NCBI GenBank assembly: GCA_000004985.1
Contig: GG738895.1
From: Naegleria gruberi
Lineage: Eukaryota
DNA: 64,000 bases
Reading direction: 5' to 3' (one strand)
In this document: positions 1 to 64,000 of the stretch, one piece after another
How the letters are laid out: every line of letters begins with the position of its first letter
How positions within the stretch are numbered: the stretch's first letter is position 1
The notes under the pieces: model-generated
What the model was told of the DNA's origin: nothing
The model's input: the letters and a program-made list of their open reading frames with translations, nothing else
The model's database searches: none
Made by a program: the position numbers and the translations under genes

Positions 1-1
1 A

Positions 2-2551
2 ATTTCGATTCCTGTTGCAAGTGAAAGTGGAAAAGTAGAGTTCAAGTCAACCTTTCCAAAGAATACTTCAATTAGTGATGTAGTTCATGAACTTATTCAA
101 CATTCCACTTATTTTAATTTGGCCTCTGATTCTGAATTTAACAAGACAACAACTTCTTATCCATTCATGTATATTTACCATAATAGGAGAACTGCACCTG
201 ATGTGACCTTTGCATTTTTCAAGAATTTTCAAGAGAGCCAAAAGTTCGTCGTTGATTATGTGAATGAATTGTTGTGGAATTACATTTTAATTTCAGCACT
301 GGTCTATATTGGAATCTTTTCCGGATTTATCATCATGTCCAGAGTTGAAATGCAAAGAATTTCATTCATCCTAGCTCTATACAGAAAGCTGCCAAAAGAC
401 ATGATTGGTGTCATTTATCATGAAATTGATAAGAAGGGAGAAGATGTCAAGTATGAGAAGAGTAATATCTTTTTAAGACCAAAGGAATTTTCACTTGTTG
501 TTGCATTTTGCATTATTTTCATTATTGCCGCCTATTCTGGAATTATTTACTTTGAAATTTCAGAGAATGTTAGCACTTCTACTGATAATTTGACTACTGT
601 TAATCAATTATCAATTTTGATTAGAGCTGCCCACAGGTTGACCATTCGATTGGGTGAATTATTTGCCTACTTTGGATGTCCTACTGGAAGTCCAGTCAAT
701 ATTGTAGTTTCACCTAGCTATGTGGCTCAATATAGACAAGATGCAAGAGGTTTCGTCAGTTTAATTACATCCAGTTACAATGAAGTTGTTTATGGAAATA
801 ATAACAGTCAACCATTAATTGGAAGATTCTCCAAGATTGATAACATCATTAATGGACCATCCAATTGTACAGCTGATTCACCAGTTGAAGAATGTTCCAG
901 TTTACAAACCTTCATTTCAGCGTTTACAATTTCAAGTTCTCAAATGACTGAAGAATTTTTCAATCCAACTTATCAAAAATCTGATTCACTTTTTTATCAA
1001 GTTTTGAAAATTTACAATATGAATGATGTTCTTTATGAAAGATTAATGGATTTGATGAATTTATTGTTCATTTCCACTTCAGAATCATTCAAAGTTTTGA
1101 CTATTACCTTTTTTATCTTTGGAGTTATACTTTATTTATTGTTTAGTTCATTGTTATTGTATAGTTTCTTGATTTATGATAGACAGATCACTAATTTGAG
1201 ATCTTTCTTGAATTATTTACCTGTTGATTATATAGATTCAAGTGAAGCTATGAGAAATTTCATTTATTTCAACTCACTCACAATATTCAAAAAGAAAATT
1301 AAGGAAGCAAATGATGATTCATTGAGAAATGTGTTGAGTTCAATGGTAGATGGTGCTCTTCTTGTTAATGAAAAATCAGAAATTATGTTATTCAACTTGA
1401 CAGCTCAGAAAATGTTTGGAAAAGCTCCAGAAGAAGTTATTGGTTTGAAATTTTACAACTTGTTCGAACCAAGTCAAAGTGAAAAATTGACATCTGTGGT
1501 CAAACAAGTGAAATCATCGTTGACAGATCCAAACTCAAAACATGGTGAAACTTTGGAATTGGATTGTATCAGAAAGAATCAATCTAAATTTCCAGCCATT
1601 GTAAACATTTTTGCAACACGTGAAAGAGGAGTTGTCATTTATGCCTTCTTTATTAAGGACATTACATCAGAAAAGAAACAAAATGCATTATTGAACGAGG
1701 AAAAGAAGAATTCTGAAAATTTATTGAGAAACATCTTGCCAGATTCTGTTGCCTTCAAATTGAAAGCAGGTGAAACATTAATTGCTGACAAGTTTTCTGA
1801 TATCACCTGTTTCTTTTCAGATATGGTCGGTTTTACCAAGTTTAGTTCTGGAATGAATCCAAATGAATTGGTAATCATGTTGAATACAGTGGTTAACGGC
1901 TTTGATGATTTAACAGACAAGTATCAATTGGAGAAAATTAAAACAATTGGAGATGCATACTTTTGTGTAGGTGGATTGCACGGATTAAATGCTCAATCAG
2001 ATCACCCTGAAAGATGTGTTAAATTCGCAATTGACACTCTCCAAGTAATCAAAGATTACAACATTCAAAATCCACATGCACAAATCAATATTCGTGTTGG
2101 ATTGAATACTGGAAGTGTTGTTGCAGGTGTGATTGGAAGAAAGAAATTTGCCTATGATTTATGGGGTGATACCATTAATATTGCCTCAAGAATGGAATCA
2201 AATTCATTGTCAGGAAGAATTCAATTATCGAGATCAAGTTATGAAAGGGTTTATGATATTTTCGAATTTGAGGAACGTAAAATTGAAGTGAAAGGAAAAG
2301 GAATGACTCTTGCTTATTTATTGAAAGAAAAACATCATTGCAATCCAATCATTACCATTCAATCACATGATGATGAAGATGATGTGAATACTGATAATGA
2401 TGAAATTGAGGTAGAGAAGAAACCATCCATGCAAAACCTGACTGCTCACTCTCCAAATAGTGGCATTCCAAATATCACTAGAGAACACAGTTTGAATCAA
2501 CATGGCAACAATAGTACACCAAATGTTATGAGTGACACTATGGTATTCTAA
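2..2551 (+). CDS. Membrane-anchored class III adenylate/guanylate cyclase with PAS domain. The 5' end is truncated by the window edge: the frame is open from nt 2, and the track start at 119 is only a TTG.
   Basis: N-terminal hydrophobic segments and a PAS-like region (VDGALLVNEKSEIMLFNLTAQKMFGKAPEEVIG). Intact cyclase catalytic motifs: FSDMVGFTKF, KIKTIGDAYF, GLNTGSVVAGVIG, LWGDTINIASRMES. No stop codon between nt 2 and 2551. Confidence 0.85.
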   Translation: MSIPVASESGKVEFKSTFPKNTSISDVVHELIQHSTYFNLASDSEFNKTTTSYPFMYIYHNRRTAPDVTFAFFKNFQESQKFVVDYVNELLWNYILISALVYIGIFSGFIIMSRVEMQRISFILALYRKLPKDMIGVIYHEIDKKGEDVKYEKSNIFLRPKEFSLVVAFCIIFIIAAYSGIIYFEISENVSTSTDNLTTVNQLSILIRAAHRLTIRLGELFAYFGCPTGSPVNIVVSPSYVAQYRQDARGFVSLITSSYNEVVYGNNNSQPLIGRFSKIDNIINGPSNCTADSPVEECSSLQTFISAFTISSSQMTEEFFNPTYQKSDSLFYQVLKIYNMNDVLYERLMDLMNLLFISTSESFKVLTITFFIFGVILYLLFSSLLLYSFLIYDRQITNLRSFLNYLPVDYIDSSEAMRNFIYFNSLTIFKKKIKEANDDSLRNVLSSMVDGALLVNEKSEIMLFNLTAQKMFGKAPEEVIGLKFYNLFEPSQSEKLTSVVKQVKSSLTDPNSKHGETLELDCIRKNQSKFPAIVNIFATRERGVVIYAFFIKDITSEKKQNALLNEEKKNSENLLRNILPDSVAFKLKAGETLIADKFSDITCFFSDMVGFTKFSSGMNPNELVIMLNTVVNGFDDLTDKYQLEKIKTIGDAYFCVGGLHGLNAQSDHPERCVKFAIDTLQVIKDYNIQNPHAQINIRVGLNTGSVVAGVIGRKKFAYDLWGDTINIASRMESNSLSGRIQLSRSSYERVYDIFEFEERKIEVKGKGMTLAYLLKEKHHCNPIITIQSHDDEDDVNTDNDEIEVEKKPSMQNLTAHSPNSGIPNITREHSLNQHGNNSTPNVMSDTMVF

Positions 2552-2972
2552 TGAGCTGAATAAATAATGATCTTAATCTAAATACATAGGAAAATACCAA
2601 AAAAATATTTCAAAAATATTGGCAACAACCAGTCCCTCACAACGCTCTTGATTCCTTCTTGGAGTAGTTTCACATCTATTAACTCAAAGAATTTCACCAC
2701 ATCATCTCATAGTAATAATTTTTGGAATTTAATCCTTCGCCATGTGATTTGGAAATTATTTTATTGTTCTATTAGGAATAATTCAAATTGGTAAATAATC
2801 ATCCACAACCATCATGTGATAGTAGTATACATGGGTATTGTAAGACCATACTTCTCCGTCACTTCTCAAGTATATTTAATACAAGTTATGTTTTACAACA
2901 TGAAACATTGTATTTGGTGGTATGATGAAAATCTATTAATGATGGGATTGATAAACCAAAATACTTTTTTGG

Positions 2973-2991
2973 GGTTGTGAATTCCCAACCT
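2973..2991. promoter_or_regulatory. 19-nt near-palindromic element GGTTGTGAATTCCCAACCT, 62 nt upstream of the helicase ATG. An identical copy lies at 54900..54918.
   Basis: Exact 19-mer shared with 54900..54918. It is an inverted repeat of the half-site GGTTG(T/G)GAA. Confidence 0.6.
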
Positions 2992-3052
2992 TCCTTGCTT
3001 CTTTCTAATCACAACGAAGTTTCTAACGAAAAAAACCACACAGAAAAAAAAC

Positions 3053-6000
3053 ATGTCAACCCAAACAACAAAACCCTCCATTGTTCTCTTCATTAGGACC
3101 TCAAATTCATCAAAGAAGCAATCAATAATTTGTGATCATATTAGAAAGATGACTTTTGGCAAGCCCCATGAAGGTAATGCTCTATTAGTATTACAAGTTG
3201 GTTCAGAGCCAATTCTACTTGATGATCTTGTTATTAAATTGAAAGGATGGAAGATCGGACAACATGTTTCACAAGAACAACAACCTCCTCACTTTGTACA
3301 TACTAACAAGTTGCGAGATTGTTTGCAGTATTCGAAAGGTTCAACTCTTAAAAATTCTTCATGTACATTCAATGCATTGGATGTGAATGCATGCAATCAA
3401 CTTGAGAAAGGACAGCACTATGCTATTCGATTGAGTGATGTTAAATTGGCCTTTCTTCCACCTTCACTAGATTTTGATCAAGTGCAAGTTGAAATTTTCA
3501 AGAAGGATCAACTTGTTGGTGCAATTTCACATTCAAAACAAGAGGCCATCGACAGTCATATCGAAATGAGTGCAAAGAGTCTTGTTAGTAAATGGAAAAC
3601 AAAATCAAGATACGAACATTTGGATTTGATAGATGGAGTTGGAGCTGCAGATTTCATTGTAATTAATGTAGACGCTCTTATTTCAATGGCTTTAAAAAAG
3701 AGTAATGGATTGGATTGGAAAGAGCACGGTGGACAATGGTTGCATCTTGTATGGTTATGTGAAAAGATGCTCTCACTTCTAAAGTCCAGAAATGTGAATT
3801 TTGATCTAATTTGTTTTAAGAATTCAATTATTATGGATGGCAATTTCAGCTTTTTTGTTGCGAGAATGATAGTTTTCAATCATTTGAAAAAGTATTGTAC
3901 CTTTCCATGTTACTTGTTTGATTCATTATTATCAAAAGAGTGGGAGGAATATATCAGACAAGCCAATCCATCTGCAGTTATTTCAAGTGATTGCAATTAC
4001 ACAAATGCTTATTTGAATTTGATGTCTAATATTTCCTATATTGTAACAAATGTTGAAGAAGGTGCTAAATCTGTACTAGGTGATGTTTATTCAAGTGCTT
4101 ACCTATCATGGGTTAGGTCTGTAGAGCCAGAGCTAGACAATTTGTCAAAATTTTTACAAAATTCTTCAATTTCTAGCACTTTGAAGATTAGAGAATTTCA
4201 CCAATTAGAAAATGTTATGAAACAAGTTAATGAATTACAATTACATAGTAATTTTACAAGACTTGAGGTATTTTTAAGCTCTTTCCTATTATTTATTGAA
4301 AATTGTAAACAAGACAAAGTTATGGAAAGCTTGTTTTATGGTATTTCAATGATTTATTCAGTTGTCTTGTTGGATTACCTACCAATTGAAGCTAGACATT
4401 GTAATTTGAAAGAGACAATCAATGAATTGACACAATTCATGCAAGAGTTATACAAGTATTGCTCTATGGTACTATTTGAAATTGATAATTTCCAAGATAT
4501 TTCATGTGATTTATTGGATTGTAGATTGATTCATTGGCTGATTTTGAATTTCAAACCAAACAATCCATTTACACTAAATCAATGGATAGAGATTATATGT
4601 GAATTATCACCACAGCCTGTAAAAGATAGCTTGAATAAGATAGTACTATTGTTGAAAGAAAGAGTGTCATTCGATTTTGACTCTGACTTTGAATTTTCAT
4701 CTATTGTCAGCCCTTACATTAGAAATTATGCCTACGACTACAGTAATAGCAAAAACAGATGCACAGTATTAGAAGTTAAAAATAATTTCATTAACACATT
4801 CTGTAATTTACAATCTAGCTCAGTGATCCAAGAAGATTCCTTTAAAAAACCTTTATTTTATGATATTTATCACTTTCACTCCACAAGATTGATAACAGAC
4901 ACTGCAGAACATTTAGAAAGGAACAAGTATTCAACAGTTGACAAAACAAGAGAAAAGTTGAACGGAATGGTTGAATTATTTAAGAAAGTGAATAAGTGCA
5001 AAGAAATAGCAACTGAACAAGTACCAAAAGATTTAAAATTCACTGAGCATGTCAATGAAAAGAATATTATGAAAATAGTTTCTGAAAATTATGAAAAATC
5101 ACAGAAACCACTGAATGCCATTAAGGAAATTATTAGAAAACAAGAAAGTCTTGTTAAGAAAAAAGAAGACGAAGAAGAAACCTTTTCAATTTCAGAATTA
5201 GTATCAATTTCACTTACTATCCAGGAAAATATTCAACAATTTATACCTATTATGGGCAAATACAGTCCAAAGAATAACACCACAATGGTTTTTGGCAAGA
5301 AATTGTACATTCAATTATTAGATTCCTTCAAATATCAACTTCCAAAATCAAGAAAACCTATAGAATCTAAATTATTACAAAGAACAGTAGAGGGTCCCAC
5401 ATCTAAAATTTCATTGAACGAATTGGAAGAGCAAAAAGCCATGTACAGATTGTACCACGTTAATAGTTGGATAAGATTTATTTATTCATACTTGATGGAA
5501 CTAAACAGTCTATGTCTCTATTTCACTGAGAAGGAAATTGCCAAAGAATTGGAAAATCTTGCCACCTCTGCCAGAATGTTTGGATTTTGTCAAACGGCAC
5601 AATTAATTGAAAATGAAATTAGTCCAAAGAAAATTTCCAAACACGAGGAGGATATTATTGATCCAAATTATTTATTTTTATATCATTTTGAAAAAACAGC
5701 ACCAACAACACCTCCATTAGAAAGATTTACAAAGAAGAAACATAACCAAATTTTAAATGAACTAGTTCAAGAAAAGGTTCTTCTAATAGAGAAACTTAAA
5801 AAAGACTCCTCAACTAAATCTAGAGAAGAAATTTCACATGAAATCAAGAAAGTGAATGTAAATATCAAATTGAGAGAGAGTTTAACATTTACACCTGATG
5901 ATTGGCAAAATCAACTTATTTCTTATGTAAATAGAGATGAATCTGTGTTAGTCTCAGTGCCAACTTCAAATGGTAAAACATTTATTGTATTTTATTTGAT

Positions 6001-8797
6001 TGAAAAGGTGTTAAGAGAAAGTGAGAATGGTGTAGTATTATTTGTTGTGCCAAATAAGGCATTAGTCAATCAAGTTTATTGTGAAATCCAATCAAGATTG
6101 AAAAAGAATCAAAATAATATGGCCACAGCTGGTATGGCTACAGCAAATACAAGATTGGATGTATTTAATTCTCAATTACTTGTCATAGTACCTGCAATGT
6201 TGGAGATTTATTTAATGAGCTCAGCTCCAAAGGTTCTTGAGTGGAGAAAGAGAATTAAATATCTTGTCCTTGATGAAATACATTGTATAACAAGTGATGA
6301 TCAAGGTGAATACTATGAACATTGTATTCAATTATTAGATTGTCCTGTCATTGGATTATCTGCTACTTTGGGTAATTCTGAAAAATTTGCAAAATGGATG
6401 ACTCATGGATCGAGAGATAATGTACATTTAATTTATGAACCTGATTATAAAAGGTTCAATCCATTAGAATATCATAACTTTAATGGAACAGAAATTTCTC
6501 ATTCACATCCATGTGAATTATTTAATCCAAAATATCTAAATGAAAAGGAAATACAAAAATGTAGAATGATGACAATAGATGAATGTTTCCAATTAAAGAG
6601 AATGCTATTGGAAATAGATCAATCCGATGAGATGAAGGAAATAATCGAAACTCATGTTGGCTATCATTTATTGAATCGCAATAACCAATTGTCATGCATA
6701 ACTTGGAATGATCACATTCAGTACAAGCTTGGCTATAAACAATTAATGATCTACCTAGTGAATCATCCAACCAAACACAAAGTACTTTCCACTGTAGTGA
6801 GCTCATTACAAATGTCATACGCAGACGAAAATATTAAGCCAGTTGAATTTGTAGATGATATGATACACTTGATCATCAAAATGAAGAAGGAAAAGATGCT
6901 TCCCTCCATAGTATTCATTTTAGATAGGAGGATGATTGATCTTATGGTTAGAACCTTACTGCATAGAAATGTCTATTTATATGAAAATGAGGAAGATTGT
7001 CCGAGAGCTGATATTTTGAGACTAAATATTGATGATAATGATAGCGAAAAGACTATCAATAGGTATTATATTGATGCACTATCTCATGGAATTGGAGCTC
7101 ACTATGCTGGTATGAACGATGGCTATTTAATTGAAATTGAAAGACTCTTTAGAGAGAAGAAATTACCACTCATATTTACAACCTCCACTCTAGCTCTTGG
7201 TATTCATCTTCCTTGTAAAACAGTAGTTATGGCTGGAAGTTCCATTTATTTAACCAATTCACTTTTTAAACAATGTTGTGGAAGAGTTGGAAGAAGAGGA
7301 ATAGATCAGAAAGGTAAAGTTATTCTATATGGACTGAGTAAACCAAGAATTAGAAGATATTTACTGTCAGAACCTATTTCCATCAATGGAACAGTTGGCT
7401 TAAAACCAAGCTTCATTCTTAAAATGTTTACATCTCTTAATCAAGCTGAACAGGATTTAAAATCTGGTGAAAAAAATCCATTCCAAGATGCATTCCAAAG
7501 AGTATTAGAAAAACCATTATTTTCCATTAATGAAAATACAATGATTGCAACACAATCACAAATGTCATACTTTATCAGATTCCATACAGAATTTTTGAGA
7601 CAAGCAATGTTCCTTAATAAGAAATGTAATCCTCTTCAATTGAGTGGATTAATTGGACATCTCCATTATAGAGAACCTTTCAACTTTTTAATGGCACACT
7701 TTTTACAAACTCGAATTTTTGAAATGTTGGATATTAACAAGATTAGGGAACACGAATTTGATAAGATTATTTTAACCATTTTTACTTTGCTCTTTGCCAG
7801 ATATAGAGTTGGCAAACACATGTCGCAAAATACGTTGGACACTGACTTTACGAAAAACATGTCCAATATTTATAGGAAAATGATTGAGAAAAATGTTGAA
7901 TTCAATAATGAAACATTGGGAATTTATTCCAATTATGCTATTGCCTATTGTTTGAGTGAAAAATTGAAAGATGAAACCCTTCCACTTTCTGATTATTCAA
8001 CAATTATTTTAAAGGAATGTGAAAGTGAGTGCAAACTATTTACCGAATTGAAAAAGAGTCGATCTACAAATACTCACTCAATTTCTTCATTTTCTGCATT
8101 AAGTGGAAATGAAGATGGTAAATATCTAACAGAAGATCATTTCTTTTCCACTCTAAAGCATACAATTTCAATTAATAAGGCACACGTACCATTTACTAGT
8201 GCTTTGTCTGATGAAGACCATCCAATAAGTTGTTTCCTTTTGGATTACTATGGACATGGATCTTTGAAGATTCTCACAGAAGATCATCAATTTATCAACA
8301 TTGGTGCAAGCTCTAAACTTATCAGTGAAGCCATTAGAGATTTGAAGAAATTGAGAGCTAGTTTGATTAATGAAGAAATATTTTCATTTTCAATTTCAGA
8401 TTATGAACGAAAATTGGATAGTGGAGTTGTTTCTGAATGGTTAGTTAAGGAGTGTCCTTGGTTGAAGAATAATCCCAATTTAGAATTGATAACATTTGAA
8501 AAACTCTATAATTGGTTAACAAAAAACGTGCTAGAGATAGAGGTATCTGCACTGTTTCCTATTAGGGGAAATGGATTGAAGATGTTGAAAAGAAAAATTG
8601 AAAATAGATTTGCTCATCCAATTATTCAAAGTCTTGATAGAATCTTATCTAAACTTGAGGAAGGTGAAAGAAGAGAAAGACAACAATCTTTTAATGAAAG
8701 AAAAGAAATCAAACAAAAGAAACAATCATTGCGGAATGATTTGGATTCAGTTGAGAGTTTTAAGGGTATCAAGCATGCAAAATCAAATTTCATGTGA
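3053..8797 (+). CDS. Large DExH-box SF2 RNA helicase (Ski2-like or DDX60-like), 1914 aa, with a roughly 900-aa N-terminal region of unknown function.
   Basis: Helicase motif I PTSNGKT, motif II VLDEIHCI, motif V-VI region TSTLALGIHLPCKTVV and QCCGRVGRRG. Single uninterrupted ORF. Confidence 0.8.
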   Translation: MSTQTTKPSIVLFIRTSNSSKKQSIICDHIRKMTFGKPHEGNALLVLQVGSEPILLDDLVIKLKGWKIGQHVSQEQQPPHFVHTNKLRDCLQYSKGSTLKNSSCTFNALDVNACNQLEKGQHYAIRLSDVKLAFLPPSLDFDQVQVEIFKKDQLVGAISHSKQEAIDSHIEMSAKSLVSKWKTKSRYEHLDLIDGVGAADFIVINVDALISMALKKSNGLDWKEHGGQWLHLVWLCEKMLSLLKSRNVNFDLICFKNSIIMDGNFSFFVARMIVFNHLKKYCTFPCYLFDSLLSKEWEEYIRQANPSAVISSDCNYTNAYLNLMSNISYIVTNVEEGAKSVLGDVYSSAYLSWVRSVEPELDNLSKFLQNSSISSTLKIREFHQLENVMKQVNELQLHSNFTRLEVFLSSFLLFIENCKQDKVMESLFYGISMIYSVVLLDYLPIEARHCNLKETINELTQFMQELYKYCSMVLFEIDNFQDISCDLLDCRLIHWLILNFKPNNPFTLNQWIEIICELSPQPVKDSLNKIVLLLKERVSFDFDSDFEFSSIVSPYIRNYAYDYSNSKNRCTVLEVKNNFINTFCNLQSSSVIQEDSFKKPLFYDIYHFHSTRLITDTAEHLERNKYSTVDKTREKLNGMVELFKKVNKCKEIATEQVPKDLKFTEHVNEKNIMKIVSENYEKSQKPLNAIKEIIRKQESLVKKKEDEEETFSISELVSISLTIQENIQQFIPIMGKYSPKNNTTMVFGKKLYIQLLDSFKYQLPKSRKPIESKLLQRTVEGPTSKISLNELEEQKAMYRLYHVNSWIRFIYSYLMELNSLCLYFTEKEIAKELENLATSARMFGFCQTAQLIENEISPKKISKHEEDIIDPNYLFLYHFEKTAPTTPPLERFTKKKHNQILNELVQEKVLLIEKLKKDSSTKSREEISHEIKKVNVNIKLRESLTFTPDDWQNQLISYVNRDESVLVSVPTSNGKTFIVFYLIEKVLRESENGVVLFVVPNKALVNQVYCEIQSRLKKNQNNMATAGMATANTRLDVFNSQLLVIVPAMLEIYLMSSAPKVLEWRKRIKYLVLDEIHCITSDDQGEYYEHCIQLLDCPVIGLSATLGNSEKFAKWMTHGSRDNVHLIYEPDYKRFNPLEYHNFNGTEISHSHPCELFNPKYLNEKEIQKCRMMTIDECFQLKRMLLEIDQSDEMKEIIETHVGYHLLNRNNQLSCITWNDHIQYKLGYKQLMIYLVNHPTKHKVLSTVVSSLQMSYADENIKPVEFVDDMIHLIIKMKKEKMLPSIVFILDRRMIDLMVRTLLHRNVYLYENEEDCPRADILRLNIDDNDSEKTINRYYIDALSHGIGAHYAGMNDGYLIEIERLFREKKLPLIFTTSTLALGIHLPCKTVVMAGSSIYLTNSLFKQCCGRVGRRGIDQKGKVILYGLSKPRIRRYLLSEPISINGTVGLKPSFILKMFTSLNQAEQDLKSGEKNPFQDAFQRVLEKPLFSINENTMIATQSQMSYFIRFHTEFLRQAMFLNKKCNPLQLSGLIGHLHYREPFNFLMAHFLQTRIFEMLDINKIREHEFDKIILTIFTLLFARYRVGKHMSQNTLDTDFTKNMSNIYRKMIEKNVEFNNETLGIYSNYAIAYCLSEKLKDETLPLSDYSTIILKECESECKLFTELKKSRSTNTHSISSFSALSGNEDGKYLTEDHFFSTLKHTISINKAHVPFTSALSDEDHPISCFLLDYYGHGSLKILTEDHQFINIGASSKLISEAIRDLKKLRASLINEEIFSFSISDYERKLDSGVVSEWLVKECPWLKNNPNLELITFEKLYNWLTKNVLEIEVSALFPIRGNGLKMLKRKIENRFAHPIIQSLDRILSKLEEGERRERQQSFNERKEIKQKKQSLRNDLDSVESFKGIKHAKSNFM

Positions 8798-8899
8798 GAT
8801 CACTGCTTTCTCTATGTACTTTGATAATTCTTGATTTTTTAGTGAAATAATTGGAATTTGCCATGGTAGATACTTTAAAAAATTCAATAAATTACAATA

Positions 8900-10723
8900 T
8901 TATTTACTTCTTACACATCCCTGAAGGATTTGTGTTGCCAGTTCCTTTTCAGATGAAGAGTAAAAATCAGCCAAAATGATCTTAATGTCATTCTTCGAGT
9001 CTAGGTAAATAAAATCCTTCAACTTTTCAATCATTTTGAGTTTGGAACTACAAGTGATAAGGTCTACCATTGTGAAAATCTTGAGAAGATCCATTGCATT
9101 CATCTTTTGAATGTTTCCACTTGAAATCAAAAGATCAAGGAATTCCTTCTTACTGAACGAATATTTGAGAATTCCACTAATAGCTTCAATTTGAGGAATG
9201 GTTAACACTTCTGTTGAATTCCATACAATTCGTTGCAATTGTGATGATAAATTCCACTTATCTTTAGCTCCTTGATGCACTATCTCAGCAAACAGTGTAC
9301 TTGATCCTCCCACTTTTTTCACCATTGCATTGGTAAATGATCTAAGTTCCAAATAATTTTGAATATTTCCTTTCACCGCAAATGCTGTTATGACATAAGC
9401 AATTCTAAACATCCATTTTTGACCTGTGGATAGATCAGATGGTTTGAATCCAAAGACTTCTAATAAGTGGTTTCCAACAGCTACGAACGGCATCTTGGCA
9501 ACATTCCAACAGAGTTTCATGATTGAGTTTTTGGATTTTACAATCTTTTCTCTTTCCTCTTTAAATTTAGTAATTTTAGATTGAATGAAATTAACATCTT
9601 CTTCCTTTTGATTGAATGAAATGGTTGACTTGAGAATTTGTGAGTCTGCTCTCGTGATACCATACTTTCCAATGTCATCTCTCAATAATTGTAAAAATTC
9701 AAAACAATTTTGTAACTTTTGATCTCCAAAAAGTGGAATTTCACTACTATCAATGAATAGAATATTTCCAACAGAAGCAGATCCAATCTTGTAATTATAA
9801 ACAATTTCAGGTCTCTGAACAGTGAATTGATTTGAAATGTATTCACTAATTAGAGGATAGGTTGATGGAAATTGTGTCACGAAAAACTTGGAAAGAATGT
9901 TTGAATGAGTCTCCAAATCTGGAATTTTGAAAAACACAGTGGAAGAGAATGAATTTTGGTCAAAGGTTGGAACTGCCATCAAGGTAACTTCCTCAGATTG
10001 GAAAACATGAATTTCATCATCACTCATCAATGGATTCAACACATCAAATGGAATATTCAATCTCATGTAAGCATAATTTGATGGAGATTGAGAAACTGAC
10101 AAGCTTGAATTAAAACTACTCAATAATGATCTCAGAACGAAACTCTTTCTCTCACAATCAATAATCATTTGTGAGAGAATTTCTTCTTGATTTCCTTCCT
10201 TGGTGATATATTTGAGAGATGGCAATTTCTGGTCTTGACTATTCTTAATTTCCATTTGTTCGTCAAAGCATTCCAATCGCATTTCAACATTTGGACTTGT
10301 TTGTGAAAGAAAGTCCACAATTGCTCTCTTCAAATCGCTCACTTTAATCAAGGCCTTTCTTTCATTAATAGCTGATAATTCTCTCTTATTGTCCAACATG
10401 ATATTCACAGAATATCCCTTCAAATTCCTATAAGAAACCTTTCCTTTCAACAAGTGCCAATCAATTAACTTTCCCAAACTTGCAGTTCCCTCAACATCCA
10501 AAAACAACACATCATTACTATTTCCCGATTCAAATGATGAAGTCAATATAAACTTTTGCATTGGATATTCCCTTGCCAAAAACAAGGTAATTAAATGTGC
10601 AGTCAATGAACATTCACTTCTTCCTGCATTAATAATGATCGGATTCTCACACCCGATGTGTTTTCCATTTGATGATGATGATGATGAAGAACTCGAAGCA
10701 GCAGCAGTACTTGATACGGTCAT
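8900..10723 (-). CDS. Hypothetical protein of about 607 aa with an N-terminal poly-Ser tract.
   Basis: Long ORF. The first ATG is at 10723 (MTVSS...); the track start at 10735 is a TTG. No motif that I recognise with confidence. Confidence 0.6.
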   Translation of the reverse strand: MTVSSTAAASSSSSSSSSNGKHIGCENPIIINAGRSECSLTAHLITLFLAREYPMQKFILTSSFESGNSNDVLFLDVEGTASLGKLIDWHLLKGKVSYRNLKGYSVNIMLDNKRELSAINERKALIKVSDLKRAIVDFLSQTSPNVEMRLECFDEQMEIKNSQDQKLPSLKYITKEGNQEEILSQMIIDCERKSFVLRSLLSSFNSSLSVSQSPSNYAYMRLNIPFDVLNPLMSDDEIHVFQSEEVTLMAVPTFDQNSFSSTVFFKIPDLETHSNILSKFFVTQFPSTYPLISEYISNQFTVQRPEIVYNYKIGSASVGNILFIDSSEIPLFGDQKLQNCFEFLQLLRDDIGKYGITRADSQILKSTISFNQKEEDVNFIQSKITKFKEEREKIVKSKNSIMKLCWNVAKMPFVAVGNHLLEVFGFKPSDLSTGQKWMFRIAYVITAFAVKGNIQNYLELRSFTNAMVKKVGGSSTLFAEIVHQGAKDKWNLSSQLQRIVWNSTEVLTIPQIEAISGILKYSFSKKEFLDLLISSGNIQKMNAMDLLKIFTMVDLITCSSKLKMIEKLKDFIYLDSKNDIKIILADFYSSSEKELATQILQGCVRSK

Positions 10724-11009
10724 TTCTTCTCCCAATTTTAAAATATTATGAAATTTAATTATTTAATTATTTGATGATGAGAAATCTTTGTTTTTTTTTG
10801 TAAGTTTTGAAAAATTTTGTCTAAAAAAAGAATTTTTGTTCAGTAAAAGTTCTTCTTTCAGCCAATTGATTTGATATTTCAATCAAAATGATTCAAATCC
10901 AATACAAATCCAATAGATTGGATGGCTTTCACACTTTCCGTATGATCCTTTTACAATAGAATACACTTTTCAAAGTTCATCAATAATCGAACCATAAAAA
11001 CTGGAAAAA

Positions 11010-12677
11010 ATGTCGTATTTCAATGATGATGATCATAAACCTAGCCGTTATCATACAAAGTGCACAGGAGAAATTGAGAAATCAGAGAAGGTACTACCTT
11101 GGTTGGACATGAAGAGGAGTGATTTGCAGATGAAGGAAATTGCCACTCTGATTAGACAAACAAGAAGAAATCAATTGCTGAAGATGATTAATACGACTAA
11201 TTCCGAAGCAAATTGTTACATTCCCAAAATTCGAAATTTAATTAATCAAATTCCTGATGAAGTGTATACAATACACATCTTTCCGTACTTGAAAGTTGAG
11301 AGCTTGGCTGGAAAGTGCTCATTGGTATGCAAAAAGTGGTTTTCCAATGTTCAATTAGCTCACGTTTCGATCAATAACTTTGATAAACTTGGATGGAAAA
11401 GAGAAAAGCATCTCTCCAATATTGTGAAATCATTTAAATGTCTTGAAAGTTTAGTGGCATTTCATGGAGGAAATGAGGATTATAGTTTGATTAGATTCCT
11501 TAGTGAGAATGCAACTAGTTTGAGAAAATTAGAATTGAGTGGAAACTCGTTTAATCAAGGTCATATTGTGACTAGATATATAACGAATGGGAAATTGAAC
11601 AATTTGGAAGAATTGGCATTCAAAGACTATGAATTGGAAGAGAGGGGAATACTGCATCTCACTAAACATGAATCTTGCTTGAAGAACTTAACGAGTCTGG
11701 AAATTTCGGATAAGAATATTGGAAAGCACTTGGCACATTTGAGTGTTTTGGAAAATTTAAAATCACTAACAATTTCATATTGCATTAGTGATGAGAAGGT
11801 AATTGAAACATTGTGCAATGGTTTGAAGAATTTGGAGAAACTTTCTCTTTCCTTTAACACACCAACAGTTGATCCAAAATGTTTCAAGCACATTGCCAAT
11901 CTTTCCAATTTGAAATATTTTCACACCACTTCAATGAGCAATGAATCTGCTCAATATCTATCGAGTGGAAAGTTGACAAACCTCAAGACCCTTTCATTAC
12001 TATTTGTAACAATGGAAGAGGGAGTGTTGGAAAGTTTATTCTCTGGAAATTTAAATGAAATAACCTGTCTACACTTGAAATATTGTACATTTGCAAGCAT
12101 GAAACCAATTGCAACCAATCTCCACTCTCTCACAACATTAGAAATTTCTACTGGTAATGATTCTCCACTCCTATTACACGAACTTTCAGTGGCAAATTGT
12201 AAACTTTTAAATTTTCAATGTTATGCTCACTCTGGTTTTACACCACTTTACAATTTCAATTCTCCTACATTTTCATCTCTGAAAGTTTTAAATTTAAGCC
12301 AAACTTCAAGTATTGGCAATCAGTTGAATGAGTTATTGCAAGGTAAACTCATCCACTTGCAAGATTTGAATTTGAAATTAACAGGAATCACAGACGAGGA
12401 TTTGAAAAGTATTCGGAATGCCATTAATCAAACTCCAGAAACAGAAGAGCAATCATTTGGTCAACTAACTCGATTGAATCTTTCACTGAATAAGATTGGA
12501 GATGAAGGTTGTAGATACCTCAGTGAGTGTCGTGGCTTGTACAATCTAAGGAAGCTGCAATTGAAGAATAATAGAATTGGAGAGGAGGGAAGTAAATACT
12601 TGATAGTATTTGCTTTGGCCAGACCAAAGTTTACCAATTTGCAAGGTTATTCTCTCCTTGCCAATGATGATGATTAA
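11010..12677 (+). CDS. F-box/leucine-rich-repeat protein (RNI-like LRRs).
   Basis: F-box-like IPDEVYTIHIFPYLKVESLAGKCSLVCKKWFS. Repeated LxxLxLxxNxIG units, e.g. LNLSLNKIGDEGCRYL and LQLKNNRIGEEGSKYL. Confidence 0.75.
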   Translation: MSYFNDDDHKPSRYHTKCTGEIEKSEKVLPWLDMKRSDLQMKEIATLIRQTRRNQLLKMINTTNSEANCYIPKIRNLINQIPDEVYTIHIFPYLKVESLAGKCSLVCKKWFSNVQLAHVSINNFDKLGWKREKHLSNIVKSFKCLESLVAFHGGNEDYSLIRFLSENATSLRKLELSGNSFNQGHIVTRYITNGKLNNLEELAFKDYELEERGILHLTKHESCLKNLTSLEISDKNIGKHLAHLSVLENLKSLTISYCISDEKVIETLCNGLKNLEKLSLSFNTPTVDPKCFKHIANLSNLKYFHTTSMSNESAQYLSSGKLTNLKTLSLLFVTMEEGVLESLFSGNLNEITCLHLKYCTFASMKPIATNLHSLTTLEISTGNDSPLLLHELSVANCKLLNFQCYAHSGFTPLYNFNSPTFSSLKVLNLSQTSSIGNQLNELLQGKLIHLQDLNLKLTGITDEDLKSIRNAINQTPETEEQSFGQLTRLNLSLNKIGDEGCRYLSECRGLYNLRKLQLKNNRIGEEGSKYLIVFALARPKFTNLQGYSLLANDDD

Positions 12678-13066
12678 TATCCCTTCAAAGCGGGATCACT
12701 TTCTTTGCTGGTTATTCAATGATGAATAGCATGCTCTTCCTATTGTTGATTTTTTTTGATGATTTTTTTTAAAATATGTAACGGCTAGTCTAGCGGTTTC
12801 TTTGGCTGTACTTAAAGCAATAAGAACATCCTTCCATGATGATGGTGGTAGTACTACCATAATATCCTTCACCTTCATCCAACAAATTCAATTTTTTCAT
12901 GAAGATGACAATCAACAACAACTCCATACTTCGCAAGTCCTTCCACTTCAATCCAATCTCATCAAAAGAATCCCATGATCATCAATTCATTAGAAAAAAA
13001 GTAACAACAACAACAATAATTGATATAACAAACTCAACAGTAAATTAAAAGAGAGTAAATCACACA

Positions 13067-15172
13067 ATGCTCAATACTAGTAGTAATTATTTAAAAACCA
13101 AGCACTTTGCTCATCTCTTTGAAAATCTCTCCTTTGCCAATACATTTTGCAAGGAAACTCTTGCTGATCCCTTAGGGCAATTAAACAAGACTCGACAAGT
13201 GCTGGGCTCCATGTATTCATATGTGGATTCTACACCATTGGAGAAGGCTAAATATGCCTTTGATCCTAGTAGTGGACGTTTACTTCCCACTCGACAACAA
13301 GTTTCCGAAGACTTTGATGATCAAGATGAAGAGAGAAATAATAGAAGTAATATATTGTCATCTTCATCATCATCATCTGTGGGTATATTGAAATCTGCAA
13401 CATCTGATAAGGGAGTAACATCTGATTTTATTAATTTAATTGATTATAACAGGTATTCTCGTTTTGAATTTGTGATGGCTTCGAATAGTGTTGCAAAGGA
13501 ATGTTTGAATGGAGACTTGTTGTCGAGTGAAAGTGGTGATGAGAGAGGAGTGAATGGAGTGAATGACTTGATTACTGTGGAACATTTGATGAAACAACAG
13601 GAGAAGGAACATGATTTGGATAATTTTGTAAATATACTATCTGGATATGATCTTGTAAATAGTACTAAATATTATGCACATTGTTATGGTGGTTTTCAGT
13701 TTGGAAATTGGGCTGGTCAATTGGGTGATGGAAGAGCTATTAGTATGGGACAAGTTGAAACACCATTCACAGATATGGATTCGTCTGGTTTCGAGTTTAA
13801 CAATAGTAGAAATTCCTACAATTATATCAAACCAAAGAGATTGTGGGAGTTGCAATTCAAGGGAGCTGGTCACACACCATTCTCTAGACATGCAGATGGA
13901 AGAGCAGTATTGAGATCTTCTATTAGAGAATTTTTGGGTAGTGAATTTATGGACAGTTTGGGAATTGCTACAACGAGAGCATTCTCACTTGTGAGAAGTA
14001 AGGAAAAGGCAGTCCTCAGAGATGAATTCTATGATAACAATCCAAAATATGAATATGGAGCTATTGTATTGAGAGTTGCTCCAACTTTTGTCAGATTTGG
14101 ATCCTTTGATATTTTCAATTACAGATATCATCCTATCAATGAAAAGGAAAAGGCATTGGAAGAGAAGAAGAATATCGAAGTATTGGCTCGTTATGTCATT
14201 AAGAATCACTTCCCTCATTTGTGGATTAATGGTGATCTCACTTTGGAATTGAAGGAAAAGTTTTCAAAGGAGATTGTTAGAAGAACTGCCAAATTATGTG
14301 CTGATTGGATGTCTGTTGGCTTTGTTCACGGAGTTCTCAATACGGATAACATGAGTATTCTAGGATTGACTATTGATTATGGTCCATTTGGATTTGTTGA
14401 TTATTTTTCTGAAGATTTCGTACCAAATAACAGTGATAGTGACGGTAGATATCGTTACAAGAATCAACCAGCTATTGTCTTTTGGAATTTACAAAAGTTG
14501 ATGAGAGCTTTCACACCAACACTCCTTCCAGAGGAATACTTTGCCAAAGTTTTGAATGTTTATGCTCCACACTTTGAACATTACTACTTGATGAATTTTA
14601 GAAAGAAACTTGGTTTGATTTCTTCCAGTACAATTATTGACACTTCTGAAGATGTTACCAACTTTGACATGTTTGATGGCGATTCTGAGAATTTAAGAAA
14701 TGAAGATTGGGAGCTTATTGAGGGATTTTTGGCTTGGATGAATGAGAACAGAGCTGATTTTACCAACTTTTTCAGATTATTGTCAAATGTAAAGAAGGGA
14801 GCAGAAGTTTCTCAAGAGTTACTCGATAATTTACTTCAAACAAGAATGCACGCTGATCACACTCCATCTGAAACAACTGTATCAGAGCTCAAGAATTGGC
14901 TCTCCATTTATACCAAGAGACTTGAATCTGTTCCACTCTCCGATGAGGAAAGAAAGACTCAAATGGACAAGACTAATCCAAGATACATCTTGAGAAATTA
15001 CATTGCCCAAAAGGTAATCAAATCAGCTGAAGAATTTGACTATGGTCCACTCTATGAATATTACAATGTTCTGAGAAATCCATATGATAATCATTCTACA
15101 GAGTTTGAAGAAAAGTTTGGTGGTAATGCACCACTTTCTTCTCGTTGTTTGAAATTGAGCTGTAGTTCTTAA
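13067..15172 (+). CDS. selO: Protein adenylyltransferase SelO (UPF0061/YdiU family), Cys-form.
   Basis: Hallmark motifs YYAHCYGGFQFGNWAGQLGDGRA and HGVLNTDNMSILGLTIDYGPFGF. Typical length of 701 aa. C-terminus ...CLKLSCSS. Confidence 0.85.
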   Translation: MLNTSSNYLKTKHFAHLFENLSFANTFCKETLADPLGQLNKTRQVLGSMYSYVDSTPLEKAKYAFDPSSGRLLPTRQQVSEDFDDQDEERNNRSNILSSSSSSSVGILKSATSDKGVTSDFINLIDYNRYSRFEFVMASNSVAKECLNGDLLSSESGDERGVNGVNDLITVEHLMKQQEKEHDLDNFVNILSGYDLVNSTKYYAHCYGGFQFGNWAGQLGDGRAISMGQVETPFTDMDSSGFEFNNSRNSYNYIKPKRLWELQFKGAGHTPFSRHADGRAVLRSSIREFLGSEFMDSLGIATTRAFSLVRSKEKAVLRDEFYDNNPKYEYGAIVLRVAPTFVRFGSFDIFNYRYHPINEKEKALEEKKNIEVLARYVIKNHFPHLWINGDLTLELKEKFSKEIVRRTAKLCADWMSVGFVHGVLNTDNMSILGLTIDYGPFGFVDYFSEDFVPNNSDSDGRYRYKNQPAIVFWNLQKLMRAFTPTLLPEEYFAKVLNVYAPHFEHYYLMNFRKKLGLISSSTIIDTSEDVTNFDMFDGDSENLRNEDWELIEGFLAWMNENRADFTNFFRLLSNVKKGAEVSQELLDNLLQTRMHADHTPSETTVSELKNWLSIYTKRLESVPLSDEERKTQMDKTNPRYILRNYIAQKVIKSAEEFDYGPLYEYYNVLRNPYDNHSTEFEEKFGGNAPLSSRCLKLSCSS

Positions 15173-15180
15173 TAAACTTT

Positions 15181-16743
15181 TTATTTACATTTCTCTAGAA
15201 TTTTATCGAATATTTGTGAGAGCTTTGGTACCAGATCTTCTGTGTCCAATGAATTTGTTATAATGATTTCGCAAACTCTATTTCCTAAATCCACTTCCTT
15301 GAATTTGTTAGTAATTGAGGTCAAGTAAAAATCCGCATCTAGGTTGTTATTATCATTTCCTATGGAAAGTAACGAGTTCAAAATTGTAACCTTATTTGGT
15401 GAGTCTAACTTTTTCTTGAATCTATCAACATTAGTTAATACGAGAAACACTGGTTGATTCTTGATCGATTCATTCGTAATCCAATCTTTAAATGTTGTCA
15501 AATCCTCAATAAATCTATTAGTAGTAATATCTTCCCAACAAACTAGGTCAAACTCTGAAAGAGATGCCACATAAACAAGTGCTTGGCAGCATTTCATTAC
15601 TGCAGACCATTTTTTCCTTTCGGTACGAACGCCTGCTAAGTCCATCAGAGTTATTGACTTGTCCTTGTAGGTATAAATTCGAGAAATGACTCCAGTTGTT
15701 CGTTGTTGGAATACAATGTAGTCTCTCTCGGTAGCTCTGTATTCTGAACTTGTTAATCGTTCATATTCTGAAATATAATACTCAATACAATTTCCAATCG
15801 AATAATTCAAATTCTTATAGTCGTGAATGTTATCCAAAATTTCTTTAACTCTTGAATCATGTAAAATATCATACCATGTTGCAGCATCTATCACCTTGTC
15901 ACCAATTAATTTTTCAGAAGCGTGCTTTGAGATGAAATTTTTCATTTTCTGACAAGTTGCCCAATCGAGAGCAACATCACCATTTGATTCCTGTTCTTTG
16001 AGTATTCCTTCAAAGAGAGCTCTCAATACTTCCACCAAATTTTGTTGTATGAATGTGGCTGAAAGATTAACAGCCTTCTCAGCATATTTTCCTCCAATAA
16101 TCTTTTCGCATTGTTTGAATAGAGTACTCTTTCCACTTCCTTCACATCCAAACAAGGCAATCTTGAGGTCGGAATCTTTTGGCACTTCATTGGCCTTCCT
16201 TCCAGAGAGCCATTGCAACAAGTTACTTCTCGGAGATGATGGTGGAGACATTGTTGGAGGAGTTTTTGATTTCTTATTGTTGAATGGAATATTTCTTGGC
16301 GAAGTACTTCCAGAAGATGACGATGAGCCTTCATCCATTATACCACTATTCGGAACAAGCAAATAATTAGCACTCTTAATCCCCTCGTCTGATGATGACG
16401 AAGAGGATGCTGGAGAAGCAGAGGAGTGACCCATCAATCGATTCCCAGCCGAAGTTGTCCTTCCAAAACTGACGAGACTTTCATTATTATTACTACTACT
16501 GGAAGCAGCGTTGTTGTTTGTATTTTTTCGTTGCTGTAAATTTCCAAGCGAGGGAGAAGTTGGAATGGCGGGAGAAGTGTTGGTAGAGCTTGGAATGAGA
16601 AATTCTTGGACATCTTGTTTGGTGGTTCGACTCTTGAATGATGGAAGGGAAAATTTACGTTTAGTTTTGGACATTTTTTTGCATTGAGAGTGATGAACTA
16701 TTTTTTTGAAAGGGAACTTTAAATGCAATCTGTCAAAAGTCAT
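15181..16743 (-). CDS. Heterotrimeric G-protein alpha subunit with a Ser-rich N-terminal extension. Divergent: the switch II Gln is replaced and NKxD is altered.
   Basis: G1 KIALFGCEGSGKSTLFKQ. Switch I RTTGV. G3 DLAGVRTERKKW, where canonical is DVGGQRSERKKW. G4 region LVLTNVD, where canonical is NKxD. Confidence 0.75.
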   Translation of the reverse strand: MTFDRLHLKFPFKKIVHHSQCKKMSKTKRKFSLPSFKSRTTKQDVQEFLIPSSTNTSPAIPTSPSLGNLQQRKNTNNNAASSSSNNNESLVSFGRTTSAGNRLMGHSSASPASSSSSSDEGIKSANYLLVPNSGIMDEGSSSSSGSTSPRNIPFNNKKSKTPPTMSPPSSPRSNLLQWLSGRKANEVPKDSDLKIALFGCEGSGKSTLFKQCEKIIGGKYAEKAVNLSATFIQQNLVEVLRALFEGILKEQESNGDVALDWATCQKMKNFISKHASEKLIGDKVIDAATWYDILHDSRVKEILDNIHDYKNLNYSIGNCIEYYISEYERLTSSEYRATERDYIVFQQRTTGVISRIYTYKDKSITLMDLAGVRTERKKWSAVMKCCQALVYVASLSEFDLVCWEDITTNRFIEDLTTFKDWITNESIKNQPVFLVLTNVDRFKKKLDSPNKVTILNSLLSIGNDNNNLDADFYLTSITNKFKEVDLGNRVCEIIITNSLDTEDLVPKLSQIFDKILEKCK

Positions 16744-17163
16744 CGCTTTGAATGTGCTCTTGGACTTTGAAATAATTGAGGCGAGAAGTTATTCGCCATT
16801 TATTATTTTCGTCTTCATTAAAAGTAATCCAACCAACATACAAACATCAATTAAAAATTGAAATATGAAAGAGTGAATGACTAAAATATCATTTTTAAAG
16901 TCAGTCAATGGAGCACACTAATTTTGGTCAGCAACTTAGTTAAGAAGGCTAGAAACTAGCTTAGCTTGTCATCAGCAATTTTCATTGATAAAATTCAAAT
17001 ACAAATTGGCGCCAAATATTAAAAAAAAAATTGATATTTTGGTTTTCTTTAAAGAAAATTTAATACATGTAACCAATTATGATTCCAATAAACGTTGTGA
17101 TTTGATTACGTGGATAGCGAGATCAAAAAATTGTCATCACACAAGATCACCACAACATTGCAC

Positions 17164-18762
17164 ATGATGGAATCAACAAAACCATCATCCGAGATGAAAA
17201 TGTTCATGGAAAAGGTTGGTCTGGATGTTTTTCAATTCATCCTTTCCTTCTTGCCTCCTGTTCCGTATTTATTTCAACTTCAGAGAGTGAGCAAACATTA
17301 TTCACAATTGTGTCAATCATGTATGGAAGAAGATTGTAGTGAATTGTATTGGGATGAAGAAGCTGTCGCTCAAATGAATGATCAGATGAAAAAATCGTCA
17401 TCAAACAATATTCCGAATACTTTGTCGAAATTATTGAAACAAGTTAGACCAGCACATAAAGATTGGGTCTTGTTCTTTAGGGATATCCTACATAAATTCA
17501 AAAAGTTGGATCGTCTGGTTTTGAAGAATATGGAATTTTCGAATGTGATCATGTATTTAATTTTTGTAGATTGGAAAGGAGATTTGAAAGAATTGAAACT
17601 CATTGAATGTGATTTCAAGGTACAAATACCATGTAGTTTTTCAAGCATGTCTCAAGGTCAAGTTGTAACACTGAGAGAAATATATTTTCAAGTGGAGAGC
17701 TTTTTGGATTGTACTTTAGACTTGGGTGACCATACAGGATTCATGACAGATATTCAGAAGTCAACAAATATTGGAAAAATTGAAAAGATCAAAATTGTAT
17801 CCAAATCGAACGGTTATAATAACGATGCTAAATATCCAAATAATGGATATGGGTTGATTCCATTTGTGAAATGTTTCCCCTCACTCAAGAATATATTCTG
17901 CTTAGTTTTCAGAAACAAATCACCTGTATGGGAATCGGTTCTTTTAATGTTTCCAGATATTGTTTTTGAACCCTTACCTAGAGAATTAACCAATAATGAA
18001 ACAAACTTGGGCGAATTTTATATTGATTACCTGTGTAAGGAATTCAATTTGAGGAAAAACAGACTAGAATTGATTCAACACGAATTTACATCTTCCAGAA
18101 CTAGAGAGAATATTCATAGTTTCTTTAGTACAATTATTGATTTCTTGGAGGTGCATACACCATTTGGTCTTGATAGTTTGATAAAGGATGTTCGTGGTAA
18201 TAATATCATTCAATTGGCTATCCTATTTACAAACTATGAAACAGTTCGATTCTTTGTCAAATACCTTACAGCACTTGAGGATAAGGATCATGCTGCTAAA
18301 GAACTCTCCCAACTCTTCTCTGCTAATAACCGACTCGATGGAAGAAATGCTCTATTTAAATGTATTTCCTCATCCTCACTTACTTATTTCGATCTGCTTT
18401 TAGAGTATGGAGTTTCATTCAATTTTCCAGATAGTGATGGAAATACAATACTTCACAGCTTGTGTATGTTTGGACAATTAGCTAAATTACAAACCTTGTG
18501 GGATAATACTTTGGGTAAAAAGCAATTGAAAGAAAAAATGTACTATTTGAATTTTAATACAAAGAATAAGAATGGTGAAACACCACTCTATCTATGTAAA
18601 AAGAATAGAATGAATAATATGGCAAACCAATTACAAACCCAATTTGAACATTATGGCATTGATTTGAGTGTTACTGATCCAGTGCCACCAGTAGCAAGCA
18701 GCAACCCAACACCAATAAGAAATGACACACCAAGCTCAGCCACGAAATGTGATATTTTGTAG
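17164..18762 (+). CDS. F-box-like/ankyrin-repeat protein.
   Basis: F-box-like LDVFQFILSFLPPVPYLFQLQRVSKHYSQLC. Ankyrin repeats DSDGNTILHSLCMFGQLAKL and KNKNGETPLYLC. First ATG at 17164; the track start is a GTG. Confidence 0.65.
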   Translation: MMESTKPSSEMKMFMEKVGLDVFQFILSFLPPVPYLFQLQRVSKHYSQLCQSCMEEDCSELYWDEEAVAQMNDQMKKSSSNNIPNTLSKLLKQVRPAHKDWVLFFRDILHKFKKLDRLVLKNMEFSNVIMYLIFVDWKGDLKELKLIECDFKVQIPCSFSSMSQGQVVTLREIYFQVESFLDCTLDLGDHTGFMTDIQKSTNIGKIEKIKIVSKSNGYNNDAKYPNNGYGLIPFVKCFPSLKNIFCLVFRNKSPVWESVLLMFPDIVFEPLPRELTNNETNLGEFYIDYLCKEFNLRKNRLELIQHEFTSSRTRENIHSFFSTIIDFLEVHTPFGLDSLIKDVRGNNIIQLAILFTNYETVRFFVKYLTALEDKDHAAKELSQLFSANNRLDGRNALFKCISSSSLTYFDLLLEYGVSFNFPDSDGNTILHSLCMFGQLAKLQTLWDNTLGKKQLKEKMYYLNFNTKNKNGETPLYLCKKNRMNNMANQLQTQFEHYGIDLSVTDPVPPVASSNPTPIRNDTPSSATKCDIL

Positions 18763-18798
18763 AGATCTATTAAATTAAGTGTAAATACAGTTAGATTT

Positions 18799-19878
18799 TT
18801 AATTCGTGAACGAAAATGTTACATCATGAAAACAATTAGACATTAATCCACATTGCTCATTTAAGGAATGCTTGAAATGCTTTCTAATTTTCCTATTCTT
18901 ATGACAGGTATCCAAACTAAAATCACGTAGAAACCTCACAATCTCCTTATGACCATAACGTTGAGCAGTTTCAACAGGTAACTCATCCAGACACTTTTGA
19001 TATTGATTGGCTCCATTTTTCATTAGAAACTTGACCGTACTCAAACAACCAATGATACAAGCAGTGGTTAATGGCATGAATTTTCGTTTCGTTCTCTTTG
19101 ATCCAACATAATTAATTACTTCTCTGATGAGCTTTTGACCACCTCCAACATGTCCATATAGTGCAATACCATAATTCTTTACATCTTTTCTAATGAACTC
19201 TTTGATTTGAGACAGATTTTTTGAATTGACAAGAACTACCAGTTTGTTAGCCAAGTCCAAAATCATGAGCATCCTCATACTCATTCGTATAGAGTAATTG
19301 TGCTTGTGTAACATTTCACAAAATGATAGGTGAAGTGTTGGTTCAATTGGAGCCAAACCCACTTCACCTTCATGTGGTACTACTGGTAGGTGTTGTTGCT
19401 GTTGACCTTCACTAGAAATAATTGCATCACCACTCTTTTCATTCACAAGCCCATCACCATCACCACATTGAGAACCATCATTCAAACATTCATTCAATAC
19501 TATTGTTGTACATGTACCATTATTACTTGTATTCGCCTGTGAAGAAGCATTCAATACTGTAATATCGGATGATGGCAATGATGACAATTGTGGACTAGTA
19601 CTAATAACAGAATTTGATATTGTTGGTTCCTGATGTAAAAGTGCAGAATTTGTTGTTGGTTGTTGGACTATTGAATTAGAGGATGAAATGGAAGAGGTAC
19701 TATAATTATTTTGTATCAAAACATTTGATGATGAACTATACGAAGGAGTAGAAGAATAATCATCAGACGCCTTGTTGGTATACAGAGATGAATTCATCAT
19801 CGATGCTGTTGATGGAGATGACTGAGAAGAATTGAATGAAGAGGAGTTATTTGACTGTGTCATGACTAGTGACAGCAT
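18799..19878 (-). CDS. Ser-rich protein with C-terminal ankyrin repeats.
   Basis: Low-complexity S/N/T-rich N-terminal half. C-terminal ANK-like repeats (TACIIGCLSTVKFLMKNGAN, RYGHKEIVRFL). Confidence 0.55.
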   Translation of the reverse strand: MLSLVMTQSNNSSSFNSSQSSPSTASMMNSSLYTNKASDDYSSTPSYSSSSNVLIQNNYSTSSISSSNSIVQQPTTNSALLHQEPTISNSVISTSPQLSSLPSSDITVLNASSQANTSNNGTCTTIVLNECLNDGSQCGDGDGLVNEKSGDAIISSEGQQQQHLPVVPHEGEVGLAPIEPTLHLSFCEMLHKHNYSIRMSMRMLMILDLANKLVVLVNSKNLSQIKEFIRKDVKNYGIALYGHVGGGQKLIREVINYVGSKRTKRKFMPLTTACIIGCLSTVKFLMKNGANQYQKCLDELPVETAQRYGHKEIVRFLRDFSLDTCHKNRKIRKHFKHSLNEQCGLMSNCFHDVTFSFTN

Positions 19879-20507
19879 TTTTTGTCTGTTGGTTTCGAAT
19901 CAGAAGAACCTTTCGCGACGATTGGTGAATGAATGACATATTCTGTATTTGGACTCTTCAGTTTCACATGTGTTTTGATTTGTCAAATTTGGGGTTTTGC
20001 TTGCCGAGGAGAAGTATTGAATTGTTAAGGTTTGATAATTTGTAAGTTGTTTTCAAATCTACTTATCTAAACACATAAATTGCATCTCCTTAATTGTGTC
20101 CTTAGAGATGCACTAGTTTGTCTCCTTCCCATTCATCGACATGTTCATGCAAAAATTACCTCGTATTTGATCTATACAAATTAATATTCCATGCGCAACA
20201 ATGGTCAAACTAGCAGTTTTTCAATTTGTAAAGAGTGCATCTTCCTTACTGAACTCAAACTGAGAACTTGATAATGCCTCCTTAATAACCAGTGTACAAC
20301 AGCACAATTCACATCTCTCCAACAAATACTGTTCATCCTTATTAACAAATAGTAAGAAAAAAACAAACGACAACAAGAACGCATTCACTGTATTCTCTCG
20401 AGTGTTTTTGAAGATCATTAAGGCGTACCTTTGTGTATTATATAACCAATCAAGCAAAACTAATCTATACACAACTAACTAGTAATTGTACATAATAGTA
20501 TTTAACA

Positions 20508-23084
20508 ATGCCAACTAAAATTCAACCATTCAATTTGCAACCAACAAGTTCAGAAACCAAGATTCGTTCCACAGCACAACTCTCCACACAAACATCGTGC
20601 TTTGAATTTACAAAGGAAGGAGGAGGAATTGCATCTTCTGATTATGATCCAGATCATGATTTGGAAGAACCACTCAATGGAGTGGAAATGACACAAACTA
20701 CATGTGCTCAATGTATTTCTATTCGGTTATTTATTATCATTCTGATGACTTCCTTGTTATTGGTGTGCTCTATTTTAATTTGGCTCACTGGATTTGTCAT
20801 GTCCCAGCAAGCTCTTAATTCCATGTCGAGTGAATTAATGGCCACCTATGGACAATCTATCATTCGCTTCATGGATGGTCAAGTAAGACCTTACATTGCA
20901 GCCACACACTCAGTAGCCGACGATTACAACATTGGACTTGTTGGAAGAGCTCCACCATTGTCCTATCTCTACAAAAAGTACTCGACCTTCAAACCATACG
21001 GTATTGGTTTGGTATTTGATGATGAGTTGAATACTTTCAATACTTTTGGTGTTCCACCGAATGAAGTAGCAGCTTACTACCAAACTCCAAAGGGACAACC
21101 AATTTTGAATACATGGAGTGTGAATACTACCAGCCCCAATGTCACAATCAATGGATTGTACAAGATTACCAGCAATTATCTCACCACAAAGCAAAGTTAT
21201 TGGATTACCGCCTTTGGTTTATTTGAAAAACATCCAGAAATGGAGGGCGTCTTTGGCTCTTCAATTTATTACGTGCCAGGGGGTGGTTACACCATGTATT
21301 ATTGTGCAAAATTGTATGATCCTTCTATTTATTTCAATACTGGTAATAAGGTGGTTGTTGGTGTGGCCAAGACCAATTTGGCTGTAAATATCATTCAGAG
21401 ATTCCTCTCAAAAGTAACCTTATTCGGTACAGGTTACTTACTTGTTGCAGAGGATAATGATTTAGTCATTGGAGGTAATATCAATACCACTGCTTTGGAT
21501 AAGGTCTCCCGTGTATCCATGTTTGATTTGGAAGATCGTGATTCTGGCAAGTTGATGCAAAAGATTTCGATCACATACGGAGATTTGAACATGGCCCCAG
21601 CTCACTTTGAAATGAACAGTGTGGGAGTTGATTATTTCATATCGAGATTTGAATTTCAATTATTGAACTTGCAATGGCATGTGTTCATGGTTCTGAAAAG
21701 GGATGAAGTTCAAGAAGCACTCAATATAAGTTCTGGTGTTTCGGTAGCTGTCACATTTATCATTATAATATTTGGTGTGGCAATCAGTTTTGCTATTGGT
21801 GTCATTATCACAAGACCATTCAAAGTTCTGGAACGTGAATTTGGAAAAATCAAAACAATGGACCTTGAACATGTAATGATTTCACAAAGCAAACTCAAGG
21901 AAGTAGACATTATATATGGATATCTCTTTGAAATGACAGCATGGCTCAATGAAATTAAGAGTTTCATCCCAGAGAGCGTCTTTCTCCAGCTAAAGAATGC
22001 CAAGCATGAGGAAACCAAACGAGTTCAACTTTTTGAAAAGAAGCAAATCAGTGTAACTGAGCTGCAATCCAAGAATAGTAGAAATTTCTCTGCTATTGGT
22101 TCACACTTTTCTGGTTTCTCTAGAAATTGTCCAGATCCAGGTGCATCCAACTTGTTCAAGATGGGTCTCAATGTGAAAAAGACTGCAGTGATTAGAATTA
22201 CACTTCCTGGGTTTTCCAAATCCTATTCGGCAGCTATCATTTCACACGTCTTTTCAAAGATTGTTTCTGGTCTATCTACCATTTCTAAGGCTATCCAAGC
22301 CGATTTTTCAATTAGCTCTGTTGAGGAATTCCAAATCATTGTGAGTGCTGATGAATCACCAAACAAAAAGACTATTAACATTCAAAGTTTGGATGCCGCA
22401 TTGAAATTCTCTAAATTGATTCAAACCATCAATGATACTTCCCAACTCAATATCAAGTGCTGTATTGGTGTGAGTGTTGGTAAGGCCAATGTTGGTAATT
22501 TGGGTTGTGCCAGTTTTAGATCATTTAGTGTGGTTGGTGGTATTTTAGAAAATGCCAAGCGCCTCAGTAAGCTGGCTAACTTGCTTAATTGTAAGATTTT
22601 GACAGACCCTGGATGTTTGGACTCTCAAACAAGACAATACTTTGTTTCCAGACCAGTCGAAAGATTACTTATGGAACCACCAATTTATGAAAACTGTCAA
22701 GCAACAGTTTCTGGATGCATTTCAACAGTATTCGAAGTTGAAAAGGAAAGATCAGTAGAAAGTGATGAATGGATGTATGAATTGCAACAACACAAGGCCA
22801 ACGAAAAGTTCTCTGATTTTTGCAAGTACTTTGTCTTTGATCAGGATTATTCACAATTAGGAAATTCATTACTGGTCGAAACTTTAAAGCAAACTGAACA
22901 ACAACTCAAAGATGAAGTGGAAATCCAATTGTCAGGTGATGTGATTGCTCTTCGGTTATTGAGAAGTATTCAAACATTTATTGGAAGATCTCACGATTTA
23001 GAAAAGCACCACGTGAAACTTTCAGATGCCTTGTTGAATTATTATACTAAACTTGATACTTCCATGTTAGAAGTATTTCCATAA
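20508..23084 (+). CDS. Receptor-like two-TM membrane protein with a degenerate class III cyclase-homology domain (pseudo-cyclase).
   Basis: Predicted TM at about aa 70-95 and about aa 395-425, flanking a roughly 300-aa extracytoplasmic domain. C-terminal domain aligns to the cyclase CHD: AVIRITLPGFSK vs AVLFSDIVGFT (first metal Asp is Leu), QIIVSADES, CCIGVSVGKANVGNLG, FSVVGGILENAKRLSK (Asn and Arg retained). Confidence 0.6.
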   Translation: MPTKIQPFNLQPTSSETKIRSTAQLSTQTSCFEFTKEGGGIASSDYDPDHDLEEPLNGVEMTQTTCAQCISIRLFIIILMTSLLLVCSILIWLTGFVMSQQALNSMSSELMATYGQSIIRFMDGQVRPYIAATHSVADDYNIGLVGRAPPLSYLYKKYSTFKPYGIGLVFDDELNTFNTFGVPPNEVAAYYQTPKGQPILNTWSVNTTSPNVTINGLYKITSNYLTTKQSYWITAFGLFEKHPEMEGVFGSSIYYVPGGGYTMYYCAKLYDPSIYFNTGNKVVVGVAKTNLAVNIIQRFLSKVTLFGTGYLLVAEDNDLVIGGNINTTALDKVSRVSMFDLEDRDSGKLMQKISITYGDLNMAPAHFEMNSVGVDYFISRFEFQLLNLQWHVFMVLKRDEVQEALNISSGVSVAVTFIIIIFGVAISFAIGVIITRPFKVLEREFGKIKTMDLEHVMISQSKLKEVDIIYGYLFEMTAWLNEIKSFIPESVFLQLKNAKHEETKRVQLFEKKQISVTELQSKNSRNFSAIGSHFSGFSRNCPDPGASNLFKMGLNVKKTAVIRITLPGFSKSYSAAIISHVFSKIVSGLSTISKAIQADFSISSVEEFQIIVSADESPNKKTINIQSLDAALKFSKLIQTINDTSQLNIKCCIGVSVGKANVGNLGCASFRSFSVVGGILENAKRLSKLANLLNCKILTDPGCLDSQTRQYFVSRPVERLLMEPPIYENCQATVSGCISTVFEVEKERSVESDEWMYELQQHKANEKFSDFCKYFVFDQDYSQLGNSLLVETLKQTEQQLKDEVEIQLSGDVIALRLLRSIQTFIGRSHDLEKHHVKLSDALLNYYTKLDTSMLEVFP

Positions 23085-23237
23085 AATTGATTGATTTTAA
23101 TGAGGCAACCTTTGAACGAAAAATAACAAGAAAAATTGTGTATTTTTTGCTTGGTGTTTGTGCCACAATTTTTCTTGTTTTACCTGAGAACACACTTGCT
23201 CTATGACCGAAGAAAATTGAAAAATCAATAGAAAAAA

Positions 23238-23618
23238 ATGAATACAACCTTTCCCTTCGAAATAAATTACACATCTTGTGGCAAAGATCATGTTTTTAAA
23301 TTGGGCAAAAAGTCAAATGTTCTAATAGATCTGCAAGATTTTCCCAGCTCGATGAATTTCCAACTCAGAGTCATCAATTTCACTGGTGGCTCCTCTCTTG
23401 GTCAAGTAATTTTTGGTGAACGAGAGTTTCATGATGCTGGTTTTCACTTGGTTTTGGATTTTGAAAAGATTTACAGAGTTTGGGTAGAGAACAGTGAGGT
23501 GAAGGTCGAGTTGGTGCTTATTTCAGAGGAAGGAGAGCAAAGAGTGGTTTCTGAGTTTTTGGGAGAGTTGAATGGAAGGGGTGGGATTAGAAAGTGGTGT
23601 TGTGGAAAGTGGCTGTGA
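23238..23618 (+). CDS. Small hypothetical protein (126 aa).
   Basis: ATG-initiated ORF in an intergenic gap with codon usage like its neighbours. No recognisable motif. Confidence 0.35.
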   Translation: MNTTFPFEINYTSCGKDHVFKLGKKSNVLIDLQDFPSSMNFQLRVINFTGGSSLGQVIFGEREFHDAGFHLVLDFEKIYRVWVENSEVKVELVLISEEGEQRVVSEFLGELNGRGGIRKWCCGKWL

Positions 23619-23841
23619 GTTTAGTTTTGTGAAAAAGATTGAGAAATTATTCGAAATTATTCAAAACAATCACCAATATTGAAATCGAATAGATTTAATG
23701 TAAAATACAAAATATCTTGCAAGCATTGATTTAAACATGCCTTAACAAGAAACCAAAACGAAACTTGCTAGTTTTAGAAATAAGGCGCCAAATTTTGCAT
23801 TTTCAAATTTAAAAAAAAATATAACAAAAATCTCGCCCTCG

Positions 23842-26421
23842 ATGAACAACAATTCCATCATTCAAAGTGATGATGTGGTGATGGAAAAACAACTCGATAA
23901 TAACAACAAAAATCTTCGGAATGAACAACAACAACAAGTAATAATTTCTCCTTCCGATAAAGATGATTGTGTTGTTGCTTCTTCTTCTTCTGTATCATCT
24001 GATAATAATACAACAACAATAGTTATTGGAAAATTGGAGGGAACACCTTGTGTGAATAATAGTAATAATAATAGTGGAAATATTGTGGTTGATCCGAATA
24101 GATTGTCACCTCATACATCATCACATCTCTCGATAGAATCGAGTCTTGAACAAAATATGGATGATTATATTGCGGATGATGATGGAAATGCATCGAATAA
24201 TAACAAAACGAAAAAACATCATCCAGTCGAATTTTTGACAAAACGAATGAAGAGTTTTTCAAATTCTGATGTTTTGAGCTTTTTCAAAAAACCATCACCG
24301 AGAAGTGCTTCACCAAATAATGTGCATGAAACTAATAGTTCGGAACTCTTATCTTCTCCCAGTGAAACAGAAAAGATTTCAACAACTCAACTATCAAAAC
24401 AGGAAAATACAATGTCAATTTCCTCTTCTTCTGTATCCTATCCTACTACCACCAAATTGATTCCACCAAAAGTGAAAAGAGAAAAATCAACAGGAAATAT
24501 CTACACTTCTTCATCTGATGATGAAATAACATCAACAATTCAACACCAGCTTCAGGAAAAGAAGAGAAAGAGTAGACAAATTCCACCACTACCTCTCAAC
24601 GAGACTAAGATAAAGAGAATTGCATTGAAAACCATTTACAACATGATGGTTCTTCAACCGAGTATTACAGATAGGGTTCTTCCTCTAATTTTGATAGATG
24701 TCAGATCTTCTGAGAAGGACTACATTTCAAAAGTTAGCCCAACCATTGGTCCCCAACACAATAGTCACAATAGTTTTTCTGTATCAGAAATGAGTAGCAT
24801 CCTTTCTTCCCAAATTGAAAGTGAACTTATATTCGATCAAATGAGGCCTCGATCAAGAAGTTCAGCTACTCCACCCACTCAACCAATAATTTCACCAGGT
24901 ACTCCCCTCGGTACAAAGGTGCCACTCCTCAATATTAGCTCTATCTCTCCAGACCAAAAATTTAAAGGTATTATGGGTAGCCCTAAATCAGGTTACAACA
25001 CTCCAGTGGCCAGTCCACTAATGAGTCCAAGAACTTCTTCACTCGGAATTTCTCAACATGTCCAATGGTCAATTCATTTCTATTTACCAGATCATATCAT
25101 TGATCATATACCAATTGATGATTTGAACAAGGAAAATGTAGCTAGTATAATTCACATGATTGAAACATCTAACACATGCATTGAGAAGGATTTGTACAAA
25201 GCCAGATTTGCTTGGAGGAAAATGTCAAATGTTGTTGTAATGGCTGGTAGCTCGAGAGATGAACACAGAGCCAAATGGCTCCTTAGAGTTTTACAATTGG
25301 AGGGGAAGTCCTATAATCTATACTCACTCCCACATGGTCTTAATTTCACTCATTTCGAAGCTAAATATCCCTTCTCCATTACTTCTTTCGATTTTGTTGA
25401 ATTTCAATTACCAACCCATATTTTCAAGAATATTTATTTGGCAAGTTATAGAGTTTTAACACAGGAACGAGGAATAGAAGTGCTCATAGCAAAGAGGTTG
25501 AACATTAAGAGGGTTTTGAATTGTGCAAAGGAATGTAAATGTGTAATACCCAACAAATTTCTCTCAGAGGACTCTCCAACAAAGCCAGTCCAAAATAGCT
25601 CTCAAACTCTCTCAAGATCAGAGAGCTTTTCCAAGACTGGAATTTCCACCTCTCAAACCCCAAAGATTTCCTATCTCCATCTTCTTCTTGATGATTTTGA
25701 TCCAAAGCACTGTTACTTTACCGCAGAACAAATGAAGGAAAGTGTCCTCTTCATTAATCAATCATTGAAAAACAATGAAAACATCTTGATTCACTGCCAA
25801 GAAGGTAGATCTAGATCAGTAACTATCATTTGCCTCTACATGATGATTAATATTGGATGGAAATTGTCATACTCATTGGAATTTATGAGATCTCAAAAGC
25901 CCACCATTTCTGTCCATCCAACCTTCCTTCTTGAACTTCAAGCCATTGAGGATTACATTAGTGACAAGATTGAAAAAATCAAAGGAAACAGCACTATTTC
26001 CAGTGATTCTCTCGACAACATGGAAGGAATGATAAAAGTTGATAGTATTCTCACCATAACAGACGATCCTGAACCTCCTGAAAGATACCTCCTCAAATTC
26101 ACACCACTGTACGAATATTCCTCCACCGATGATCTTTCCTCGGTCAGCACCAATGCATCCCCAAGAGTTTCACCTCGTCTCATCAGCAATAGAAAATTAA
26201 AGAAAAGCTCGGTAGACAAATTGAATGTCTCTTTAATTTTCAATAGGGCCAAAAGTGCCACACTATCCTTACCTGATTCTCCACTCCTTCTAGACCCCTC
26301 TACCTTATATCTTGATGATTCAGTATTGAGCACATTCTTGGATGAAATTGGACACAATGTCATTCGCCCATTCATTGAAAATTTATATTCATCCAATGAC
26401 CAATTACAGCAATTACGATAA
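23842..26421 (+). CDS. Dual-specificity (MKP-type) protein phosphatase with a long S/N-rich N-terminal region.
   Basis: Catalytic loop ILIHCQEGRSRSVTIICLYMM (HCx5R). Upstream rhodanese-like segment VLPLILIDVRSSEKDY. Confidence 0.75.
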   Translation: MNNNSIIQSDDVVMEKQLDNNNKNLRNEQQQQVIISPSDKDDCVVASSSSVSSDNNTTTIVIGKLEGTPCVNNSNNNSGNIVVDPNRLSPHTSSHLSIESSLEQNMDDYIADDDGNASNNNKTKKHHPVEFLTKRMKSFSNSDVLSFFKKPSPRSASPNNVHETNSSELLSSPSETEKISTTQLSKQENTMSISSSSVSYPTTTKLIPPKVKREKSTGNIYTSSSDDEITSTIQHQLQEKKRKSRQIPPLPLNETKIKRIALKTIYNMMVLQPSITDRVLPLILIDVRSSEKDYISKVSPTIGPQHNSHNSFSVSEMSSILSSQIESELIFDQMRPRSRSSATPPTQPIISPGTPLGTKVPLLNISSISPDQKFKGIMGSPKSGYNTPVASPLMSPRTSSLGISQHVQWSIHFYLPDHIIDHIPIDDLNKENVASIIHMIETSNTCIEKDLYKARFAWRKMSNVVVMAGSSRDEHRAKWLLRVLQLEGKSYNLYSLPHGLNFTHFEAKYPFSITSFDFVEFQLPTHIFKNIYLASYRVLTQERGIEVLIAKRLNIKRVLNCAKECKCVIPNKFLSEDSPTKPVQNSSQTLSRSESFSKTGISTSQTPKISYLHLLLDDFDPKHCYFTAEQMKESVLFINQSLKNNENILIHCQEGRSRSVTIICLYMMINIGWKLSYSLEFMRSQKPTISVHPTFLLELQAIEDYISDKIEKIKGNSTISSDSLDNMEGMIKVDSILTITDDPEPPERYLLKFTPLYEYSSTDDLSSVSTNASPRVSPRLISNRKLKKSSVDKLNVSLIFNRAKSATLSLPDSPLLLDPSTLYLDDSVLSTFLDEIGHNVIRPFIENLYSSNDQLQQLR

Positions 26422-26607
26422 CAGTATCATGTACAAACGAATATATTGTATTAATTTAACAATTATCACTCTCTGAAATACAATATTCATACATTAGAAA
26501 ATACTCTTCTCTCTTTTCCAAACGTCATCAACTGTCTCCAATCATCACTGCACACAAATTATTATAATTTCATTACCAACAACTAACAAAATCATCATCA
26601 ATAAAAA

Positions 26608-28631
26608 ATGTTTGGAATCTTCTCAGCATCATCTTCCATCAGTAGTGCTGCTACTGCTGCTGTTGCGGGAAGAAGATCCTACTATAAACAACATCAGGAA
26701 CAAATTCATCGTCATCATCAACGTGGCAAATTCCTTCCAACAAGAACAACAACAATTTGTCTCCTCCTTCTCATAATACTTCTCCAATTACTTTCAGAGG
26801 CAAATGTTGTTCATTCCTTGACCTTTTCTAAACGTTTTTGGAATGCCAATTGTACATCGGAGACGTATCTTCGTGATTGTGGTGAAGAATTAATTTGTGA
26901 TACAAGTATTGGAAAGTGTTCCTTCTGTGCCAATACAACACAATGTTCAACAGTATTTGGATCAATGAGACAATGTAGAAGATCAATATTGGCAGATCAG
27001 TTGCAGGATTTATATCCAAGTTTGATCACCGATCCGAGAGCTCCTATCCATGGAGGTGTTTGTTATCATAAGGATTTATTTCCACAATTTTCATATTTGG
27101 ATGCTATTGCAACTGTGATTTCATTCCTCGGAAGTGTCTTGTCAACAATGGCTGGAATTGGTGGAGGTGGTTTGATTGTTCCATTGATGGAAACTGCAGG
27201 TCAATTTCCTCCTCAAATGGCTGTTGGTATTTCAAAGACAATGATTTTTGGTGCTTGTAAGTACAGTGTTTGAATGATTTGTATTCGAGTTGAGTTGTGC
27301 GAATATTTATGATGATAATGATTGTGTGTGAAATAGCCATTTCAAATTTCATTGCTCTTTCATTGAAGAGACATCCACACGCTGATAGACCACTTATTAA
27401 TTATGATGTGGCACTTTTACTTCAACCTACTTCATTGGTGGGTGTCTTGGTTGGTGTTTTATTGAATAGTATGACTCCTAATTGGCTCATTGTCTTGTTG
27501 AGTGCTATTATTTTGACAATTGTCAGTTTGACAACATTTGTCAGAGCTGGTAGAATGTGGAGGGCCGAAAGTGCAGCCAAATTAGTTGGTTCAAACAATG
27601 GTTCATCTGCAAACTATCATCAAATTACAGATAATGGAGTAAATAATGATACTATTATTTCAGATGACGAAGACGAAACATTTGACAGACCAAAAAATAC
27701 CAACAATGAAAATGTATTGGAAACTTCCCTATTAGGAGAAGATGAATTGGAACAAATGGAACAGGAAAATATTGAAAAGGAGGAAAAGAAACAAATTGCC
27801 AGAAAAGTCTTACACAATGAAAAATCCACTCCATTCACAAAGCTTTTCGTTTTGGTTTTATGTTGGGTTATTGTATTTATTTTGACAATTGTCAGAGGTG
27901 GCCATGGTGCTCCAAGTGTTTTCCACATTGATCACTGTTCTGTTTGGCATTGGGTCTTATTTGCTGCCATGTTTCCAATAATGATTGCTGTTTCATATAT
28001 GGTTGGTGTCTATCTTGTTAGAAAACACAAAGAAAGATCAGCACTCGTTAGCCATGGATACAGATTCGTAGCTGGAGATCCTCACTGGAGTGTTGGAACT
28101 GTAATTCTCTATCCAGTTTTTTCTGCTCTTTCAGGAGTAATTGCTGGTATGCTTGGTGTTGGAGGTGGAATGATTAAATCACCAATGCTTCTCTATCTAG
28201 GATTGGATCCACTTGTTGCAGCAGCTACTGCTTCATTCATGATGTTGTTCACATCCTCAATTTCATCCATTCAGTTCGTTATTTTGGGAACTGTTCCATT
28301 TGATTATGGTCGTAAGTATTATTGTGTGCATAATTAATATTTATTCATTTATTATCATAATAATTTATTGCTACTTTAGTATGGTATTTCGTTTTTGGAT
28401 TATTGTAAGTAGAAATTGTAATGTTTTGTAATATTAATTGATTTTAGTGCTGGTATGGTTGGTCAGATATTGATGCATTTCGTATTCCAGAAAGGAAGAA
28501 AATCAGTGCTTGTCTTTATTGTGGCCTTTATCATTATTGTTTCAACATTATGCATGACTGGTTTTGGTATTTACAATGCTGTCATTATGTTGCAAAACAA
28601 TATGTATATGGGTTTCCACTCAATTTGTTAG
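26608..28631 (+). CDS. TauE/SafE-family (DUF81) anion transporter, four exons.
   Basis: Exons 26608..27256, 27337..28311, 28380..28404 (a 25-nt micro-exon) and 28448..28631. Introns begin GTAAGT, GTAAGT and GTAAGT and end in AG. The two characteristic GxGGG half-motifs are GIGGGGLIVPLM and GVGGGMIKSPML. The spliced reading frame is continuous to TAG. Confidence 0.6.
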
Positions 28632-28696
28632 ATAAATCTGTTTTTCTTGTTCATATTTTCTTAATTGAAAAATTATTAAATTTATAAAAGTTGAAA

Positions 28697-30636
28697 TTAA
28701 ATGTTAAAGGCATAATTGAGCTTGGCCCTTTCTAAGCAGGAATTATAGAGCAAAGATGATTCCTTTGCGTTCGAAACCAACTTACTAACCATTGGAATTG
28801 GAGAGGAAATATTGACAGGAGTTTCAGGAATAAATGGTGATTGGACAGTGTTTGTTGTTGTGTTGTTGGAAGAATCAATATCCTCCAATAAGGCATTTGG
28901 TATTATGTGTGATTGAACATCAAATTTCCATTTAGCAATTGTCTGTAAATTTTGATTCAATTGACCGAACCGTTTGTTAATTCTTTTGTATCTTTTCGAG
29001 AATTCATTCATCATTTTCAAACTATGAACAATTCCATTGAAATACTTTTGAAATTTCTCCAAGCAAAATATCGAACGAATGTCCATTCCATTAAGAATAT
29101 GGTGATGAAATTCTGCAAGAATATTCCCAAATCGGTTCACTCTATAGGTCATATAGATGGAGAGGTGAGGAAAGACAGCTATTGGGAATAGCAATGGGTC
29201 AAATATTTGCATGAGTTCATCAGCTCTATCAACTAGTGCATCAACCATTTCTCCCTCCAATCCAAGTGAAAAGAACACTGATGAAATACCAGATAAGAAA
29301 ACAAGTTCATGGAGTACGTGCTTCATCCTGGTATATTCCTCAGTGTACTTGTTTGGAAAGTTACGTAAGATTGAATTCATCATATCATTAACTTGCTGTA
29401 CAACTGTGATGGCAAGACCAGCATTTTGAGGATTAATTTCTTCTTCAATGCTTTTCAAATCAAAAGTATGATTTTCTCGATTGTATAAAGAAAATATGAA
29501 TACAATACTTGACATTACTCCATTACAACCTCTATCTTCCAATGTACATGCTTTCTGAGCCCTTATAAGTAAATGCTCAAAATCTTGAGCACCATCTCCC
29601 AAAATTCTATTCAAATGATTCAAATACGATTGAGCAACTTCGTCCTCGCCTTCTCCACCGTAATAATCACTCAATACTGCATAACTAATCTTTGTATAAA
29701 TATTGTAATCACTCTTTGTCAAGTATCTTCTAGATTCATGAGCTGCCAATTCGGCTCCTTTTGAATTAGCCAATCTCTGCTCACATAATGCTTGAATAGA
29801 GTACATCATTGACAGAAATCCAGTATTATCTCTCGAATCATCTTCATTCATCTCTTTCAACTTTAGTTTCATTTCCACATTGGTAATCAAAGAAAATCCA
29901 GGATCCACCACTTTATAAAAGAAATCAATAGTTCCAATTTACAATTATTTCTAATCAAATTATCATCCACTCCCACCAATTCTCTTCCTTTCAATATATT
30001 TACAATTTCATTCTTTGCATTCATATAGGGATGATACTTTCTAGATTCATTTGATTTCTTTACATTCTCATCATCACCATTAGTCAATTGAAATGTTAAC
30101 GCTTTTCTCTTTACTTTCTTATTTACTTCAGTATTTCCACCACTGCTACTACTGCTACAACTATTAGAAGAGGTGGAAACAGCGCAATCATTACTATTAT
30201 TCGATTCTGGTGAAGACTTGACAGAAGAGATTGGTCGTCCCCTCCTCTTTGGCTTCTCATAACAACAGGTTTTACCTCTCTGAGAACATTCGGAGCATGA
30301 TGGTAATGTCTTATCACAAAACAAATGCAAATGTCGACACGATTTACATGCTATGGAGTGATATTGTTGTTGGGCACTGGAAAGGCTTGTTGTATTATTA
30401 TTGATTGAGACTATTTGATTATTATTTAAAGTAGTGTTCCTCCTCGATTGTTGTTGACTTTCTGTTATTGTGGATGGAGATGAAAATTGCAAGTTAGTCA
30501 TGTTGTTATCTATTACTTGAGAAAAATTAGTTAATAATTGAATGGTTTTTTTTTGCTTTGTTTTACTTAGTGCTGGAAGAGATGGAATGTGCCAATGGCT
30601 TTGATGTGGTGAGGAAGAATTTGTGCGTGCGAGCAT
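28697..30636 (-). CDS. Zn(2)-Cys(6) binuclear-cluster (Gal4-type) transcription factor, two exons.
   Basis: CKSCRHLHLFCDKTLPSCSECSQRGKTC fits Cx2Cx6Cx6Cx2Cx6C. Exon 1 is 30636..29943, then a 32-nt GTAAAT..AAAG intron at 29942..29911, then exon 2 at 29910..28697. This joins the two overlapping track ORFs in frame, for about 635 aa. Confidence 0.65.
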
Positions 30637-30830
30637 GATTACTTTATTTGTATTCAAGAGGACAAATATGTGAAAATTGAAGAAATTTGTTGTTATTTGT
30701 AAAATTGGATTGCTGTGAATGCTTTATTACCAGTGTCTCTTTCAAATATTTTGTGTTTCGAACGTACATTATTGTTCCCATCTCTTGTTTTAAATTATTT
30801 GGTTTAAACCAATGCAAAAACAAAATGATT

Positions 30831-30902
30831 CTCCCATGCCGGGAATTGAACCCGGACCTCCTGGGTGAAAGCCAGGTATCCTAGCCATTGGACTACACGG
30901 GA
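30831..30902 (-). tRNA. tRNA-Glu (anticodon TTC).
   Basis: 72-nt cloverleaf with a 7-bp acceptor stem (TCCCGTG/CATGGGA). Anticodon loop CTTTCAC, T-arm GGGTTCAATTCCCGG. Identical to the copy at 40678..40749. A T-run follows the 3' end. Confidence 0.9.
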
Positions 30903-31232
30903 ATCTTGTTCATTATGAAAATAGTTCTCTTATAATATTTACAATATTTCTGTAAACAACAAATGACAAGACGCTATCTCAAGATTTTACAAACAATAGC
31001 CAGACACATTCGAATAAGTTTCCATGTGCGATTAATGAACGCTTTCTTTTATCACCAACTTTGTCTCTCAATCCTGAATAGAATTTGTTTCGATACTTCT
31101 CCCTTCCAATGAGCATCAAATTTAACCTCTAAAAAAAATAATTACGACTTCAAAGCACCAACCGATTTTTTATTGATTTGTGTCTCTTTGAATAACAGAA
31201 TCTTTTTATACAAACAAACAACATAACAACAA

Positions 31233-32460
31233 ATGTCTAATAACCCATACGGATCCACTGATGTTGATCCATACGATTATGATTATCAAGTAAGTAGTGA
31301 TTGTTTTCAACAAGAAGAAAATTTAATGTTCATGTTTGTTATTTTCCGTACTAAATGCTACTTTTGATATTCAAATAATATTCTACCAATAACGACAATT
31401 TATAACAACCCAAAACTGATCGTATTGTATTTTGAAATTGTTCATCACCATCAAATTTAAATGTCCTACACCTCTACTATTATTTTACTATTATTATACT
31501 CTTTGTGATGATAATTGTACATACTTGCGATGATTTTATTTGATAATGTGATAATAATGAATAATGTCATTTACATAATAGCCAAACTATGGTAATCCAA
31601 CTCAAGGATATGTCCCACCACAAGTTGGAGCAATGAGTCAACCTGCTCAAATCAACATTGAACCTGTTGGTTCTATGGATAATGAAGCTCTCAGACTTAA
31701 GGCTATGGAACTTGCTCGTAGAGAAGCTGAATTGGAAAAGAGAGAACAAGAAGTTACAAATCTTGATAATGCCAATACTGCCAAGAAGAATTTCCCAAGA
31801 TGTTACCCTCTTGTTTATCACAACATTGCTGATGTTCCTAATGAATTCCTCCGAAGGAAGATTGCCTACTGGGGATTCATCTCTGCAATTGTTTTCCAAG
31901 TTGTGGTCTTCTTGAACTGTGTTTCTGCCTATATTACTGCCTTCTCTACTACACCAAATGCCTTCCCTAAGGATGTTTCTCTCATGAATCTTATTCAATT
32001 TTGCATTGTTTCTACAATCCTCTTCTTAATTTCTGGTATTGCTCACTTCTTCCTTGGATATTGGCCATTGTACAAGGCTATGGATACTGGTGCCATTCCA
32101 AGATTCATCATTTTCTTCATTGCCTATGCTGTTTCAATTATTTTCTGTGCTCTTGGTGTTGCTGGTTATTTGACTTATGGTTTCAGTGGTATTGTCACTG
32201 CTATTTACTATTTCCCAACTGGTACATATGGAAGTATTGCTGGATTTGTTTGTAACTTGATCATGGCTGTCATTTGGTTCGCTTTGATGATCAATTATAT
32301 CATCATTTTTATTATGGTTATTAAGGTCTTTAGAGCTCTTAAGGGATCTCTTAACAAGATTAAGGAATATGGTGCTGGTTTGGTTCAAAGTGGTGCTGCT
32401 ACTGCTATCAGCTCAGCTGTCAAAAATACTATCAGTGGTGGTGGTAGTCAACAAGTTTAA
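31233..32460 (+). CDS. Secretory carrier membrane protein (SCAMP), two exons.
   Basis: Exon 1 at 31233..31289 (MSNNPYGSTDVDPYDYDYQ), a 292-nt GTAAGT..TAG intron, exon 2 at 31582..32460. Coiled-coil ELARREAELEKREQE, NFPRCYP (NWPP-like) motif, four TM helices. Confidence 0.75.
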
Positions 32461-32494
32461 ATGTATTTATCTGTTTGAAAAATACATTAACAAT

Positions 32495-33644
32495 CTATAT
32501 ACTCTGTAAATTTTCCAAATAATTAAATAACTTTTCTGTTTCTCTATAAATTATCGAAATGGTTTCTTGATGGAAGGAAATTTCTGGGGACAATTTGGCT
32601 AATATGGAAGGTAGGGAAACACAAAAACGCAAGAAATGTGGTAAACCGTAAACCTGTGATGCTGGCTCTTTTACCTTATTTTTGAATGTAGAATTTTCAG
32701 TAAGGTACAAAATTGAAAAGGGCTTCTCAAAACAGCCATCAAAAAACTGTAACAGACCGTCCATGGAATATTTTAAAGCACCAAAATCATCCTTTGAACT
32801 TTCCTCATTTGCCTTCACATAGGCACAAATAATGCCTCTCACTGACTTGCTCTCGTCCTCAATTAATGAATGTTCCTTTTCCTCTTTTGAGACTTGACAA
32901 TAATCCTTGTATAGATATTCTTTAATCCATTGAGGAATTTTAAGTGATGGTGTTGATGGCTCGATATCATTCTGTGATGATGGGGAGGACTCGGTTGTTG
33001 TTTCTGTTTTGGAGCTTTCTGTCTTTTCTGTTGTTTTTCTCTTTCGTTTCAAATCCTTCTTTTCAGATGTCTTTTCTTCATTTTTTTCTTTTGCTTCCTC
33101 TGTTTGCATGTCAGTATTAGAAGAAGGTGTTTTTTCTGAACTATTATCATGATTCTTTAATTCAGAGCTTGATGGCTCTGAAACAGTTGTGCTACTTGTT
33201 TCTTCTGATGTATCTGTTGGCACTAAATTATCATCCGCATCAGGTACATATTTCTCACATGTTGATTCCAATGAAGCAATGTAGGTTTTAATTTTTCCAT
33301 TTTTACCTCCCAGTAACTTGTCTTTAAATATTTTAATTTCATTCTCCTTTGTCAATTCTTTAAATTCACAATCTTGAATTTTAATTTCAAATTTATCACT
33401 CGTTCTGAAAATCACTGCCTCATATCCTCCATCTATTTTACCAGTAATCTATAAATATTATCATGAAAGAAGATCATGTTTAAAAAGTTTAATGAAGAAA
33501 TCAAAAAATTCTTTCCGAAATTTAAATTCCATCATTCATACCTACCTTTATAAGAAAATATAAATTCTTATCCTTCACTGTTGGGATTGGTCTACAAAAA
33601 ACCTTGTCATTTGGTGATAAAGTTGCCGGATCAAAAGAAGACAT
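32495..33644 (-). CDS. MRG/Eaf3-like chromatin protein (chromo-barrel plus MRG domain), two exons.
   Basis: Exon 1 at 33644..33546 (33 codons, MSSFDPATLSPNDKVFCRPIP...), a 97-nt GTAGGT..TATAG intron, exon 2 at 33448..32495. MRG-domain signature YGLPHFLRFCVSLPSILAKL. Confidence 0.65.
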
Positions 33645-33743
33645 TTTTTTAAATATTAATTTTTATGTTTTTTATAATAATCTTCCATTGACGATGTTAA
33701 TGAGCCTTTAGAGTCTTAGAGACACCCCTTCGTGGTTTAAAAT

Positions 33744-34139
33744 TTAATCAATATATCTTTGCTTGAAGGCCTTTCCAGTTTCGTAATCTTCAGGAGAAAC
33801 TCTGAAGAATGGAAGGAAGTCTTCTCTCTTCAAGTTTTCAGAATCAAGTTCTTCCATTTCGGAACGAACCCACAAAACGTATGGACGCAAGTAGGCAACG
33901 TCATCTTCTGGCTTAGTCCATTGTTCTCTTGGCAGTCTCTTTTGGTTAACAGACAAGTCAAAAGCACGAGCAAGACGCTTTTCACGAGCACGACGAACTT
34001 CTTCTGGCAATCTGTTGAGAGCTTCAATAATCATTGGATCTTCATCGTTGAGGATATCATCATATAAGAGACCAAAAGTTTGATAACGCATAGAGCTTCT
34101 GTAGGCCAAAGTGACGAAACGATCAGCCTTTTCCCACAT
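33744..34139 (-). CDS. QCR7: Cytochrome b-c1 complex subunit 7 (QCR7/UQCRB, 14-kDa subunit).
   Basis: 131 aa. The conserved core FGLLYDDILNDEDPMIIEALNRLPEEV...AFDLSVNQKRLPREQWTKPEDDVAYLRPY matches UQCRB (KLGLMRDD...EAIRRLPE...LPKEQWTKYEED..YL.PY). A possible extra 5' exon is described in the findings. Confidence 0.8.
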   Translation of the reverse strand: MWEKADRFVTLAYRSSMRYQTFGLLYDDILNDEDPMIIEALNRLPEEVRRAREKRLARAFDLSVNQKRLPREQWTKPEDDVAYLRPYVLWVRSEMEELDSENLKREDFLPFFRVSPEDYETGKAFKQRYID

Positions 34140-34871
34140 TGAGAGATCAGTGTATGGGATTTCAGTGTATTTGGTCCATGGGTTTTGAATTGGGAAACTA
34201 AATGTTGATGTATTTAGTGTTTTTTGTTTTTCATATTGTTGTTTTTATAATTTCCAAAATATTGATGATGGTCAAGTGATAATTGTTTGCGCGGTATTCC
34301 AATATGACAAGAAAGTGTACATCAAGATGATATGTTGACGATGAAATTAATTTCCAACAATAAAACACGACCGTGATGATGATTAAAAATTTTCTCTTCT
34401 TGGCTTTTTCTACTTACGCTTCATAAACGTTGAATTCACCTCTCTTATCAGCAACAGCAACAGTGTCGACAACATCTGGAACAACTGAAGCAGGTAAAAT
34501 TCCTTTAGGGAAGAAGTTCTTGTTGAGGACGAGCATTTCGTTGACGAAACGATAGCCGGTAGCGGCAAGACCACGGAGCATTTTTTTTGAGTTGAAGCGA
34601 TTTTACAATAGTGAGCATTTATGGTTTTAATAGAGAACATAACAGCTGCTAAAGCTAGTAAGAACAATATTATGGCAATCACAACAACAATTGTTTTTCA
34701 ATAATTTCCAATATTCAATGATGACAAGAAAGTGAGAGGGAGTTTTTATTCATATTTTGTTTTAATTAAAACAAAATTGATGAGAGGCTTTCGTTCCGAA
34801 TTTTTTTTTACGTTAGGTTTGTGATTGAATTCCTACAAACACTGGAAGCCTCTAAAAAACAAACAAAAAAA

Positions 34872-37800
34872 ATGTCTTCACGTTATCAAAATGCTGGTGG
34901 AGGAGGTAATTACAATAATAGACAAGGACCACACCAGAAAGTGTTATGTGTAGCTGAAAAACCAGAGGCTGCCAAACAAATTGCCACAATTTTAAGTGCA
35001 GGAAAATTTCAGAGGAGAGAAGGAAAATCCAAGTTTAACAAGATATTTGAATTTGAATATAGAATGAATGGTGTTGTTGTAACAATGTCAGTCACATCGG
35101 TTTTAGGTCATTTGATGGAGTTGGGTTTTGATCCGAAATTAAAATCGTGGACATCTTGTGATCCGATTACTTTGATGGATCCTGCAACACCTGTATTTCG
35201 GAATGTGCCAGAGAAGAATTTAGAAATTCAACAAAACCTAGAACAAGAAGCAAGATATGCCACAAAATTATTGCTGTGGCTCGATTGTGATAGAGAAGGA
35301 GAAAATATTGCATTTGAAGTGATTGAAGTTTGCAAGAAGGTAAATCGAAGCCTTTCCATTGAAAATGATTCAATTCTCAGGGCAAGATTTTCAGAGTTTA
35401 CAGCTGCAGCAATCAATAGGGCAATTAGAAATTTGGAAAGACCAAATGTATTGGATAGTATGGCTGTAGATACGAGACAGGAATTGGATTTGAGAATTGG
35501 AGCCTCTTTTACTCGTTTTCAGTCACTCAGACTCAAAAAGAAGTTTCAAGGAATTACAGCAGATTATATTAGTTATGGACCATGCCAATTTCCAACATTG
35601 GGATTTGTGGTAAAGAGAGATTTAATTATCAAGAACTTTGAATCGGAATCATTTTGGACTTTAAATTGTACACACGATATGGGAGAGGAAGGCAAGGCTC
35701 AATTTCTATGGAAGAGAGGTAGGCTTTTTGACCAATTGACTTGCTTGGTCATTTACGAGTTGTGTGTTGAAGCTCAAAGGGCTAGAGTGGTCAATGTGGA
35801 AAAAAAAAGAAGATACAAATACAGACCAGATCCATTGAATACAATTGAATTGCAAAAATTGGCATCTCAGAAATTGAAAATGGGTTCACACGAAACTATG
35901 AAGGTTGCTGAATCATTGTATAATAAGGGTTTTATCAGTTATCCTAGAACAGAAACTAACAATTACAATCAATTCCAGGATGATGATTTGAAACGACTTG
36001 TAAATGAACACACATCAAATCCAACATGGGGTGGTTATGCTTCAGATCTATTGAATGGAGGTTATCAAAAGCCACCTAGTGGAAAGCAAGATGATAAGGC
36101 GCATCCTCCAATTCACCCTCTCAAAGGTGATTGTAATTCCAATGATTCAAAGGAACAAGCTCTCTATGAATTGATTGCAAGACACTTTTTAGCATGTTGT
36201 TCAAAGGATGCTGTCGGTGCCGAGACTAAGGTTATCATTTCAATTGCCAACGAAGAGTTTACTTGCTCTGGATTGATGGTTGAACAAAAGAACTTTTTGG
36301 AAATTTGGAAGTATGATAGATGGTCGGATAAGAGTATTCCAGTTTTCAATGCAGGTCAAGAGTTTATCCCAACCTCATTATTGATGGATCATGGTGAAAC
36401 TCGTCCACCTCCTCATCTTTCTGAATCAGATTTGATTTCTGCTATGGATTCTAATGGTATCGGTACTGATGCCACTGTTGCTCAACACATTAAAACCATC
36501 CAGGAGAGAGGCTATGTCATCAAGAAAGGAAATAGATTTGAAGCCACCAACTTGGGAATGGCACTCTTGCAAGGATATGATCTCATTGGATACGAATTAT
36601 CAACTCCTAATTTGAGATCAAAGATGGAAAAGGATATGCTTAGTATTTCAAAAGGAGAACAATCCAAGGAAGCAGTCATTCACCAAAGCTTGTCCATGTA
36701 CAAACATGTATATATTCAAATTTGTAAATCAGCTTATTTATTGGATAAGGCGGTACAACAACATTTTCCAACTCTTGGTGAAGGACAGAGCAGAGTTTTA
36801 GGAAGAGGATTTTCACTATGTTCCTGTAAGAATCCAATGGACTTGAAGGAGCAGGATGGAAATAATTTCCTTCATTGTAAAAATTGTAGTGATTCATATC
36901 CTCTTCCTTCTAAATCAGAATATGAAAGTATTGAAGATGTTTGCCCAATTTGTAATTTCCAGATACTTAACATTATCACACAAAAGAACACTTCATACAA
37001 GCTGTGTCCTCACTGTTTCAATAATCCCCCAGAAATTGAAAATTCAAATGAATCTTTTGCTAATGGATTCAAATGCTTTAACTGTACATTTACTGGTTGT
37101 AAATATTCGAGAAAGAAGGATGCCGTAGTAAGGAAATGTCAGAAATGTTCCAACAATTTAGTAGTAAGGCAACGAAAGAATGATACCTCCCTTTATATTG
37201 GATGTAAGGGGTTCCCAAATTGTAAATCTGCAGTGTGGCTTCCAAAGTCAATCGAAAAGGCTGATTTGACAACTGAAAAGTGCAACAGGTGTAGTACTCG
37301 TTCGGATACTGTGTATAGATTGAAATTTACATTTGCCCAAGGAACACTTCTACCTCCAGGTGTTAATAGAGAACATACAACTTGTGTATTTTGTGATCAG
37401 GACTTTGATGAGGCTTTCAATATTAATTTGAATTCCCTTAATGGTGATTCAGGTGGTGCTTCTTCCCATGGAGTGCTTGTACACAACTCTACATCGAATA
37501 ATAGAAACATGCCAAATAGAAGTCCAACAATTGCTGGTGGTGGTTATGGAAATAGAACAAGTCCAGTTGGGGCAACAGGGAGAAATATTGCTGCAAGACA
37601 GAATAATACACCACCACCTAATCAAATGACTTTGGATAGAATGTTGGGCAAGAGAACAAGAGTTGATAATAATAATGGAAATAATAATAGCAACCCACCT
37701 CCTCAAAATTCTTACCAAAGAAACAATACATCTCCAAGAAATCAATTCGGAAACAATCATGGCGGTAGTGGATCTGGTGATGTTGTATGTACAAATTGTA

Positions 37801-37919
37801 GCTCTGCACCAGAAATTTTCACTTGTAAGCAGGGAGAAAACCAAGGGAGACAATTTTACAAATGTCCAAATAAGGATAAGGACGAGGCTTGTAAAAAGTT
37901 TTTCAAATGGGTTGATTAA
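34872..37919 (+). CDS. TOP3: DNA topoisomerase III (type IA) with C-terminal zinc-ribbon and GRF zinc fingers.
   Basis: TOPRIM start VLCVAEKPEAAKQIA. Active-site Tyr motif GFISYPRTETNNY. Multiple C4 zinc ribbons. Terminal GRF finger CKQGENQGRQFYKCP. First ATG at 34872. Confidence 0.85.
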   Translation: MSSRYQNAGGGGNYNNRQGPHQKVLCVAEKPEAAKQIATILSAGKFQRREGKSKFNKIFEFEYRMNGVVVTMSVTSVLGHLMELGFDPKLKSWTSCDPITLMDPATPVFRNVPEKNLEIQQNLEQEARYATKLLLWLDCDREGENIAFEVIEVCKKVNRSLSIENDSILRARFSEFTAAAINRAIRNLERPNVLDSMAVDTRQELDLRIGASFTRFQSLRLKKKFQGITADYISYGPCQFPTLGFVVKRDLIIKNFESESFWTLNCTHDMGEEGKAQFLWKRGRLFDQLTCLVIYELCVEAQRARVVNVEKKRRYKYRPDPLNTIELQKLASQKLKMGSHETMKVAESLYNKGFISYPRTETNNYNQFQDDDLKRLVNEHTSNPTWGGYASDLLNGGYQKPPSGKQDDKAHPPIHPLKGDCNSNDSKEQALYELIARHFLACCSKDAVGAETKVIISIANEEFTCSGLMVEQKNFLEIWKYDRWSDKSIPVFNAGQEFIPTSLLMDHGETRPPPHLSESDLISAMDSNGIGTDATVAQHIKTIQERGYVIKKGNRFEATNLGMALLQGYDLIGYELSTPNLRSKMEKDMLSISKGEQSKEAVIHQSLSMYKHVYIQICKSAYLLDKAVQQHFPTLGEGQSRVLGRGFSLCSCKNPMDLKEQDGNNFLHCKNCSDSYPLPSKSEYESIEDVCPICNFQILNIITQKNTSYKLCPHCFNNPPEIENSNESFANGFKCFNCTFTGCKYSRKKDAVVRKCQKCSNNLVVRQRKNDTSLYIGCKGFPNCKSAVWLPKSIEKADLTTEKCNRCSTRSDTVYRLKFTFAQGTLLPPGVNREHTTCVFCDQDFDEAFNINLNSLNGDSGGASSHGVLVHNSTSNNRNMPNRSPTIAGGGYGNRTSPVGATGRNIAARQNNTPPPNQMTLDRMLGKRTRVDNNNGNNNSNPPPQNSYQRNNTSPRNQFGNNHGGSGSGDVVCTNCSSAPEIFTCKQGENQGRQFYKCPNKDKDEACKKFFKWVD

Positions 37920-38060
37920 TTTATTTCAATACGAACCTATTGTTTCACATTGTCTTAATACCTTCTTGAAAGTGTTTACAAATAACCCAGACAATTATAA
38001 TGCAATTTAATCAAACCACCGTGAAATTAGAACTTTGATCAGAAACAACGAGTAGAAAAA

Positions 38061-38213
38061 ATGTCATCATGTACACAATTCACATCACTTCCCTATGAAA
38101 TTCTTCTTCATATTTTATCGTTCGGCGTTGATAAATGCTCATTAAATCACAAAGTTATTCAATTTATTGCTAATTTTCAATCATTGAACAAGAAAATTTC
38201 ATCAATATTTTGA
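38061..38213 (+). CDS. Possible small F-box-like ORF (50 aa) directly upstream of the Ras-like gene.
   Basis: ATG ORF MSSCTQFTSLPYEILLHILSFGVDKCSLNHKVIQF..., with an F-box-like LPYEILLHILSF. Too short for the ORF track. Confidence 0.25.
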   Translation: MSSCTQFTSLPYEILLHILSFGVDKCSLNHKVIQFIANFQSLNKKISSIF

Positions 38214-38292
38214 TAATTTCTGGTTGGACATATTCGAAAATTGTTATGGAATTTCGCTTCAATCCAACCAGGTGCAATTATTAAAAGAAGAA

Positions 38293-39114
38293 ATGTTACA
38301 AAAGAAAACTCTGGGAAGGAAAATATTGTTGGCGAAGTATATCAAATATAATATTTGGAAAAGTGCTAAATTAAATGAAGATGATCGAATTAGAGTTGTA
38401 ATGATAGGGGATGGAGCAGTTGGTAAGTATAGTTGAGGAATTTTGTTTGACTTTAGAATAGGAAAAAGTGCAATAACAACTTATTTCATTCAAGGAAAGT
38501 TCAATACAGAGTACGATCCAACAATAGGTATTGTATAATTGAAATTCATAAGTTTATTCAAATTTAAAGATGATTTTTATAGAAAGGAAATACAAGTGAA
38601 TAATTTCAAGTCAATTATTGAAGTGATTGACTTGGCTGGTCCTGAAGAATATTATTCAGTTAGAGAATCGCATTGGAGGAGTGGAGATTGTTTCATTATT
38701 GTATGTGACGTGAATAACAGAGATTCTTTGGAGGAAGCTAAAATTTTATTACATCAATTGGTTGTTGTAAAAAATTCAACTAATTTTCCAGTTGTTTTTG
38801 CATTGAATAAGATTGATTTATTGGAATATTTGGAAAAAGAGAAAATAGTGGAAGAATACAAAAGAGATATTGAATCAACCACTTGTCTATATTTGGGAAA
38901 TAGTTCAATACTTGATTGTAGTGCAAGAACAGGAGAAAATATTAATTATTTATTTGATGAATGTGTTAGGCGAACGAGGTTTAATTCAATTGGTAACTTA
39001 AAGCTTCTGAAAGATGTAATCAAATATGATTCAAATTTTATTGAAATTTGCCTTAATGGTAATGATGATGTGGAAAATAATAAGAAAAAAGCAAAGAAAT
39101 GTTTTATTATGTGA
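38293..39114 (+). CDS. Ras-family small GTPase, three exons, with a polybasic tail and CAAX box. The catalytic Gln is replaced by Pro. The 5' start is uncertain (TTG at 38224 or ATG at 38293).
   Basis: Exons ..38422, 38462..38527 and 38570..39114. The introns are GTAAGT..AATAG (38423..38461) and GTATTG..TAAAG (38528..38569). G1 GDGAVGKSA spans intron 1. G3 DLAGPEEY, where canonical is DTAGQEEY. G4 NKID. G5 CSARTG. C-terminus KKKAKKCFIM. Confidence 0.75.
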
Positions 39115-39344
39115 TTATGGAAAACATGAATAACAACATTGTTACGAAAAATAAGAAGGTTTACTCTATACTTGGGCGCATACAGAATAATTGTAATGTT
39201 AACTGTTTTCCGTTGGATTTCCATCTACAGTAATTCAACCTTGTTGCACAATCAACTACAGTAACAACATTCACTCACACCAACACACAGAATTCCGCTT
39301 CAAAAAAACCACCTCAATTCTCACTCAAAAACAACACAAAGAAA

Positions 39345-39986
39345 ATGGGTAACATAATGGCTTTATCTGTTGTTGCTATGCAACAAGGAATGGTCTCCAA
39401 GAATGTAACACCAGTATTATTCGCCTTTGGATTTACATCCTTGGTTTTCCTTATCAAATACTTGGTACAGGAGGTAATCATGTTGGTCATTCAAGGTACA
39501 AAAGAGGCCGAACCAAAAACATTTGACGACATTAAGAAGGTTAACTTGGATGAGCTTCCTAAGGAATTGGCCAATAACAAACGTTCAATTTATGAGAGGC
39601 TGAGAAGAATTAAGAAGGAAGACTTTGAATTTATTGTCATGTTCGTTTTTATTGCTGCTTCGTATCTTATATCCACAAGTGGTGCTTCCAATTACACCTT
39701 TACATCAACTTCAAAATCCACCGAATCAAATGTTAATACATTAATAGTTTGGAGTGATCTTTCAATTGCCAATTCAGTAATTGGATGCCTATTCATTGTT
39801 GCATTCTTTGTGTTGAGAGTTATCAGTCTCGTGATGATATTTGTACAATCTAAAACCCTCATTCAGAACATTATTAGAATAGTGACCTTTGTTTACCTTG
39901 CACTTTTTGGATTGTTTGTACTTATTATGATATTCATGTTTAATTTTTATGTTCAGGTCATTGTACCTAGCAAAGTTAATGCTTAA
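39345..39986 (+). CDS. Hypothetical multi-pass membrane protein (213 aa).
   Basis: ATG ORF with four or more hydrophobic helices. No known motif. Confidence 0.45.
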   Translation: MGNIMALSVVAMQQGMVSKNVTPVLFAFGFTSLVFLIKYLVQEVIMLVIQGTKEAEPKTFDDIKKVNLDELPKELANNKRSIYERLRRIKKEDFEFIVMFVFIAASYLISTSGASNYTFTSTSKSTESNVNTLIVWSDLSIANSVIGCLFIVAFFVLRVISLVMIFVQSKTLIQNIIRIVTFVYLALFGLFVLIMIFMFNFYVQVIVPSKVNA

Positions 39987-40108
39987 TGGTTGTTTTATAT
40001 TTTAAATCTAAACTAAAAACTAGTTTTTCACTTGGTTTACAATAATTTTAAATATTATTAAATATTCAAGTTTTTTATTAAAAACAATAAAAAAAACAAG
40101 CACACGAT

Positions 40109-40528
40109 ATGATGTACGGAATACGGTTCATGAATAGAAATCAATCTCCAAGCCATAAGGAAGATCGTGCCCAATATAACCAACCATCAAATGAGAGTTT
40201 GATCACGGAGAAGAAATTATTCATGATTGAGTGCAAGATTGAACTTCTAAATATTTTGCAATCGTCATCAATTGATCATCAACCGACAAATGGGAATTTA
40301 TTAACAAATAATTGTAATAGTAATACTAATAATAATAATTCATCATCATTGTCATTATCAGCTGAAGGGAGAATTAAATATTATTCGGATCAGTTGGAGG
40401 AGGCTAAGAAGATTGTGCAAGATTTAAAGTTTATCCAATTGGTTATGAATGAAAGTAATTTGGATGTATTGGAACGATTAAAGATTCAAGTTGTGGATCC
40501 AGAGGAAGAAGAAATGCAGAAAATCTAA
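40109..40528 (+). CDS. Hypothetical Asn-rich protein (139 aa).
   Basis: ATG ORF with low-complexity N-rich centre and a predicted coiled-coil C-terminus. Confidence 0.35.
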   Translation: MMYGIRFMNRNQSPSHKEDRAQYNQPSNESLITEKKLFMIECKIELLNILQSSSIDHQPTNGNLLTNNCNSNTNNNNSSSLSLSAEGRIKYYSDQLEEAKKIVQDLKFIQLVMNESNLDVLERLKIQVVDPEEEEMQKI

Positions 40529-40677
40529 ATTAAATTTTAGCATATTGAAAGAATTATTTGTAAACTCAGTAATATTAACTCCTTTTGCCAACTATCTCTT
40601 TTAACAAAATGCTAAAATTTCTATTGGAACTTGGTAACCAAGTGGCCATTAAGGGATTATTTTCATTCTGAATGTAT

Positions 40678-40749
40678 TCCCGTGTAGTCCAATGGCTAGG
40701 ATACCTGGCTTTCACCCAGGAGGTCCGGGTTCAATTCCCGGCATGGGAG
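40678..40749 (+). tRNA. tRNA-Glu (anticodon TTC).
   Basis: TCCCGTGTAGTCCAATGGCTAGGATACCTGGCTTTCACCCAGGAGGTCCGGGTTCAATTCCCGGCATGGGAG. Identical to the minus-strand copy at 30831..30902. The downstream T-run AATCATTTTGTTTTTG is shared. Confidence 0.9.
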
Positions 40750-40816
40750 AATCATTTTGTTTTTGAATTGTTTTGAATTGGTATTCATTTAGAGATAAAC
40801 AGAACTCTCTTAAAAA

Positions 40817-41685
40817 ATGTCTAGATCTACTTGTTCACCCTCTCTTGCATTCTCTCTCAATTTTAATCAGCTTGATGAAATTCTTGTGGATCAACAACCT
40901 GAAACAGTGGAAGATGTAGAAAATTATGAACAACCTCCAATCAGTGGATTTTCAATTCATGTTCCGAGTGATAGTTATGTTTTTGTATGGAATGATTGTC
41001 TTTGCCTTATGAATAGAACAACACGAAAAGTATTCAAACAGATGGAGAGTCCGTTGGTCCAATAGTTAATTTAATATTGCATAATGACCAGATTATTGTG
41101 ATGCATTTGGATGGAGTAATCACCTTACTAGATGTGAAGCAATTAATTGAATCTGATGAATTTGATAAAGCCAAGATATGGACAAGCCACACTTCCTGTC
41201 ATGACGCACTAATGGCAGCAATTATGGGTGATCATGTCTATATACCAGATAAGAAATTGGGAGTTGTAGTTTTGAATTTAAGTAATGGAGCAAGAAATGA
41301 AGTAATGGAACAATTGGTACCACAAATTGAGGATGGTATTGGAATTGTGTTTGCTTCAGAAACTGAAATGATTCTCTCCAGGAGTGGATCTTTGGAATTG
41401 TGGACTAGGCCATCGTATGATATTTCTGAAAAGTGGAGTTTGCAGGTGAAGAGAGAGGCTGCCAAGGAGAGGGGTTACTTGTTCCTATTCAATATGGCCT
41501 ATGAGAGGAGTAGTGAGCTACTCTATGTATTGGATTGTGATATAATGAGAGTGAGTGTCATTGGTAAGAATACTCTGGATATTATCAAGACATTTGGAGA
41601 GGATTTGAATTTGACTTCTATTTGTATTGATGAAGAGAAGGGTCATCTTTACTGTTGTTATAATAACATTGTAATTTACAATTAA
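40817..41685 (+). CDS. Hypothetical protein (beta-rich), probably two exons joining the two track ORFs.
   Basis: Candidate 62-nt intron at 41030..41091 (GTATTC..GACCAG, phase 0) joins frame 40817 to frame 41077, giving a 268-aa product ...LMNRTTRK|IIVMHLDGVITLL.... The alternative is a single-nucleotide frameshift. Confidence 0.45.
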
Positions 41686-41770
41686 TACTTTGATAATAAA
41701 ATCAAAATAATACCATGTACAATAAATATTCAAAATTTACATTTGAAATACTGTTAATTTTTTATTAATC

Positions 41771-41940
41771 ACGAATTTCTACGCAACTAACCACAAATTG
41801 CTACACATCAAAACGCAATTTTAAAAATATTCTAAACCGCAAATTCCTATGGAAATCAAGCTAAACAATTCGCTGTTTGCAGAACAGAATTTGCGATTTA
41901 AAAAGAGGAAAATTTGCGGTTAGTTCCGTAACAATTCGTA
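41771..41940. repeat. Nested imperfect inverted repeat with multiple GCAAATT/AATTTGC cores, between convergent 3' ends.
   Basis: Outer arms are 41771..41800 (ACGAATTTCTACGCAACTAACCACAAATTGC) and 41910..41940 (the reverse complement with about 4 mismatches). Inner arms are CCGCAAATTC at 41837..41846 and GAATTTGCG at 41888..41896. Confidence 0.6.
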
Positions 41941-41965
41941 CTTTATAAAGAATTAACAGTAAGCC

Positions 41966-43347
41966 TTAATCAGAAAAATGAAAGAAGACATCTGCAATCT
42001 TCCAAGCATTCCTAAAATTGAAATATTTAGAAATATTATGTTGATGAATTGCAATAATCAATGTATCGCTTGTTAATCCAACTTTCAAAACTGAGGTGGA
42101 TGCATCAATATTAGGAAAGAGCTGTCTCCACTTGAATTCAGTATATCTACCATCTGAGCTCAGCAAATTATTATCTCCTCCAATAAATACTGAATTGTCT
42201 CTAGTTAAAATTAGAGAATTGTATCCTCCACAGACAATATCCTGGATATTATTCAAATTAAATGAGTCTAGTATTTTGGGGCCTCTATTCACATCATATG
42301 TAAAATTAGGTGATATTCCAAATTGTTTAAAATTGAAATAGCCAAAAACGTAAATTTTTTGTGATTGTGTTAAAACTGCTACAAAAAACAATCCTGGTCT
42401 AACATCTGTCACAATTTCATGATCTAGATTTGGAACGCGAGTCCAATGGAAAGAATCGCTGGCCTCAATCAAACCATTCGCACCATAAGATCTATCTCCA
42501 ACTCCATAAAGATGGCCATTCTCAGTCAATATAAAGCTAGTATTATATGTACAATAAACTCTCTTAATCTTGTTTGGAATGTGATCGATATTGGAGACAA
42601 CCCATGAATCCGAATAATTATTAGTATTCACTCCCAGTTGACCATCTATAAACCAATCTAAATAATCCAATAATTTGTAAACCACTTACAATTCTGTCCA
42701 TATCCATACACCTTCCCCTTGTCAGTCAGCATTAAATTATGAGTTGATCCACAGGAAACATCCACAATTTTCTCTTCTTTAGTATCGAATGGTAAGGTTG
42801 TAATCTTTTTCAAATCATTTGGAATTTCACTCGTCGAGTCTGACATGTAAACAGCTCCACTACTAGTCCTGACTAATAAAAACCTTCTAAATCCAACCAT
42901 ATCCACCTCCTCATCAAACACCAATTTGTACAATACACATCCATCTGATATATACTTCCATACATATAACGTCCTTCTCGATTTACCAACCAACACAATA
43001 GAATCACCACACGAAATCTGCGTTACACGTTCATCAATTTCAAAAACCCAATATTGTGGAGTTTTTATCATCACTACAAGGCTTGATTCTCCATTTGTTG
43101 TTATTGGTCTTGAATATTCTTTTAAAACTTTTACATTCTCCAGATGATGATGATTAATATCATTGCTAATCATGTTGGTAATTGTTGTAGAATGATCAAC
43201 TTCCATTCCTTTCATCAATCCATTATTATCGGTATTGATCACGAATTCTTTTTGTTCGAGCTGGAAGATTTGATAGCCAGGTTTTGATGCTAAAAGATTG
43301 TCGTGCTCTTTTTCGTTGCATGGATTGCTGGCTGATCGTGTGAGCAT
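41966..43347 (-). CDS. RCC1-repeat (beta-propeller) protein, two exons.
   Basis: Exon 1 is 43347..42690, then a 32-nt GTAAGT..TTTAG intron at 42689..42658, then exon 2 at 42657..41966, for about 449 aa. RCC1-type repeats VSCGSTHNLMLTDKGKVYGYGQN, NGHLYGVGDRSYGANG and CGGYNSLILTRDNSVFIGGDNN. Confidence 0.65.
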
Positions 43348-43405
43348 TTTTTTTTTCTTTATTTTAAATACTTTACAATTTATTAATAATAGTATTTTTT
43401 ATTTA

Positions 43406-43918
43406 TTATAAAATGGAATTTATTAAAAGAGAAGAGAAATGAGCATTATGATAAATGTCAAGAAGGCAACTGGTGTTACTGAGATGGCACTTGAAACAGT
43501 TGAAGGAAGAGCAGCTCTGGTCAATCTGCATTGGAACTTTACTGGTTGACATTGGAAGAAGAGATGAACCACATTCCACACTCATTCTTTGACAGAAAGA
43601 TTTACAAATATTCATCGTACTTGTGGTTGAATTATAATACTTTTGAGAAATAGATGGCACACACTTTCCACACTGAGTAGCAGCCAAATATTTACGACAG
43701 AGGGTAGAGGCAGATTGACTTAACATAGTGCTCATAGCAGAAATCTGACTCACTTCAAAATCAGTACAACAAGAGGAAGAACGGATGTTAATACCACAAG
43801 TAATATCACAATTAGGACAAGCAAATGAACTAGTACCACCCTTATTTGGGCATGTTTCAGCCATGATGAAAGTGACAAAGAGGAATGTGCAAGCTAACGC
43901 ACACAATAGTTTGAACAT
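43406..43918 (-). CDS. Small secreted cysteine-rich protein (170 aa), possibly GPI-anchored.
   Basis: N-terminal signal peptide MFKLLCALACTFLFVTFIMA. About 18 Cys. Short hydrophobic C-terminal tail. Confidence 0.45.
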   Translation of the reverse strand: MFKLLCALACTFLFVTFIMAETCPNKGGTSSFACPNCDITCGINIRSSSCCTDFEVSQISAMSTMLSQSASTLCRKYLAATQCGKCVPSISQKYYNSTTSTMNICKSFCQRMSVECGSSLLPMSTSKVPMQIDQSCSSFNCFKCHLSNTSCLLDIYHNAHFSSLLINSIL

Positions 43919-44056
43919 GCTGCTGTTGTTGTTGTTTTGTTTTTTTCAATTCTTGTTAGGGCTTAAAATATTGACTGAATTTAAGGCACAATTCAGTAAG
44001 AGTAACTTTTTTGGATTTCTTGTTTACAAGCATCCGACCAATCATTGAATTTAGCT

Positions 44057-44081
44057 CCCGTATTCAAAAAGTGAATACGGG
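44057..44081. other. Perfect GC-rich 9-bp hairpin (CCCGTATTC-aaaaagt-GAATACGGG), followed by a T-rich tract, in the PCS 3' region.
   Basis: The complementarity is visible directly. It is embedded in AT-rich intergenic DNA about 150 nt downstream of the PCS stop. Confidence 0.5.
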
Positions 44082-44234
44082 GGCTTTGTTAATTTTCACC
44101 AAACATGTGCATGCAAATTTTTCACACACTTATTTATTTGGTGGTCCTTGCTTTACTGTACAAGATGCAAAAGGTTGTTGAGGGTGCTTACTTGTGCTTG
44201 CATGTGCATTCGGAATCACGCATTACATTAATCG

Positions 44235-45725
44235 TTATTGACAAGTGCTCATTTCAATAAGAGCTTGAATTTGTTTGGTGATTTGGCTAATGTTGGATTC
44301 CAAAGCAGTTCTGCAGCATTGTGAAATGCACATGTCTCCGAATTGATGCTTCAACTTGCTAATAATTGCTCGTAAATTGAGGTCCTCAAATAATTCATTG
44401 GGCATGCTGATCAACAGAATTGCAATCACTATGGATTTGTTTCTATCCTTTTCAAATTCCATAATTTCCCTAAATAATTGGTATTCCTTTAAATTAGTAT
44501 ATATAGTAGTAATCTTGTCGTTCCATAAAGTCTTAATCAATTCATACTCTTCAGATTTAATATCTTTGTCTTCGTTGATTAATAAAGGCTCTACCAAGTC
44601 AAAGATGACAGGACTCAGTACTTGGACAATACTTTCAAAGAGAATCGTTTGAGTGAGGGATTCATTATTGACCTGATTCATTTTGGTAAAGTACACCTCA
44701 GTAATATTCCTAGTGAGGGTCATCAACTTGACAAGAGTTTCAGACCATTTTTCCTTGACAACAACTCTATAACAAATGGCATTTTCTGGCTTTTTAACTG
44801 CTTCTTTTTTAATTACAACAAATCCTCTAGATAATCCTGTTGAAGAATCTATAGGATACAATGCCTTCCACAATAAATCAAGTTTCACCCAATGAGGTGG
44901 ATATTTAAATCTTGCAACATCTAGAACTAGGACCATATCATTTTCTGCATTATAGGCAGCCAAAGGAGAAAAATGTCCACTGCAATATACATTATTTCAA
45001 TGTAAATTTCAATGAAAAATAAAACCTACGTTCCAGTTTGTCCCAAAGTAGATCGATCATAGCTCACAACAATAAATGATGGATCATTATCAATTTTTGA
45101 CAAATCATTTGATTCTATTGAATCAATAATGAATTTCCTAAATTCCTCCAATGAAGAATCCTGAGGTCTATAAACATGACAATCAGCTCCATTACATTTA
45201 GCCAAACAAGCAAATTGTCTCAAAGTAATTCCCTCCTTCTTTACAACTTCCAATGGAACACAACAATCAAAAAACTCCTCAGTAAACCATCTCCAAGGAT
45301 ATTTCCAAACTCTCTTCGGATCAATTTTCAAAGCATTCATAACATTTACAAGTGTTCCCAATCCACAATCTTTAAAATCATCAATCATTACCAATTAATA
45401 TTATTAATAATACCATTAAATCATCAAACATACAAGAAGGCTCAGCTTGTGTATGAAATTGTTCAATTAGCGGAAAGAACGAATGAGTATTTCCTTCCAT
45501 CAAACTCTGGGAAAATAATTTCCTTCCTTCGAGTGAGGAAAAGGCGACCAAATGCGAAGGTAATTCTCTTTGATAAAAGCCTTGTTCTCTCTTTTCCGAT
45601 TGTTTTGAATCCGATAATACTAATGATGAAGATGTTGTTGTATTTAATGATAAAGTTGTTGTTGAAGGAGATAATGATGATGAACAACCCTTTTTCTTAC
45701 ATGACGATCCACATTGTGCGCTCAT
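44235..45725 (-). CDS. PCS: Phytochelatin synthase (glutathione gamma-glutamylcysteinyltransferase), three exons.
   Basis: Exons 45725..45434, 45369..45030 and 44979..44235. The introns are 64 nt (GTATGT..AAAG) and 50 nt (GTAGGT..GCAG). The catalytic triad context is conserved across the splice junctions: AEPSY|CGLGTL (Cys), QTGT|GHFSPLAAY (His), [16 protein letters not shown] (Asp). About 458 aa. Confidence 0.8.
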
Positions 45726-45856
45726 TTTTTTTGATTTGATTTTTCCTTTCAACAACTCCGTTTAATTCTTCCTTTTTCGTCACTCATTTTGACTCAAGTT
45801 ATTCTAAAGTTTGAAAATCTATATTACTTGAATGGAAGAAAATTAAATTTTAATTA

Positions 45857-48800
45857 TTATTTAAAAGGTTTTTGTGCTTGTCTAATAATCATGTATAAAT
45901 GTGAATCTTGGAATGAATCATTCCTATCATAGATTGATAACAATTTTTCAATTAATTGAATTGGATCAAAATTGCATTGAGATGGTGGTTTTAACAGTGA
46001 GTGATAATATTTTGAATTGTAAACAATTTTTCCATTTTCATCAATATCACCTCTTCCAAAGGCTTCCATTTCTATTATATTATGAGGTTTTGGGGCCACG
46101 GATAAGAAATTGCAAATAATTGATTGTTCCCATTCATTCTTGAAATATAATGAACATGAAAGAATGAATAAATCTGGAAGGAATCTATTAAGTTTTGCAA
46201 TTCTAGTCACTCTATCAAATTGTGAATTCACAGAAGGGATAGAAAGTGAAAGATTATCATATAATAGTTCATCACTGATATGAATTCTTCTACTGAATCT
46301 ATTCAATGTGAAATTAATTCCTTTTCCATTTTCATTAATAAATTTAAATATTTGATTGGCTTCGTATGGACATATTAAAATTATATAATTATCATTCAAG
46401 GAGTGAACAAACCAATCTATTGGTCTCTTGTAATAATCAATTTTAGAGTCAATTGTTGAAATGACAACATTTTTCATACTTTTGGTTGCATAAATGTTAC
46501 CATTCCAAATATTAGGGAGATTGTAAAGTGCAAAAGTATCAGATAATAATTCTTTAACATTTAACATGGTGGAGATATTTGGCTTGAATCCCATAATTAG
46601 CAATTTCAAATTAGTGTCCAATTCAGGAATACAGGGTTCTAATTGAGGAGGTCTAAATACTTGCTTTTCTTCTTCTAATTCATTTTCCAATTCTCTTTCT
46701 TGTTCTTCATTCAGTGTTTGTGAGAATATTTCCATAGTATTGGTTGACAGTTTTTCAATAATTTTTGAAATATTACTCTCAAATATTGTACAAAGATTCT
46801 TTGTGTGTAACGATCTAAAATGTAATTCTTTCAATTTAAATATTTGTGATAATAATTGCTTCTTTCGTTCTAATCCATAAAATGATTGTAATTCAAGTAT
46901 TTCATCTTCAATATATTTGTCATAGTATTGTTGAATAAGTATTGATTTTCCTAATTCTTGATTTAACCATAGTTTATGACTGTAAATCAATCCTTGGACA
47001 GCCCATTGTAATAAATGATCCATTTCCATTTGTTTTGTATTGAAATGTGTCCAGTTAATTATTTCTCTTGTATTGACAGTATTATTCTCTGATAATTTCT
47101 TAATATGTGAATCAACTTCTTTGGATGCCCAGAATGAAACGGTGTGTCCATTCACAGAACATAATTGTCTCATTCTCATGCATGCTTGAACGAACCTTTC
47201 ATTTGAAAGACCATTTCCTAAAGTAACAGCAGCTCTTGTACTTTCTGGAAATTTAATATCCGTCCCTCTTGTATGTACGTCATCTATGTATGTAACACAT
47301 TGTTCTAACTTGTTTTTATATGGAGACAAATCAAAATTAGTAACATGATTATATCTATCTATGACAGTGAGTTCATCATTATCATTAAAATATATTGCAG
47401 CATGGATTTCGTTTGGATTTGAAATTTCTAACCAATATTGTGCCAATTCTTCATTTGTCATTTCTAACATTAGTGCTCCAACGTCTAGTAATACTCTTGT
47501 TGTTTTTTGTGAATTAGCAATAGATTGAATAATGTCTTTGCATGATTGTTCATTTGAAATAACGTGATATTCTTCATTCCTCAAAATGAATGATTCAACA
47601 TTTTTAGAAGTATCTAGTAATTCTTCTAATTCATTTGATTGAATCGAAATTGGTAATAAAAATGATTTTGTGCCACTGAAACCGCTTGATTGATGATTCT
47701 TTTGATTACTTAAATTCCAAGATGAGGAAGTCAACTTTTTAGGAAATTGTTTGCATTCTTTTGGAAATACACACTTATTTAAATAAAAGTCAATAGCTGC
47801 CATTGAATATTTAAAAAATGGAAAAACTACTTCCATTTTTTGATGATAATCGGATAAGTTAATATTTGATAAAGATTTCAATTGTTCAGGTATTTGATTC
47901 TGACCTTCTTCGACCCATTTACAATATTCCTTTTCTGGGTCATCCAATGATAGCAATTCTTCGAATATATATTCAAGTTGAGAATTATCTAATCCACTAT
48001 AATAATAGCTTAATAATGTTAATAAAATTGCGATATCTGGATGACCATATTCAGATCTTTCAGATGGTACGTCTTTGGCTCTAAATGGAACGGCAATTGA
48101 TCTGTTAAAACCAACTCCATAATTAACTCTCCATCTTCTTTCTAATACAAGCTCCAAGGTTCCATACGCTAATAATCCTCTTAGTATTAATAATGATTCC
48201 CACTGGCTTTCTTTAGAATATTGTCTAATTAATTTCAATGTAGAATCATTAATTTCTTCACATGTCAAAAATTGTTTAAATAAAAGTCTATGTTCTGGCT
48301 TGATAGAAATGAAAATTCCTTTCAAGTTTCCATCAAGAATATCATTAACAATATTTTCTACAAGCAATTCAAAAGCTTTTGAATCTAAAATTCTCAAATG
48401 AGGAAATGAATGTTCAAAATTATTCATTTCCCTAAGTTCGACACAAGACGACCCAAATGAATCGAATAAACCTTTAGAATGTTTCTTAATTGATCTAAAT
48501 ACTTTTTGTAAAACATTCCAACGTTGATCTCTACCATCAATTTTTAATTGATTTCCAATTGTATAAATTAGTTGATACCTGGCATGAAGGATTTCATCTG
48601 ATTCATCTAATAAATCTCTACAATTATTTTCTAACCAATCTTGAACTTTAAATAATTGTTGAAAAAGGTCCGATTTAGATTTGATAGATTCAATACATTT
48701 CAATTCAAATGATAATCTATATTCGGGAACTGTGATGAGAACGCCTCTAGCTTTCATACAATTCGAATATAATGTTTGCAGTAACTCACAATCTAGTACT

Positions 48801-51800
48801 TGATGATCTCTATTAAATGGTGTTACTAGTACTGGTTTATCCAATATTCCACCCAATTTGAATCTTAGTGAGTTATAATTTGATGACAGTAGAGATTTTA
48901 AAACAGTTAATCTAACTAATTGATTTTTGTTCTTTCCAAGTTCTAATATTAACATTGGAATGATTACAGATGATTTACCCTCTCCCATATTAAATTGCTG
49001 CAATATATATGATTAAATGAAAGAAATTAATAAATTATACATACCATTACCATATTATTATGTGAATGAATCATATGATTTGCAACTCTAACTTGAACTG
49101 GTCTAATCATTATATTCATTTCTATTTCTAATATTAACCAATATGGATGGTCAGATGGCTTCCAATTTTCATGACCCTTGTTTTCTAATTCTCTTGAATG
49201 AAGTGTTGTCATTTTGGAATACTCTAAAGCTTTTAATCTTTCAGCTCTTTGCAATAATGTTATTAAAACTCCATAACAACCAACTAAATTTTTCAATTTT
49301 TGATTAGTTTGGTCATCTAATAGTAATTTTAAAATATTGGTCTTTGTTACTCGTGGCCATAAGCCAGCAATATAGAGTGCTTGATTGGTGGTATTATCAT
49401 TTGGATGTAACACTTTTTGTATTAAATCTTCCATTTCCATATAAAGAATTTCAACATTATCATCAACTTGGCCAGTTTCAAAGACTCTAGTTGAGAATTC
49501 AATAATATTACTACTCAAATTATTTAGTTGATCAAAATAATCAACCAAAAAGGTCCATTTAGGTTTGCATGGACAATCTTGAATTTGTTTGAAAATTAAA
49601 GGGAATCTACTTGGTATGGTGTATGATGGCAAGTTATTCACCATAACTTGCAACTTTTCAAGGTAAGTATGGAGTTGATAATTTGCTTTCCTTTCCTCAA
49701 ATATAGTTCTCATCTTTTCCTTGTACGTATCCAGAATTAGACTGGATGATTCGAATGAAATATAAATACTATTAGAAGTTTTAAATGTTGAATAGGTATT
49801 AAGTAAATTATTGCTCATTTTTAACTTTTCCTCTGCGATTCTGTTATCATATTTATCTTGATTTTCTCTTGATAGTGTAACATATAAATCTCTGAATGAC
49901 CTTTTATGGTTGTCCAATATTTCTTGTATAGTATATGCATATACATCACATTCCTTGATATTCCTTTCCTTCTCAGAATGTGGATATGAGTACATGATTT
50001 TATCCTTATTAAGATAAATTAACCCTAATAAATTAACTAGCGTCTCATCAAATTCAAAATACATCAGCATTGTTAAAAAAATTATTAATTTTCTTTTAGA
50101 AAATTGTTGAATTTCATCGGTCAGTTTTGAAAAACACGACTTGATATCAACTGTCATCCAACCTTCAATAGTTTTCAAATCTGTTTTGCAATTCTGTGTT
50201 GAATTGATAATAGATTTTATACTATTCAAAGGTCCAAACATATTGTTCTTCAAAGAGTAACATAATTGTCTGCACTTATTGATTTCTTTGGCGTCGGAGT
50301 GAGTTTTCATCCAAAAACTAGAATCAGAGGATTCACTGTCTATTTCACAATCTTTAGAGTAATAGTGAATATCTTTAAAATACGCCTTCCAATAGAGTAA
50401 ATTTAGTATTATTTTTACTCTTTTCAATACTAATAGCTGAAAATAATTTTGAATTTTCTTTCTTAATTCGTTCGCATAATATCATATAGGAGTCTAATTG
50501 TACAATAGACGATAAATTATTATTCCATGTCGTTACTTGCATATCAGTTAAATGTTCTGGATAATAAGATCTCTGTGGAGATAATGTCGATATTAATTCA
50601 AGTAATTCAATCTCAAACTCTTTCATTGGAATATGTAATTGATAACAACGTTTAGATTTCAAGATAGATATTGCAGCTTCATATCCACACAATTTGGTGA
50701 ATGGATCAGGTAAGAAGTAAGAAGTACATCCATGCAAATATGCTAAATACAACCAACTTGCTAAACTTTGCTCTGCTTCCAATCTTTCCAGTTGTGCATT
50801 GACAGTATAGGTGAAGAAGGGAGGAGATGAAACAGAATTTAAATCAATATCTACTTTTACATGACCACTAATGTCTCTAGCTACTTGAATATCTCCATTA
50901 GGAATTACTAATACTGTATTTTTCGAATAGTTATCAACTAATTTGAGCCCTTTTTGCAATCCAATTAATGTTCCTATTTCAAAGTTAGTGGATACTGTCA
51001 TTCCAAATTGTTTACAAATAAATTGTGAGTAATTATTGGACAGAATAAATATTAATCCTTTTCTAGGTAATTCAACAAAAAGAGTATTATCTTGATAGTA
51101 AGAATGTACATGTTCATCTTTTTCAATTCTGCTCATAATTTTCATTATTTCTGTAAATATTTTACTTCTATTGTCTATAAAATATTTCTTATCCTTCATA
51201 TCTAATAACAATCTACTATTCAAATTCAAAGTATAATGAACCTTTGAGAAATTGGTATCTAAGAAAAACATTGGTCTAAATAAAATACAATTAGATTCCT
51301 TATCAATCCAATGACCATATTTTTCTTTGAGTTGAAAAGGTAAATCTTTTGCAAAATATTCATGCGGAAAATAAACTTTTTCCTTATTGTCCTTGGTTAT
51401 TTCACTGATAATTAAAATTTCTTGCTCGATTTGTGATATTAATTTAAATTTGAAAAAGCTTCCACCAAATGTGTTCTTAGTCACAAAGGACTTGAATTCT
51501 GATCCTGGTTGTACATCAAGGACTATTTAGTGTCAATACATCAACATTCTTCATATACTTACCCATATTTTGAAAAATTCTTTGATATTCATTGCTTTTT
51601 GTAATTATTTCTGGTAGCCGTCCAATAGGAGCATGATTTATCAATAATGTTCCGTTAATAATGTTAACTTGGATGAGAACTTCGTTAAATTTAACATAAT
51701 ACCAATTTTCAGATTCTGCATATTGATGCCATTTCAAATTCAATTCTTCTAAATTTCTAACTTCACTCCATTTTTCTTTCAGGAAAATGTTTAATTCAGA

Positions 51801-54800
51801 GCTATCTTTTAACGAATCATGAATTGAATCTTGAATTAATTGTGATGTCTTGATTGTTTCTCTGAACAATAACTTTCTAAATTGAGGGAGTGTATTTAAA
51901 CCAATATTATTCAAAAGTAAATTTTCGTAAATTATTGATCTCGCAAGCAACCATTTAGAAAAATCTCCTAGTAATCTCTGGGAAGAAAAAGGATGAAAAG
52001 TTAAACAGCAGCAACAAGCTGTTTCAGTTTGCAAGTTTCGAATGTTTGTGCACTCGATCGGATTGTCAATAATTTTGAGCAATACTTGTTCACTTTTAGA
52101 TAACCACACAAGGCAGAGTTCTCTAATATCAAGTAATAATTTCTCAACTCTGTTATGCAATCTAGTATTTTCACACATTTCCAAAAATTTTTTGGCACAA
52201 AATACAATGATTACTAATTGATTAATAGATTTCCAATTATTTTCAATTTTTTTCAATAATTTCTGAAGTAGTGAAACAAGCTCATTTGAAAAATTCAAAT
52301 CTCGAACAGGATCATTTGTTTCTCTCCACCAATCTCCTTTGGAAGGGCATGATTGTAATAAACTTTGGAGAATTAAAAAACAAACATCTTGTTCATCAAA
52401 AGAGAGTACGTTATTTGAAAGAACTTTGGCTAAATTATGCATTTGAAGACGATAGCCAGCCCTAAATGATCCAAATTCTATAAATTCTGTAAGAGGAAGT
52501 TTAGGATGACAATTAATTTGAGAGGATAAAACATCATTCTGGTTGTGGCAATAATTTCTAAGGAAAGGAATCAAGCTATTATACCTTCCATTCTTGTCTA
52601 GTAAAAATGAGCATTCTTCAACAATACTGGATTTTGAGAAATGTACGTACTTTCCATCGATAGAAATTCGAAGATTCAGAGCGTTTCTTTTTATAAATTC
52701 ATCTTCAGAATTCCTTGGGTGGTGTTGCTCTTTAGAGTAATGGGATCTCAAATAAGATTTTTGAGAGCTTGTTAAACTAACTCTATTGTGTTTAGTGTTA
52801 GAGTTGTGGTTTCTTAAATACTCTTTCCAAATTTCAGTGCAACCATTAGCTTTTTGCCTTGGATTGTAGTAGTTTACAATTTCAAAGAACTCAATCAATA
52901 CATTGCTCAAGCATCTAAACTCATCAGGAATTAGTAATTCAAAAATAACAGCATTTTTCAAATAATCCTCTTCTGGTAGAACTTTTTCGTATGGCGTAAC
53001 ACTCATTTCACTTGCCCGGTTCTGGTAGTAACATTTCGAACAATGAGATCTGCATTTGTAACGGCGATGGTATTCACTATAATATTCATCATGGGAAATT
53101 TTGCTAGCTTGTTCCAGGTATTCCTGATACGTTTGTTTTGCTTTTCTAACTTCATCTTTTTTAGCTTGGATTTTCTCTTGAATTTCTTTTTCAATATTTT
53201 CTCTCAACCGGATCATAGTTGGATTTCTGTTTGCATATCTGACAGAAAATGAATTTCGGCTTATTTCTGAAAGAAAATCAGGTTGATAAATAGCTGACTG
53301 TTCGAAATTATTGAAATAGGTTTCAAGTTCGAATAGATATTTCCATTCATCTTTTCTATTGAGGTTAATATAATTGAAAATTGAGGTATCAATACCAGTC
53401 TTGTACTCTTTAACCATAGATGATTGTTTTTGTGCAAATTCTATTAACTTTCTAATGATATTTAGACAAGTGAGAATCATTCTACTGAATCCCATTGGAT
53501 CAGTGGCATAAACTGTTTTTGCCACTACTACGTATTGTGTAAATAGGTTATTTAAATTATTAGGTGTACAGTGATAGTCTGTTATCATGTTCTTTCTAAC
53601 CCATTCTTCAATAATAAATAATTCAGATAAAGATGCTTCACCACCGTCTGTTTGACTAATCGTAAATTGAGAAATACTAAAAGATCTATTGAATGATTTT
53701 GGAACAATTTCACTTTCGTCAACTGTTTGTTGTTCTATTTCTCTGTAAAGGTTAATGACTTTTTCAGACTCAACCAATTGTTGATAAATATTATCAGACT
53801 TGTTGGCTGCTGAACCTAAAGTCAAATTAATTTTGGAGGTATCACTGCAAATAATATTCCAATTATTATCCAGATATTTTCTTTGTTCAGCAATAAACTT
53901 GTAGGCATAAGTCAAAATATGCTTGGTTTTAGGATCGTGCAAATCATCCAACTTTTTAAGTCTAATTGCTAGTTTTGAAATAACTTGTAATTTTACCTCA
54001 TCACTCATTTCATGGAAGTGCTTGTTAGCAATATGAATGAAATATTTCATCAATACTGCCTTATAATAAACTTTTCCATCATTCTCGCCATACTTCCAAA
54101 CAAGTAACAATTGCAAAATAATTTTGATGGACATCCACAATCCAGATCTCCTGTAAGGATGCATGGCATTGCTCCATTCAATTGAATTTCTAATCTTTTT
54201 GTTGATCATCTTCTCGTGAGCTAATTCACCACCAAGAAGAGCAACCAACCACTCTGTGATAATTACTGAAGAAACTACATCACGCCCTTCATCTTCTTTA
54301 CTGCCAGCTTTTGTTGATTTTGGTCTTATTTGACCTATTTGATTCGAAAACAAATCTTGCAACAAAGTGGCAAGCTCATCAGAGCAAAGCATTGAGAGAT
54401 TCTCATCCTTGACACTGATAGTAACCTCAGGATAAAGTGTTACAAGATCGCCACACCTAGACATAATCTCCTTGTTGTTTGGATGCACTGTAAATACTGA
54501 AACTTTAGCAGATTGTCCCTTCTCCTTACGAATGATCAAACATGCATTACAGTTTTGAATATAGAGAGGAAGTATAACATTAGCATTGGTATCAAGTAAA
54601 CTTTGTACTTGGCCACCGTCTAAACCAAGTTTGGAGTCAATCTCATCCACATCTTCTTGAACAGACATCCAATTTGTAAATGCCTTCTGAACATCTGCAA
54701 ATTCAACGGCTAATTCATCCATTTTCAAAAATTGGACAAACTCTAAAAGATGAAGTAAATCATAGCCAACAGTCTCTTGTGATGGCAATTTTTTCAATAA

Positions 54801-54842
54801 AAACAAGTCACACAAGAATGTGTCTAGAAATTGTGTTGACAT
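45857..54842 (-). CDS. Giant protein of about 2940 aa from an uncharacterised family, with a GEGKSS P-loop-like motif (DUF3638/DUF3645-like). Rebuilt from four ORF-track fragments.
   Basis: Exons 54842..51563, 51522..50504, 50436..49045 and 48997..45857, all in phase. The introns are 40 nt (GTAAGT..AAATAG), 67 nt (GTACAA..TTATTTTCAG, weak donor, least certain) and 47 nt (GTATGT..TTGCAG). The NMGEGKSSVIIPM motif opens the last exon. Confidence 0.6.
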
Positions 54843-54899
54843 TTTTTTGATTATTGACTTCTGACTACTCGCCTACAACACTCTTATTGATAATTAGGA

Positions 54900-54990
54900 G
54901 GTTGTGAATTCCCAACCTCTTCTGTTTATGTTTTCCGAAGGGTTGGGAAGTCTAACAAATTTTTTCCGAAGGTTGGGAAGTCTGAACATT
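54900..54990. promoter_or_regulatory. Second copy of the 19-nt element GGTTGTGAATTCCCAACCT, about 58 nt upstream of the giant-gene ATG, followed by two tandem units of about 32 nt that each carry the half-site GGTTGGGAAG.
   Basis: Exact 19-mer at 54900..54918. The tandem units are TTTTCCGAAGGGTTGGGAAGTCTAACAAA and TTTTTCCGAAGGTTGGGAAGTCTGAACATTT. Confidence 0.6.
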
Positions 54991-55040
54991 TTTTTAATTT
55001 TTCGGAGTGCAATATTGGCGGCTTTGAAAGATTGTTGGTG

Positions 55041-57686
55041 TTAAAATAATCCATCCTCAATCCATTGAATGGCTGTACGTCGATCTTCTGTGAAAACCAC
55101 TCTAGTAATTGCCTCTCCTTCTTTTTCATGAACAGTGAGATAACCAGATCCTCTATCCCTCAGAATGGCTTCACTCTTCTGTTTCTGAAAGGTGTTTGCA
55201 GTGTTAACAGAGTAGCATAAATCCTTGCAATAAGTATCGCATCCATAAAACGATTCCTGCTGACACACGTTGGAAATCATGCTGTCGTCACTGTAGTAAG
55301 TGCTATCGGATGAGTGAATGCTTTCACCATCGTAATCAGGATCCATTTCTTCTTCCGTTTCATCATCTAAATAAACAGATTCAAATTGATCTTCAATAAC
55401 ATCGACTAGGGTTTTGAGAATTGTGTCGTCTTGAATGAAATTTCTCAATTGTTCATGAACTTGCTCTGGTTGTAAATTCAAATTTTCCACAAACTCATCT
55501 CTGAACCTCTGGAGATTATAAGTTTTCCTAGAGTTCATAAAAGAAAAGTACTCTTGAATTAGCTCTGTTTTAGACGCTACCAAAATGTGGGCCAAAGTGA
55601 TATCACTTGCAATAACATAATCTCTTCCAGAAAACTCTGCAATATCTTGAGCTAGTTTGAAATTATTGGCTAAAAATTGCTCACTTGCTTGTTGGATGAG
55701 CATCTTGCCATTTGGAAGTACATTTGTATCATTTTTGTAATCCATGAGAACTTCTTCAATTAATAAATTAATACGTGCTTTAGGAAGAATTAAATCTTTT
55801 CTTGTTATGAATTCTGGACCAAGACCTTGTGAGATTGAATCTTCCTTTTCATCATCTATAGTTTCATTCTCGTCCTGAATTTCATCCTCTTCAGCAGGTG
55901 GTTTTGAATTTGGTCTTCTTTTTAATATTTTAATAAGTGGCCAGTTGTCTTCGTCATAGGGTAGCTCACTAAAAGAGTTTGTTTCCTCTAAATACTCTCC
56001 TTGATAGGGATTCCATCTTACTAGTTCGAGTTCTTCGAGGGGTTTTCTAATTTTTCTCAAATTTTCATTATATATATAATCCGTATATGGATTTCTCTTT
56101 CGCTTCAAAGAGGTTTGATTTTTGACCTGACTTTCAAGCCATTCATAAGACAAGCCGTACTCACTTTCAGATTCGTCAGAAATATAATCATCGTATTCAT
56201 ATGATCTTTCGAGCCATGTTTCCACAGTAACAAACTCTTTCAAAGGTTCATGCTCTTCTTTTTCTCTCCATTGCACCGAAGTGGAATATTCATCTCCACC
56301 ATCAAACCAAACATCTGCATCCATTTTCTCCAAAGAAAGTTTGTGAATATCATTCAGTCTATCTACTTCCTTAATTTTTTCATTGATTTTGATAGCTACT
56401 TTGATATCTCCATACTTTTCTTGAAGAAGCCTATATATTTTTTCCTTTTCAGAGCTTTCATCAATTTGAGATAGAATACAAGGTGTAAGTCTCTTACCAT
56501 TATAAATAATTCTTGATTGTACAAAAGGGTTCGCAAAATACTTGTTAATTAACAAGTCGGAGATTTCAACATTTCCTCTTTGGATGGAATAATGAAGAGC
56601 TGTCAGACCAGCTGCATCATGAATGTATGTTTTCACATGCGCTTCAAGAGGAACATTTAAACTTGGATTATTAGAAATATTGGCAAGATTAGAATGGAAT
56701 TTAGTGCCCACATTCAGACACCACTCTAATAGAGTCGAACTACTGATCCAAACAGCCAAGTGTTGTAAATAAAAGCTCTTTGACATTGGAGGTATCAAGA
56801 ACTCTAAGGACTCTGTTCTCTTAAAATTCATCTTAATGCCAACATCACAAAATCTCATTCTTTCCACCTTGATTCCACAATCTCTAAGTCTTTTCATAAT
56901 TTGGGTTACCATACAAGTGCTGCTACCATCAATCAAAGTATTGATACCATTAAACTTTTCTACAATATATAACAAGTACTTTCTTGGAATACAAGAGGAA
57001 ATACCATCCAATTCATTCCAACATGTTGTGATATCGTCAAATAGACTTGGTGTTTCAATAACATTCAATAGATTTGTATTGAACACAATCTGATCATTCC
57101 ACTCAATTTCATTTGGTTTCTCCTCCCAAGAATTCACCAATTTAACAGCAGGTTCCAATAATTTCTCAAAAAACATTTCAATCATAACATTAACTTGATT
57201 CGATCCAAGATGAGCCAGCATCTCTCTTCCAATACATACCTGAATCAAAGCTTTCAACATTAGAATATTTTCTTCTGTTGATGAATATGCATCAAGCCAC
57301 TCTGCAAATTTTTCAAATAAATTGCCTTGCTCATCATCATCCGATTCATAACAAATCAACTCATCATTACCTTTGTAATAGACAACCAACTGATCATCAT
57401 GTTTAGTAAAGTCCTTGAATTTGTTTCTTTGTGTTCGGAACAATAATTTATCAATGAAGGCATGAGTTGGAAAGTACATTCCTACAATATCAAAATATTC
57501 CTTGTTTCTAAATTGACTCAAAAAGGGCTGCCAAAAACCTTCCCGATCCTCACTTATTACTCGGAAGGTTTTATTGATATGTCTAAAGGTGAGAATTTGA
57601 CGAAATAATTGATAGGGATCGCATTGCAAGTAAAAGATGTTTTGCAAAATTTCACAGGGAAGATCGTCAAGGTTGGGTGAAACCAT
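55041..57686 (-). CDS. F-box-like/ankyrin-repeat protein (881 aa).
   Basis: N-terminal LPCEILQNIFYLQCDPYQLFRQILTFRHINKTF. Ankyrin repeat AAGLTALHYSIQRGNVEISDLL. Acidic stretches. Confidence 0.55.
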   Translation of the reverse strand: MVSPNLDDLPCEILQNIFYLQCDPYQLFRQILTFRHINKTFRVISEDREGFWQPFLSQFRNKEYFDIVGMYFPTHAFIDKLLFRTQRNKFKDFTKHDDQLVVYYKGNDELICYESDDDEQGNLFEKFAEWLDAYSSTEENILMLKALIQVCIGREMLAHLGSNQVNVMIEMFFEKLLEPAVKLVNSWEEKPNEIEWNDQIVFNTNLLNVIETPSLFDDITTCWNELDGISSCIPRKYLLYIVEKFNGINTLIDGSSTCMVTQIMKRLRDCGIKVERMRFCDVGIKMNFKRTESLEFLIPPMSKSFYLQHLAVWISSSTLLEWCLNVGTKFHSNLANISNNPSLNVPLEAHVKTYIHDAAGLTALHYSIQRGNVEISDLLINKYFANPFVQSRIIYNGKRLTPCILSQIDESSEKEKIYRLLQEKYGDIKVAIKINEKIKEVDRLNDIHKLSLEKMDADVWFDGGDEYSTSVQWREKEEHEPLKEFVTVETWLERSYEYDDYISDESESEYGLSYEWLESQVKNQTSLKRKRNPYTDYIYNENLRKIRKPLEELELVRWNPYQGEYLEETNSFSELPYDEDNWPLIKILKRRPNSKPPAEEDEIQDENETIDDEKEDSISQGLGPEFITRKDLILPKARINLLIEEVLMDYKNDTNVLPNGKMLIQQASEQFLANNFKLAQDIAEFSGRDYVIASDITLAHILVASKTELIQEYFSFMNSRKTYNLQRFRDEFVENLNLQPEQVHEQLRNFIQDDTILKTLVDVIEDQFESVYLDDETEEEMDPDYDGESIHSSDSTYYSDDSMISNVCQQESFYGCDTYCKDLCYSVNTANTFQKQKSEAILRDRGSGYLTVHEKEGEAITRVVFTEDRRTAIQWIEDGLF

Positions 57687-57871
57687 TTTTTTTCAAAGTT
57701 GACTCATAATATCAATCCACTTTACATACAGATATTCCATTGTAAACTTCACCAATGCATTATTGATTTCTTATTGTTTCAATTTTTACCGCCATTTTTC
57801 TGAATGACTATTTAGATTGGAGCGATTAGATCACACCAAAAATCAGCGCTGAAAATTCACTTTGAAAAAAA

Positions 57872-60095
57872 ATGTTCCCGCTGCAATCTAGGTTATCTTT
57901 CAAGGCATCCTTGTCGAGAATCGCAAGTAGTGGCTTGTTGTTGTTCTTATTGTTTGCTGTTGTTTTGGAATGCTCCTGCTTGATGAGTGTTGTATTGGCT
58001 GCTGCTAATCGTGGAAAGATCAATATTTTACAACAATCAAAGATGATCAAGAATAATAACAAGGCTCCTTCTGTTATTGTTGGAAAAGAAGCTGGATTTA
58101 TTGTTCCACCATTGGAATCGTATGGTGCTGCTCCGTATCCAGAATATGCTCATCACCATTTGGTGTGGATTAATGGAGAGAAACAAAGTCAACAGGGAAT
58201 TATTAATTTGGTAAATTCTTACCTTGCTAATGGTATTCCTGTTGGATCAGTGGATTTGGAGGCTGGTTGGAGTACTGGCATTAATAATTTTGTGCCAAAT
58301 CAGTAAGTTTTGTATTGTTGGAATAATGTGAAATATTCTATAATTCATTCTGATTCAACAGAAGTAAATTCCCAAACCTTTACCAATTGGTCAAGCAATT
58401 ACACAAGATGAATGTAAAGGTATTTTGTTGGGCTACACCATTGGTCAATACTGATTCTCCAAATTATAAGGATGGATACAATCGTGGATATTATTTGAAT
58501 GGAGGAAGAGAAATTGAATGGTGGAAAGGACGCGGAAGTTTCATTGATTATAGTAATCCTGATGCTGTTAATTGGTGGCATAATCAATTGGATAATGTAT
58601 TGATTTTGAACAAGACTGATGGAGAAGGAATTGATGGATGGGTAGGTTTGAATATTTCAATTTACAATAGTTAACAAAAATCTTAAAGAAAACTGACGGT
58701 ACTGATCCATATCTCTATGAATTGTTACCTTACATCTACGGTAAAAAAGGAAAAATTTCAGAATCTGATTATTCCAGCATGTATTACAATGATTACTTGT
58801 CTTATTCTCAAAAAGTTAGAGGACTTGATAATGCCTTGCTTGTTTCTAGAGCAACTGATTCATTCCTTGGAGCTGCCTTCTTTAAATTCGCCCCAAGAGA
58901 TGTTGTTTTTAATGGATGGGTTGGTAACAAGTATGCAAACTATTTCGGCTTGAAGGAAACTGTGAAAAACATGTTCCACTCTTCGTGGGATAATTATGTT
59001 GGATTCACCACTGAAATTGCTGGTTATTCTGGAATGAGAGCTGATGATAAGGTATTATATATTAGATGGTTCCAATTGGCAGCCTTTACAAGTGCAATGC
59101 ACAATGGAGGGTATGATCTTCATGAACGTAAGTACTGAATTATTTGCAAGATCTGACATTGAATTTTATCTAGCTTGGCTTTTCAATGATGCCAACGTAA
59201 CTGCTCTCTACAGAAAATTCACTCAAGCTCACATGGAAATTGTTCCTTATTTATACACAACTGGTATTTCAGCATATGCTTCTAAAACTAGTATGATTTC
59301 TCCGCTCAAGTAAGTTTGAAATTCTTTTTCTTTATACTAACTCTCAAAAGTTCACATACAATTTTGGATCCAAGTATTTGGACATTCTACCTTGGAACAG
59401 ATATGCTCGTCAATCCAATCTTTGATTTCCCGGGAGAAGTAAATGTGTTCTTCCCATTTGGAACATGGGTTGATTACTTTGATCATGACATGTCATTTGG
59501 AGGTGGTGTTGTCCCAATGTTCAATATCACTTTCAATTACACTCTCACATTAACTGATTTCCCAGCCTATTACAGAGCTGGTAGTATTTTACCATTGAAT
59601 ATTACTACAAATCATGTCAATGTGTTTGGTAATGCTAAAAGAAATGCTGGATATTTAACCTTGGCCATTCACTATCCAATTGTTGACCAAGTCCAAGAAA
59701 AGGTAATCTATTCTCACGGTATTAAAGTTACCTATTTGAGAAAGACAATTGACAATACAATGATTATTGAAATATCAGCTCCAAATGGTTTCAGAGGAGA
59801 ACATGCTGATAGAAATCTCAAATACTTGTTGGATATTCGTGGATTACTTCCATCTCACTTTGAAGGATACACAGTTTCTCAATACTCAATGGATGCTGAC
59901 AAGTTTGTCGAGATGAGCAAACACAAATTATCCAATGATTTTAACAATTCAAAAGAAAGCTCATTCCACCACAATGAAAATCCATCCTTCTACACTCTTC
60001 GTAAACCAAACGGAAAGCGTTTGAAATTGAAACAACAACACTTGTGGATTAAGGTTCATGATGTCAGTAAGGGTGTTAGAATTTTGATTAAATAA
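57872..60095 (+). CDS. Secreted glycoside hydrolase family 31 (alpha-glucosidase/alpha-xylosidase-like), five exons.
   Basis: Exons 57872..58302, 58365..58641, 58689..59127, 59174..59309 and 59351..60095. The introns are 62, 47, 46 and 41 nt, all GTAAGT or GTAGGT ... AG; the last contains TACTAAC. Signal peptide present. GH31-like FPNLYQLVKQLHKMNVKVFCWATP and GIDGW|KTDGTDP, compared with the YicI nucleophile motif VDCFKTDFGE. Confidence 0.65.
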
Positions 60096-60395
60096 ATCCC
60101 AAACAGTTACAATCAAGTTTAATCATATAATTCTAATACAACAAACACTTTATGTGGGATCTAATACAACAAACAATTAGAATTCCATATTGTTATGGAA
60201 TAAATTTGTCAGTTGTTAGAAATCGTTACAATGAAACTGAAGTTCTTTGTCAAGTGAAATCACTGACGCAGAACCGTCTTCATTGTCGCTTCAGGACTTC
60301 ACACGTCAAACAAAAAACAGAAACTTTTAAAAAAAATCCATAACACCTACCAGTTGAATCTGCAAGAAACAACATTCACACCAACAAAACAACAA

Positions 60396-61433
60396 ATGTC
60401 AAAATCACCAAGAGAATACAAGCCACTAATCAGAGGAGACACCATCCAGCTTAGAATCATCAACGGTTTTGATCTGGAAGCAGCCGATGCGAATGGACTG
60501 AGTGATCCATTTATTATAGGAGAAACTGTTGATCCACAATTATTAAAATTCGATAAATTCAAGACGAAAATAATGAAAAAGACATTGTCACCTGTTTGGA
60601 ATGAAACTTTTGATTTGGGGAGTGTAAAGTTGACTTGTGGAAAGATTTTAGTTAAATTAACAGTGATGGATTGGGATAGATTTTCAAAAGATGTAGGTTT
60701 TAATAGTTTCCTTTTTGGGAAATATAGTAATTTCTAATTTTGGAAAATTTAGGATTTTATTGGAGAAACAATTATCGAAATTGATGGAAGTTTGCAAATC
60801 AATAGAGAAACAATTAGGGATTATCAATTAGAAAAAGTCAGTACTGGAACTGTCAAAATTGGAATTACCGTCACTCGTCCAGAAGACACTGCTCAAATTT
60901 TATCAATTGCCCAAAAAATACTTAGAGATACAACTCATTATCATGAATTATTGTCAAATCAGAATTTTATTTTATCATGTACCATTCCTGGTTGTTTCTC
61001 ATCTGCTGAAGTTAAGGCAGATCGAGTGACATCTGTCATTGCAAAAAATCATGAAACATTTTCATTACAAATTTACAATTTATCATTAATGAGCTATGAT
61101 CAGGAAAGAGTAAAGATGGTTCATGAGGAGGTTTTTAAAGTAGGAAAGGATTTGACAGTTATTGAAAAAGATTCGGATATTACACCAATTTTTGCAACCT
61201 TATTTGCTGCTCCAATATTTGAGAAAGTTCACCTTTCGATTTTCAAATACGAAAGGGATACCATTGGAAAGACATTGTATGTCTATGCACTGAAACCAAA
61301 ACAATTTCACATGATGATTGCTATGGTTTATTCAACTTCAGAATCTCACATTTCAACTGAGAGAGAATTGCTATTACAATATGTGGCAACTAAAATGAAT
61401 ATTACTGAATTACAACACACAACCAATCAATAA
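60396..61433 (+). CDS. C2-domain protein, two exons (about 326 aa).
   Basis: Exon 1 is 60396..60692, then a 60-nt GTAGGT..TTTAG intron, then exon 2 at 60753..61433. C2 signature DPFIIGETV...KTLSPVWNETFDL...DWDRFSKD|DFIGETIIEIDG. Confidence 0.7.
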
Positions 61434-61586
61434 ATGATTGTTTTAATTAATGCATACTTTATATTTATTTATTTTGTTATTTACAGTGATTACTACCTTG
61501 AGGCAAAGAAATAGATATATGTGTTCAATAAATATTGAAGAGACATATTACAGACTCTATGCTTGATTCTCTTCCACAATTAGTGA

Positions 61587-62762
61587 TTATTTCTCATTCA
61601 ATTTCTGTTCCATGAACAGGTTTTCGTTTTCGATCAGTTCCTGCTCCTCCAGGGAATAACTTTCTTTAAGCTCCAAATAAATTTCATAAAAAGCTCCAAA
61701 CCATGAGAGGACAGAACATGCCACATTCTTGAAATGTTCAACATTATGACCACAATGAACACCTACTATTCTGCTGGAAAATTTGTGTGACTGGATATAG
61801 TCTTTGAAAGCAGTTTTGTTCTTTTGCAAAATATCAGATGTTCTATAAAGATCCATAAACTCATTGACTTGATGGTTTCCTATAAATATTGGCCCACCAG
61901 AGCTAGATTCGGTCGTTGTAGCATTGTGGAAGATCTTATTTTCCTTAATATCAGTGATCCACCCAAGTGAAAATTCTACCGCTTCCTTTGGTATCATTCT
62001 ACTCAGTGTTAAAAAATCAATGCCTATTTCTTTTGCTTTCATTTCTATTGACTTTAAAGATGGAGAACATAAACCAACAAGTAAAATGTTGTAAACATCA
62101 TCCTCGCCTGTAGATTCATTAGCTGCAAGCGAGGGTGAGGGTATAACATTTCCTCCAAATTGATCTTTAGAAATGCTACAATCTGATCCCTCAAACGAAA
62201 GCAAAGCCCAATCTTGCGAAACATTGTTCCTCTCATATTTTCCACATTTTACAACCTTGCACGAGATGGAATCTGTTCTCTCAAATAAATCTCTGACATT
62301 AGTAAAACTAACAACTAGATTTTTCACTTCAAAATCTACTCCATCTTTGCTCTGGTGAGACACAACACAATGAGCACAAGTTATCAAGTAATTAATTGAA
62401 TTCTCTCTAAATGGTGATATTAGAAAGGCTGTTCCTGTGGTAATTACTTGTTGCAAGGGTTTGTTTGGTTGAGTCAGTTCCATCTCGGCAACAATGGTGC
62501 ACGTTCTTTGTTTTAAATACTTTAAATGTTGATTGCAATTGTAGCATCTAATATACTTTGGAAGAATGTATTGATGGTGGACTGTATCATCACATTCATC
62601 ATTAGTACCTGATTTCCAATTTGGGTCCTTCTTAAAAATTAGAGTTTCAGAAGAACAATCCTCATCACCAGCTGGTTGATTGTTTAGGTGTGAATTACTA
62701 ACAACAAAATTAAGATTCAAAATTTCCAACTCTTCAACAAAATCCTCCTCTGTTGAATGCAT
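61587..62762 (-). CDS. Trypsin-like (PA clan) serine peptidase-domain protein with a Cys-containing N-terminal region.
   Basis: His motif YLITCAHCVVSH. Asp context QDWALLSFEG. Ser motif TTESSSGGPIFIG, where canonical is GDSGGP. Confidence 0.55.
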   Translation of the reverse strand: MHSTEEDFVEELEILNLNFVVSNSHLNNQPAGDEDCSSETLIFKKDPNWKSGTNDECDDTVHHQYILPKYIRCYNCNQHLKYLKQRTCTIVAEMELTQPNKPLQQVITTGTAFLISPFRENSINYLITCAHCVVSHQSKDGVDFEVKNLVVSFTNVRDLFERTDSISCKVVKCGKYERNNVSQDWALLSFEGSDCSISKDQFGGNVIPSPSLAANESTGEDDVYNILLVGLCSPSLKSIEMKAKEIGIDFLTLSRMIPKEAVEFSLGWITDIKENKIFHNATTTESSSGGPIFIGNHQVNEFMDLYRTSDILQKNKTAFKDYIQSHKFSSRIVGVHCGHNVEHFKNVACSVLSWFGAFYEIYLELKESYSLEEQELIENENLFMEQKLNEK

Positions 62763-62913
62763 TTTTTAGGTTGAGATCACAACCAATTTTGATCTTAGAG
62801 GTCGCCTTAATACTGAGTGAAAGAACCTAAATTTTGCAAGCTAACCCACGCACACAGTTGTCGGACCAGCAAAGACGTAATGTGCAAACTAACAATAATT
62901 GTTTTCCTATTTT

Positions 62914-64000
62914 TTATTGGAATGGAGAAACTGATGACCTAGGGGATGATGTTGCAGGAGAATCTGGAGTGTTATTGCCAGCAGAAGTACGGGAAGTTAA
63001 AGGAGCATCCGAGGTACGAATATCTGTCATTCTGGATCTTCTGTGTTGTAACTCTCTGAAGGAGACTTCTGATTGAATGACATCTTCAGAGGAGGTGGAA
63101 ACGAATAGTGGACTCACAGATTTACGAGGTGTATCAATTTCTATATTCATTTCTTCTCTCAATACTTCCACAACTTGTTTGTAATGATTACTAGTGACAA
63201 ATCTTTCATAAGTGTCGATCATTAGGAGGGAAATTACTCTTTGAATAGGGTCGAAAATGTCAGCTCTAATGCTGTCGTCATTTTCATTTAAAAGCTCCAC
63301 TTCAATTTCCTTTACCATTCTTCGAGAGAGGTTTAGTTCTCTCTCAGATCCTAAGCGTAAGTACTCGTCATAGATCTTTCTTCCTTCCTCGAGTTGTTTT
63401 GAAGAATCCATTAGGGCTTTATATTCCTCAACACGTGCCCAGAAAAGAATATTCTCCTCAGAGTGTTCCAGCTCACAATAGGAAACAAAATAGGGTCTCA
63501 GTTTTTCGCTCGATCTAATAACTTCCAACTCTACATTAACTTCCTTATTGTCATCATTGCTAATATTGGAAGGAATATTGAGTGAGGAATTGTACTTGTA
63601 CTCAATTGTTATATCATCAACATCACGTTGCTTTAGAATACAAATCTTATTTGATACATTGGTATCCAGATATTTGAACAGGTATTCCATTAGATCTTTT
63701 TGTGAACCAAAATCATCTTTGAACCACTCGAAAATCTTGGATACATAAATGGTGTTGGTCTCCAAATCAATTCTAGTCTCTCTTTGGATGTATTCTCTGG
63801 TGGCCTTATCAATTTCACTTTCCATATTTTCCAAGGTGAAGAGATTAAACTTTGGAGAACCCATATCGGCTCTGAAAAGACAAAAATGGATTCTTGGATC
63901 AAATTCTGGAATTCTCAAATTACTGATAGCGTTGAGAAGTGGATTGTCATCCTCACTTGATGTCTTGAATAACTTTTCCCTAAACGATGAGGATATCGAG
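62914..64000 (-). CDS. RGS-domain protein. The 5' end lies beyond the window edge: the frame stays open to nt 64000, and the track start at 63918 is a TTG.
   Basis: RGS signature HSEENILFWARVEEYKALMDSSKQLEEGRKIYDEYL. The Ser/Thr/Pro-rich C-terminus ends at 62914. Confidence 0.7.
   Translation of the reverse strand, partial: SISSSFREKLFKTSSEDDNPLLNAISNLRIPEFDPRIHFCLFRADMGSPKFNLFTLENMESEIDKATREYIQRETRIDLETNTIYVSKIFEWFKDDFGSQKDLMEYLFKYLDTNVSNKICILKQRDVDDITIEYKYNSSLNIPSNISNDDNKEVNVELEVIRSSEKLRPYFVSYCELEHSEENILFWARVEEYKALMDSSKQLEEGRKIYDEYLRLGSERELNLSRRMVKEIEVELLNENDDSIRADIFDPIQRVISLLMIDTYERFVTSNHYKQVVEVLREEMNIEIDTPRKSVSPLFVSTSSEDVIQSEVSFRELQHRRSRMTDIRTSDAPLTSRTSAGNNTPDSPATSSPRSSVSPFQ

Follow-up and report, generated by a model that had tools for sequence, protein, structure and literature searches.

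A 64,000-nucleotide stretch of Naegleria gruberi contig GG738895.1 (the window) encodes on its minus strand an atypical G-alpha subunit that we judge to be probably a functional, lineage-specific Naegleria paralogue, predicted to bind nucleotide, to be deficient in hydrolysis and probably to be locked in the GTP-bound state. By alignment, this protein has none of the three intrinsic determinants of GTPase activity, with Gln in place of Arg178, Val in place of Gln204 and Glu in place of Gly42.

Gene, fold and family membership

The ORF is intronless and contains no internal stop codon (Table 1). Its 520-residue product matched the Pfam G-alpha profile PF00503 with 183.6 bits (E = 7.2e-54; curated cut-off 48.8 bits) over profile positions 16-331 of 333. 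In an AlphaFold2 model (pLDDT 90, pTM 0.88), the G-alpha domain consists of a Ras-like domain and an inserted all-helical domain, the same two-domain fold as in canonical G-alphas such as N. fowleri Galpha7 (PDB 6ne6) and Gi-alpha-1. With this model as the query, Foldseek returned Gi-alpha-1, transducin and AtGPA1 with TM scores of 0.8-0.9, and the top matches were without exception activated-state G-alpha structures. The profile match and the predicted fold bear out an earlier note on this DNA, which had called the ORF a G-alpha gene. Canonical G-alphas share only 22-30% identity with the Naegleria protein.

Elements common to canonical G-alphas and the Naegleria protein are GxxxxGKST, the Mg-binding Thr, DxxG, the switch II sequence RxERKKW, the G4 Asp and the SE[FY]D..ED..NR core. 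Features of canonical members that are absent from the Naegleria protein are the Arg finger and the catalytic Gln, the residue equivalent to Gly12 as well as Glu43, both the N and the K of NKxD, both the Cys and the Ala of TCAT, and an N-terminal Gly/Cys lipidation site or long alphaN helix. Moreover, the C-terminus of the Naegleria protein is about six residues shorter and poorly conserved, and the protein carries a low-complexity N-terminal extension of 160 residues. Translation probably starts at Met24 rather than at the first Met of the ORF, because Met24 directly precedes the N-terminal motif common to all orthologues and because in N. fowleri and N. lovaniensis the protein as annotated begins at the equivalent position; annotated orthologue proteins start 5-12 codons ahead of this motif.

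Table 1. Positions of the atypical G-alpha gene, its motifs and neighbouring signalling ORFs in the 64-kb window
Feature	Coordinates	Strand	Remarks
Longest ORF, atypical G-alpha	15181..16743	minus	520 aa; stop codon counted in coordinates
Probable real CDS	15181..16674	minus	497 aa; starts at Met24, MSKTKRKFSLPSFKSR...
Conserved motif RKFSLPSFKSR, residues 29-39	16627..16659	minus	Sole alignable block of the extension in four orthologue lineages
Ser/Asn/Pro-rich low-complexity extension, residues 40-185	16189..16626	minus	Fast-evolving
G-alpha domain, residues 187-513	15205..16185	minus	Pfam, AlphaFold2, Foldseek
P-loop GCEGSGKST, residues 199-207	16123..16149	minus	GxxxxGKST intact; Gly42 to Glu, Glu43 to Gly
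Switch I QQRTTGV, residues 346-352	15688..15708	minus	Arg178 position is Gln346; Mg-binding Thr181 (Thr349) kept
Switch II DLAGVRTERKKW, residues 368-379	15607..15642	minus	DxxG kept; Gly202 to Ala; Gln204 to Val372
Val372 codon GTT	15628..15630	minus	
G4 TNVD, residues 437-440	15424..15435	minus	Replaces NKxD; guanine-specifying Asp kept
G5 TNSLD, residues 496-500	15244..15258	minus	Replaces TCATD; Ala326 to Ser
PAS-cyclase ORF	119..2551		
Dual-specificity phosphatase ORF	23842..26421		
RGS-domain ORF	62914..63918		Pfam RGS E=2e-20

Catalytic and nucleotide-binding motifs

Motif states were read from two alignments that agree with each other, one of 153 sequences made with MAFFT and the other to PDB 6ne6 made with phmmer. 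Numbering of the conserved positions follows Gi-alpha-1; the key positions were also checked against the alignment to 6ne6 and against the numbering given in PMC9283941. The switch II sequence DLAGVRTERKKW aligns without gaps with DVGGQRSERKKW of Gi-alpha-1 and with dvggqrterkkw of N. fowleri Galpha7, anchored by D, G, R, E, R, K, K and W. Because this alignment is ungapped and well anchored, Val372 can be assigned to the Gln204 position, in agreement with the earlier note, and a search of switch II in the alignments for a Gln shifted by one or two residues found none. The DLAG of this switch II resembles the DTAG of Ras. The alignments also confirm the proposed alteration of NKxD to TNVD, with the Asp retained; among the 152 nearest sequences, the change of Lys270 to Asn is specific to the clade. 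In the 105 nearest canonical G-alphas, conservation reaches 90% for Arg178, 96% for Gln204, 93% for Gly42, and 93% and 99% for the N and the K of NKxD, respectively.

Two further motifs had been read as present. The P-loop indeed preserves the GxxxxGKST pattern, but it is not canonical, as Gly42 (the equivalent of Ras Gly12) and Glu43 of the canonical GAGESGKST have given way to Glu and Gly. The switch I Arg had been equated mistakenly with the Arg of RTTG, which occupies the Lys180 position in every alignment, where other G-alphas commonly have Arg as well. Two residues upstream is Gln346, at the position of the catalytic Arg178, equal to R181 of N. fowleri Galpha7. The possibility that Arg348, the Arg of RTTG, stands in for the Arg finger was also considered but dismissed, since Arg is the family consensus at this site (RxRTTGI) and the orthologues carry Lys.

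The slow GTPase that the earlier note had predicted is thus supported more strongly than claimed, given the additional changes of Arg178 to Gln and Gly42 to Glu. Each of the Gi-alpha-1 substitutions Q204L, R178C and G42V, like their equivalents in Gs and Gq, lowers kcat 10- to 100-fold or more. That the protein is "locked on", as also suggested, is a reasonable prediction from such mutant biochemistry, although a sequence cannot show it. With the G-alpha fold and the residues for the phosphates, Mg2+ and the guanine base kept, the protein would load GTP; with no hydrolysis at a useful rate, it would adopt the GTP (on) conformation constitutively, and its output would then not be timed by a GTPase clock. 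The G5 change, which is of the Ala326-to-Ser type, may in addition speed up nucleotide exchange; A326S leads to faster GDP release.

Other substitutions bear on how well nucleotide would be held. Losing both the N and the K of NKxD may lower nucleotide affinity; Cdc42 carries TQxD and shows normal GTP binding. The Glu at the Gly42 position adjoins the gamma-phosphate and could work against GTP or prevent the active conformation from forming. In Gi-alpha-1, G42R puts the activated state out of reach, and plant XLG2, which also has G42E, binds GTPgammaS 100-1000 times more weakly. In N. fowleri Galpha1, hydrolysis of GTP is slowed by a non-canonical P-loop (TAQ) (PMC9283941).

Conservation among orthologues and the N-terminal region

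In its GC content, the window resembles Naegleria and N. gruberi. The nearest relatives of the protein are other Naegleria and Willaertia G-alphas. Syntenic orthologues occur in N. fowleri (FDP41_012998), N. lovaniensis (C9374_005365) and two metagenomic Naegleria-like lineages, the convergent SelO neighbour being conserved among them; the orthologous ORFs, five in number, are all intact, and the N. fowleri and N. lovaniensis proteins are annotated just as hypothetical or uncharacterized. Over the G-alpha domain, dN/dS is 0.109 (N. fowleri-like versus N. lovaniensis), and a 97%-identical metagenome contig differs in this domain by three synonymous and no non-synonymous substitutions. Exact-sequence searches with the 520- and 497-residue forms of the protein and with the adjacent SelO protein gave no match. 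All ten nucleotide- and Mg-binding residues (G40, G45, K46, S47, T48, T181, G183, D200, G203 and D272) are invariant in four orthologue lineages, compared with 31.6% of domain columns overall, an outcome with a chance probability of about 1e-5 if sites are assumed to be independent. The switch II sequence RxERKKW is invariant across the same lineages, too. Judged by this pattern, the nucleotide-binding residues are under selection.

Neither Arg178 nor Glu43 is present in any of the orthologues, and G4 reads TNxD in all of them. Orthologue P0004, which is syntenic, retains both Gln204 and Gly42; at these two positions N. fowleri and N. lovaniensis carry Asn and Cys, and the N. gruberi protein carries Val and Glu, its Val codon GTT being three changes away from CAR. 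The question of whether orthologues share the Gln-to-Val change, raised in the earlier note, thus has a divided answer: N. fowleri and N. lovaniensis have likewise lost the Gln, with Asn in its place, but it is kept in P0004. An N. lovaniensis paralogue and a Willaertia protein have R178Q, E43G and N269T in common and retain the Gln. Read from the aligned sequences, the orthologue series is one of stepwise decay of catalytic residues. A neighbour-joining tree groups a wider Arg-less set together, a grouping that long-branch attraction may affect.

Sequence conservation is distributed unevenly over the protein. Columns around the P-loop, switch II and beta4 are invariant to 60-67%, compared with 0-20% in the alpha4-beta6 region and alpha5. 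Residues 40-185 of the N-terminal extension cannot be aligned between orthologues and show repeat-length polymorphism relative to L001, and a Pfam search of the extension gave no match. Neither candidate start is followed by a Gly2 or an early Cys for lipidation. The AlphaFold2 model contains no long alphaN helix, only a nine-residue helix of low confidence ahead of beta1, and the 20 residues before beta1 have a pLDDT of about 50. Since a lipidation site and a long alphaN helix are lacking and the receptor-coupling elements (alpha4-beta6 and alpha5) are the least conserved, the protein is probably not a receptor-coupled heterotrimer subunit.

The one conserved block of the extension, RKFSLPSFKSR, is basic and sits where the Gly2/Cys lipidation site usually is. 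It fits a basophilic-kinase/14-3-3-like consensus (R-x-x-S-x-P), and a regulatory role for it is speculative. The protein would probably be controlled through its expression level and the Ser-rich extension, with RKFSLP..SFKSR possibly acting as a phosphorylation, 14-3-3 or electrostatic membrane switch. Such N-terminal control would parallel the regulation of the GTPase-dead Rnd1-3 and RhoH, which are controlled by expression, phosphorylation and 14-3-3 and not by a GTPase cycle. In these pseudoGTPases of the nucleotide-binding class, the Gly12- and Gln61-equivalents are substituted and nucleotide binding is retained, as is predicted for the Naegleria protein. Rnd and RhoH belong to another GTPase family, and their likeness to the Naegleria protein is functional only, by analogy.

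Alternative readings and other atypical G-alphas

Plant XLG1-3 resemble the Naegleria protein as G-alpha homologues that lack the catalytic Arg and Gln (Rcat and Qcat), carry Glu at G42 of the P-loop and have an N-terminal extension. They are conserved and functional despite the catalytic loss (PMC8584482). The two groups nevertheless differ in origin, which is independent, the Naegleria clade being specific to Heterolobosea, and in the nature of the extension, which is Cys-rich and contains an NLS in XLGs but is a low-complexity Ser/Asn/Pro region without a Pfam domain in Naegleria. According to that part of Anantharaman et al. 2011 which is cited in PMC8584482, N. gruberi has 44 G-alphas, some of which deviate in catalytic motifs and are without N-terminal membrane-tethering residues; the motif-deviant Naegleria and Dictyostelium G-alphas mentioned there represent the same general phenomenon as the protein described here. 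A study of N. fowleri G-proteins lists 13 G-alpha accessions, of which Galpha9-13 were not cloned.

The likeness to XLG2 raises the question of whether the Naegleria protein is a decoy that is essentially nucleotide-free in vivo and, regardless of nucleotide state, sequesters G-beta-gamma, part of the set of roughly 100 RGS proteins, or both. The Glu at G42 as in Arabidopsis XLG2, the joint loss of Rcat and Qcat and the presence of an extension as in XLGs, the absence of N as well as K from NKxD, and the invariance of the residues contacting G-beta and RGS (RxERKKW in switch II, TTG in switch I) would all fit, yet we consider this reading unlikely. XLG2 has lost the P-loop Lys and has a changed DVGG, and it binds GTP very weakly, whereas the corresponding residues are invariant in the Naegleria clade, together with S47, T181 and D272, at a dN/dS of 0.11; such invariance of nucleotide- and Mg2+-binding residues is hard to explain if neither ligand is bound. 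In addition, Ras G12D and G12E-type mutants and Cdc42 with its TQxD bind GTP, and the AlphaFold2 model predicts no alphaN helix for binding G-beta-gamma. A G-alpha that still cycles, with a dedicated GAP providing the missing catalytic residues in trans and an off-step that depends wholly on this partner, appears improbable. The conserved nucleotide-binding residues and switch I/II scaffolds would permit such cycling, the RGS/GAP repertoire of Naegleria is very large and diverse (107 RGS proteins in N. fowleri), and small GTPases offer a precedent, with Rap1GAP giving an Asn to the Gln-less Rap and RasGAP giving an Arg finger. However, the variation of position 204 among orthologues (Val, Asn or Gln) suggests relaxed rather than re-specified constraint, and we know of no RGS domain that gives a catalytic Arg or Gln/Asn to a G-alpha lacking both.

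The degenerate state of several hallmark motifs and the annotation of the orthologues as mere hypothetical proteins could also point to a decaying pseudogene, as the earlier note had allowed, or to a canonical G-alpha misread through an alignment artefact that hides a nearby Gln or Arg. Both readings are effectively refuted, and we give them hardly any weight: the ORF is intact in five lineages and under purifying selection, synonymous changes alone separate its G-alpha domain from that of the near-identical strain, the switch I/II alignment to solved structures is ungapped and anchored, and the predicted fold is of high confidence. Going further, one may imagine that the protein no longer takes part in the receptor/GTPase cycle at all; it would be either a signalling scaffold permanently loaded with GTP and switched by RKFSLP phosphorylation, in the manner of Rnd3 and 14-3-3, or a switch whose off-reaction needs a new type of GAP that gives Arg and Gln/Asn in trans. 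This idea is a long shot, and to our knowledge no G-alpha has been described that works in either way. If true, the series Gln to Asn to Val would be the trace of a process in which, after loss of the Arg finger, one catalytic residue after another could be dispensed with.

The window had also been said to hold an RGS gene, two cyclase genes and an MKP gene, with a hint that they are linked to the G-alpha. The RGS, phosphatase and one cyclase ORF are present (Table 1), but a second cyclase gene was not found by Pfam and tblastn within the 64-kb window, in which one cyclase domain is detectable. We reject a functional link to these neighbours, as they lie 6-46 kb from the G-alpha gene in a eukaryote without operons, belong to huge families (about 107 RGS and about 80 cyclase genes in Naegleria genomes) and, for all three, are absent from beside the N. 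lovaniensis orthologue.

Atypical G-alphas of this type have already been noted in Naegleria, Dictyostelium and plants, so that the phenomenon is documented in outline and nothing is overturned; the Naegleria clade itself is uncharacterised. Catalytically impaired G-alphas matter in plants, where much G-protein signalling is carried by XLGs, and are essentially unstudied elsewhere. Naegleria has among the largest known repertoires of G-proteins, RGS proteins and cyclases, and N. fowleri is a lethal pathogen, the G-protein signalling of which is being explored for drug targets (PMC9283941). Orthologues with differing numbers of catalytic residues offer a natural series, already at hand, with which to ask what a G-alpha does without a timer, and N. 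fowleri FDP41_012998 emerges from the present analysis as a signalling protein yet to be characterised.

Gene, fold and relatives of the window protein

The G-alpha gene encodes an uninterrupted protein of 520 residues (the window protein), residues 187-513 of which match the Pfam G-alpha family with 183.6 bits (cut-off, 48.8 bits). Because this match covers positions 16-331 of the 333 in the profile, no intron is needed. Across the window as a whole, GC is about 33% and the ORFs are long and intron-poor; with the relatives listed below, this assigns the sequence to a Naegleria species other than N. fowleri and N. lovaniensis. The closest solved structure is Naegleria fowleri Galpha7 (PDB 6ne6; phmmer, E=5e-32); G-alphas of Entamoeba, plants and mammals rank next. 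In an AlphaFold2 model of residues 170-520, based on an alignment of 109 sequences, the Ras-like and helical domains are both formed (mean pLDDT 90, pTM 0.88), and Foldseek matched the model to G-alpha structures only (TM 0.8-0.9).

Across 1.84 billion representatives, an exhaustive HMMER scan returned only three close clusters (E < 1e-87), beyond which lay ordinary G-alphas (E ~1e-28, identity 22-30%). The close relatives comprise N. lovaniensis C9374_005365 (P0002), N. fowleri FDP41_012998 (cluster representative P0003), a 99% identical metagenomic protein (P0001) and a more distant metagenomic protein (P0004); the two from named species bear no annotation beyond hypothetical or uncharacterized protein. 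The close relatives are syntenic orthologues of the window protein: a convergent SelO gene lies directly downstream of the G-alpha gene in the window and in the genomic stretches L001, L002 and L004, and is also near in N. lovaniensis (L003), where one 704-aa gene is inserted between the two. In the window, the SelO end and the G-alpha stop codon are 8 bp apart, so the 3' ends of these convergent genes must overlap. The metagenome contig L001 (ENA ERZ929261) is 97.2% identical in DNA to window positions 14399..17466; the G-alpha domain carries only three differences, all of them synonymous, and every other difference within the gene falls in the N-terminal extension, among them a length polymorphism in an Asn/Ser repeat.

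Features of the window and a related locus, with coordinates
Feature	Location	Strand	Remark
PAS-domain adenylate/guanylate cyclase	119..2551	+	
SelO (protein adenylyltransferase)	13067..15172	+	Pfam E=2.5e-108
G-alpha ORF	15181..16743	minus	520 aa
Basic motif RKFSLP(LP)SFKSR	16627..16659	minus	conserved in L002, L003, L004 N-termini
Dual-specificity phosphatase	23842..26421		
RCC1-repeat gene over two overlapping ORFs; phytochelatin-synthase domain	41966..43347, 44235..44963	minus	
DUF6606, DUF3638, DUF3645	45857..54842	minus	four successive ORFs
RGS+DUF547 ORF	62914..63918	minus	
P0006 (N. lovaniensis C9374_004820)	L005 2001..3510		

Altered catalytic motifs in an intact gene

Motif residues are numbered according to Gi-alpha-1. 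Key positions were checked against both the alignment to 6ne6 and the residue numbering of PMC9283941, where the Arg finger of Galpha7 is R181; as a cross-check, the Arg finger and the G4 Asp are 94 residues apart in both proteins. Three alignments (MAFFT, n=153; phmmer against 6ne6; a second, n=109) were concordant and gap-free near the motifs, excluding misalignment as the source of the deviations. The P-loop reads GCEGSGKST instead of GAGESGKST (Gly42 to Glu, Glu43 to Gly), and switch II reads DLAGVRTERKKW instead of DVGGQRSERKKW (Gly202 to Ala, Gln204 to Val). In G4, TNVD replaces NKxD, retaining the Asp and losing Asn and Lys, while G5 is TNSLD rather than TCATD (Cys325 to Asn, Ala326 to Ser, Thr327 to Leu). 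The switch II Gln to Val exchange and the TNVD motif had been proposed in the earlier note, and both hold. That note also took the switch I Arg to be present in RTTG; this Arg, however, occupies the Lys180 position, where the family consensus is Arg (RxRTTGI). Switch I is QQRTTGV compared to RVKTTGI, with Thr181 retained and Arg178 changed to Gln; the true Arg-finger position is Gln346 of the window protein, two residues upstream. The corrected observation is stronger than originally stated.

Conservation among the 105 nearest canonical G-alphas is 90% for Arg178, 96% for Gln204, 93% for Gly42, and 93% and 99% for the Asn and Lys of NKxD, respectively. About 12 of the 150 nearest cluster representatives lack Gln204 and about 20 lack Arg178; in this set, the window-protein clade alone has Asn in place of Lys270. 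According to a 2021 review, N. gruberi has 44 G-alphas (PMC8584482), and passages of that review, citing Anantharaman et al. 2011, describe deviant catalytic motifs and missing N-terminal tethering residues in Dictyostelium, Naegleria and plants. A biochemical study in N. fowleri covered Galpha1-7 only and found slower GTP hydrolysis and altered RGS engagement in a G-alpha with a non-canonical P-loop (TAQ) (PMC9283941). Atypical, catalytically deviant G-alphas are thus a known kind, of which the window-protein clade is an uncharacterised member.

The earlier note had also considered a decaying pseudogene. This reading is ruled out by intact ORFs in all five orthologous genes, by a purifying pattern in the G-alpha domain between the N. 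fowleri-like and N. lovaniensis genes (dS 0.65, dN 0.07, dN/dS 0.11) and by the lack of non-synonymous domain changes relative to L001. While 31.6% of domain columns are invariant across four orthologue lineages, all ten nucleotide/Mg2+-binding positions examined (G40, G45, K46, S47, T48, T181, G183, D200, G203, D272) and the switch II RxERKKW motif are; selection therefore upholds the nucleotide pocket and the switch scaffold.

A predicted GTP-bound state and the loss of catalytic residues

Taken singly, the substitutions Q204L, R178C and G42V each lower the kcat of a G-alpha 10- to 100-fold or more; with all three determinants lost, negligible intrinsic hydrolysis is predicted, and the assignment as a putative hydrolysis-deficient G-alpha is well supported by the sequence and by its evolution. 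The G4 motif TNVD is similar to TQxD in Cdc42, a GTPase with normal GTP binding, and Ala326 to Ser speeds GDP release in Gi-alpha-1 and Gs. As the binding residues are conserved and cellular GTP exceeds GDP, a constitutively GTP-bound state would be most likely. The main alternative is a nucleotide-poor decoy resembling XLG2, which likewise carries Gly42 to Glu, lacks Rcat and Qcat, and binds RGS and G-beta-gamma without nucleotide; XLG2, however, has lost the P-loop Lys and DVGG, the counterpart positions of which are invariant in the window-protein clade. It is also conceivable that a trans-acting GAP provides the missing catalytic residues, although we know of no precedent for such a GAP acting on a G-alpha.

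The catalytic residues seem to have been lost stepwise. In every orthologue, the Arg finger is replaced by Gln or Val, its salt-bridge partner Glu43 is Gly, and TNxD is present. At position 42, P0004 retains Gly, N. fowleri and N. lovaniensis have Cys, and the window species has Glu; the corresponding switch II motifs are DVGGQR, DVGGNR and DLAGVR. In the window species the Val codon, GTT, is three substitutions away from a Gln codon. As to whether orthologues share the Gln to Val change, a check proposed earlier, the Gln is thus also lost in N. fowleri and N. lovaniensis, but as Asn, and it is kept in P0004. An NJ tree, in which long-branch attraction is possible, places the N. lovaniensis paralogue C9374_004820 (P0006) and Willaertia magna ABK040_005887 (P0084) as the closest outgroups, and both retain Gln204. 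Because both, like the window protein, have Gln178, Gly43 and Thr269 (Arg, Glu and Asn in canonical G-alphas), their sequences suggest that lack of the Arg finger extends to a wider group of heterolobosean G-alphas. In P0006 the N-terminus is likewise extended, by ~134 aa rich in Ser and Asn. On the simplest reading, a heterolobosean G-alpha lineage would first have lost the Arg finger, crippling hydrolysis, whereupon Gln204 and Gly42 might have become dispensable and drifted.

Several features argue against classical receptor coupling, namely the lack of a lipidation residue (neither Gly2 nor an early Cys follows either candidate start), the lack of a clear helix before beta1 (a Pro/Ser-rich stretch with only a short, low-confidence helix in the AlphaFold2 model), a C-terminus ~6 residues shorter than in Gi-alpha-1, and variable alpha4-beta6 and alpha5 regions (0-20% invariant across the four orthologue lineages, the lowest of the domain). 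The N-terminal extension comprises 160 low-complexity residues, rich in Ser, Asn and Pro and unalignable except for the basic motif, with an acidic E.F[LM] patch behind it; the true start is probably Met24, directly ahead of this motif. Its sequence matches an R-x-x-S-x-P basophilic-kinase/14-3-3-type consensus and, speculatively, could serve as a control point in place of the GTPase timer, as in Rnd3 and RhoH.

Neighboring genes

The earlier note had placed an RGS gene, two cyclases and an MKP in the same 64 kb. The RGS, phosphatase and PAS-cyclase genes are real; a second cyclase domain was not detected in the window. A functional link to the G-alpha gene is unsupported, as these genes lie 6-46 kb from it, belong to families that are very large in Naegleria, and are all absent near the N. 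lovaniensis orthologue. The end of a DUF547 domain lies on the N-terminal side of the RGS ORF, and the RGS ORF probably extends upstream past its listed limit, toward the window end. The successive DUF6606, DUF3638 (across two ORFs) and DUF3645 ORFs look like one giant gene of ~3000 aa, broken by short introns or frame changes. The phytochelatin-synthase domain is represented by its C-terminal part only, at the ORF start; this partial domain and the split RCC1-repeat gene suggest introns in both genes, unlike the intronless G-alpha gene.

Follow-up and report, generated by a model that had tools for sequence, protein, structure and literature searches.

The gene at positions 20508-23084 (plus strand) of the window, i.e., the 64,000-nucleotide stretch of Naegleria gruberi DNA analysed here, probably (with a probability of roughly 0.6) encodes a homodimeric two-pass plasma-membrane receptor which derives from bacterial-type dCache_1-HAMP-CHD receptor cyclases (CHD: cyclase-homology domain), and whose cyclase domain is now a pseudo-enzyme that signals by conformation. 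The core idea of an earlier, sequence-only reading, namely a receptor-like membrane protein with a degenerate CHD, holds, and the degeneration exceeds what had been claimed. In the mechanism we propose, the variable ectodomain would bind a small ligand, and the signal would take the route used in active cyclases, from the second transmembrane (TM) helix through HAMP and a transducer helix to the arm of the CHD dimer, here a dead one. The Ser-rich linker that separates the transducer helix from strand β1 would be looped out, and the output would be a conformational change of the platform formed by the CHD and a helical tail, read by a family-wide cytoplasmic partner.

Gene structure and the membrane-bound sensor

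The open reading frame is real: it runs from ATG to TAA without interruption, its 858-aa product matches a Naegleria gruberi protein at NCBI with 100% identity over 100% of its length, the position of the ATG is conserved in the N. lovaniensis homologue (protein alignment), and homologues are found at full length in four species. Two short ORFs that lie within the gene on the opposite (minus) strand, at 20910-21194 and 21710-22018, were dismissed as mechanical ORFs. A full-length AF2 model built from a 6-sequence alignment was poor (pLDDT 46) and was replaced by a domain model from an 86-sequence alignment (pLDDT 93). TM1 is followed by a dCache_1-like ectodomain, TM2, HAMP and a cyclase-transducer-like helix; a low-complexity linker then leads to the CHD and a helical tail. 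The features are as follows (the last line gives the comparison gene).

20508-23084, plus strand: complete single-exon gene, putative receptor-like pseudo-cyclase (858 codons plus TAA; ORF list)
20508-20720, plus strand: N-terminal cytoplasmic segment, aa 1-71, weakly conserved (alignments; low pLDDT in the full-length AF2 model)
20721-20798, plus strand: TM helix 1, aa 72-97 (Kyte-Doolittle window mean 2.8; AF2 helix)
20799-21731, plus strand: dCache_1-like double-PDC extracytoplasmic sensor domain, aa 98-408 (weak Pfam match, family profile, alignment to P0154)
21732-21809, plus strand: TM helix 2, aa 409-434 (hydrophobicity 2.85; C-terminal flank net positive)
21810-21947, plus strand: HAMP domain, aa 435-480 (alignment to P0154; family invariants)
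21948-21998, plus strand: cyclase-transducer-like helix NEIKSFIPESVFLQLKN, aa 481-497 (alignment to canonical CTEs; conservation)
21999-22145, plus strand: Ser/Lys/Asn-rich low-complexity linker, aa 498-546 (spacing, conservation, pLDDT below 50)
22146-22742, plus strand: degenerate class III CHD, aa 547-745
22200-22202, plus strand: T565, position of the first metal-binding Asp, lost (the canonical FxD Asp shares the column)
22323-22328, plus strand: E606-E607, position of the second metal-binding Asp, acidic character kept, register ambiguous by one (canonical controls)
22461-22538, plus strand: β4-β5 arm (tongue), aa 652-677 (entropy ranking; AF2 strands 652-667 and 670-676)
22548-22562, plus strand: E681 to R685 in helix α4, positions of the transition-state Asn (now Glu) and Arg (three alignments)
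22743-23081, plus strand: C-terminal helical domain, aa 746-858, opening with E754-W755 in 'DEWMYEL' (AF2, conservation)
2-2551, plus strand: PAS-domain canonical class III cyclase (PF00211 at 178 bits plus PAS; frame open at the window start)

The topology read from the letters alone was largely borne out. A hydrophobic helix lies at about aa 72-97, where TM1 had been put at about aa 70-95, and the proposed extracytoplasmic domain of roughly 300 aa corresponds to about 310 aa between the two TM helices; a second hydrophobic helix is also present, but the range given for it (aa 395-425) was slightly early, the actual helix spanning about aa 409-434.

Pfam recognised dCache_1 in the query only weakly (16 bits at aa 249-393, below the cut-off of 45). 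The family profile matched bacterial proteins of the dCache_1+HAMP type at E=2e-37, and the match runs co-linearly with the dCache_1 region that Pfam assigns to them. In the cyanobacterial protein P0154, this Pfam region is aligned to query aa 227-394. Judged from these alignments, a double-PDC dCache_1 domain sits between the two TM helices; it carries three N-x-S/T sequons (N206, N211 and N326). A HAMP domain follows directly after TM2: aa 430-479 match the Pfam HAMP of P0154 (367-417) residue for residue, including the conserved Pro and Glu, and P437 and E465 are almost invariant across the family. Word-prefiltered protein searches returned six family proteins together with bacterial dCache/HAMP-GGDEF proteins.

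The cyclase-homology domain and its catalytic positions

The cyclase-homology domain proposed earlier for the C-terminal part is present according to both profile and fold evidence. All matches in a profile search of the PDB (13/13) were cyclases, hhalign aligned the query CHD with the window's own PAS-cyclase at 85% probability, and the domain model shows the succession β1-α1-α2-β2-β3-α3-β4-β5-α4-β7-β8. Its structural neighbours were 1cs4, 1ab8, 3uvj, 3et6 and 6pas, as well as 6YII ('Transcriptional regulator' in the PDB), so that the model indicates a class III cyclase fold. The sequence-only reading had named non-recognition by HMM as one ground for abandoning this assignment, and for Pfam and a single sequence this is formally the case: a Pfam scan of the query gave no PF00211 match at E<=10. 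Relatives score 16-28 bits and straddle the gathering score of 21.9 bits, and the profile and fold evidence overrules the Pfam result. We therefore regard it as very improbable that the gene is a decaying relic or mis-annotated, or that the domain is not a CHD. While the lack of a Pfam cyclase domain and an NCBI annotation that reads merely 'predicted protein' would suit such an account, it is opposed by the intact 858-codon frame with its full-length homologues, by strong column-specific conservation (G663 and G666 in 133/134 sequences, R715 in 120/134), and by the pLDDT of the domain model.

The residue map was validated with the canonical paralogues P0071 and P0127, with P0170 and with the window's PAS-cyclase; the Asp (where the alignment reaches), Asn and Arg residues of these controls fall in columns 565, 606/607, 681 and 685. 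The PAS-cyclase, the first gene in the window, is intact as had been supposed, with DMVGFT, GDAYF, NIASR and all catalytic residues. In the query, the first metal-binding Asp is lost, again as supposed, and the residue in its place is T565 in 'IRITLPGFS' (hhalign, canonical controls). As to the earlier suggestion to check whether paralogues keep this Asp, it stands at column 565 in 1 of 101 relatives, the commonest residues being Arg (25), Lys (18), Thr (12) and His (9). At the second metal site, the canonical GD Asp aligns to column 606 or 607 (β3 of the AF2 model starts at E607), and an acidic residue is found there in 78/101 relatives. The query thus lacks the pair of metal-binding Asp residues, having Thr at the first position and only Glu (E606/E607) at the second.

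The sequence-only reading had also held that the transition-state Asn and Arg survive in ENAKRLSK. The Arg does, as R685, but the Asn position is occupied by E681, and the argument from a retained pattern fails because N682 is shifted by one residue. Three independent alignments agree on this register (HMMER against OaPAC, hhalign against the PAS-cyclase, and canonical paralogues on the family HMM); it is anchored by G677 (+6 = A683) and L686, and N682 pairs with a canonical hydrophobic residue. The N-x-x-x-R motif is accordingly absent from the query (E681, R685), and across the family Asn occurs at 681 in 10/101 and Arg at 685 in 5/101 sequences, with both together in none (0/101). Nor is the substrate-specifying pair present, the Lys position being I602/S603 and the Asp/Thr position S674, and the γ-phosphate loop 'KGK' of canonical paralogues corresponds to 'MEPP'. 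By this alignment, four of the six canonical catalytic positions (T565, I602/S603, S674 and E681) hold residues incompatible with catalysis. Neither half of a catalytic set (i.e., Asp+Asp, or Lys+Asp/Thr+Asn+Arg) is retained in full by the query or by any of the 101 relatives, and we infer that the query CHD would make no cyclic nucleotide.

An unorthodox but active cyclase that works with non-canonical residues is correspondingly improbable. Some class III cyclases do tolerate odd substrate-specifying residues (Rv1900c, Rv0386), and the second metal site has kept its acidic character; set against this, the first metal Asp is Thr in the query and Arg or Lys in 43/101 relatives, no family member has the Asn/Arg pair, the 'KGK' loop has been replaced, and a column analysis found no family-specific alternative cluster of conserved polar residues.

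Weak nucleotide binding is possible given that the query still has R685, an acidic second metal position and, from the phosphate-binding loop ('PGFS'), G568-F569-S570. Together with R671, these retained residues are what favours a nucleotide-sensing pseudo-cyclase, whose pocket would bind ATP, GTP or a cyclic nucleotide but not turn it over, as in PDB 6YII or the degenerate GGDEF receptors. We consider this quite unlikely: the pocket positions (565, 568-570, 602/603, 674, 681 and 685) are weakly conserved, unlike what a conserved ligand site would show, and the conserved polar residues N664, R671 and R715 also occur in canonical paralogues, which makes them ancestral rather than newly acquired.

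Conservation across the receptor family

Among the best 150 matches, pooled over several species, the family comprised at least 130 clusters at 50% identity, with pseudo-members outnumbering canonical cyclases by ~130 to 3. At least 10 paralogues are present in N. gruberi, and further members occur in N. fowleri, N. lovaniensis, Willaertia magna and diplonemids, the latter from transcriptome assemblies of Hemistasia (as we read the EukProt prefix 'Hpha') and Artemidia. Some relatives are automatically labelled 'Guanylate cyclase domain-containing protein' in UniProt. The earlier description of the protein as an undescribed receptor type stands in part: it is no singleton, but a literature search, with the N. 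gruberi genome paper outside it, found no description of a pseudo-cyclase receptor family. Three hallmarks are shared, namely variable non-catalytic residues at the catalytic positions, an insertion before β1 and the motif EW(M/L)YEL, and the sequence data suggest that the family is ancient and maintained.

Conservation within the CHD lies away from the active site. Ranked by entropy over 176 CHD columns, the six best-conserved positions are G663, G666, R715, G677, N664 and R671 (in that order), while the catalytic columns 565, 681 and 685 rank 141, 156 and 165; the β4-β5 arm holds the best-conserved residues of the domain (G663, N664, G666, R671 and G677). Mean pairwise identity is 17.9% in the ectodomain, 28.5% in HAMP and 23.3% in the CHD, and reaches its maximum (37.1%) in the transducer-like helix, the most conserved segment of the family. 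The counterparts of this helix are 'KYVPAEVV' and 'KYVPDVVI' in canonical paralogues and 'ILPDSVA' in the window's PAS-cyclase; in canonical cyclases the CTE touches the β4-β5 tongue and so passes the signal on (PMC5995499). This pattern points to a variable ectodomain input combined with conserved transmission through HAMP and the transducer helix.

The linker is the least conserved region (14.0% mean pairwise identity). In the query, 77 aa separate the CTE Pro from the metal-Asp position. This spacing ranges from 51 to 142 aa among 83 relatives, with a median of 79, compared with 27-32 aa in 5 canonical cyclases. A hypervariable insertion of 25-110 aa between the transducer helix and strand β1 is a family hallmark. 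The Ser-rich linker may be a regulatory site (e.g., for phosphorylation), and the disordered insertion of 50 aa might uncouple HAMP from the CHD rather than loop out.

Four helices make up the tail in the AF2 domain model (aa 755-772, 786-806, 812-833 and 838-843; pLDDT above 90). E754 and W755 are invariant in 34 sequences, and the motif 'EW(M/L)YEL' is near-invariant in the family. Profile searches with the tail found no Pfam family common to more than one member and no specific PDB relative; a TPR label was rejected, since the matches were generic (designed helical-repeat, 14-3-3 and Fis1-like proteins, E>=8e-4). We tentatively suggest, as a broader idea that we would not yet call probable, that the family is an ancient, Discoba-wide receptor class (Heterolobosea and diplonemids) in which the dead cyclase dimer and the 'EW' helical domain form a new output module, independent of cyclic nucleotides, driven by HAMP and the transducer, and served by a dedicated cytoplasmic partner. 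If this is true, the family would rank among the largest known for pseudo-cyclases, each Naegleria genome, that of N. fowleri included, having at least 10 differently tuned receptors.

Relation to known cyclases

The dCache_1-HAMP-CHD architecture is already known. The 'bacterial-type adenylate cyclase' of Naegleria (Upadhyay et al. 2016, PMC4822843) and the TM-HAMP-cache1-NCIII subfamily (Ebenezer et al. 2019, PMC6366073) are of this type, as are the receptor adenylate cyclases M. tuberculosis Rv2435c, P0127 (Willaertia) and P0071. These cyclases share the order of TM1, dCache_1, TM2, HAMP, transducer helix, CHD and helical tail. Against the family HMM, P0071 and P0127 score 214-219 bits in the sensor part and 113-135 bits in the CHD-plus-tail part, and they have in common with the family the 'GNxG...R' of the arm and the 'R' of β7. 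They differ in keeping D, K, D, T, N and R (with PF00211 at 56-88 bits) and in lacking EW(M/L)YEL, and the insertion before β1 sets the family apart from canonical dCache_1-HAMP-CHD cyclases.

The existence of such canonical paralogues with the same sensor module in the lineage (P0127 and P0071) also bears on another possibility, in which the protein is a decoy receptor whose dead CHD heterodimerises with competent dCache-HAMP cyclases and so silences or tunes their activity. The dimerisation arm is indeed the best-conserved part of the dead CHD, and Naegleria has at least 81 cyclases (PMC9928731). We nevertheless find heterodimerisation unlikely: homodimers are the normal form of HAMP and dCache receptors, the paralogues are only ~20-25% identical, and pseudo-members far outnumber the three canonical cyclases among the best matches. 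Furthermore, no active site could form in such a dimer, the query having neither the Asp pair nor the Lys/Thr/Asn set, and the effect could only be inhibition. In mammalian membrane adenylyl cyclase (C1/C2) and soluble guanylyl cyclase (alpha/beta), which are represented among the structural neighbours listed above, one half likewise lacks part of the catalytic set and there is a pseudo-symmetric regulatory site, but the two halves keep complementary sets and form one heterodimer active site; the query cannot complement a partner, since it has neither the full Asp pair nor the Lys/Asn set.

Partnership with the neighbouring PAS-cyclase, which had also been suggested, is unsupported. That enzyme belongs to a different CHD subclass, and its adjacency is no sign of a functional link because this is a eukaryotic locus without operons; links to the neighbouring Gα and DSP-phosphatase genes were rejected on the same ground. 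No further family members were found within the window.

The homodimeric pseudo-cyclase receptor favoured here differs from the P. aeruginosa class III AC-like ATP-binding protein (PDB 6YII) in being a dCache-HAMP membrane receptor; the P. aeruginosa protein is presumably soluble and without a transmembrane sensor. LapD, FimX and PelD (degenerate GGDEF) and the kinase-homology domain of receptor guanylyl cyclases belong to other domain families and are functional analogues only.

Counts such as the figure of at least 81 cyclases cited above have been used to argue for very rich cAMP/cGMP signalling in Naegleria; the genome paper reportedly gives 108. Family members within these published counts would be catalytically dead, so that the capacity for cyclic-nucleotide synthesis may be overestimated and a distinct class of receptors overlooked. 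The family can also be regarded as a natural experiment on the roles of a CHD besides catalysis, in which selection has kept the transducer helix together with the arm formed by β4 and β5. The presence of members in N. fowleri (the brain-eating amoeba) is of practical interest, as these would be surface receptors absent from humans. Finally, divergent dCache ectodomains are far commoner in Naegleria than the single case found with a Pfam model (PMC4822843).

Gene model, topology and sensor region

In this eukaryotic window (G+C ~33%), the product of the receptor-like gene matches an NCBI Naegleria gruberi 'predicted protein' from end to end with 100% identity, which establishes a single-exon gene model with the same coordinates as those proposed from sequence alone.

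Main features of the gene and its product (query)
20508-23084, + strand: pseudo-cyclase open reading frame, ATG to TAA, 858 aa
aa 72-97 and aa 409-434 of the query, + strand: strongly hydrophobic segments TM1 and TM2, from hydrophobicity

The segment after TM2 carries a net positive charge and the ectodomain between both helices contains three N-glycosylation sequons (N206, N211 and N326); the predicted topology that fits is N-in, ectodomain-out and C-in. The query itself matched Pfam dCache_1 below threshold (16 bits, aa 249-393). A 95-member family profile matched cyanobacterial dCache_1-HAMP-PAS-GGDEF-EAL proteins with E=2e-37 (5.8 billion sequences searched), and a co-linear profile match paired aa 227-394 with the Pfam dCache_1 region of one cyanobacterial protein (P0154) and aa 430-479, including the conserved P437 and E465, with its Pfam HAMP. 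The HAMP is followed by 'NEIKSFIPESVFLQLKN', whose counterparts in the alignment are 'KYVPAEVV' and 'KYVPDVVI' in canonical paralogues and 'ILPDSVA' in the PAS-cyclase encoded by the window's first gene; this is where the cyclase transducer element (CTE) lies in cyclases. The loop of the CTE contacts the β4-β5 tongue of the cyclase (PMC5995499).

Cyclase fold and catalytic positions

Pfam gave no PF00211 match in the query even at E<=10, and its relatives scored 16-28 bits, around the 21.9-bit cut-off; by contrast, profiles built from the family did recover class III cyclases. Specifically, a 6-sequence profile matched 13 PDB sequences, every one of them a class III cyclase (best OaPAC, E=0.003), and hhalign aligned the family with the cyclase-homology domain (CHD) of the PAS-cyclase at 85% probability (E=6e-6). 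An AlphaFold2 model of aa 540-858 (86-sequence alignment) reached a pLDDT of 93.3 and a pTM of 0.91, and all of the top 50 Foldseek hits in the PDB were class III adenylyl/guanylyl cyclases (E ~1e-10, TM up to 0.79). The C-terminal domain is thus assigned as a CHD by sequence profile and, in the predicted model, decisively so by fold.

To map catalytic residues, we aligned canonical cyclases (the paralogues P0071 and P0127, the latter from Willaertia, as well as P0170 and the PAS-cyclase) to the family HMM as positive controls. Their Asn and Arg each fell in a single column, as did the first metal Asp (Asp1) of P0071, P0127 and P0170, on which the Asp1 control rests, the PAS-cyclase alignment beginning past that column.

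Query residues at catalytic positions (family-HMM alignment with canonical controls)
Metal Asp 1: T565
Metal Asp 2: E606 or E607 (register ambiguous by one; β3 begins at E607 in the model)
Substrate-specifying Lys: I602/S603
Asp/Thr: S674
Transition-state Asn: E681
Arg: R685

The sequence-only reading of a receptor-like pseudo-cyclase was largely right in identity, in the loss of the first metal-binding Asp (T565) and in the retention of the Arg of ENAKRLSK (R685). Its claim that the transition-state Asn was also kept was one residue off, as E681 occupies that position and N682 lines up with a residue that is hydrophobic in canonical cyclases. The α4 register is set by G677 (+6 = A683) and L686, and three independent alignments concur; the γ-phosphate loop reads 'MEPP' in the query vs 'KGK' in canonical paralogues. 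Metal-site Asp mutations abolish the activity of characterised class III cyclases. We consider the query CHD to be catalytically dead (probability roughly 85%), and since it has neither half-set of catalytic residues in full, it would also be unable to complement a partner.

A receptor-like family with conserved coupling elements

The dCache/HAMP/CHD receptor-cyclase architecture is already known, a TM-HAMP-cache1-NCIII subfamily has been related to N. gruberi genes (Ebenezer et al., PMC6366073) and Naegleria cyclase counts have been given without comment on activity (PMC9928731). We found no published description of the degenerate family in the literature searched, whose coverage was incomplete. 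Several paralogues carry the automatic UniProt label 'Guanylate cyclase domain-containing protein'; the query, like most N. gruberi members, is named only 'predicted protein'.

The query is a member of a large gene family defined by three derived characters, rather than the single undescribed receptor first envisaged. Searched exhaustively with the HMM, 1.84 billion representatives gave 1,792 proteins at E<=1e-3, of which 425 reached E<=1e-10 and 70 reached E<=1e-30; among the best 150 of these 1,792, 137 had the same domain and only 3 had canonical cyclase motifs. Taxonomy, looked up for 30 representatives among the matches, revealed at least 10 N. gruberi paralogues on different scaffolds, at least 8 N. 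lovaniensis proteins, N. fowleri, at least 4 Willaertia magna members, metagenomic contigs and two EukProt transcriptome-derived proteins, one labelled Artemidia motanka and the other prefixed 'Hpha', presumably the diplonemid Hemistasia phaeocysticola. Both the degenerate residues and an 'EWMYQL' motif recur in the diplonemid proteins.

Nearly all family members have lost the first metal Asp: column 565 holds D in only 1 of 101 relatives (R in 25, K in 18, T in 12, H in 9). Asn at 681 occurs in 10/101 and Arg at 685 in 5/101, never together (0/101), and 78/101 keep an acidic residue at 606/607. With Asp1, Asn and Arg ranking 141, 156 and 165 among 176 columns by entropy, the catalytic positions are free to vary; ranks 1 to 6 went to G663, G666, R715, G677, N664 and R671, all except R715 on the β4-β5 arm. 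Between the transducer helix and the Asp1 position lies a hypervariable Ser-rich insertion, such that the transducer-helix Pro is 51-142 aa from Asp1 in 83 members (median 79; query 77), compared with 27-32 aa in canonical cyclases (n=5). The first helix of the C-terminal tail opens with a near-invariant E754-W755 ('DEWMYEL'), whereas canonical paralogues have a helical tail of like length without this EW motif; searches with the tail matched no Pfam family and found nothing specifically related in the PDB.

Mean pairwise identity across the family, by segment
Ectodomain: 17.9%
HAMP: 28.5%
Transducer-like helix: 37.1% (highest)
Linker: 14.0% (lowest)
CHD: 23.3%
Tail: 21.7%

Judged from these sequences, the pattern is the mark of a receptor family whose inputs have diversified and whose apparatus for transmission and output has been conserved, and the best-kept elements are those coupling sensor to cyclase in active enzymes. 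Most likely, these proteins are dCache receptors in which ligand bound by the ectodomain would still act through HAMP and the transducer helix to change the conformation of a dead CHD dimer. Together, the CHD and the EW tail might then provide the output surface for a common partner, a step we infer tentatively and doubt slightly more than we believe.

Two JGI metagenome members (P0048 and P0119; 1153 and 1169 aa) have an N-terminal ankyrin-repeat region before the dCache/pseudo-CHD body, which shows that domains have been added at the cytoplasmic N-terminus. An ENA metagenome protein (P0164, 1990 aa) has HAMP and two CHDs, the first without Asn/Arg and the second without the first metal Asp (Thr) but with Asn/Arg kept; it is a C1/C2-like tandem pseudo-heterodimer, in contrast to the fully degenerate query family.

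Neighbouring genes

The window's first gene (2-2551, +) proved to be the intact PAS-domain class III cyclase that had been proposed, scoring 178 bits on PF00211 and having every catalytic residue; the window cuts the gene short, as its frame is still open where the window begins, and the mechanical ORF list has it start at a TTG at position 119. Ordinary housekeeping neighbours are a 1914-aa DEAD/ResIII helicase (3053-8797, +), a SelO protein adenylyltransferase (13067-15172, +) and a type IA topoisomerase with a GRF zinc finger (34821-37919, +). A heterotrimeric G-protein alpha subunit gene (15181-16743, -; PF00503, 184 bits) lies ~4 kb upstream of the pseudo-cyclase, which in a eukaryotic locus does not imply a functional link. 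The gene just downstream (23842-26421, +) encodes a Ser/Asn-rich protein of 859 aa that carries a dual-specificity phosphatase domain towards the C-terminus; a 126-aa ORF (23238-23618) with no Pfam match separates this gene from the pseudo-cyclase. The adjacent ORFs at 26608-27273 and 27297-28337 (+) both match TauE/SafE sulfite-exporter family membrane proteins and are probably parts of a single gene, interrupted by a short intron or a frameshift. Large ORFs with DUF3638/DUF3645 and DUF6606 (45857-49003 and 51516-54842, both -) flank two same-strand ORFs of 466 and 369 aa, and all of these may be exons that belong to a single giant gene.

What the first reader, a model, noticed from the sequence alone, without database searches (positions are those of the whole stretch)
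41771..41940. Nested inverted-repeat element with five GCAAATT cores between convergent gene ends
There are 30-nt outer arms, ACGAATTTCTACGCAACTAACCACAAATTGC and its reverse complement with about 4 mismatches. There is an inner inverted pair (CCGCAAATTC / GAATTTGCG) and an extra ACGCAATTTT. Together they form a long hairpin or cruciform of about 170 nt in the 280-nt gap between the 3' ends of the 40817 gene and the RCC1 gene. Possible identities are a structured ncRNA, a MITE-like footprint, a bidirectional 3'-end or termination element, or a cluster of sites for a GCAAATT-binding factor.
Basis: seen in the sequence. Interest (0 to 1): 0.5.

Follow-up and report, generated by a model that had tools for sequence, protein, structure and literature searches.

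The report
Palindromic repeat element between two Naegleria genes
A 213-base mirror-symmetric DNA element carrying eight evenly spaced copies of one short motif sits between the tail ends of two Naegleria gruberi genes; it is real, but most likely the remnant of a small mobile DNA element, which is an ordinary kind of thing.

Summary
The window is Naegleria gruberi nuclear DNA. The inverted repeat runs from 41749 to 41961 (213 bp), with 51-nt outer arms that are 84% complementary. It is by far the strongest local inverted repeat in the 64 kb (score 31; next best 16). It folds far better than shuffled sequence (z about -8 as RNA on either strand, -6.9 as DNA).

The element is a quasi-palindrome centred at about 41855. 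After an 18-nt terminal sequence, each half carries four copies of AAYCRCRAATT spaced 21-24 bp apart. That makes eight mirror-arranged sites, not five. All five exact matches to this consensus in the 64 kb lie inside the element.

The ends read TA|CTGTTAATT...AATTAACAG|TA. Removing the element would leave a 69-nt convergent gap, which is within the usual range here. The seven other convergent gaps show no hairpin.

Best reading (about 0.5): a decayed, non-autonomous foldback or MITE-type DNA transposon with a TA duplication, whose phased motifs are transposase-binding sites. The decisive test, other copies in the N. gruberi genome or an empty site in a relative, could not be run because no available collection holds that genome. 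A host protein-binding array or a hairpin-RNA role remains possible. Interest is modest.

The parts
41749..41961 (.). Whole quasi-palindromic element (213 bp; 209 bp if the terminal TA dinucleotides are a target-site duplication). The symmetry centre is about 41855.
   Evidence: inverted repeat I1. (gapped alignment of the left half against the reverse complement of the right half). (the four site pairs have centres at 41855, 41855, 41854.5 and 41856). GC is 30%, against 16% in the adjacent 63-nt spacer.
41749..41750 (.). Left TA, a candidate target-site duplication.
   Evidence: Read directly from the sequence. No other direct repeat of 2-10 bp flanks the inverted repeat. The chance that both flanks are TA is about 0.005 a priori, but TA is palindromic and also simply extends the inverted repeat, and a 2-nt complementary extension has a chance of about 0.08.
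41960..41961 (.). Right TA, a candidate target-site duplication. It lies 4 nt from the RCC1 stop codon.
41749..41799 (+). Left outer arm (51 nt). It consists of the 18-nt terminal sequence TACTGTTAATTTTTTATT followed by sites L1 and L2.
41911..41961 (-). Right outer arm (51 nt, 84% complementary to the left arm). Read on the - strand it consists of the terminal sequence TACTGTTAATTCTTTATA followed by sites R1 and R2.
41767..41777 (+). Site L1, AATCACGAATT (exact match to AAYCRCRAATT).
41789..41799 (+). Site L2, AACCACAAATT (exact match).
41811..41821 (+). Site L3, AAACGCAATTT (2 mismatches).
41835..41845 (+). Site L4, AACCGCAAATT (exact match). It lies in the left arm of the inner inverted repeat, 41830-41846.
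   Evidence: (I4).
41846..41866 (.). Central 21 nt between sites L4 and R4. It forms the loop of the hairpin.
41867..41877 (-). Site R4, AACAGCGAATT (1 mismatch).
41888..41898 (-). Site R3, AATCGCAAATT (exact match). It lies in the right arm of the inner inverted repeat, 41887-41903.
   Evidence: (I4).
41911..41921 (-). Site R2, AACCGCAAATT (exact match).
41933..41943 (-). Site R1, AAGTACGAATT (2 mismatches).
41077..41685 (+). Context, not part of the element: last exon of the upstream + strand gene, an N. gruberi 'predicted protein' with no Pfam family. Its stop codon is 63 nt left of the element, and AATAAA hexamers at 41695 and 41721 precede the element.
41966..42685 (-). Context, not part of the element: last exon of the RCC1-repeat gene. 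Its stop codon is 4 nt from the right end of the element, so any 3' UTR must enter the right arm.

Best explanation
The element is the remnant of a small non-autonomous cut-and-paste DNA transposon of foldback or MITE type. It inserted at a TA dinucleotide in the short spacer between two convergent Naegleria gruberi genes.

Each end consists of an 18-nt terminal sequence, where cleavage would occur, followed by four copies of an 11-bp motif (AAYCRCRAATT). The copies are spaced about 22 bp apart, which is two helical turns, so all would face the same side of the helix. In this model they are binding sites for the transposase of a longer autonomous relative elsewhere in the genome or now lost. 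Because the whole element is just two such ends facing each other, either strand can fold into a long hairpin.

What is shown: the anatomy, its statistical significance, its uniqueness within 64 kb, and the absence of hairpins at other convergent gene ends.

What is inferred: the mobility, the TA duplication, the binding-site role of the motif and the assignment to a superfamily.

A side effect follows from the geometry. The RCC1 gene's 3' UTR must begin inside the element, so the element probably now supplies part of that mRNA's 3' end.
For: 1. Terminal inverted repeats of 51 nt at 84% complementarity, far beyond chance.
2. The whole 213 bp is mirror-symmetric. The four site pairs share one centre, 41855 +/- 1, and have matching spacings of 22, 22, 24 on the left and 22, 23, 21 on the right.
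3. The motif is specific to the element. All 5 exact AAYCRCRAATT matches in the 64 kb are inside it, against 0.89 expected. For CGCAAWTT, 4 of the 5 matches are inside it.
4. Between the two halves the cores are conserved at 37/44 positions and the spacers at 24/46 (Fisher p = 0.0015). In the inner half only the sites and their phase are kept, not hairpin complementarity. That is what binding sites predict and what an RNA stem does not.
5. The ends read TA|CTG...CAG|TA. TA is the only direct repeat that fits. The reconstructed empty site is TTTGAAA-TA-AGCCTTAA.
6. Gap size. The eight convergent ORF gaps in the window measure 8, 34, 36, 102, 117, 153, 280 (this one) and 359 nt. Without the 211-bp insert, this gap would be 69 nt.
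7. The element has 30% GC, embedded in a spacer of 16% GC.
8. It is an isolated feature. The other seven convergent gaps give fold z-scores between -2.3 and +1.8.
9. Literature. Foldback-type transposons have inverted repeats built from tandem sub-repeats, and in Galileo these carry extra transposase-binding sites (PMC4079207). Stowaway-type MITEs always duplicate TA, and several have unusually long inverted repeats (PMC3814204). N. gruberi has about 5% repeats (PMC6125883), and few of them can be classified as known TEs (PMC12344493).
Against: - No second copy was found anywhere I could look. That covers the window, two heterolobosean loci, and the metagenome, viral, prokaryote, plasmid and phage collections. 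None of these contains the N. gruberi genome, so the test has almost no power, but multi-copy status, the defining property of a transposon family, is unproven.
- No transposase gene lies among the 34 large ORFs of the window, and no autonomous partner is known.
- The TA 'duplication' is palindromic and could simply be two more bases of the inverted repeat (chance about 0.08).
- The core-versus-spacer contrast is partly circular, because the cores were defined by their similarity among the eight units.
- The gap-size argument is weak. One other convergent gap is longer, at 359 nt.
Confidence: 0.5

Rival explanations
1. It is a host cis-acting protein-binding array, not a mobile element. Eight phased, mirror-arranged sites for a cellular sequence-specific DNA-binding protein would form a nucleoprotein complex. 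Possible roles are a replication origin, a boundary or insulator, or a barrier against transcriptional collision between the two convergent genes.
For: The motif is specific to the element, phased at 22 bp and arranged around a single centre. The inner cores are conserved better than the inner spacers. The element is single-copy in everything that could be searched.
Against: - If the motif were a general host regulatory site, it should also occur elsewhere in 64 kb of gene-dense DNA. There are no exact matches outside the element.
- The 18-nt terminal sequences, which carry no motif but are 16/18 identical between the two ends, have no role in this model. They are what transposon termini look like.
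- No other convergent gap in the window has anything similar.
Confidence: 0.18
2. Its function is at the RNA level. Transcribed as the 3' UTR of the RCC1 mRNA, or by read-through of either convergent gene, it folds into a long hairpin. That hairpin would either direct 3'-end formation or termination for both genes, or be diced into small RNAs as an hpRNA or miRNA-like precursor. This reading can coexist with a transposon origin.
For: - Both strands fold very stably: -59 kcal/mol on the + strand and -73 kcal/mol on the - strand, z about -8.
- The strand that reads in the same sense as RCC1 is the more stable one. Three of the four transition mismatches in the arms become G-U pairs on that strand (read from the arms).
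- The RCC1 stop codon is 4 nt from the element, so the right arm at least must be transcribed.
- Naegleria encodes candidate Dicer and Argonaute homologues (PMC13315211).
- MITE-derived hairpins are known miRNA sources in plants (PMC8862332).
Against: - There is no Rfam match.
- Hairpins are not a general feature of convergent 3' ends here.
- The inner half keeps the motifs and their phase but not complementarity. The spacers are about 50% identical and contain indels, so there is no sign of selection for the stem beyond the outer 51 bp.
- The 3:1 wobble bias is not significant.
- The + gene has two AATAAA hexamers before the element, so it probably terminates without it.
Confidence: 0.15
3. 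It is a neutral local rearrangement. A short 22-bp minisatellite (about 4 units) together with adjacent sequence was duplicated in inverted orientation by a replication template switch (a foldback inversion). The resulting palindrome has since decayed and never had a function or mobility.
For: The mirror symmetry, the internal tandem periodicity and the single-copy status all fit. Foldback inversions through single-strand hairpins are a documented mutational process in yeast (PMC7467729, title and abstract only).
Against: - It does not explain why the cores are conserved better than the spacers between the halves (with the circularity caveat).
- It does not explain why the element is GC-richer than the surrounding spacer.
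- It does not explain why the palindrome ends exactly at a TA/TA pair.
- Long perfect palindromes are unstable, so persistence until 16% arm divergence had accumulated is not expected without some constraint.
Confidence: 0.12

Closest known systems
Stowaway-like MITEs (non-autonomous Tc1/mariner derivatives), especially the long-TIR forms such as C. elegans Cele1, Cele2 and Tc6
   Same: They are small (about 200 bp) and have no coding capacity. They consist of little more than two inverted ends, are flanked by TA, insert next to genes, and can fold into a hairpin. [quoted passage not shown]
   Different: No family, copy number or autonomous Tc1/mariner partner could be shown. The terminal sequence (CTGTTAATT...) was not compared with any Naegleria transposase-encoding element. 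Four phased sub-repeats per end is more than the one or two binding sites per end that I recall as typical of Tc1/mariner elements (my own knowledge, not tested here).
Foldback transposons (Drosophila FB, Galileo, Tetris)
   Same: The inverted repeats are built from an outer unique domain followed by tandem sub-repeats, with almost no middle domain. In Galileo the sub-repeats carry additional transposase-binding sites (PMC4079207).
   Different: Described foldback elements are hundreds to thousands of bp long and have TSDs of 7-10 bp (8-10 bp for Tetris, PMC4079207). This element is 213 bp, its sub-repeats are 22 bp long, and no 7-10 bp direct repeat flanks it.
Transposon ends with arrays of about 22-bp transposase-binding sites (phage Mu attL/attR, Tn7 ends). 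This is an analogy of mechanism only, from my own knowledge.
   Same: There are several similarly sized binding sites in each end, oriented inward, on which a multimeric transpososome would assemble.
   Different: Those are prokaryotic elements with different target duplications (5 bp). There is no sequence similarity, and no homology is claimed.
Kolobok and MuDR-type (MuDRF) DNA transposons, reported in Naegleria
   Same: They are DNA transposon superfamilies documented in this genus (PMC9587614, PMC3164196). TTAA tetranucleotides lie 5 nt inside each end of the element.
   Different: Kolobok needs TTAA duplications and 5'-RR...YY-3' termini. Here TTAA is followed by TT, and the inverted repeat continues 5 nt outside the TTAA. 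MuDRF has 9-bp duplications, and none is present here.

Membership tests
MITE (generic: miniature inverted-repeat transposable element) | Small size (less than about 800 bp) and no coding capacity | tested here: met
   The element is 213 bp, and no ORF of 60 aa or more lies wholly within 41749-41961. One 71-aa mechanical ORF (41518-41733, - strand) ends before the element.
MITE (generic: miniature inverted-repeat transposable element) | Terminal inverted repeats | tested here: met
   The arms are 51 nt and 84% complementary. The inverted-repeat score is 31, against at most 16.5 in the controls.
MITE (generic: miniature inverted-repeat transposable element) | Flanking target-site duplication | tested here: inconclusive
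   Only TA/TA fits. Because TA is palindromic it cannot be told apart from a 2-nt extension of the inverted repeat.
MITE (generic: miniature inverted-repeat transposable element) | Multiple dispersed copies sharing sequence identity within the genome | not testable with these tools
   The N. gruberi genome cannot be reached. Exact-product look-ups failed. The window, two heterolobosean loci and all public collections available here were negative.
MITE (generic: miniature inverted-repeat transposable element) | Insertion polymorphism or an empty site in a related genome | not testable with these tools
   The related Naegleria-like contig L025 ends 1.2 kb past Topo III, before the orthologous region. 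Willaertia (L026) is not syntenic there.
Stowaway-like / Tc1-mariner-derived MITE | TA target-site duplication | tested here: inconclusive
   TA is present on both sides. The ambiguity is the same as for the generic TSD test. The criterion comes from PMC3814204.
Stowaway-like / Tc1-mariner-derived MITE | TIR sequence shared with an autonomous Tc1/mariner element of the same genome | not testable with these tools
   No Naegleria transposon sequences were available, and there is no transposase in the window. The criterion comes from PMC3814204.
Foldback transposons | Inverted repeats composed of an outer domain plus internal tandem sub-repeats, with a minimal middle domain | tested here: met
   Each half has an 18-nt terminal domain followed by four roughly 22-bp units, and the centre is 21 nt. 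The mean pairwise identity of the units is 0.47, against 0.277 +/- 0.021 in controls. The definition comes from PMC4079207.
Foldback transposons | TSD of 7-10 bp, as in FB, Galileo and Tetris | tested here: not met
   The flanks ATTTGAAA and AGCCTTAA share only 2 of 8 positions. No direct repeat of 3-10 bp is present (and my own reading of the sequence).
Kolobok | TTAA duplication with 5'-RR...YY-3' termini | tested here: not met
   The TTAA at 41754-41757 is followed by TT, and the inverted repeat extends 5 nt outside the TTAA. The criterion comes from PMC9587614.
Known structured RNA families (Rfam 15) | Match to a covariance model | tested here: not met
   In 38000-46000, at E <= 1, the only matches are the tRNA and two chance sub-threshold hits elsewhere.
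General hairpin-type 3'-end or termination signal (as in the Mimivirus 'hairpin rule'; my own knowledge) | Hairpins recur at most gene 3' ends of the genome | tested here: not met
   The seven other convergent gaps give z-scores between -2.3 and +1.8. The window has no other strong local inverted repeat.

The most novel reading that the evidence does not exclude
The element is not a transposon relic but a host-maintained device. It would be a mirror-symmetric array of eight phased binding sites that can extrude as a cruciform or hairpin. It would sit exactly where two convergent transcription units meet and act as a bidirectional barrier or 3'-end element, or as a replication origin, or as a dedicated hairpin-RNA locus feeding the Naegleria RNAi machinery. 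Cis-elements for termination, origins and small-RNA loci are essentially uncharacterised in Heterolobosea.
Probability: 0.12. Interest if true: 0.6.

Novelty: new member of a known kind. Interest (0 to 1): 0.3.

Why it matters
If the transposon reading is right, this is an uncatalogued foldback or MITE-type family in Naegleria gruberi. Most repeats in that genome are still unclassified (PMC12344493). The AAYCRCRAATT motif with its 22-bp phasing would be a ready handle for finding the family and its transposase. It would also be a concrete case of a mobile element supplying the 3' UTR of a host gene, the RCC1-repeat gene, in a deep-branching eukaryote. That is useful for annotation but not surprising. 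If it instead proves to be single-copy and conserved across Naegleria species, it would be one of the first candidate cis-regulatory or structural DNA elements described in Heterolobosea, where terminators and poly(A) signals are still unknown (PMC13315211).

Tried and rejected
1. **Other copies in the window.** blastn-short with the element and nhmmer with a two-arm profile and an eight-unit profile found only the element itself.

2. **Reaching the N. gruberi genome or other strains.** Exact-product look-ups for P0001, P0003 and two neighbouring window ORFs all returned 'not on record'.

3. **Orthologous loci.**
   - The upstream gene has no homologue other than itself.
   - The RCC1 last exon gave only a 55% identical fragment on a 679-bp contig.
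   - Topo III orthologues gave a Naegleria-like contig that ends too early (L025) and a non-syntenic Willaertia locus (L026). Neither has arm, unit or inverted-repeat similarity.

4. **Pattern scans of public collections.**
   - TACGNAACTAACCNCAAATT gave 10, 9 and 5 hits in the metagenome, viral and prokaryote collections. None extends beyond the pattern, so they are chance.
   - The phased pair AATTYGYGRTT-N10-13-AATTYGYGRTT gave 20 viral hits, all same-strand tandem arrays. The two inspected in detail were a coding repeat in a giant-virus helicase ORF and a simple 12-bp direct array. None is mirror-arranged.
   - The terminal 29-nt pattern gave 0 hits.

5. **blastn against plasmids and phages.** No match.

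6. **Rfam.** No family matched.

7. **Transposase nearby.** Pfam found none in any of the 34 large ORFs.

8. **Alternative target duplications.** Direct repeats of 3-10 bp are absent. TTAA (piggyBac or Kolobok) was rejected. I also compared the ends with Helitron termini (5'-TC...CTRR-3', recalled from my own knowledge) and they do not fit.

9. **Poly(A) hexamer analysis.** AATAAA lies within 100 nt of the stop codon in only 7 of 28 genes, against an 8% background. It is too weak a signal to place transcript ends.

10. **Literature on Naegleria MITEs or transposons.** Nothing specific was found. The N. gruberi genome paper is not held in the library.

Full report
**Source and context.** The window is nuclear DNA of the amoeboflagellate Naegleria gruberi. 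The ORF that ends at 41685 is 100% identical to an N. gruberi 'predicted protein' on a 333,733-bp scaffold. The Topo III gene at 34821-37919 is likewise 100% identical to the N. gruberi protein. The window has about 33% GC and is densely packed with ordinary cellular genes: adenylate cyclase, helicase, SelO, G-alpha, Topo III, a Ras-like GTPase, phytochelatin synthase and a DUF6606/DUF3638/DUF3645 giant gene. None of them is transposon-related. The finding lies in the 280-nt gap between two convergent genes. The + strand gene stops at 41685. The - strand RCC1-repeat gene has its stop codon at 41966-41968.

**Checking the observation.**
- The inverted repeat has 51-nt arms, 41749-41799 and 41911-41961, which are 84% complementary. 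The nested inner pair is 41830-41846 / 41887-41903.
- It is the strongest local inverted repeat in the 64 kb by a wide margin. My ungapped score is 31, against a maximum of 16.5 in 1000 Markov simulations and 16 in all 455 other real 280-nt windows.
- Folding gives z = -8.0 (+ strand RNA), -8.2 (- strand RNA) and -6.9 (DNA). No shuffle did as well.

**Anatomy.** A gapped alignment of the left half against the reverse complement of the right half shows that the whole 213 bp is a quasi-palindrome.
- Each half starts with an 18-nt terminal sequence: TACTGTTAATTTTTTATT on the left and TACTGTTAATTCTTTATA on the right, 16/18 identical.
- Four copies of an 11-mer with consensus AAYCRCRAATT follow in each half.
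- On the + strand the sites start at 41767, 41789, 41811 and 41835 (spacings 22, 22, 24). On the - strand they start at 41943, 41921, 41898 and 41877 (spacings 22, 23, 21).
- The four left/right pairs share one centre, 41855 +/- 1.
- Five of the eight sites match the consensus exactly. These are the only exact matches in the whole window, where 0.89 are expected and 0 of 100 shuffles reached 5.
- The eight 22-nt units average 47% pairwise identity, against 27.7 +/- 2.1% for random 22-mers.
- Between the halves the cores match at 37/44 positions and the spacers at 24/46 (Fisher p = 0.0015). The outer spacers are well conserved. The inner ones are not and contain indels. The inner half therefore preserves the sites and their phase, not base-pairing. 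This contrast is partly circular, because the cores were defined by similarity among the units.

**Ends and setting.**
- The element reads TA|CTGTTAATT...AATTAACAG|TA. No direct repeat of 3-10 bp flanks it, so TA is the only candidate target-site duplication. Because TA is palindromic, it may equally be two more bases of the inverted repeat.
- Removing 211 bp would leave a 69-nt spacer. The other convergent ORF gaps in the window measure 8, 34, 36, 102, 117, 153 and 359 nt.
- The element has 30% GC, against 16% in the 63-nt spacer beside it.
- The + gene has AATAAA hexamers 10 and 36 nt after its stop codon, before the element.
- The RCC1 stop codon is 4 nt from the right end of the element, so that gene's 3' UTR necessarily begins inside the element.
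- AATAAA is not a reliable signal in this genome sample. It lies within 100 nt of the stop in 7 of 28 genes, against an 8% background. I draw no further conclusion about transcript ends.

**Search for relatives.**
- Inside the window there is no other copy by BLAST or profile search.
- Pattern scans of the metagenome, viral and prokaryote collections returned only chance hits without extended similarity or unrelated same-strand tandem arrays.
- Plasmid and phage BLAST searches were negative.
- The upstream gene has no detectable homologue, and the RCC1 exon gave only a short fragment.
- Topo III orthologues led to a Naegleria-like metagenome contig. It shares the SCAMP-MRG-Topo III order but ends 1.2 kb short of the region. 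They also led to a non-syntenic Willaertia locus. Neither contains anything similar.

**Mechanism.** The best-supported reading is a decayed non-autonomous cut-and-paste transposon of foldback or MITE type. In this reading the 18-nt termini are the cleavage ends, and the four phased 11-mers in each end are transposase-binding sites. With a period of two helical turns, the sites would lie on one face of the DNA and could assemble a multimeric complex. The element inserted at a TA between the two genes, and its hairpin-forming ability is a by-product of having two ends and almost nothing else.

This accounts for all of the following:
- the unique terminal domain
- the mirror symmetry
- the confinement of the motif to the element
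- conservation of the sites without conservation of the stem
- the TA flanks
- the contrast in composition
- the absence of comparable structures at seven other convergent gene ends, z from -2.3 to +1.8

It also agrees with published descriptions. Foldback elements have inverted repeats that contain tandem sub-repeats, and in Galileo these provide extra transposase-binding sites (PMC4079207). Stowaway-type MITEs always duplicate TA and sometimes have long inverted repeats (PMC3814204).

I put this reading at about 0.5, because multi-copy status, an empty site and an autonomous partner are all untested.

**Rivals.**
- *A host protein-binding array (0.18).* It explains the phased sites. It does not explain the motif-free conserved termini, or the absence of the motif from the rest of 64 kb.
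- *An RNA-level role (0.15).* This could be a 3' UTR hairpin, a terminator or a small-RNA precursor, and it is compatible with a transposon origin. It has in its favour the very stable fold, the forced transcription of the right arm, and candidate Dicer and Argonaute genes in Naegleria (PMC13315211). Against it, there is no Rfam match, no general hairpin rule in this window and no sign of selection for pairing in the inner half.
- *A neutral inverted duplication of a 22-bp minisatellite (0.12).* It fits the symmetry but not the core-versus-spacer contrast or the TA ends.
- *Pure chance.* Excluded.

**Comparison with known families.**
- *Mechanism.* Functionally it looks like a long-TIR Stowaway-like MITE or a miniature foldback element.
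- *Generic MITE.* Size, lack of coding capacity and TIRs are met. The TSD test is inconclusive. Copy number and insertion polymorphism are not testable here.
- *Foldback elements.* The architecture is met, but the 7-10-bp TSD is not.
- *Kolobok and MuDRF.* Kolobok needs a TTAA duplication with 5'-RR termini (PMC9587614), and MuDRF needs a 9-bp TSD (PMC3164196). Both families are known from Naegleria, and neither fits.
- *Filing.* I therefore file it as 'works like a foldback or MITE-type transposon end pair, superfamily undetermined (TA-targeting, possibly Tc1/mariner-like)', not as a proven member of any named family.

**Verdict.** This is a real, statistically exceptional and neatly organised sequence feature, and most likely an ordinary one: a relic of a small DNA transposon in a genome whose repeats are poorly catalogued (PMC6125883, PMC12344493). 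I class it as a new member of a known kind, with interest 0.3. The most novel reading not excluded is a host-maintained palindromic binding array or hairpin locus at a convergent gene junction. I give that a probability of about 0.12 and an interest of about 0.6 if true. A single BLAST of the element against the complete N. gruberi assembly, plus inspection of the orthologous spacer in N. clarki, would settle the matter.

Noticed in passing
window 30830-30903 (-) and 40677-40750 (+): Two tRNA-Glu(TTC) genes with identical 74-nt sequences lie 10 kb apart on opposite strands. Their flanks are unrelated (24/100 and 39/100 identity), so they are dispersed tRNA gene copies and not a segmental duplication.
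   Followed up: partly
window 45857-54842 (-): Four consecutive - strand ORFs carry DUF6606 (51516-54842), no domain (50375-51484), the start of DUF3638 (49027-50427), and the rest of DUF3638 plus DUF3645 (45857-49003). They look like one gene of about 3000 aa split by introns or frame changes.
   Followed up: no
window 29887-30657 (-): This ORF has a hit to the fungal-type Zn(2)-Cys(6) binuclear cluster domain PF00172 (E 1.5e-5, 25.4 bits against a cut-off of 21). I think of this domain as mainly fungal (from my own knowledge, not checked), yet here it appears in a heterolobosean.
   Followed up: no
window 40817-41685 (+) and 41966-43347 (-): The reference annotation looks incomplete around the element. 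The annotated protein P0001 (157 aa) covers only the C-terminal part of the ORF pair 40817-41065 plus 41077-41685. The last exon of the RCC1-repeat gene gave no 100% hit in the protein collection, so that gene may be unannotated.
   Followed up: partly
L025 (ENA ERZ2098899 NODE_339, 16.5 kb, coverage 1.7): This metagenome contig comes from a Naegleria-like organism (Topo III 70% identical). It has the same SCAMP - MRG - ... - Topo III gene order as window 31633-37919, so local synteny is conserved at that divergence. Other contigs of the same assembly could hold the orthologue of the element's locus.
   Followed up: partly
window 28338-28696: This is the only convergent gap longer than the one studied (359 nt). 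It has a weak AT-rich inverted repeat exactly at its two edges (28 nt, 71% complementary) but no folding signal (z -0.9 and -0.35). It is probably low-complexity chance.
   Followed up: yes
L036 1398-1576 (IMG/VR UViG 3300031223_000005): An AT-rich 100-kb viral contig has eight 24-bp tandem repeats that match the site pattern by chance. They encode a D-N-D-K/E-I-C-D-F/L peptide repeat at the N-terminus of a 943-aa ORF. I read this ORF as a helicase-like protein with an intein-like insert from its translation alone, with no domain search. It is unrelated to the finding.
   Followed up: yes

Follow-up and report, generated by a model that had tools for sequence, protein, structure and literature searches.

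Four open reading frames of Naegleria gruberi as a single giant gene of the DUF6606-DUF3638-DUF3645 family with a probable superfamily-2-type motor

Does a run of four long open reading frames (ORFs) on the minus strand of Naegleria gruberi DNA represent four genes or one, is the gene intact, and what kind of protein would it encode? The window analysed here, a stretch of 64,000 nucleotides, holds these ORFs at positions 54842-51516, 51484/51526-50375, 50427/50481-49027 and 49003/49012-45857; a check of the ORF list reproduced the coordinates of a preliminary description of this DNA. At a GC content of about 29–32%, a chance origin of ORFs of 370–1,100 codons is impossible. When GT..AG intervals of 40, 67 and 47 nt are removed at the sites claimed in that description, the ORFs join into one frame of 2,943 aa. 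The whole coding region occupies 45857..54842 (-), with the ATG at 54842 and the stop codon at 45859-45857. Taken as a whole, the locus is probably best explained as a single nuclear gene with two introns and one frame disruption, which would encode a motor protein of the superfamily-2 (SF2) type.

That the four ORFs form one gene, and that this gene belongs to the DUF6606-DUF3638-DUF3645 family, is almost certain, because the product is collinear with an orthologue in Willaertia magna and with homologues of about 3,100 aa carrying the same three Pfam domains. A single BLASTP alignment connects residues 13-2964 of the query with residues 23-3098 of the Willaertia magna protein KAL9653555.1 (3,100 aa; 34.5% identity) and stays collinear along more than 99% of the giant protein, in agreement with the earlier proposal of one giant gene rather than four; another family homologue (P0005) covers 94% of the query. 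A Pfam HMM search, which bore out the family assignment suggested before and added a further domain, returned DUF3638 (PF12340; E 6.8e-78, 261.5 bits versus a gathering threshold of 31, covering profile positions 1-223 of 225 without a break), downstream of it DUF3645 (PF12359; E 1.3e-15, 56.8 bits versus a threshold of 25, aa 2197-2224) and, at the N-terminus, DUF6606 (PF20255; E 3e-39, 135.4 bits versus a threshold of 27, aa 13-270).

With the known giants of this family, the Naegleria protein shares the three Pfam domains, their order, a length of about 3,000 aa, collinearity from end to end and all family-invariant residues. KAL9653555.1 is the closest member found, and its identity reaches 45% in the C-terminal third. 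The Naegleria protein differs from known members in a shorter linker after aa 1461 and, in the sequence as given, in a 1-nt frameshift. Other members occur in chytrids, Dikarya, bdelloid rotifers, a lycophyte, Amoebozoa and Hexamita; the Naegleria gene is new, its family is already known, widespread and pan-eukaryotic. Seven ORFs of the window (Top3 and six others) correspond exactly to proteins of N. gruberi NEG-M, and no protein from the giant-gene locus was found in the public collections searched, though those of the adjacent genes are present.

Of the three introns of 40, 67 and 47 nt described previously, the outer two were confirmed as real spliceosomal introns by homology and splice consensus in the sequence. 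Exon 1 (aa 1-1093; 51563..54842 (-)), as defined by frame and homology, is followed by intron 1 (40 nt; 51523..51562 (-)), which runs from GTAAGT to CTAAATAG, ends in ATAG and restores the frame; across it, QNM joined to VLDVQPG aligns without a gap to homologues including the Willaertia orthologue (GNHVFEVQPG). The second real intron, formerly intron 3 (47 nt; 48998..49044 (-)), runs from GTATGT to TATTGCAG, ends in TTGCAG and lies inside DUF3638. Here, NMVM joined to QFNMGEGKSS is again gap-free against homologues, including NMVMQFNMGEGKTS of the Willaertia orthologue, and one unbroken Pfam DUF3638 match spans the junction. In donor and length, both introns match two control introns of the neighboring phytochelatin synthase (PCS) gene, themselves confirmed by a Pfam match over the full length. 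The four homology-validated introns of the window have the donors GTAAGT, GTATGT, GTATGT and GTAGGT, i.e., a local consensus of GTA[AGT]GT.

The 67-nt interval in between (GTAAAA..AAAG; 50352..50418 (-)) was rejected as an intron, and junction 2 is very likely a frameshift instead. Read in the downstream frame, the interval encodes a stretch ending in LLYWKAYFKDIHYYSKD that matches the family motif, and its product KAYFKDIHYYSKD aligns gap-free to KEYWRSLSYYSDT of Willaertia as well as to the pattern YW[RK]...Y[YG][SP] seen in relatives among chytrids, rotifers, a lycophyte and Amoebozoa. The frame of exon 2 is conserved as far as 50414. When the 22 residues of the interval were shuffled, none of 500 shuffles reached the observed 85.7 HMM bits (mean 76.5, sd 1.3), which argues against the three-intron model. 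A deletion scan placed the best-fitting site of a single extra base in an AAATTT run on the coding strand (50398..50405 (-)): removal of one base there matched the family much better than any splice and gave 89.5–89.9 HMM bits versus 79.5 for the 67-nt splice, and a pairwise score to Willaertia of 53–58 versus 14, so that the splice model loses 10 HMM bits and 44 BLOSUM units relative to the frameshift model. A variant with a 91-nt intron came close below the frameshift models in the local HMM test (84.3 bits) but failed in the pairwise comparison (21 versus 58).

The earlier model, in which the gene is intact, has introns of 40, 67 and 47 nt and encodes 2,943 aa, is consequently quite unlikely. 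In its favor, the 67-nt interval is bounded by GT and AG, its removal brings the frames together with no stop in between, and its GC content of 24% is intron-like; its AAAG acceptor also occurs in PCS intron A, one of the validated local introns, and the region around junction 2 is weakly conserved across the wider family. Against this model, apart from the coding evidence above, stand the GTAAAA donor, which departs from the local consensus and has neither the G at +5 nor the T at +6 found in all four homology-validated introns of the window, and the length of the product: between the flanking anchors, the spliced version falls short of Willaertia by about 27 aa, that of the frameshift model by about 5 aa. 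With the frameshift, the former exons 2 and 3 and the intervening 67 nt merge into one continuous exon (49045..51522 (-)), broken by the 1-nt shift only and followed by the last exon (45857..48997 (-); 1,046 codons and the stop), which codes for the C-terminal tail and the greater part of the ATPase module. Once the two introns are removed and the frameshift is corrected, the gene has about 2,965 codons, and the product length of about 2940 aa proposed initially has to be revised accordingly. In the sequence as given, the 1-nt frameshift means that this is not an intact three-intron gene; read with the shift in place, it would yield the N-terminal half of the protein only.

What kind of lesion is this? 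The extra base is most likely an assembly error or confined to a single allele, since the 4.4 kb downstream are open and every catalytic motif is intact; otherwise, it would reflect a very recent pseudogenisation. By sequence alone, an assembly error and a real mutation cannot be told apart. A frameshift that is real and fixed, leaving a young pseudogene or a shortened product (about 1,480 aa) without the ATPase, would account for the frame disruption in the sequence as given, and the lack of a protein model for this locus beside those of adjacent genes is consistent with annotators failing to build a model or rejecting it. We nevertheless consider this rather unlikely: the 8.9 kb of AT-rich coding sequence are otherwise free of stops and frameshifts, every invariant residue checked downstream of the lesion is intact (including those of Walker A and B and of the motif III-, V- and VI-like elements), and the lesion lies inside a homopolymer-type AAATTT run, a typical site of base-calling or assembly errors. 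Extremely improbable is programmed +1 ribosomal frameshifting that would join both frames in vivo. The shift needed is indeed +1, and the end of the upstream frame, UUU UAA A, superficially resembles +1 sites of the Euplotes type. However, a shift at the stop codon itself (deletions at 50377-50381) fits worse than one 20–25 nt upstream (80.7 versus 89.9 bits), no orthologue has a frame break at junction 2, and we know of no frequent +1 frameshifting in Naegleria.

The corrected protein begins with DUF6606 (aa 13-270; 54033..54806 (-)). This would be followed by a scaffold of about 1,500 aa, in which an alpha-helical solenoid bearing a CxxHCxxC cluster is combined with a beta-rich domain and a strongly conserved LAYLH...LPDP block, then by a C-terminal ATPase module with the motor fold of SF2 helicases, and finally by a coiled coil and an alpha/beta tail. 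The CxxHCxxC cluster (aa 597-604; 53031..53054 (-)), a putative zinc knuckle noted by its conservation, includes C601, which is invariant in the family; judging from the pattern only, it may bind zinc. The most conserved block of the middle region is LAYLH-x-TS-xx-LPDP-xT-xx-G-xE-A (aa 1353-1377; 50672..50746 (-)), in which H1357, D1366 and G1373 are invariant.

Such invariant residues outside the ATPase, i.e., C601, H1357 and D1366 together with the near-invariant C778, could be taken to support the automatic name “ubiquitinyl hydrolase 1,” which UniRef gives to many family members. The name presumably goes back to automatic annotation based on a PANTHER/InterPro OTU grouping, and a deubiquitinase is a very improbable identity for the giant protein. 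Pfam found no match to an OTU or other peptidase domain in it, and no papain-like fold appeared among the best 50–60 matches listed for the modelled parts (aa 440-1455 and aa 1790-2943, about two thirds of the protein). Neither Pfam nor the fold of these two thirds thus supports the name; with OTU-type deubiquitinases the protein has nothing but the database label in common. The segments outside the models (aa 1-439 and aa 1456-1789) could hide another activity.

The C-terminal module very likely adopts, according to its predicted structure, the two-lobed ATPase fold of SF2 helicases. DUF3638 (aa 1855-2073, numbered on the 2,943-aa product; 48470..49173 (-), including the 47-nt intron) corresponds to the first RecA-like lobe. 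The last ORF opens with NMGEGKSSVIIPM (aa 1900-1912; window positions 48991-48953), which contains the Walker A motif or helicase motif I, GEGKS (aa 1902-1906; 48971..48985 (-)), whose G, G, K and S do not vary among 26 sequences. Walker B or motif II is DESDE (aa 2028-2032; 48593..48607 (-)), with D, E and D invariant, and comes after a predicted beta-strand. The protein thereby shows both elements of a RecA-like P-loop core, a GxGK[ST] Walker A and an acidic Walker B following a beta-strand, and the earlier suggestion that GEGKS is a Walker A motif of a P-loop fold holds: it is family-invariant and lies inside a predicted RecA-like fold. DUF3645 (AVPFRAKD...GHPD, aa 2197-2224; 48017..48100 (-)), with invariant A, V, P, K, H, P and D, is part of a helical insertion of about 300 aa between motif II and GFSGT. 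The latter (aa 2336-2340; 47669..47683 (-)) is motif III-like and marks the entry to the predicted second lobe, where the motif V-like HTRGTD (aa 2472-2477; 47258..47275 (-)) and the motif VI-like QACMRMRQ (aa 2501-2508; 47165..47188 (-); consensus QxCMRMRxLG) are found; GFSGT and HTRGTD are at least 90% conserved. We infer the assignment of GFSGT to motif III and the role of QACMRMRQ as candidate arginine fingers.

In the AF2 model, both lobes reach a pLDDT of 75–90; the C-terminal model as a whole is of moderate quality (mean pLDDT 66, pTM 0.45), with uncertain lobe orientation and tail. At the level of sequence and profiles, the DEAD, ResIII and Helicase_C models gave no significant similarity: Pfam DEAD stayed below threshold (E 0.093, 12.9 bits versus a cut-off of 26) and appeared in the Willaertia orthologue only, hhalign against the window's own DEAD/Helicase_C protein was not significant (E 0.15), and profile searches of PDB sequences returned no match. 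The Naegleria protein differs from known SF2 motors, e.g., RIG-I-like, DEAD-box, DinG/XPD and Snf2/Rad5 proteins, by the DUF3645 insertion between motifs II and III and by the position of its motor at the end of an 1,800-aa scaffold, and no nucleic-acid-binding domain was recognised in it.

A specifically SecA-like motor, i.e., a polypeptide unfoldase or translocase rather than a nucleic-acid enzyme, is unlikely. An insertion does occupy the position of the SecA PPXD, but none of the PPXD, HSD and HWD domains of the SecA type was identified, and RIG-I and DEAD-box domains reach the same Z as SecA. When the family profile was aligned to E. coli SecA by hhalign, the RGTDI segment alone aligned (HTRGTD versus GRGTDI; probability 0.2%, E 0.35), and Pfam SecA_DEAD gave no match even at E <= 10. 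In addition, unlike SecA with its NBD1-PPXD-NBD2 arrangement, the protein is eukaryotic, about 3,000 aa long and without a hint of a location at a membrane translocon.

In agreement with the preliminary description, the searchable literature assigns no function to the family: a 2025 paper still terms the mechanism undefined, and no experiment on any member was found there. In the general SF2 motor reading preferred here, ATP would be bound and hydrolysed in the cleft that separates the lobes, which would power translocation on a polymer or its remodelling. Nucleic acid appears the most likely substrate, and its selection or regulation would fall to the huge N-terminal scaffold. We only tentatively suggest a translocase that acts on nucleic acid in an accessory or conflict role, with substrate and biological role being pure inference. 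Likewise tentative is the view that DUF6606-DUF3638-DUF3645 proteins in general are ancient, eukaryote-wide giant motors of an SF2/SecA-like kind, perhaps a surveillance or conflict system in which an ATP-driven translocase is combined with a large sensing scaffold. If true, the automatic annotation of the family as deubiquitinases would be wrong, and the apparently unannotated Naegleria copy would extend the family into Discoba, so that it would probably date back to early eukaryotes.

Instead of a housekeeping function, the patchy distribution of the family, its lineage-specific expansions and its strain-specific copies suggest an accessory role or one in conflict or surveillance. A search for the family yielded 3,973 cluster representatives. 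In Hypomyces, the family ranks among the most expanded gene families with 9 copies (PMC6627653), in microsporidia it constitutes a large gene family (PMC5423893), and in A. oryzae a strain-specific member is listed beside HET genes (PMC6237848). Multiple copies are likewise present in Adineta and Hexamita, and Willaertia carries two on one contig.

The four minus-strand ORFs are present with the limits given in the preliminary description, and the proposal made there that they belong to one giant DUF3638/DUF3645 gene (54842-45857, minus strand) is borne out by three Pfam domains and by a single orthologue spanning all of them. ORFs this long in AT-rich DNA cannot have arisen by chance. When all GT..AG intervals restoring an open frame were enumerated around each of the three junctions, the proposed intervals of 40, 67 and 47 nt belonged to this set and yielded a combined product of 2,943 aa. 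A Pfam HMM search matched DUF6606 (aa 13-270, E 3e-39) as well as the two domains after which the gene had been classified, namely DUF3638 (aa 1855-2073, E 7e-78), unbroken across the third junction, and DUF3645 (aa 2197-2224, E 1e-15). Fungal proteins of about 3,000 aa with exactly these three domains were found in a word-indexed search, one of them covering 94% of the query. Over the last exon (45857-48997), the closest relative comes from Willaertia magna, also a heterolobosean (45% identity), which has two family copies on a single contig. The full-length copy (KAL9653555.1, homologue P0405; 3,100 aa) aligns with the Naegleria protein in one BLASTP HSP (q13-2964 / s23-3098, 34.5% identity), so that one orthologue is collinear with all four of the ORF fragments. 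One of the two Willaertia paralogues is annotated as a 159-aa fragment and a 2,902-aa protein (KAL9653597.1 and KAL9653598.1; P0406 and P0260), meaning that annotation has broken up the orthologous gene there too.

Further close relatives occur in chytrids, a lycophyte, an amoebozoan and a sciarid fly, and several are multi-copy, e.g., in a bdelloid rotifer (five copies) and in Hexamita (several). A profile search counted at least 2,038 family members, and exhaustive HMMER over 1.84 billion representatives returned 3,973 family cluster representatives at E <= 1e-3 and 1,333 at E <= 1e-30, with a range including fungi, rotifers, plants, amoebae, metamonads and heteroloboseans. The giant gene is an apparently unannotated addition to a known, uncharacterised family.

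Three introns had been claimed, of which the first and the third stand, while the 67-nt candidate does not. Across intron 1 (51562-51523) and intron 3 (49044-48998), the spliced protein aligns gap-free with 25 homologues and the Willaertia orthologue; junction 1 reads QNM/VLDVQPG (slash, junction) against GNHVFEVQPG in homologues, and junction 3 reads NMVM/QFNMGEGKSS against NMVMQFNMGEGKTS. Since the topoisomerase III gene of the window has no introns, the phytochelatin synthase gene located just downstream of the giant gene (45725-44235, minus strand; 458 aa) was taken as splice-signal control instead. It contains two short minus-strand introns, 45433-45370 (64 nt, GTATGT..AAAG) and 45029-44980 (50 nt, GTAGGT..GCAG), and its spliced product gives a single full-length Pfam Phytochelatin match (positions 1-210/210, E 1.5e-90); in the ORF track, this gene appears as three fragments. 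The four validated introns of the window are 40–64 nt long, have a GC content of 17–28% and share the donor GTA[AGT]GT, and on these grounds of homology and local consensus introns 1 and 3 are judged to be real.

At junction 2, the sequence argues for a 1-nt frameshift and not for an intron. The donor of the 67-nt candidate (50418-50352) is GTAAAA, unlike those of the four validated introns, and the interval, when translated in the downstream exon's frame, encodes KIILNLLYWKAYFKDIHYYSKD. In tblastn with the Willaertia query, conservation of the upstream frame extends to 50414, with SAISIEKSK opposite FAYQQEKAE at that point. Right after a short variable linker, all closest relatives carry the motif KxYW[RK]S..[YF][YG][SP]..A[KR]I, which reads KEYWRSLSYYSDTAKI in Willaertia, KAYWQSCEFYGPQGRL in a chytrid, KSYWRSREFFGQEAQM in a lycophyte and KLYWNYRDSYNPLARL in the homologue P0001. 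The Naegleria downstream-frame peptide KAYFKDIHYYSKDCEI aligns gap-free with the Willaertia motif and lies wholly within the supposed intron. Full-length HMM scores discriminate weakly across splice variants (1820.9 vs. 1817.3 bits), so that a local HMM, a shuffle test and a pairwise scan were needed. On a local HMM built from 40 relatives, 85.7 bits were obtained for the frameshift reading compared to 79.5 for the 67-nt splice and 77.3 for a 46-nt splice. When the 22 residues were shuffled 500 times with their composition preserved, no shuffle scored as high (mean 76.5, sd 1.3, max 84.8). When every base from 50435 to 50377 was removed singly and the sequence rescored, the scores peaked clearly at 50398-50405 (AAATTT run), reaching 89.5–89.9 bits; global BLOSUM62 scores against Willaertia were 53–58 for deletions at these positions, compared to 14, 24 and 21 for intron models of 67, 46 and 91 nt. 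Finally, the last upstream and the first downstream conserved residue lie about 30 nt apart, and within this stretch no frame-changing GT..AG pair exists, the sole pair spanning 33 nt and leaving the frame unchanged. No intron fits this gap. The frame-corrected protein reads ...SAISIEKSKNNTNLLYWKAYFKDIHYYSKDCEID... and has a length of 2,965 aa, which replaces the earlier estimate of about 2,940 aa, as the 67-nt interval is coding. More generally, an in-frame GT..AG interval can mimic an intron at a frameshift.

The extra base itself may be an assembly error, a single allele or a genuine lesion. An old pseudogene is ruled out, because the 4.4 kb downstream of the frameshift are open and keep every invariant residue of the family; an error or polymorphism affecting one base of the reference is the probable explanation. 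No Naegleria protein of this locus came up in the word-indexed or the exhaustive search, nor is one present in the collections of 5.8 billion and 15 billion proteins; the best match is that of Willaertia (45% identical), whereas six of eight neighbouring ORFs checked have exact copies. Hence, the public N. gruberi protein set apparently lacks the gene, possibly due to the frame break. A 9-kb gene thus appears to be unannotated in the reference proteome, and the result is useful as an annotation correction.

Regarding the C-terminal third, a P-loop had been suspected at the start of the last ORF, and structure prediction indeed places GEGKS in a P-loop fold as part of a two-lobed, helicase-type motor. 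In an AlphaFold2 model of aa 1790-2943 (26 sequences; mean pLDDT 66, with 75–93 in two alpha/beta domains), one strand of the first alpha/beta domain leads into GEGKS and another ends in DESDE, followed by a ~300-aa helical insertion containing DUF3645, a second alpha/beta domain bearing GFSGT, TRGTD and QACMRMRQ, and finally long helices and a C-terminal alpha/beta domain. Throughout the family, Walker A (G, G, K, S) and Walker B (D, E, D) residues are invariant; at least about 90% of the sequences conserve GFSGT and the H-T-R-G of the TRGTD motif, and the family consensus at QACMRMRQ is QxCMRMRxLG. Taken together, the C-terminal third is predicted to adopt an SF2 helicase-motor fold. Pfam DEAD matched the Willaertia orthologue below threshold (E 0.09), and hhalign against the DEAD/Helicase_C protein of the window was not significant (E 0.15), with Walker A (motif I) and motif Ia in register. 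Neither PDB sequences (searched with the C-terminal exon and the family profile) nor PADLOC defence models gave a match. In its motif strings and in the insertion between motifs II and III, the module resembles SecA in particular, and a specific relationship was suspected from the motif strings; it was rejected, as hhalign against E. coli SecA, using a sequence checked against PDB, gave no significant match. In view of these hhalign results for SecA and the DEAD protein, we keep the claim at the level of the SF2 fold: the module would work like an SF2 motor, rather than being a SecA or a DEAD-box helicase.

For aa 440-1455, a good model was obtained (pLDDT 80, pTM 0.62). Its long alpha-solenoid carries a CxxHCxxC cluster and precedes a beta-rich domain (aa ~1040-1345) and a conserved LAYLH...LPDP block; C601, H1357 and D1366 are invariant in this region. 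Many family members are named "ubiquitinyl hydrolase 1" in UniRef. This automatic name looks unfounded, with no support in Pfam or in the modelled two thirds (aa 440-1455 and 1790-2943).

The searchable literature holds no study, experiment or mechanism for the family and mentions it only in four contexts: as the Pfam label given to a large microsporidian gene family (PMC5423893), as an expanded family with 9 copies in Hypomyces (PMC6627653), as a strain-specific gene of Aspergillus oryzae listed beside HET genes (PMC6237848), and as novel genes of "undefined" mechanism in Tetrahymena (PMC12615304). Extra Pfam domains occur in the family members P0138, P0026, P0041, P0055 and P0080. A Fusarium protein has a PF14441 deaminase, and a 4,256-aa EukProt protein has zf-RanBP plus thioredoxin-like (redoxin/AhpC) domains; ArgJ and alcohol dehydrogenase are the other additions. 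Some of these proteins may be artefacts of fused gene models; clues to function could come from those with the deaminase and zf-RanBP. The uneven distribution, often with multiple copies, and the occasional fusions hint at an accessory or conflict-type role. In the favoured reading, the giant protein would use ATP to translocate on or remodel a polymer, most likely nucleic acid, and its motor would be joined to a huge scaffold for recognition. The placement in the SF2 fold offers a testable biochemical hypothesis, i.e., a polymer-stimulated ATPase. This is a result of annotation and classification which does not overturn current knowledge, and the gene represents a reasonable biochemical lead but no surprise.

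The window (GC 28–37%) is gene-dense nuclear DNA of the heterolobosean amoeboflagellate N. gruberi, because the topoisomerase III ORF (34821-37919) matches the annotated protein of this species at 100% identity and six further ORFs are exact NEG-M proteins, among them SelO and NAEGRDRAFT_72102, which directly adjoins the giant gene upstream. A second very large helicase-type gene, NAEGRDRAFT_72082 (3053-8797, plus strand; 1,914 aa), has a central DEAD/ResIII/Helicase_C core, an N-terminus of about 950 aa without assigned domain, and no sequence kinship with the giant gene. Unlike its neighbours, a 520-aa ATG ORF (15181-16743, minus strand) has no exact copy in the protein collection, and its public model probably differs, e.g., by an intron or another start. 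Two tRNA-Glu(TTC) genes on opposite strands are separated by about 10 kb (30830-30903, minus; 40677-40750, plus). In the 198-bp intergenic stretch upstream of the giant gene's ATG (54843-55040), there is a tandem duplication of 30 nt (54931-54960 and 54961-54990), whose core TTCCCAACC recurs as an inverted copy at 54906-54917; this duplication may represent a promoter or regulatory element.

Follow-up and report, generated by a model that had tools for sequence, protein, structure and literature searches.

We identified a palindromic DNA motif close upstream of the start codons of three enzyme genes in a 64-kb stretch of the Naegleria gruberi genome (hereafter, the window), to which all motif counts below refer. 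The motif is real, non-random and promoter-proximal, and it is common to a gene for a DDX60-like DExH helicase (gene A), a gene for a 2950-aa divergent SF2 motor ATPase (gene B) and a gene for a candidate trypsin-like serine protease (gene C). Judging from its letters, it is most probably a transcription-factor site, which would make it a new instance of a well-known class of feature. Our favored explanation, held with modest confidence, is that it serves as the site for a dimeric sequence-specific DNA-binding protein that would co-regulate at least three lineage-restricted genes. As far as we are aware, and as our literature searches also indicate, cis-regulatory sequences and the specificities of transcription factors are almost entirely uncharacterized in Naegleria and other Heterolobosea; a search for start-site data for N. 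gruberi found nothing useful. The window is ordinary nuclear DNA of a free-living amoeboflagellate. It is gene-dense, eukaryotic DNA with a G+C content of 29-37%, and its genes include those for a PAS-adenylate cyclase, SelO, G-alpha, topoisomerase III, SCAMP, MRG, Ras, RCC1 and RGS.

The motif was first described in an initial annotation as a 19-nt near-palindrome, GGTTGTGAATTCCCAACCT, occurring exactly twice. Our search recovered both copies on the + strand, at 2973-2991 (site A) and 54900-54918 (site B), and allowing up to three mismatches yielded nothing new except these two sites read on the reverse strand (0.02 expected). The inverted repeat that had been reported around a GAATTC core was confirmed as a near-palindrome at both sites, and at site B it is longer, reaching 22 nt (GAGGTTGTGAATTCCCAACCTC, 54898-54919). 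Among the 32 GAATTC sites of the window, extended complementarity of the flanking bases was found only at sites A and B (5/8 and 7/8 positions, respectively). The distances to the start codons also agreed with the original description: 62 nt from the end of site A to the gene A ATG (3053) and 58 nt from the start of site B to the gene B ATG (54842, minus strand), with the centers of the GAATTC cores lying 71.5 nt and 66.5 nt upstream. Seen from its gene, site A has the sequence GGTTGTGAA/TTCCCAACC and site B the reverse complement, the duplex being the same. Because the flanks of the two sites could not be aligned in either orientation, a duplicated promoter was rejected as their source. Another inverted repeat, GTTTGT-N12-ACAAAC, surrounds a GAATTC at 34817-34840, approximately 40 nt upstream of the topoisomerase III ATG (34872); its likeness to the motif is loose (GTTTGTGA vs. 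GGTTGTGA) and out of register, and may be due to chance.

A one-mismatch search with the half-site TTCACAACC yielded a match, ATCACAACC, at position 62776, and through it a related palindrome, GGTTGAGATCACAACC, at 62769-62784 (site C). This site, absent from the initial annotation, is located 7 nt upstream of the gene C ATG (62762). Its arms are those of the 19-mer, GGTTGNGA and TCNCAACC, and since its center is GATC rather than GAATTC, the arms stand 2 bp closer together. Given this different arm spacing and the distance of only 7 nt from the ATG, site C may work differently from sites A and B, for example as an operator-like block or a leader hairpin.

We then assessed the half-sites statistically. 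The pattern GGTTGNGA-N0-6-TCNCAACC had three matches against 0.00 expected (100 shuffles), each within 75 nt of a start codon, and eight of the ten matches to GGTTGNGA fell in the three promoters. In the 150 nt preceding each of 20 well-defined ATGs, the core GGTTGNG/CNCAACC was found eight times in total, compared with 0.9 expected. All six matches to GGTTGNGAA in the 64 kb were confined to the intergenic regions of sites A and B; the count of this half-site alone was modestly enriched (6 vs. 2.4 expected), with 3 of 100 shuffles reaching 6. Across the eight half-sites, GGTTGNGA is invariant save at position 6, which is T, G or A, and all four G-type half-sites are preceded by GAAG with 0-1 nt inserted, giving GAAG(N)GGTTGGGAA. 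One-mismatch variants of the half-site elsewhere occurred at about the chance rate, nearly all of them outside start-proximal regions. Promoter-proximal enrichment of the motif therefore holds within this window. Copies within coding sequence had been named beforehand as an observation that would speak against a promoter element; inside the window, no copy of the palindrome lies in coding sequence. The anatomy of the motif, its confinement to three start-proximal regions and its unshared flanks are seen directly.

The initial annotation had also held that a chance 19-mer match was essentially impossible, which is too strong when the question concerns any 19-mer. In first-order Markov simulations of the window, the mean number of repeated 19-mers was 0.30, and 7 of 30 simulations contained at least one. 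The motif is, besides a duplicated tRNA region, the sole exact repeat of 19 nt or more in the window; that region comprises two tRNA-Glu(UUC) genes (30803-30904 and 40676-40777) in a 102-nt inverted repeat, 97% complementary, with the copies 9.8 kb apart. The case against chance rests instead on the palindromy of the motif, its relatively high G+C content, the clustering of half-sites, the promoter position and the existence of a third site.

Site B is accompanied by additional copies of the motif. Tandem Repeats Finder (TRF) reported a 30-nt tandem repeat at 54931-54995 (2.1 copies, 88% matches). GAAG(G)GTTGGGAAGTC is present in each unit; the half-sites occupy 54941-54949 and 54971-54979, and GGTTGGGAA is found at 54941 and 54971, once per unit. 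The half-sites at gene B are spaced 30 and 32 nt apart, approximately three helical turns. Unit 2, GGTTGGGAAGTCTGAACA, matched the full palindrome pattern with three mismatches, so the tandem units resemble decayed copies of the whole site. The array at site B looks like three tandem copies of one element, the two distal ones apparently decayed in their right halves. The repeat that had been described as tandem half-site units is therefore real, but its units resemble decayed whole palindromes rather than plain half-sites, and the reported three half-sites become four, two in the palindrome and one in each unit.

Tandem amplification and decay at site B would also be expected of a family of short dispersed palindromes (mobile, recombinational or foldback in origin) that survives between genes and has no regulatory role. 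Sites A and B match in 19 of 19 positions, among them two non-palindromic ones and positions that vary among the other half-sites, and both have the same + strand reading, which suggests copying over independent selection. This identity exceeds what a degenerate binding site would need and hints at a recent common origin. Three copies per 64 kb would, moreover, extrapolate to many across the N. gruberi genome of approximately 41 Mb. Against such a repeat, the unit is just 16-22 nt long, and neither common flanks nor terminal repeats nor target-site duplications were found. Each of the three copies is found no more than 75 nt upstream of an ATG, for which a rough estimate gives p ~0.004 even if insertions were limited to intergenic DNA. 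Viral and metagenome collections contained no related copies beyond the estimated chance number: a scan for GGTTGKGAATTCMCAACC returned 55 metagenome and 4 viral matches, close to the estimated chance level; all came from unrelated organisms, most were perfect palindromes, and none was similar to the window by blastn or tblastx. A literature search for the motif string returned only unrelated papers, none on Naegleria. We consider a repeat of this kind unlikely. The more specific notion that the copies are mobile-element ends, as 19-bp direct repeats flanking 52 kb, was rejected because the interior consists of housekeeping genes, with SelO, G-alpha, Top3, SCAMP, MRG, Ras and RCC1 between A and B. 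An ORF that also lies between the two sites (29887-30657, minus strand) encodes a fungal-type Zn(2)-Cys(6) binuclear cluster domain (E 1.5e-5). Its product is a candidate sequence-specific DNA-binding protein, with no link to the motif. Sites of the Zn(2)-Cys(6) family typically carry CGG triplets, and the palindromic motif has none.

The position of the motif between genes raised a further alternative, namely a signal of general use that punctuates the space between tandem genes (for example as a terminator, an insulator or part of the core promoter) and is not specific to a regulon. All three sites lie between same-strand neighbors, a consensus scan called site B terminator-like, and the element occurs in 3 of approximately 20 well-defined promoters, a high proportion for a specialized regulon. 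In addition, the gene upstream of gene B is predicted to be polyadenylated within the array. An AUUAAA hexamer at 54993-54998 (minus strand) is the likely poly(A) signal of this upstream gene, which is ankyrin/F-box-like (55041-57686). In N. gruberi, AAUAAA or AUUAAA is followed by cleavage 15-20 nt downstream, and the median 3' UTR is 39 nt (PMC11529991). The hexamer, read from 54998 to 54993, would place the 3' end of the upstream gene near 54975, within tandem unit 2, which leaves approximately 130 nt for the promoter and leader of gene B. On the other hand, most tandem gene pairs in the window have no such element, the upstream stop codon is 422 nt away from site A, a distance far greater than the median 3' UTR, and 3' ends in N. 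gruberi are mainly specified by AAUAAA (PMC11529991). The short 3' UTRs, the distance of site A from the upstream stop and the 3' end predicted in unit 2 argue for a promoter role over a 3'-end role, and a general punctuation signal seems very unlikely.

According to our favored explanation, a dimeric or higher-order sequence-specific protein would recognize the element as double-stranded cis-regulatory DNA. The half-site would be GGTTGNGA(A); genes A and B have a pair of them, facing each other across GAATTC, some 70 nt ahead of the ATG. At gene B, the two extra half-site units, about three helical turns apart, could support cooperative, multi-copy binding, and at gene C the same arms would be presented 2 bp closer, beside the start codon. 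The factor might couple the transcription of the three genes, either activating them on a signal or repressing them until a signal arrives. Protein binding, co-regulation and the direction of the effect are what we infer from the pattern of the letters. A single variable position, position 6, in an otherwise invariant half-site fits a pattern of protein contacts. The initial annotation had proposed a dimeric site that co-regulates two NTPase genes. Its account of the site agrees with a motif that is non-random, palindromic and promoter-proximal, but the set is not limited to two NTPase genes, as a protease gene joins it.

The same palindromy would allow the element to act in RNA, as a 5'-leader hairpin (GGUUG-loop-CAACC) through which an RNA-binding protein, or the hairpin itself, controls the translation or stability of the three mRNAs. 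Owing to the palindromy, the sense strand reads 5'-GGUUG...CAACC-3' at all three genes, and site C, only 7 nt from the AUG, is probably transcribed. Site B is predicted to fold with moderate stability (-11 kcal/mol, z = -2.6), and in a longer predicted structure (-26 kcal/mol, z = -2.3) the left arm of the palindrome is base-paired to tandem unit 1. However, site A folds no better than shuffled sequences (z = -0.5), and one stem position is mismatched at all three sites (U-C, G-A and U-U). The sense strands of genes A and B differ in their loop and mismatch bases despite the identical DNA duplex, and the isolated half-sites upstream of site B would have no role in a simple hairpin model. A known RNA family was rejected, since Rfam gave no significant match; the one match returned, mir-186, was at chance level (19 bits vs. 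a gathering score of 70, E 0.42). That an identical duplex is oriented oppositely at genes A and B is easier to reconcile with a symmetric DNA site than with an RNA signal. Together with the single variable position, the half-sites at helical spacing, the weak hairpins and the lack of an Rfam match, this favors a DNA site, and we regard control through an RNA hairpin as doubtful.

We next characterized the genes that carry the motif. Gene A (3053-8797, + strand; NAEGRDRAFT_72082) encodes a DDX60-like DExH helicase of 1914 aa, and its ORF is 100% identical to XP_002672714 across all 1914 residues. The protein contains DEAD, ResIII and Helicase_C domains and a DEIH motif. Its earlier assignment as DDX60-like was supported by a best PDB match to kDDX60 (E 9e-59), compared with 1e-28 for MTR4, and the precomputed Pfam list in the protein database includes PF26076 (WHD_DDX60). 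A PIN-like_DDX60 domain was not detected in gene A and is present in the homolog P0003. The kinetoplastid kDDX60 was reportedly solved within a translation initiation complex, a role other than immunity. Gene A also matched the Hachiman HamB helicase models of PADLOC, as expected of a Ski2-like core. No close homolog of gene A was found, the best match covering 21% of its length at 28% identity. Genes A and B both start with AAAAAA..ATGTCAAC.CAA (Met-Ser-Thr-Gln); this shared start is probably a coincidence, because in the window A-rich sequence commonly precedes the ATG and starts reading ATGTC are frequent.

Gene B (45857-54842, minus strand) encodes a 2950-aa protein with DUF6606 at the N-terminus, followed by DUF3638 and DUF3645. 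It is a single gene with three GT-AG introns of 40, 46 and 47 nt (51562-51523, 50418-50373 and 49044-48998): joining its four ORFs gives a frame of 2950 codons with a terminal stop only, and the DUF3638 profile is continuous over the third junction. The giant P-loop gene with a GEGKS motif that had been described is recognizable as a divergent SF2 motor ATPase, as an alignment with 36 homologs revealed the SF2 motifs NMGEGKS, DESDE, SGT and QACMRMR. The structural model of the ATPase region has a pLDDT of 79.8, and a Foldseek search against the PDB gave weak matches only, mostly to SF2/SecA-type motor ATPases; these matches to a predicted model confirm the fold class, not the function. The sole public protein that we found for gene B is NAEGRDRAFT_81119, a 966-aa product of the last exon only, whose UniRef name is 'ubiquitinyl hydrolase 1'. 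For the N-terminal DUF6606 ORF (1108 aa), no database entry was found, N. gruberi proteins included. The nearest homologs of the C-terminal part are approximately 36% identical and occur in bdelloid rotifers, fungi and Hydra. None of the PADLOC defense models matched gene B. Literature searches on DUF3638, DUF3645 and DUF6606 turned up nothing beyond passing mentions, and a search with gene and protein identifiers found nothing.

Gene C (61587-62762, minus strand) encodes a 391-aa trypsin-like serine protease candidate with a weak match to Pfam Trypsin_2 and the triad motifs TCAHC, DWALL and SSGGP. Only seven homologs were found among 1.84 billion representative proteins. The best match in a library of representatives at 50% identity reached just 38% identity, and the public gene set may therefore lack this protein. 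On the basis of these comparisons, genes A, B and C are all lineage-restricted. The palindrome was absent from the loci of two distant homologs (L060 and L061), the latter containing one half-site-like match.

The nature of these genes bears on the proposal of the initial annotation that the motif marks a stress or defense regulon, for which the support is circumstantial: the genes are lineage-restricted, and gene A resembles HamB models. The defense-regulon idea is speculative. In its full form, the palindrome would be the operator of an inducible defense-like regulon in which one factor switches on the helicase of gene A, the ATPase of gene B and the protease of gene C, taken to be intracellular, together, and we regard this as quite unlikely. 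If true, the motif would be a heterolobosean counterpart of the interferon-stimulated response element, tying DDX60-type helicases to inducible immunity outside animals. Whatever its function, a long, well-defined palindrome at three promoters offers a practical handle: the factor could be purified with it as a probe, and the regulon delimited genome-wide with it as a query. The marked genes encode large lineage-restricted enzymes of a sort often found in conflict systems, and a regulon built on them could reveal how the amoeba responds to infection or stress. With three sites per 64 kb, the motif could also be common, in which case it might serve many genes or promoters in general, and recognizing such a general element in N. 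gruberi would be useful as well.

Finally, we compared the motif with known motifs and systems. Like bacterial-style operators and intrinsic terminators, it is a GC-richer inverted repeat in AT-rich DNA, and site B was terminator-like in the scan; it differs in belonging to a eukaryotic nuclear genome with AAUAAA-directed 3' ends (PMC11529991) and in forming weak hairpins. Two classes of GAA/TTC-containing eukaryotic elements were rejected by inspection. The heat-shock element consists of alternating nGAAn and nTTCn with 5-bp phasing, and the STAT/GAS site is TTC-N3(4)-GAA. In the motif, GAA and TTC abut without a 2-nt spacer, the tandem units have TTC-C-GAA with a 1-nt spacer, and the TTC-N3(4)-GAA spacing occurs in no copy. 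For NF-kB/Rel, the consensus is GGGRNWYYCC. The reverse-strand core of sites A and B, GGGAATTCAC, fits 9 of its 10 positions, and GGGAA half-sites recur, but kB sites do not include the invariant outer arms GGTTG/CAACC. An NF-kB site was rejected, as site C, with its GATC center, and the tandem units (GGGAAGTCTA and GGGAAGTCTG) fail the consensus. By these comparisons, the motif could not be matched with any known factor. Interferon-stimulated response elements lie upstream of vertebrate DDX60. The motif resembles them as a promoter element common to a DDX60-family helicase and other large, fast-evolving enzymes, but it has no sequence similarity to the GAAANNGAAA type.

The comparison closest to our favored explanation is with the sites of dimeric eukaryotic transcription factors and their homotypic clusters. 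The motif differs from these in being long (18-22 nt), in being identical at two genes and in having one member whose arms are 2 bp closer. It shares with dimeric-factor sites two inverted half-sites of 8-9 nt with one non-contacted position, and with homotypic clusters the additional half-sites spaced by helical turns, the placement of the sites no farther than 75 nt from start codons and their occurrence at several unlinked promoters.
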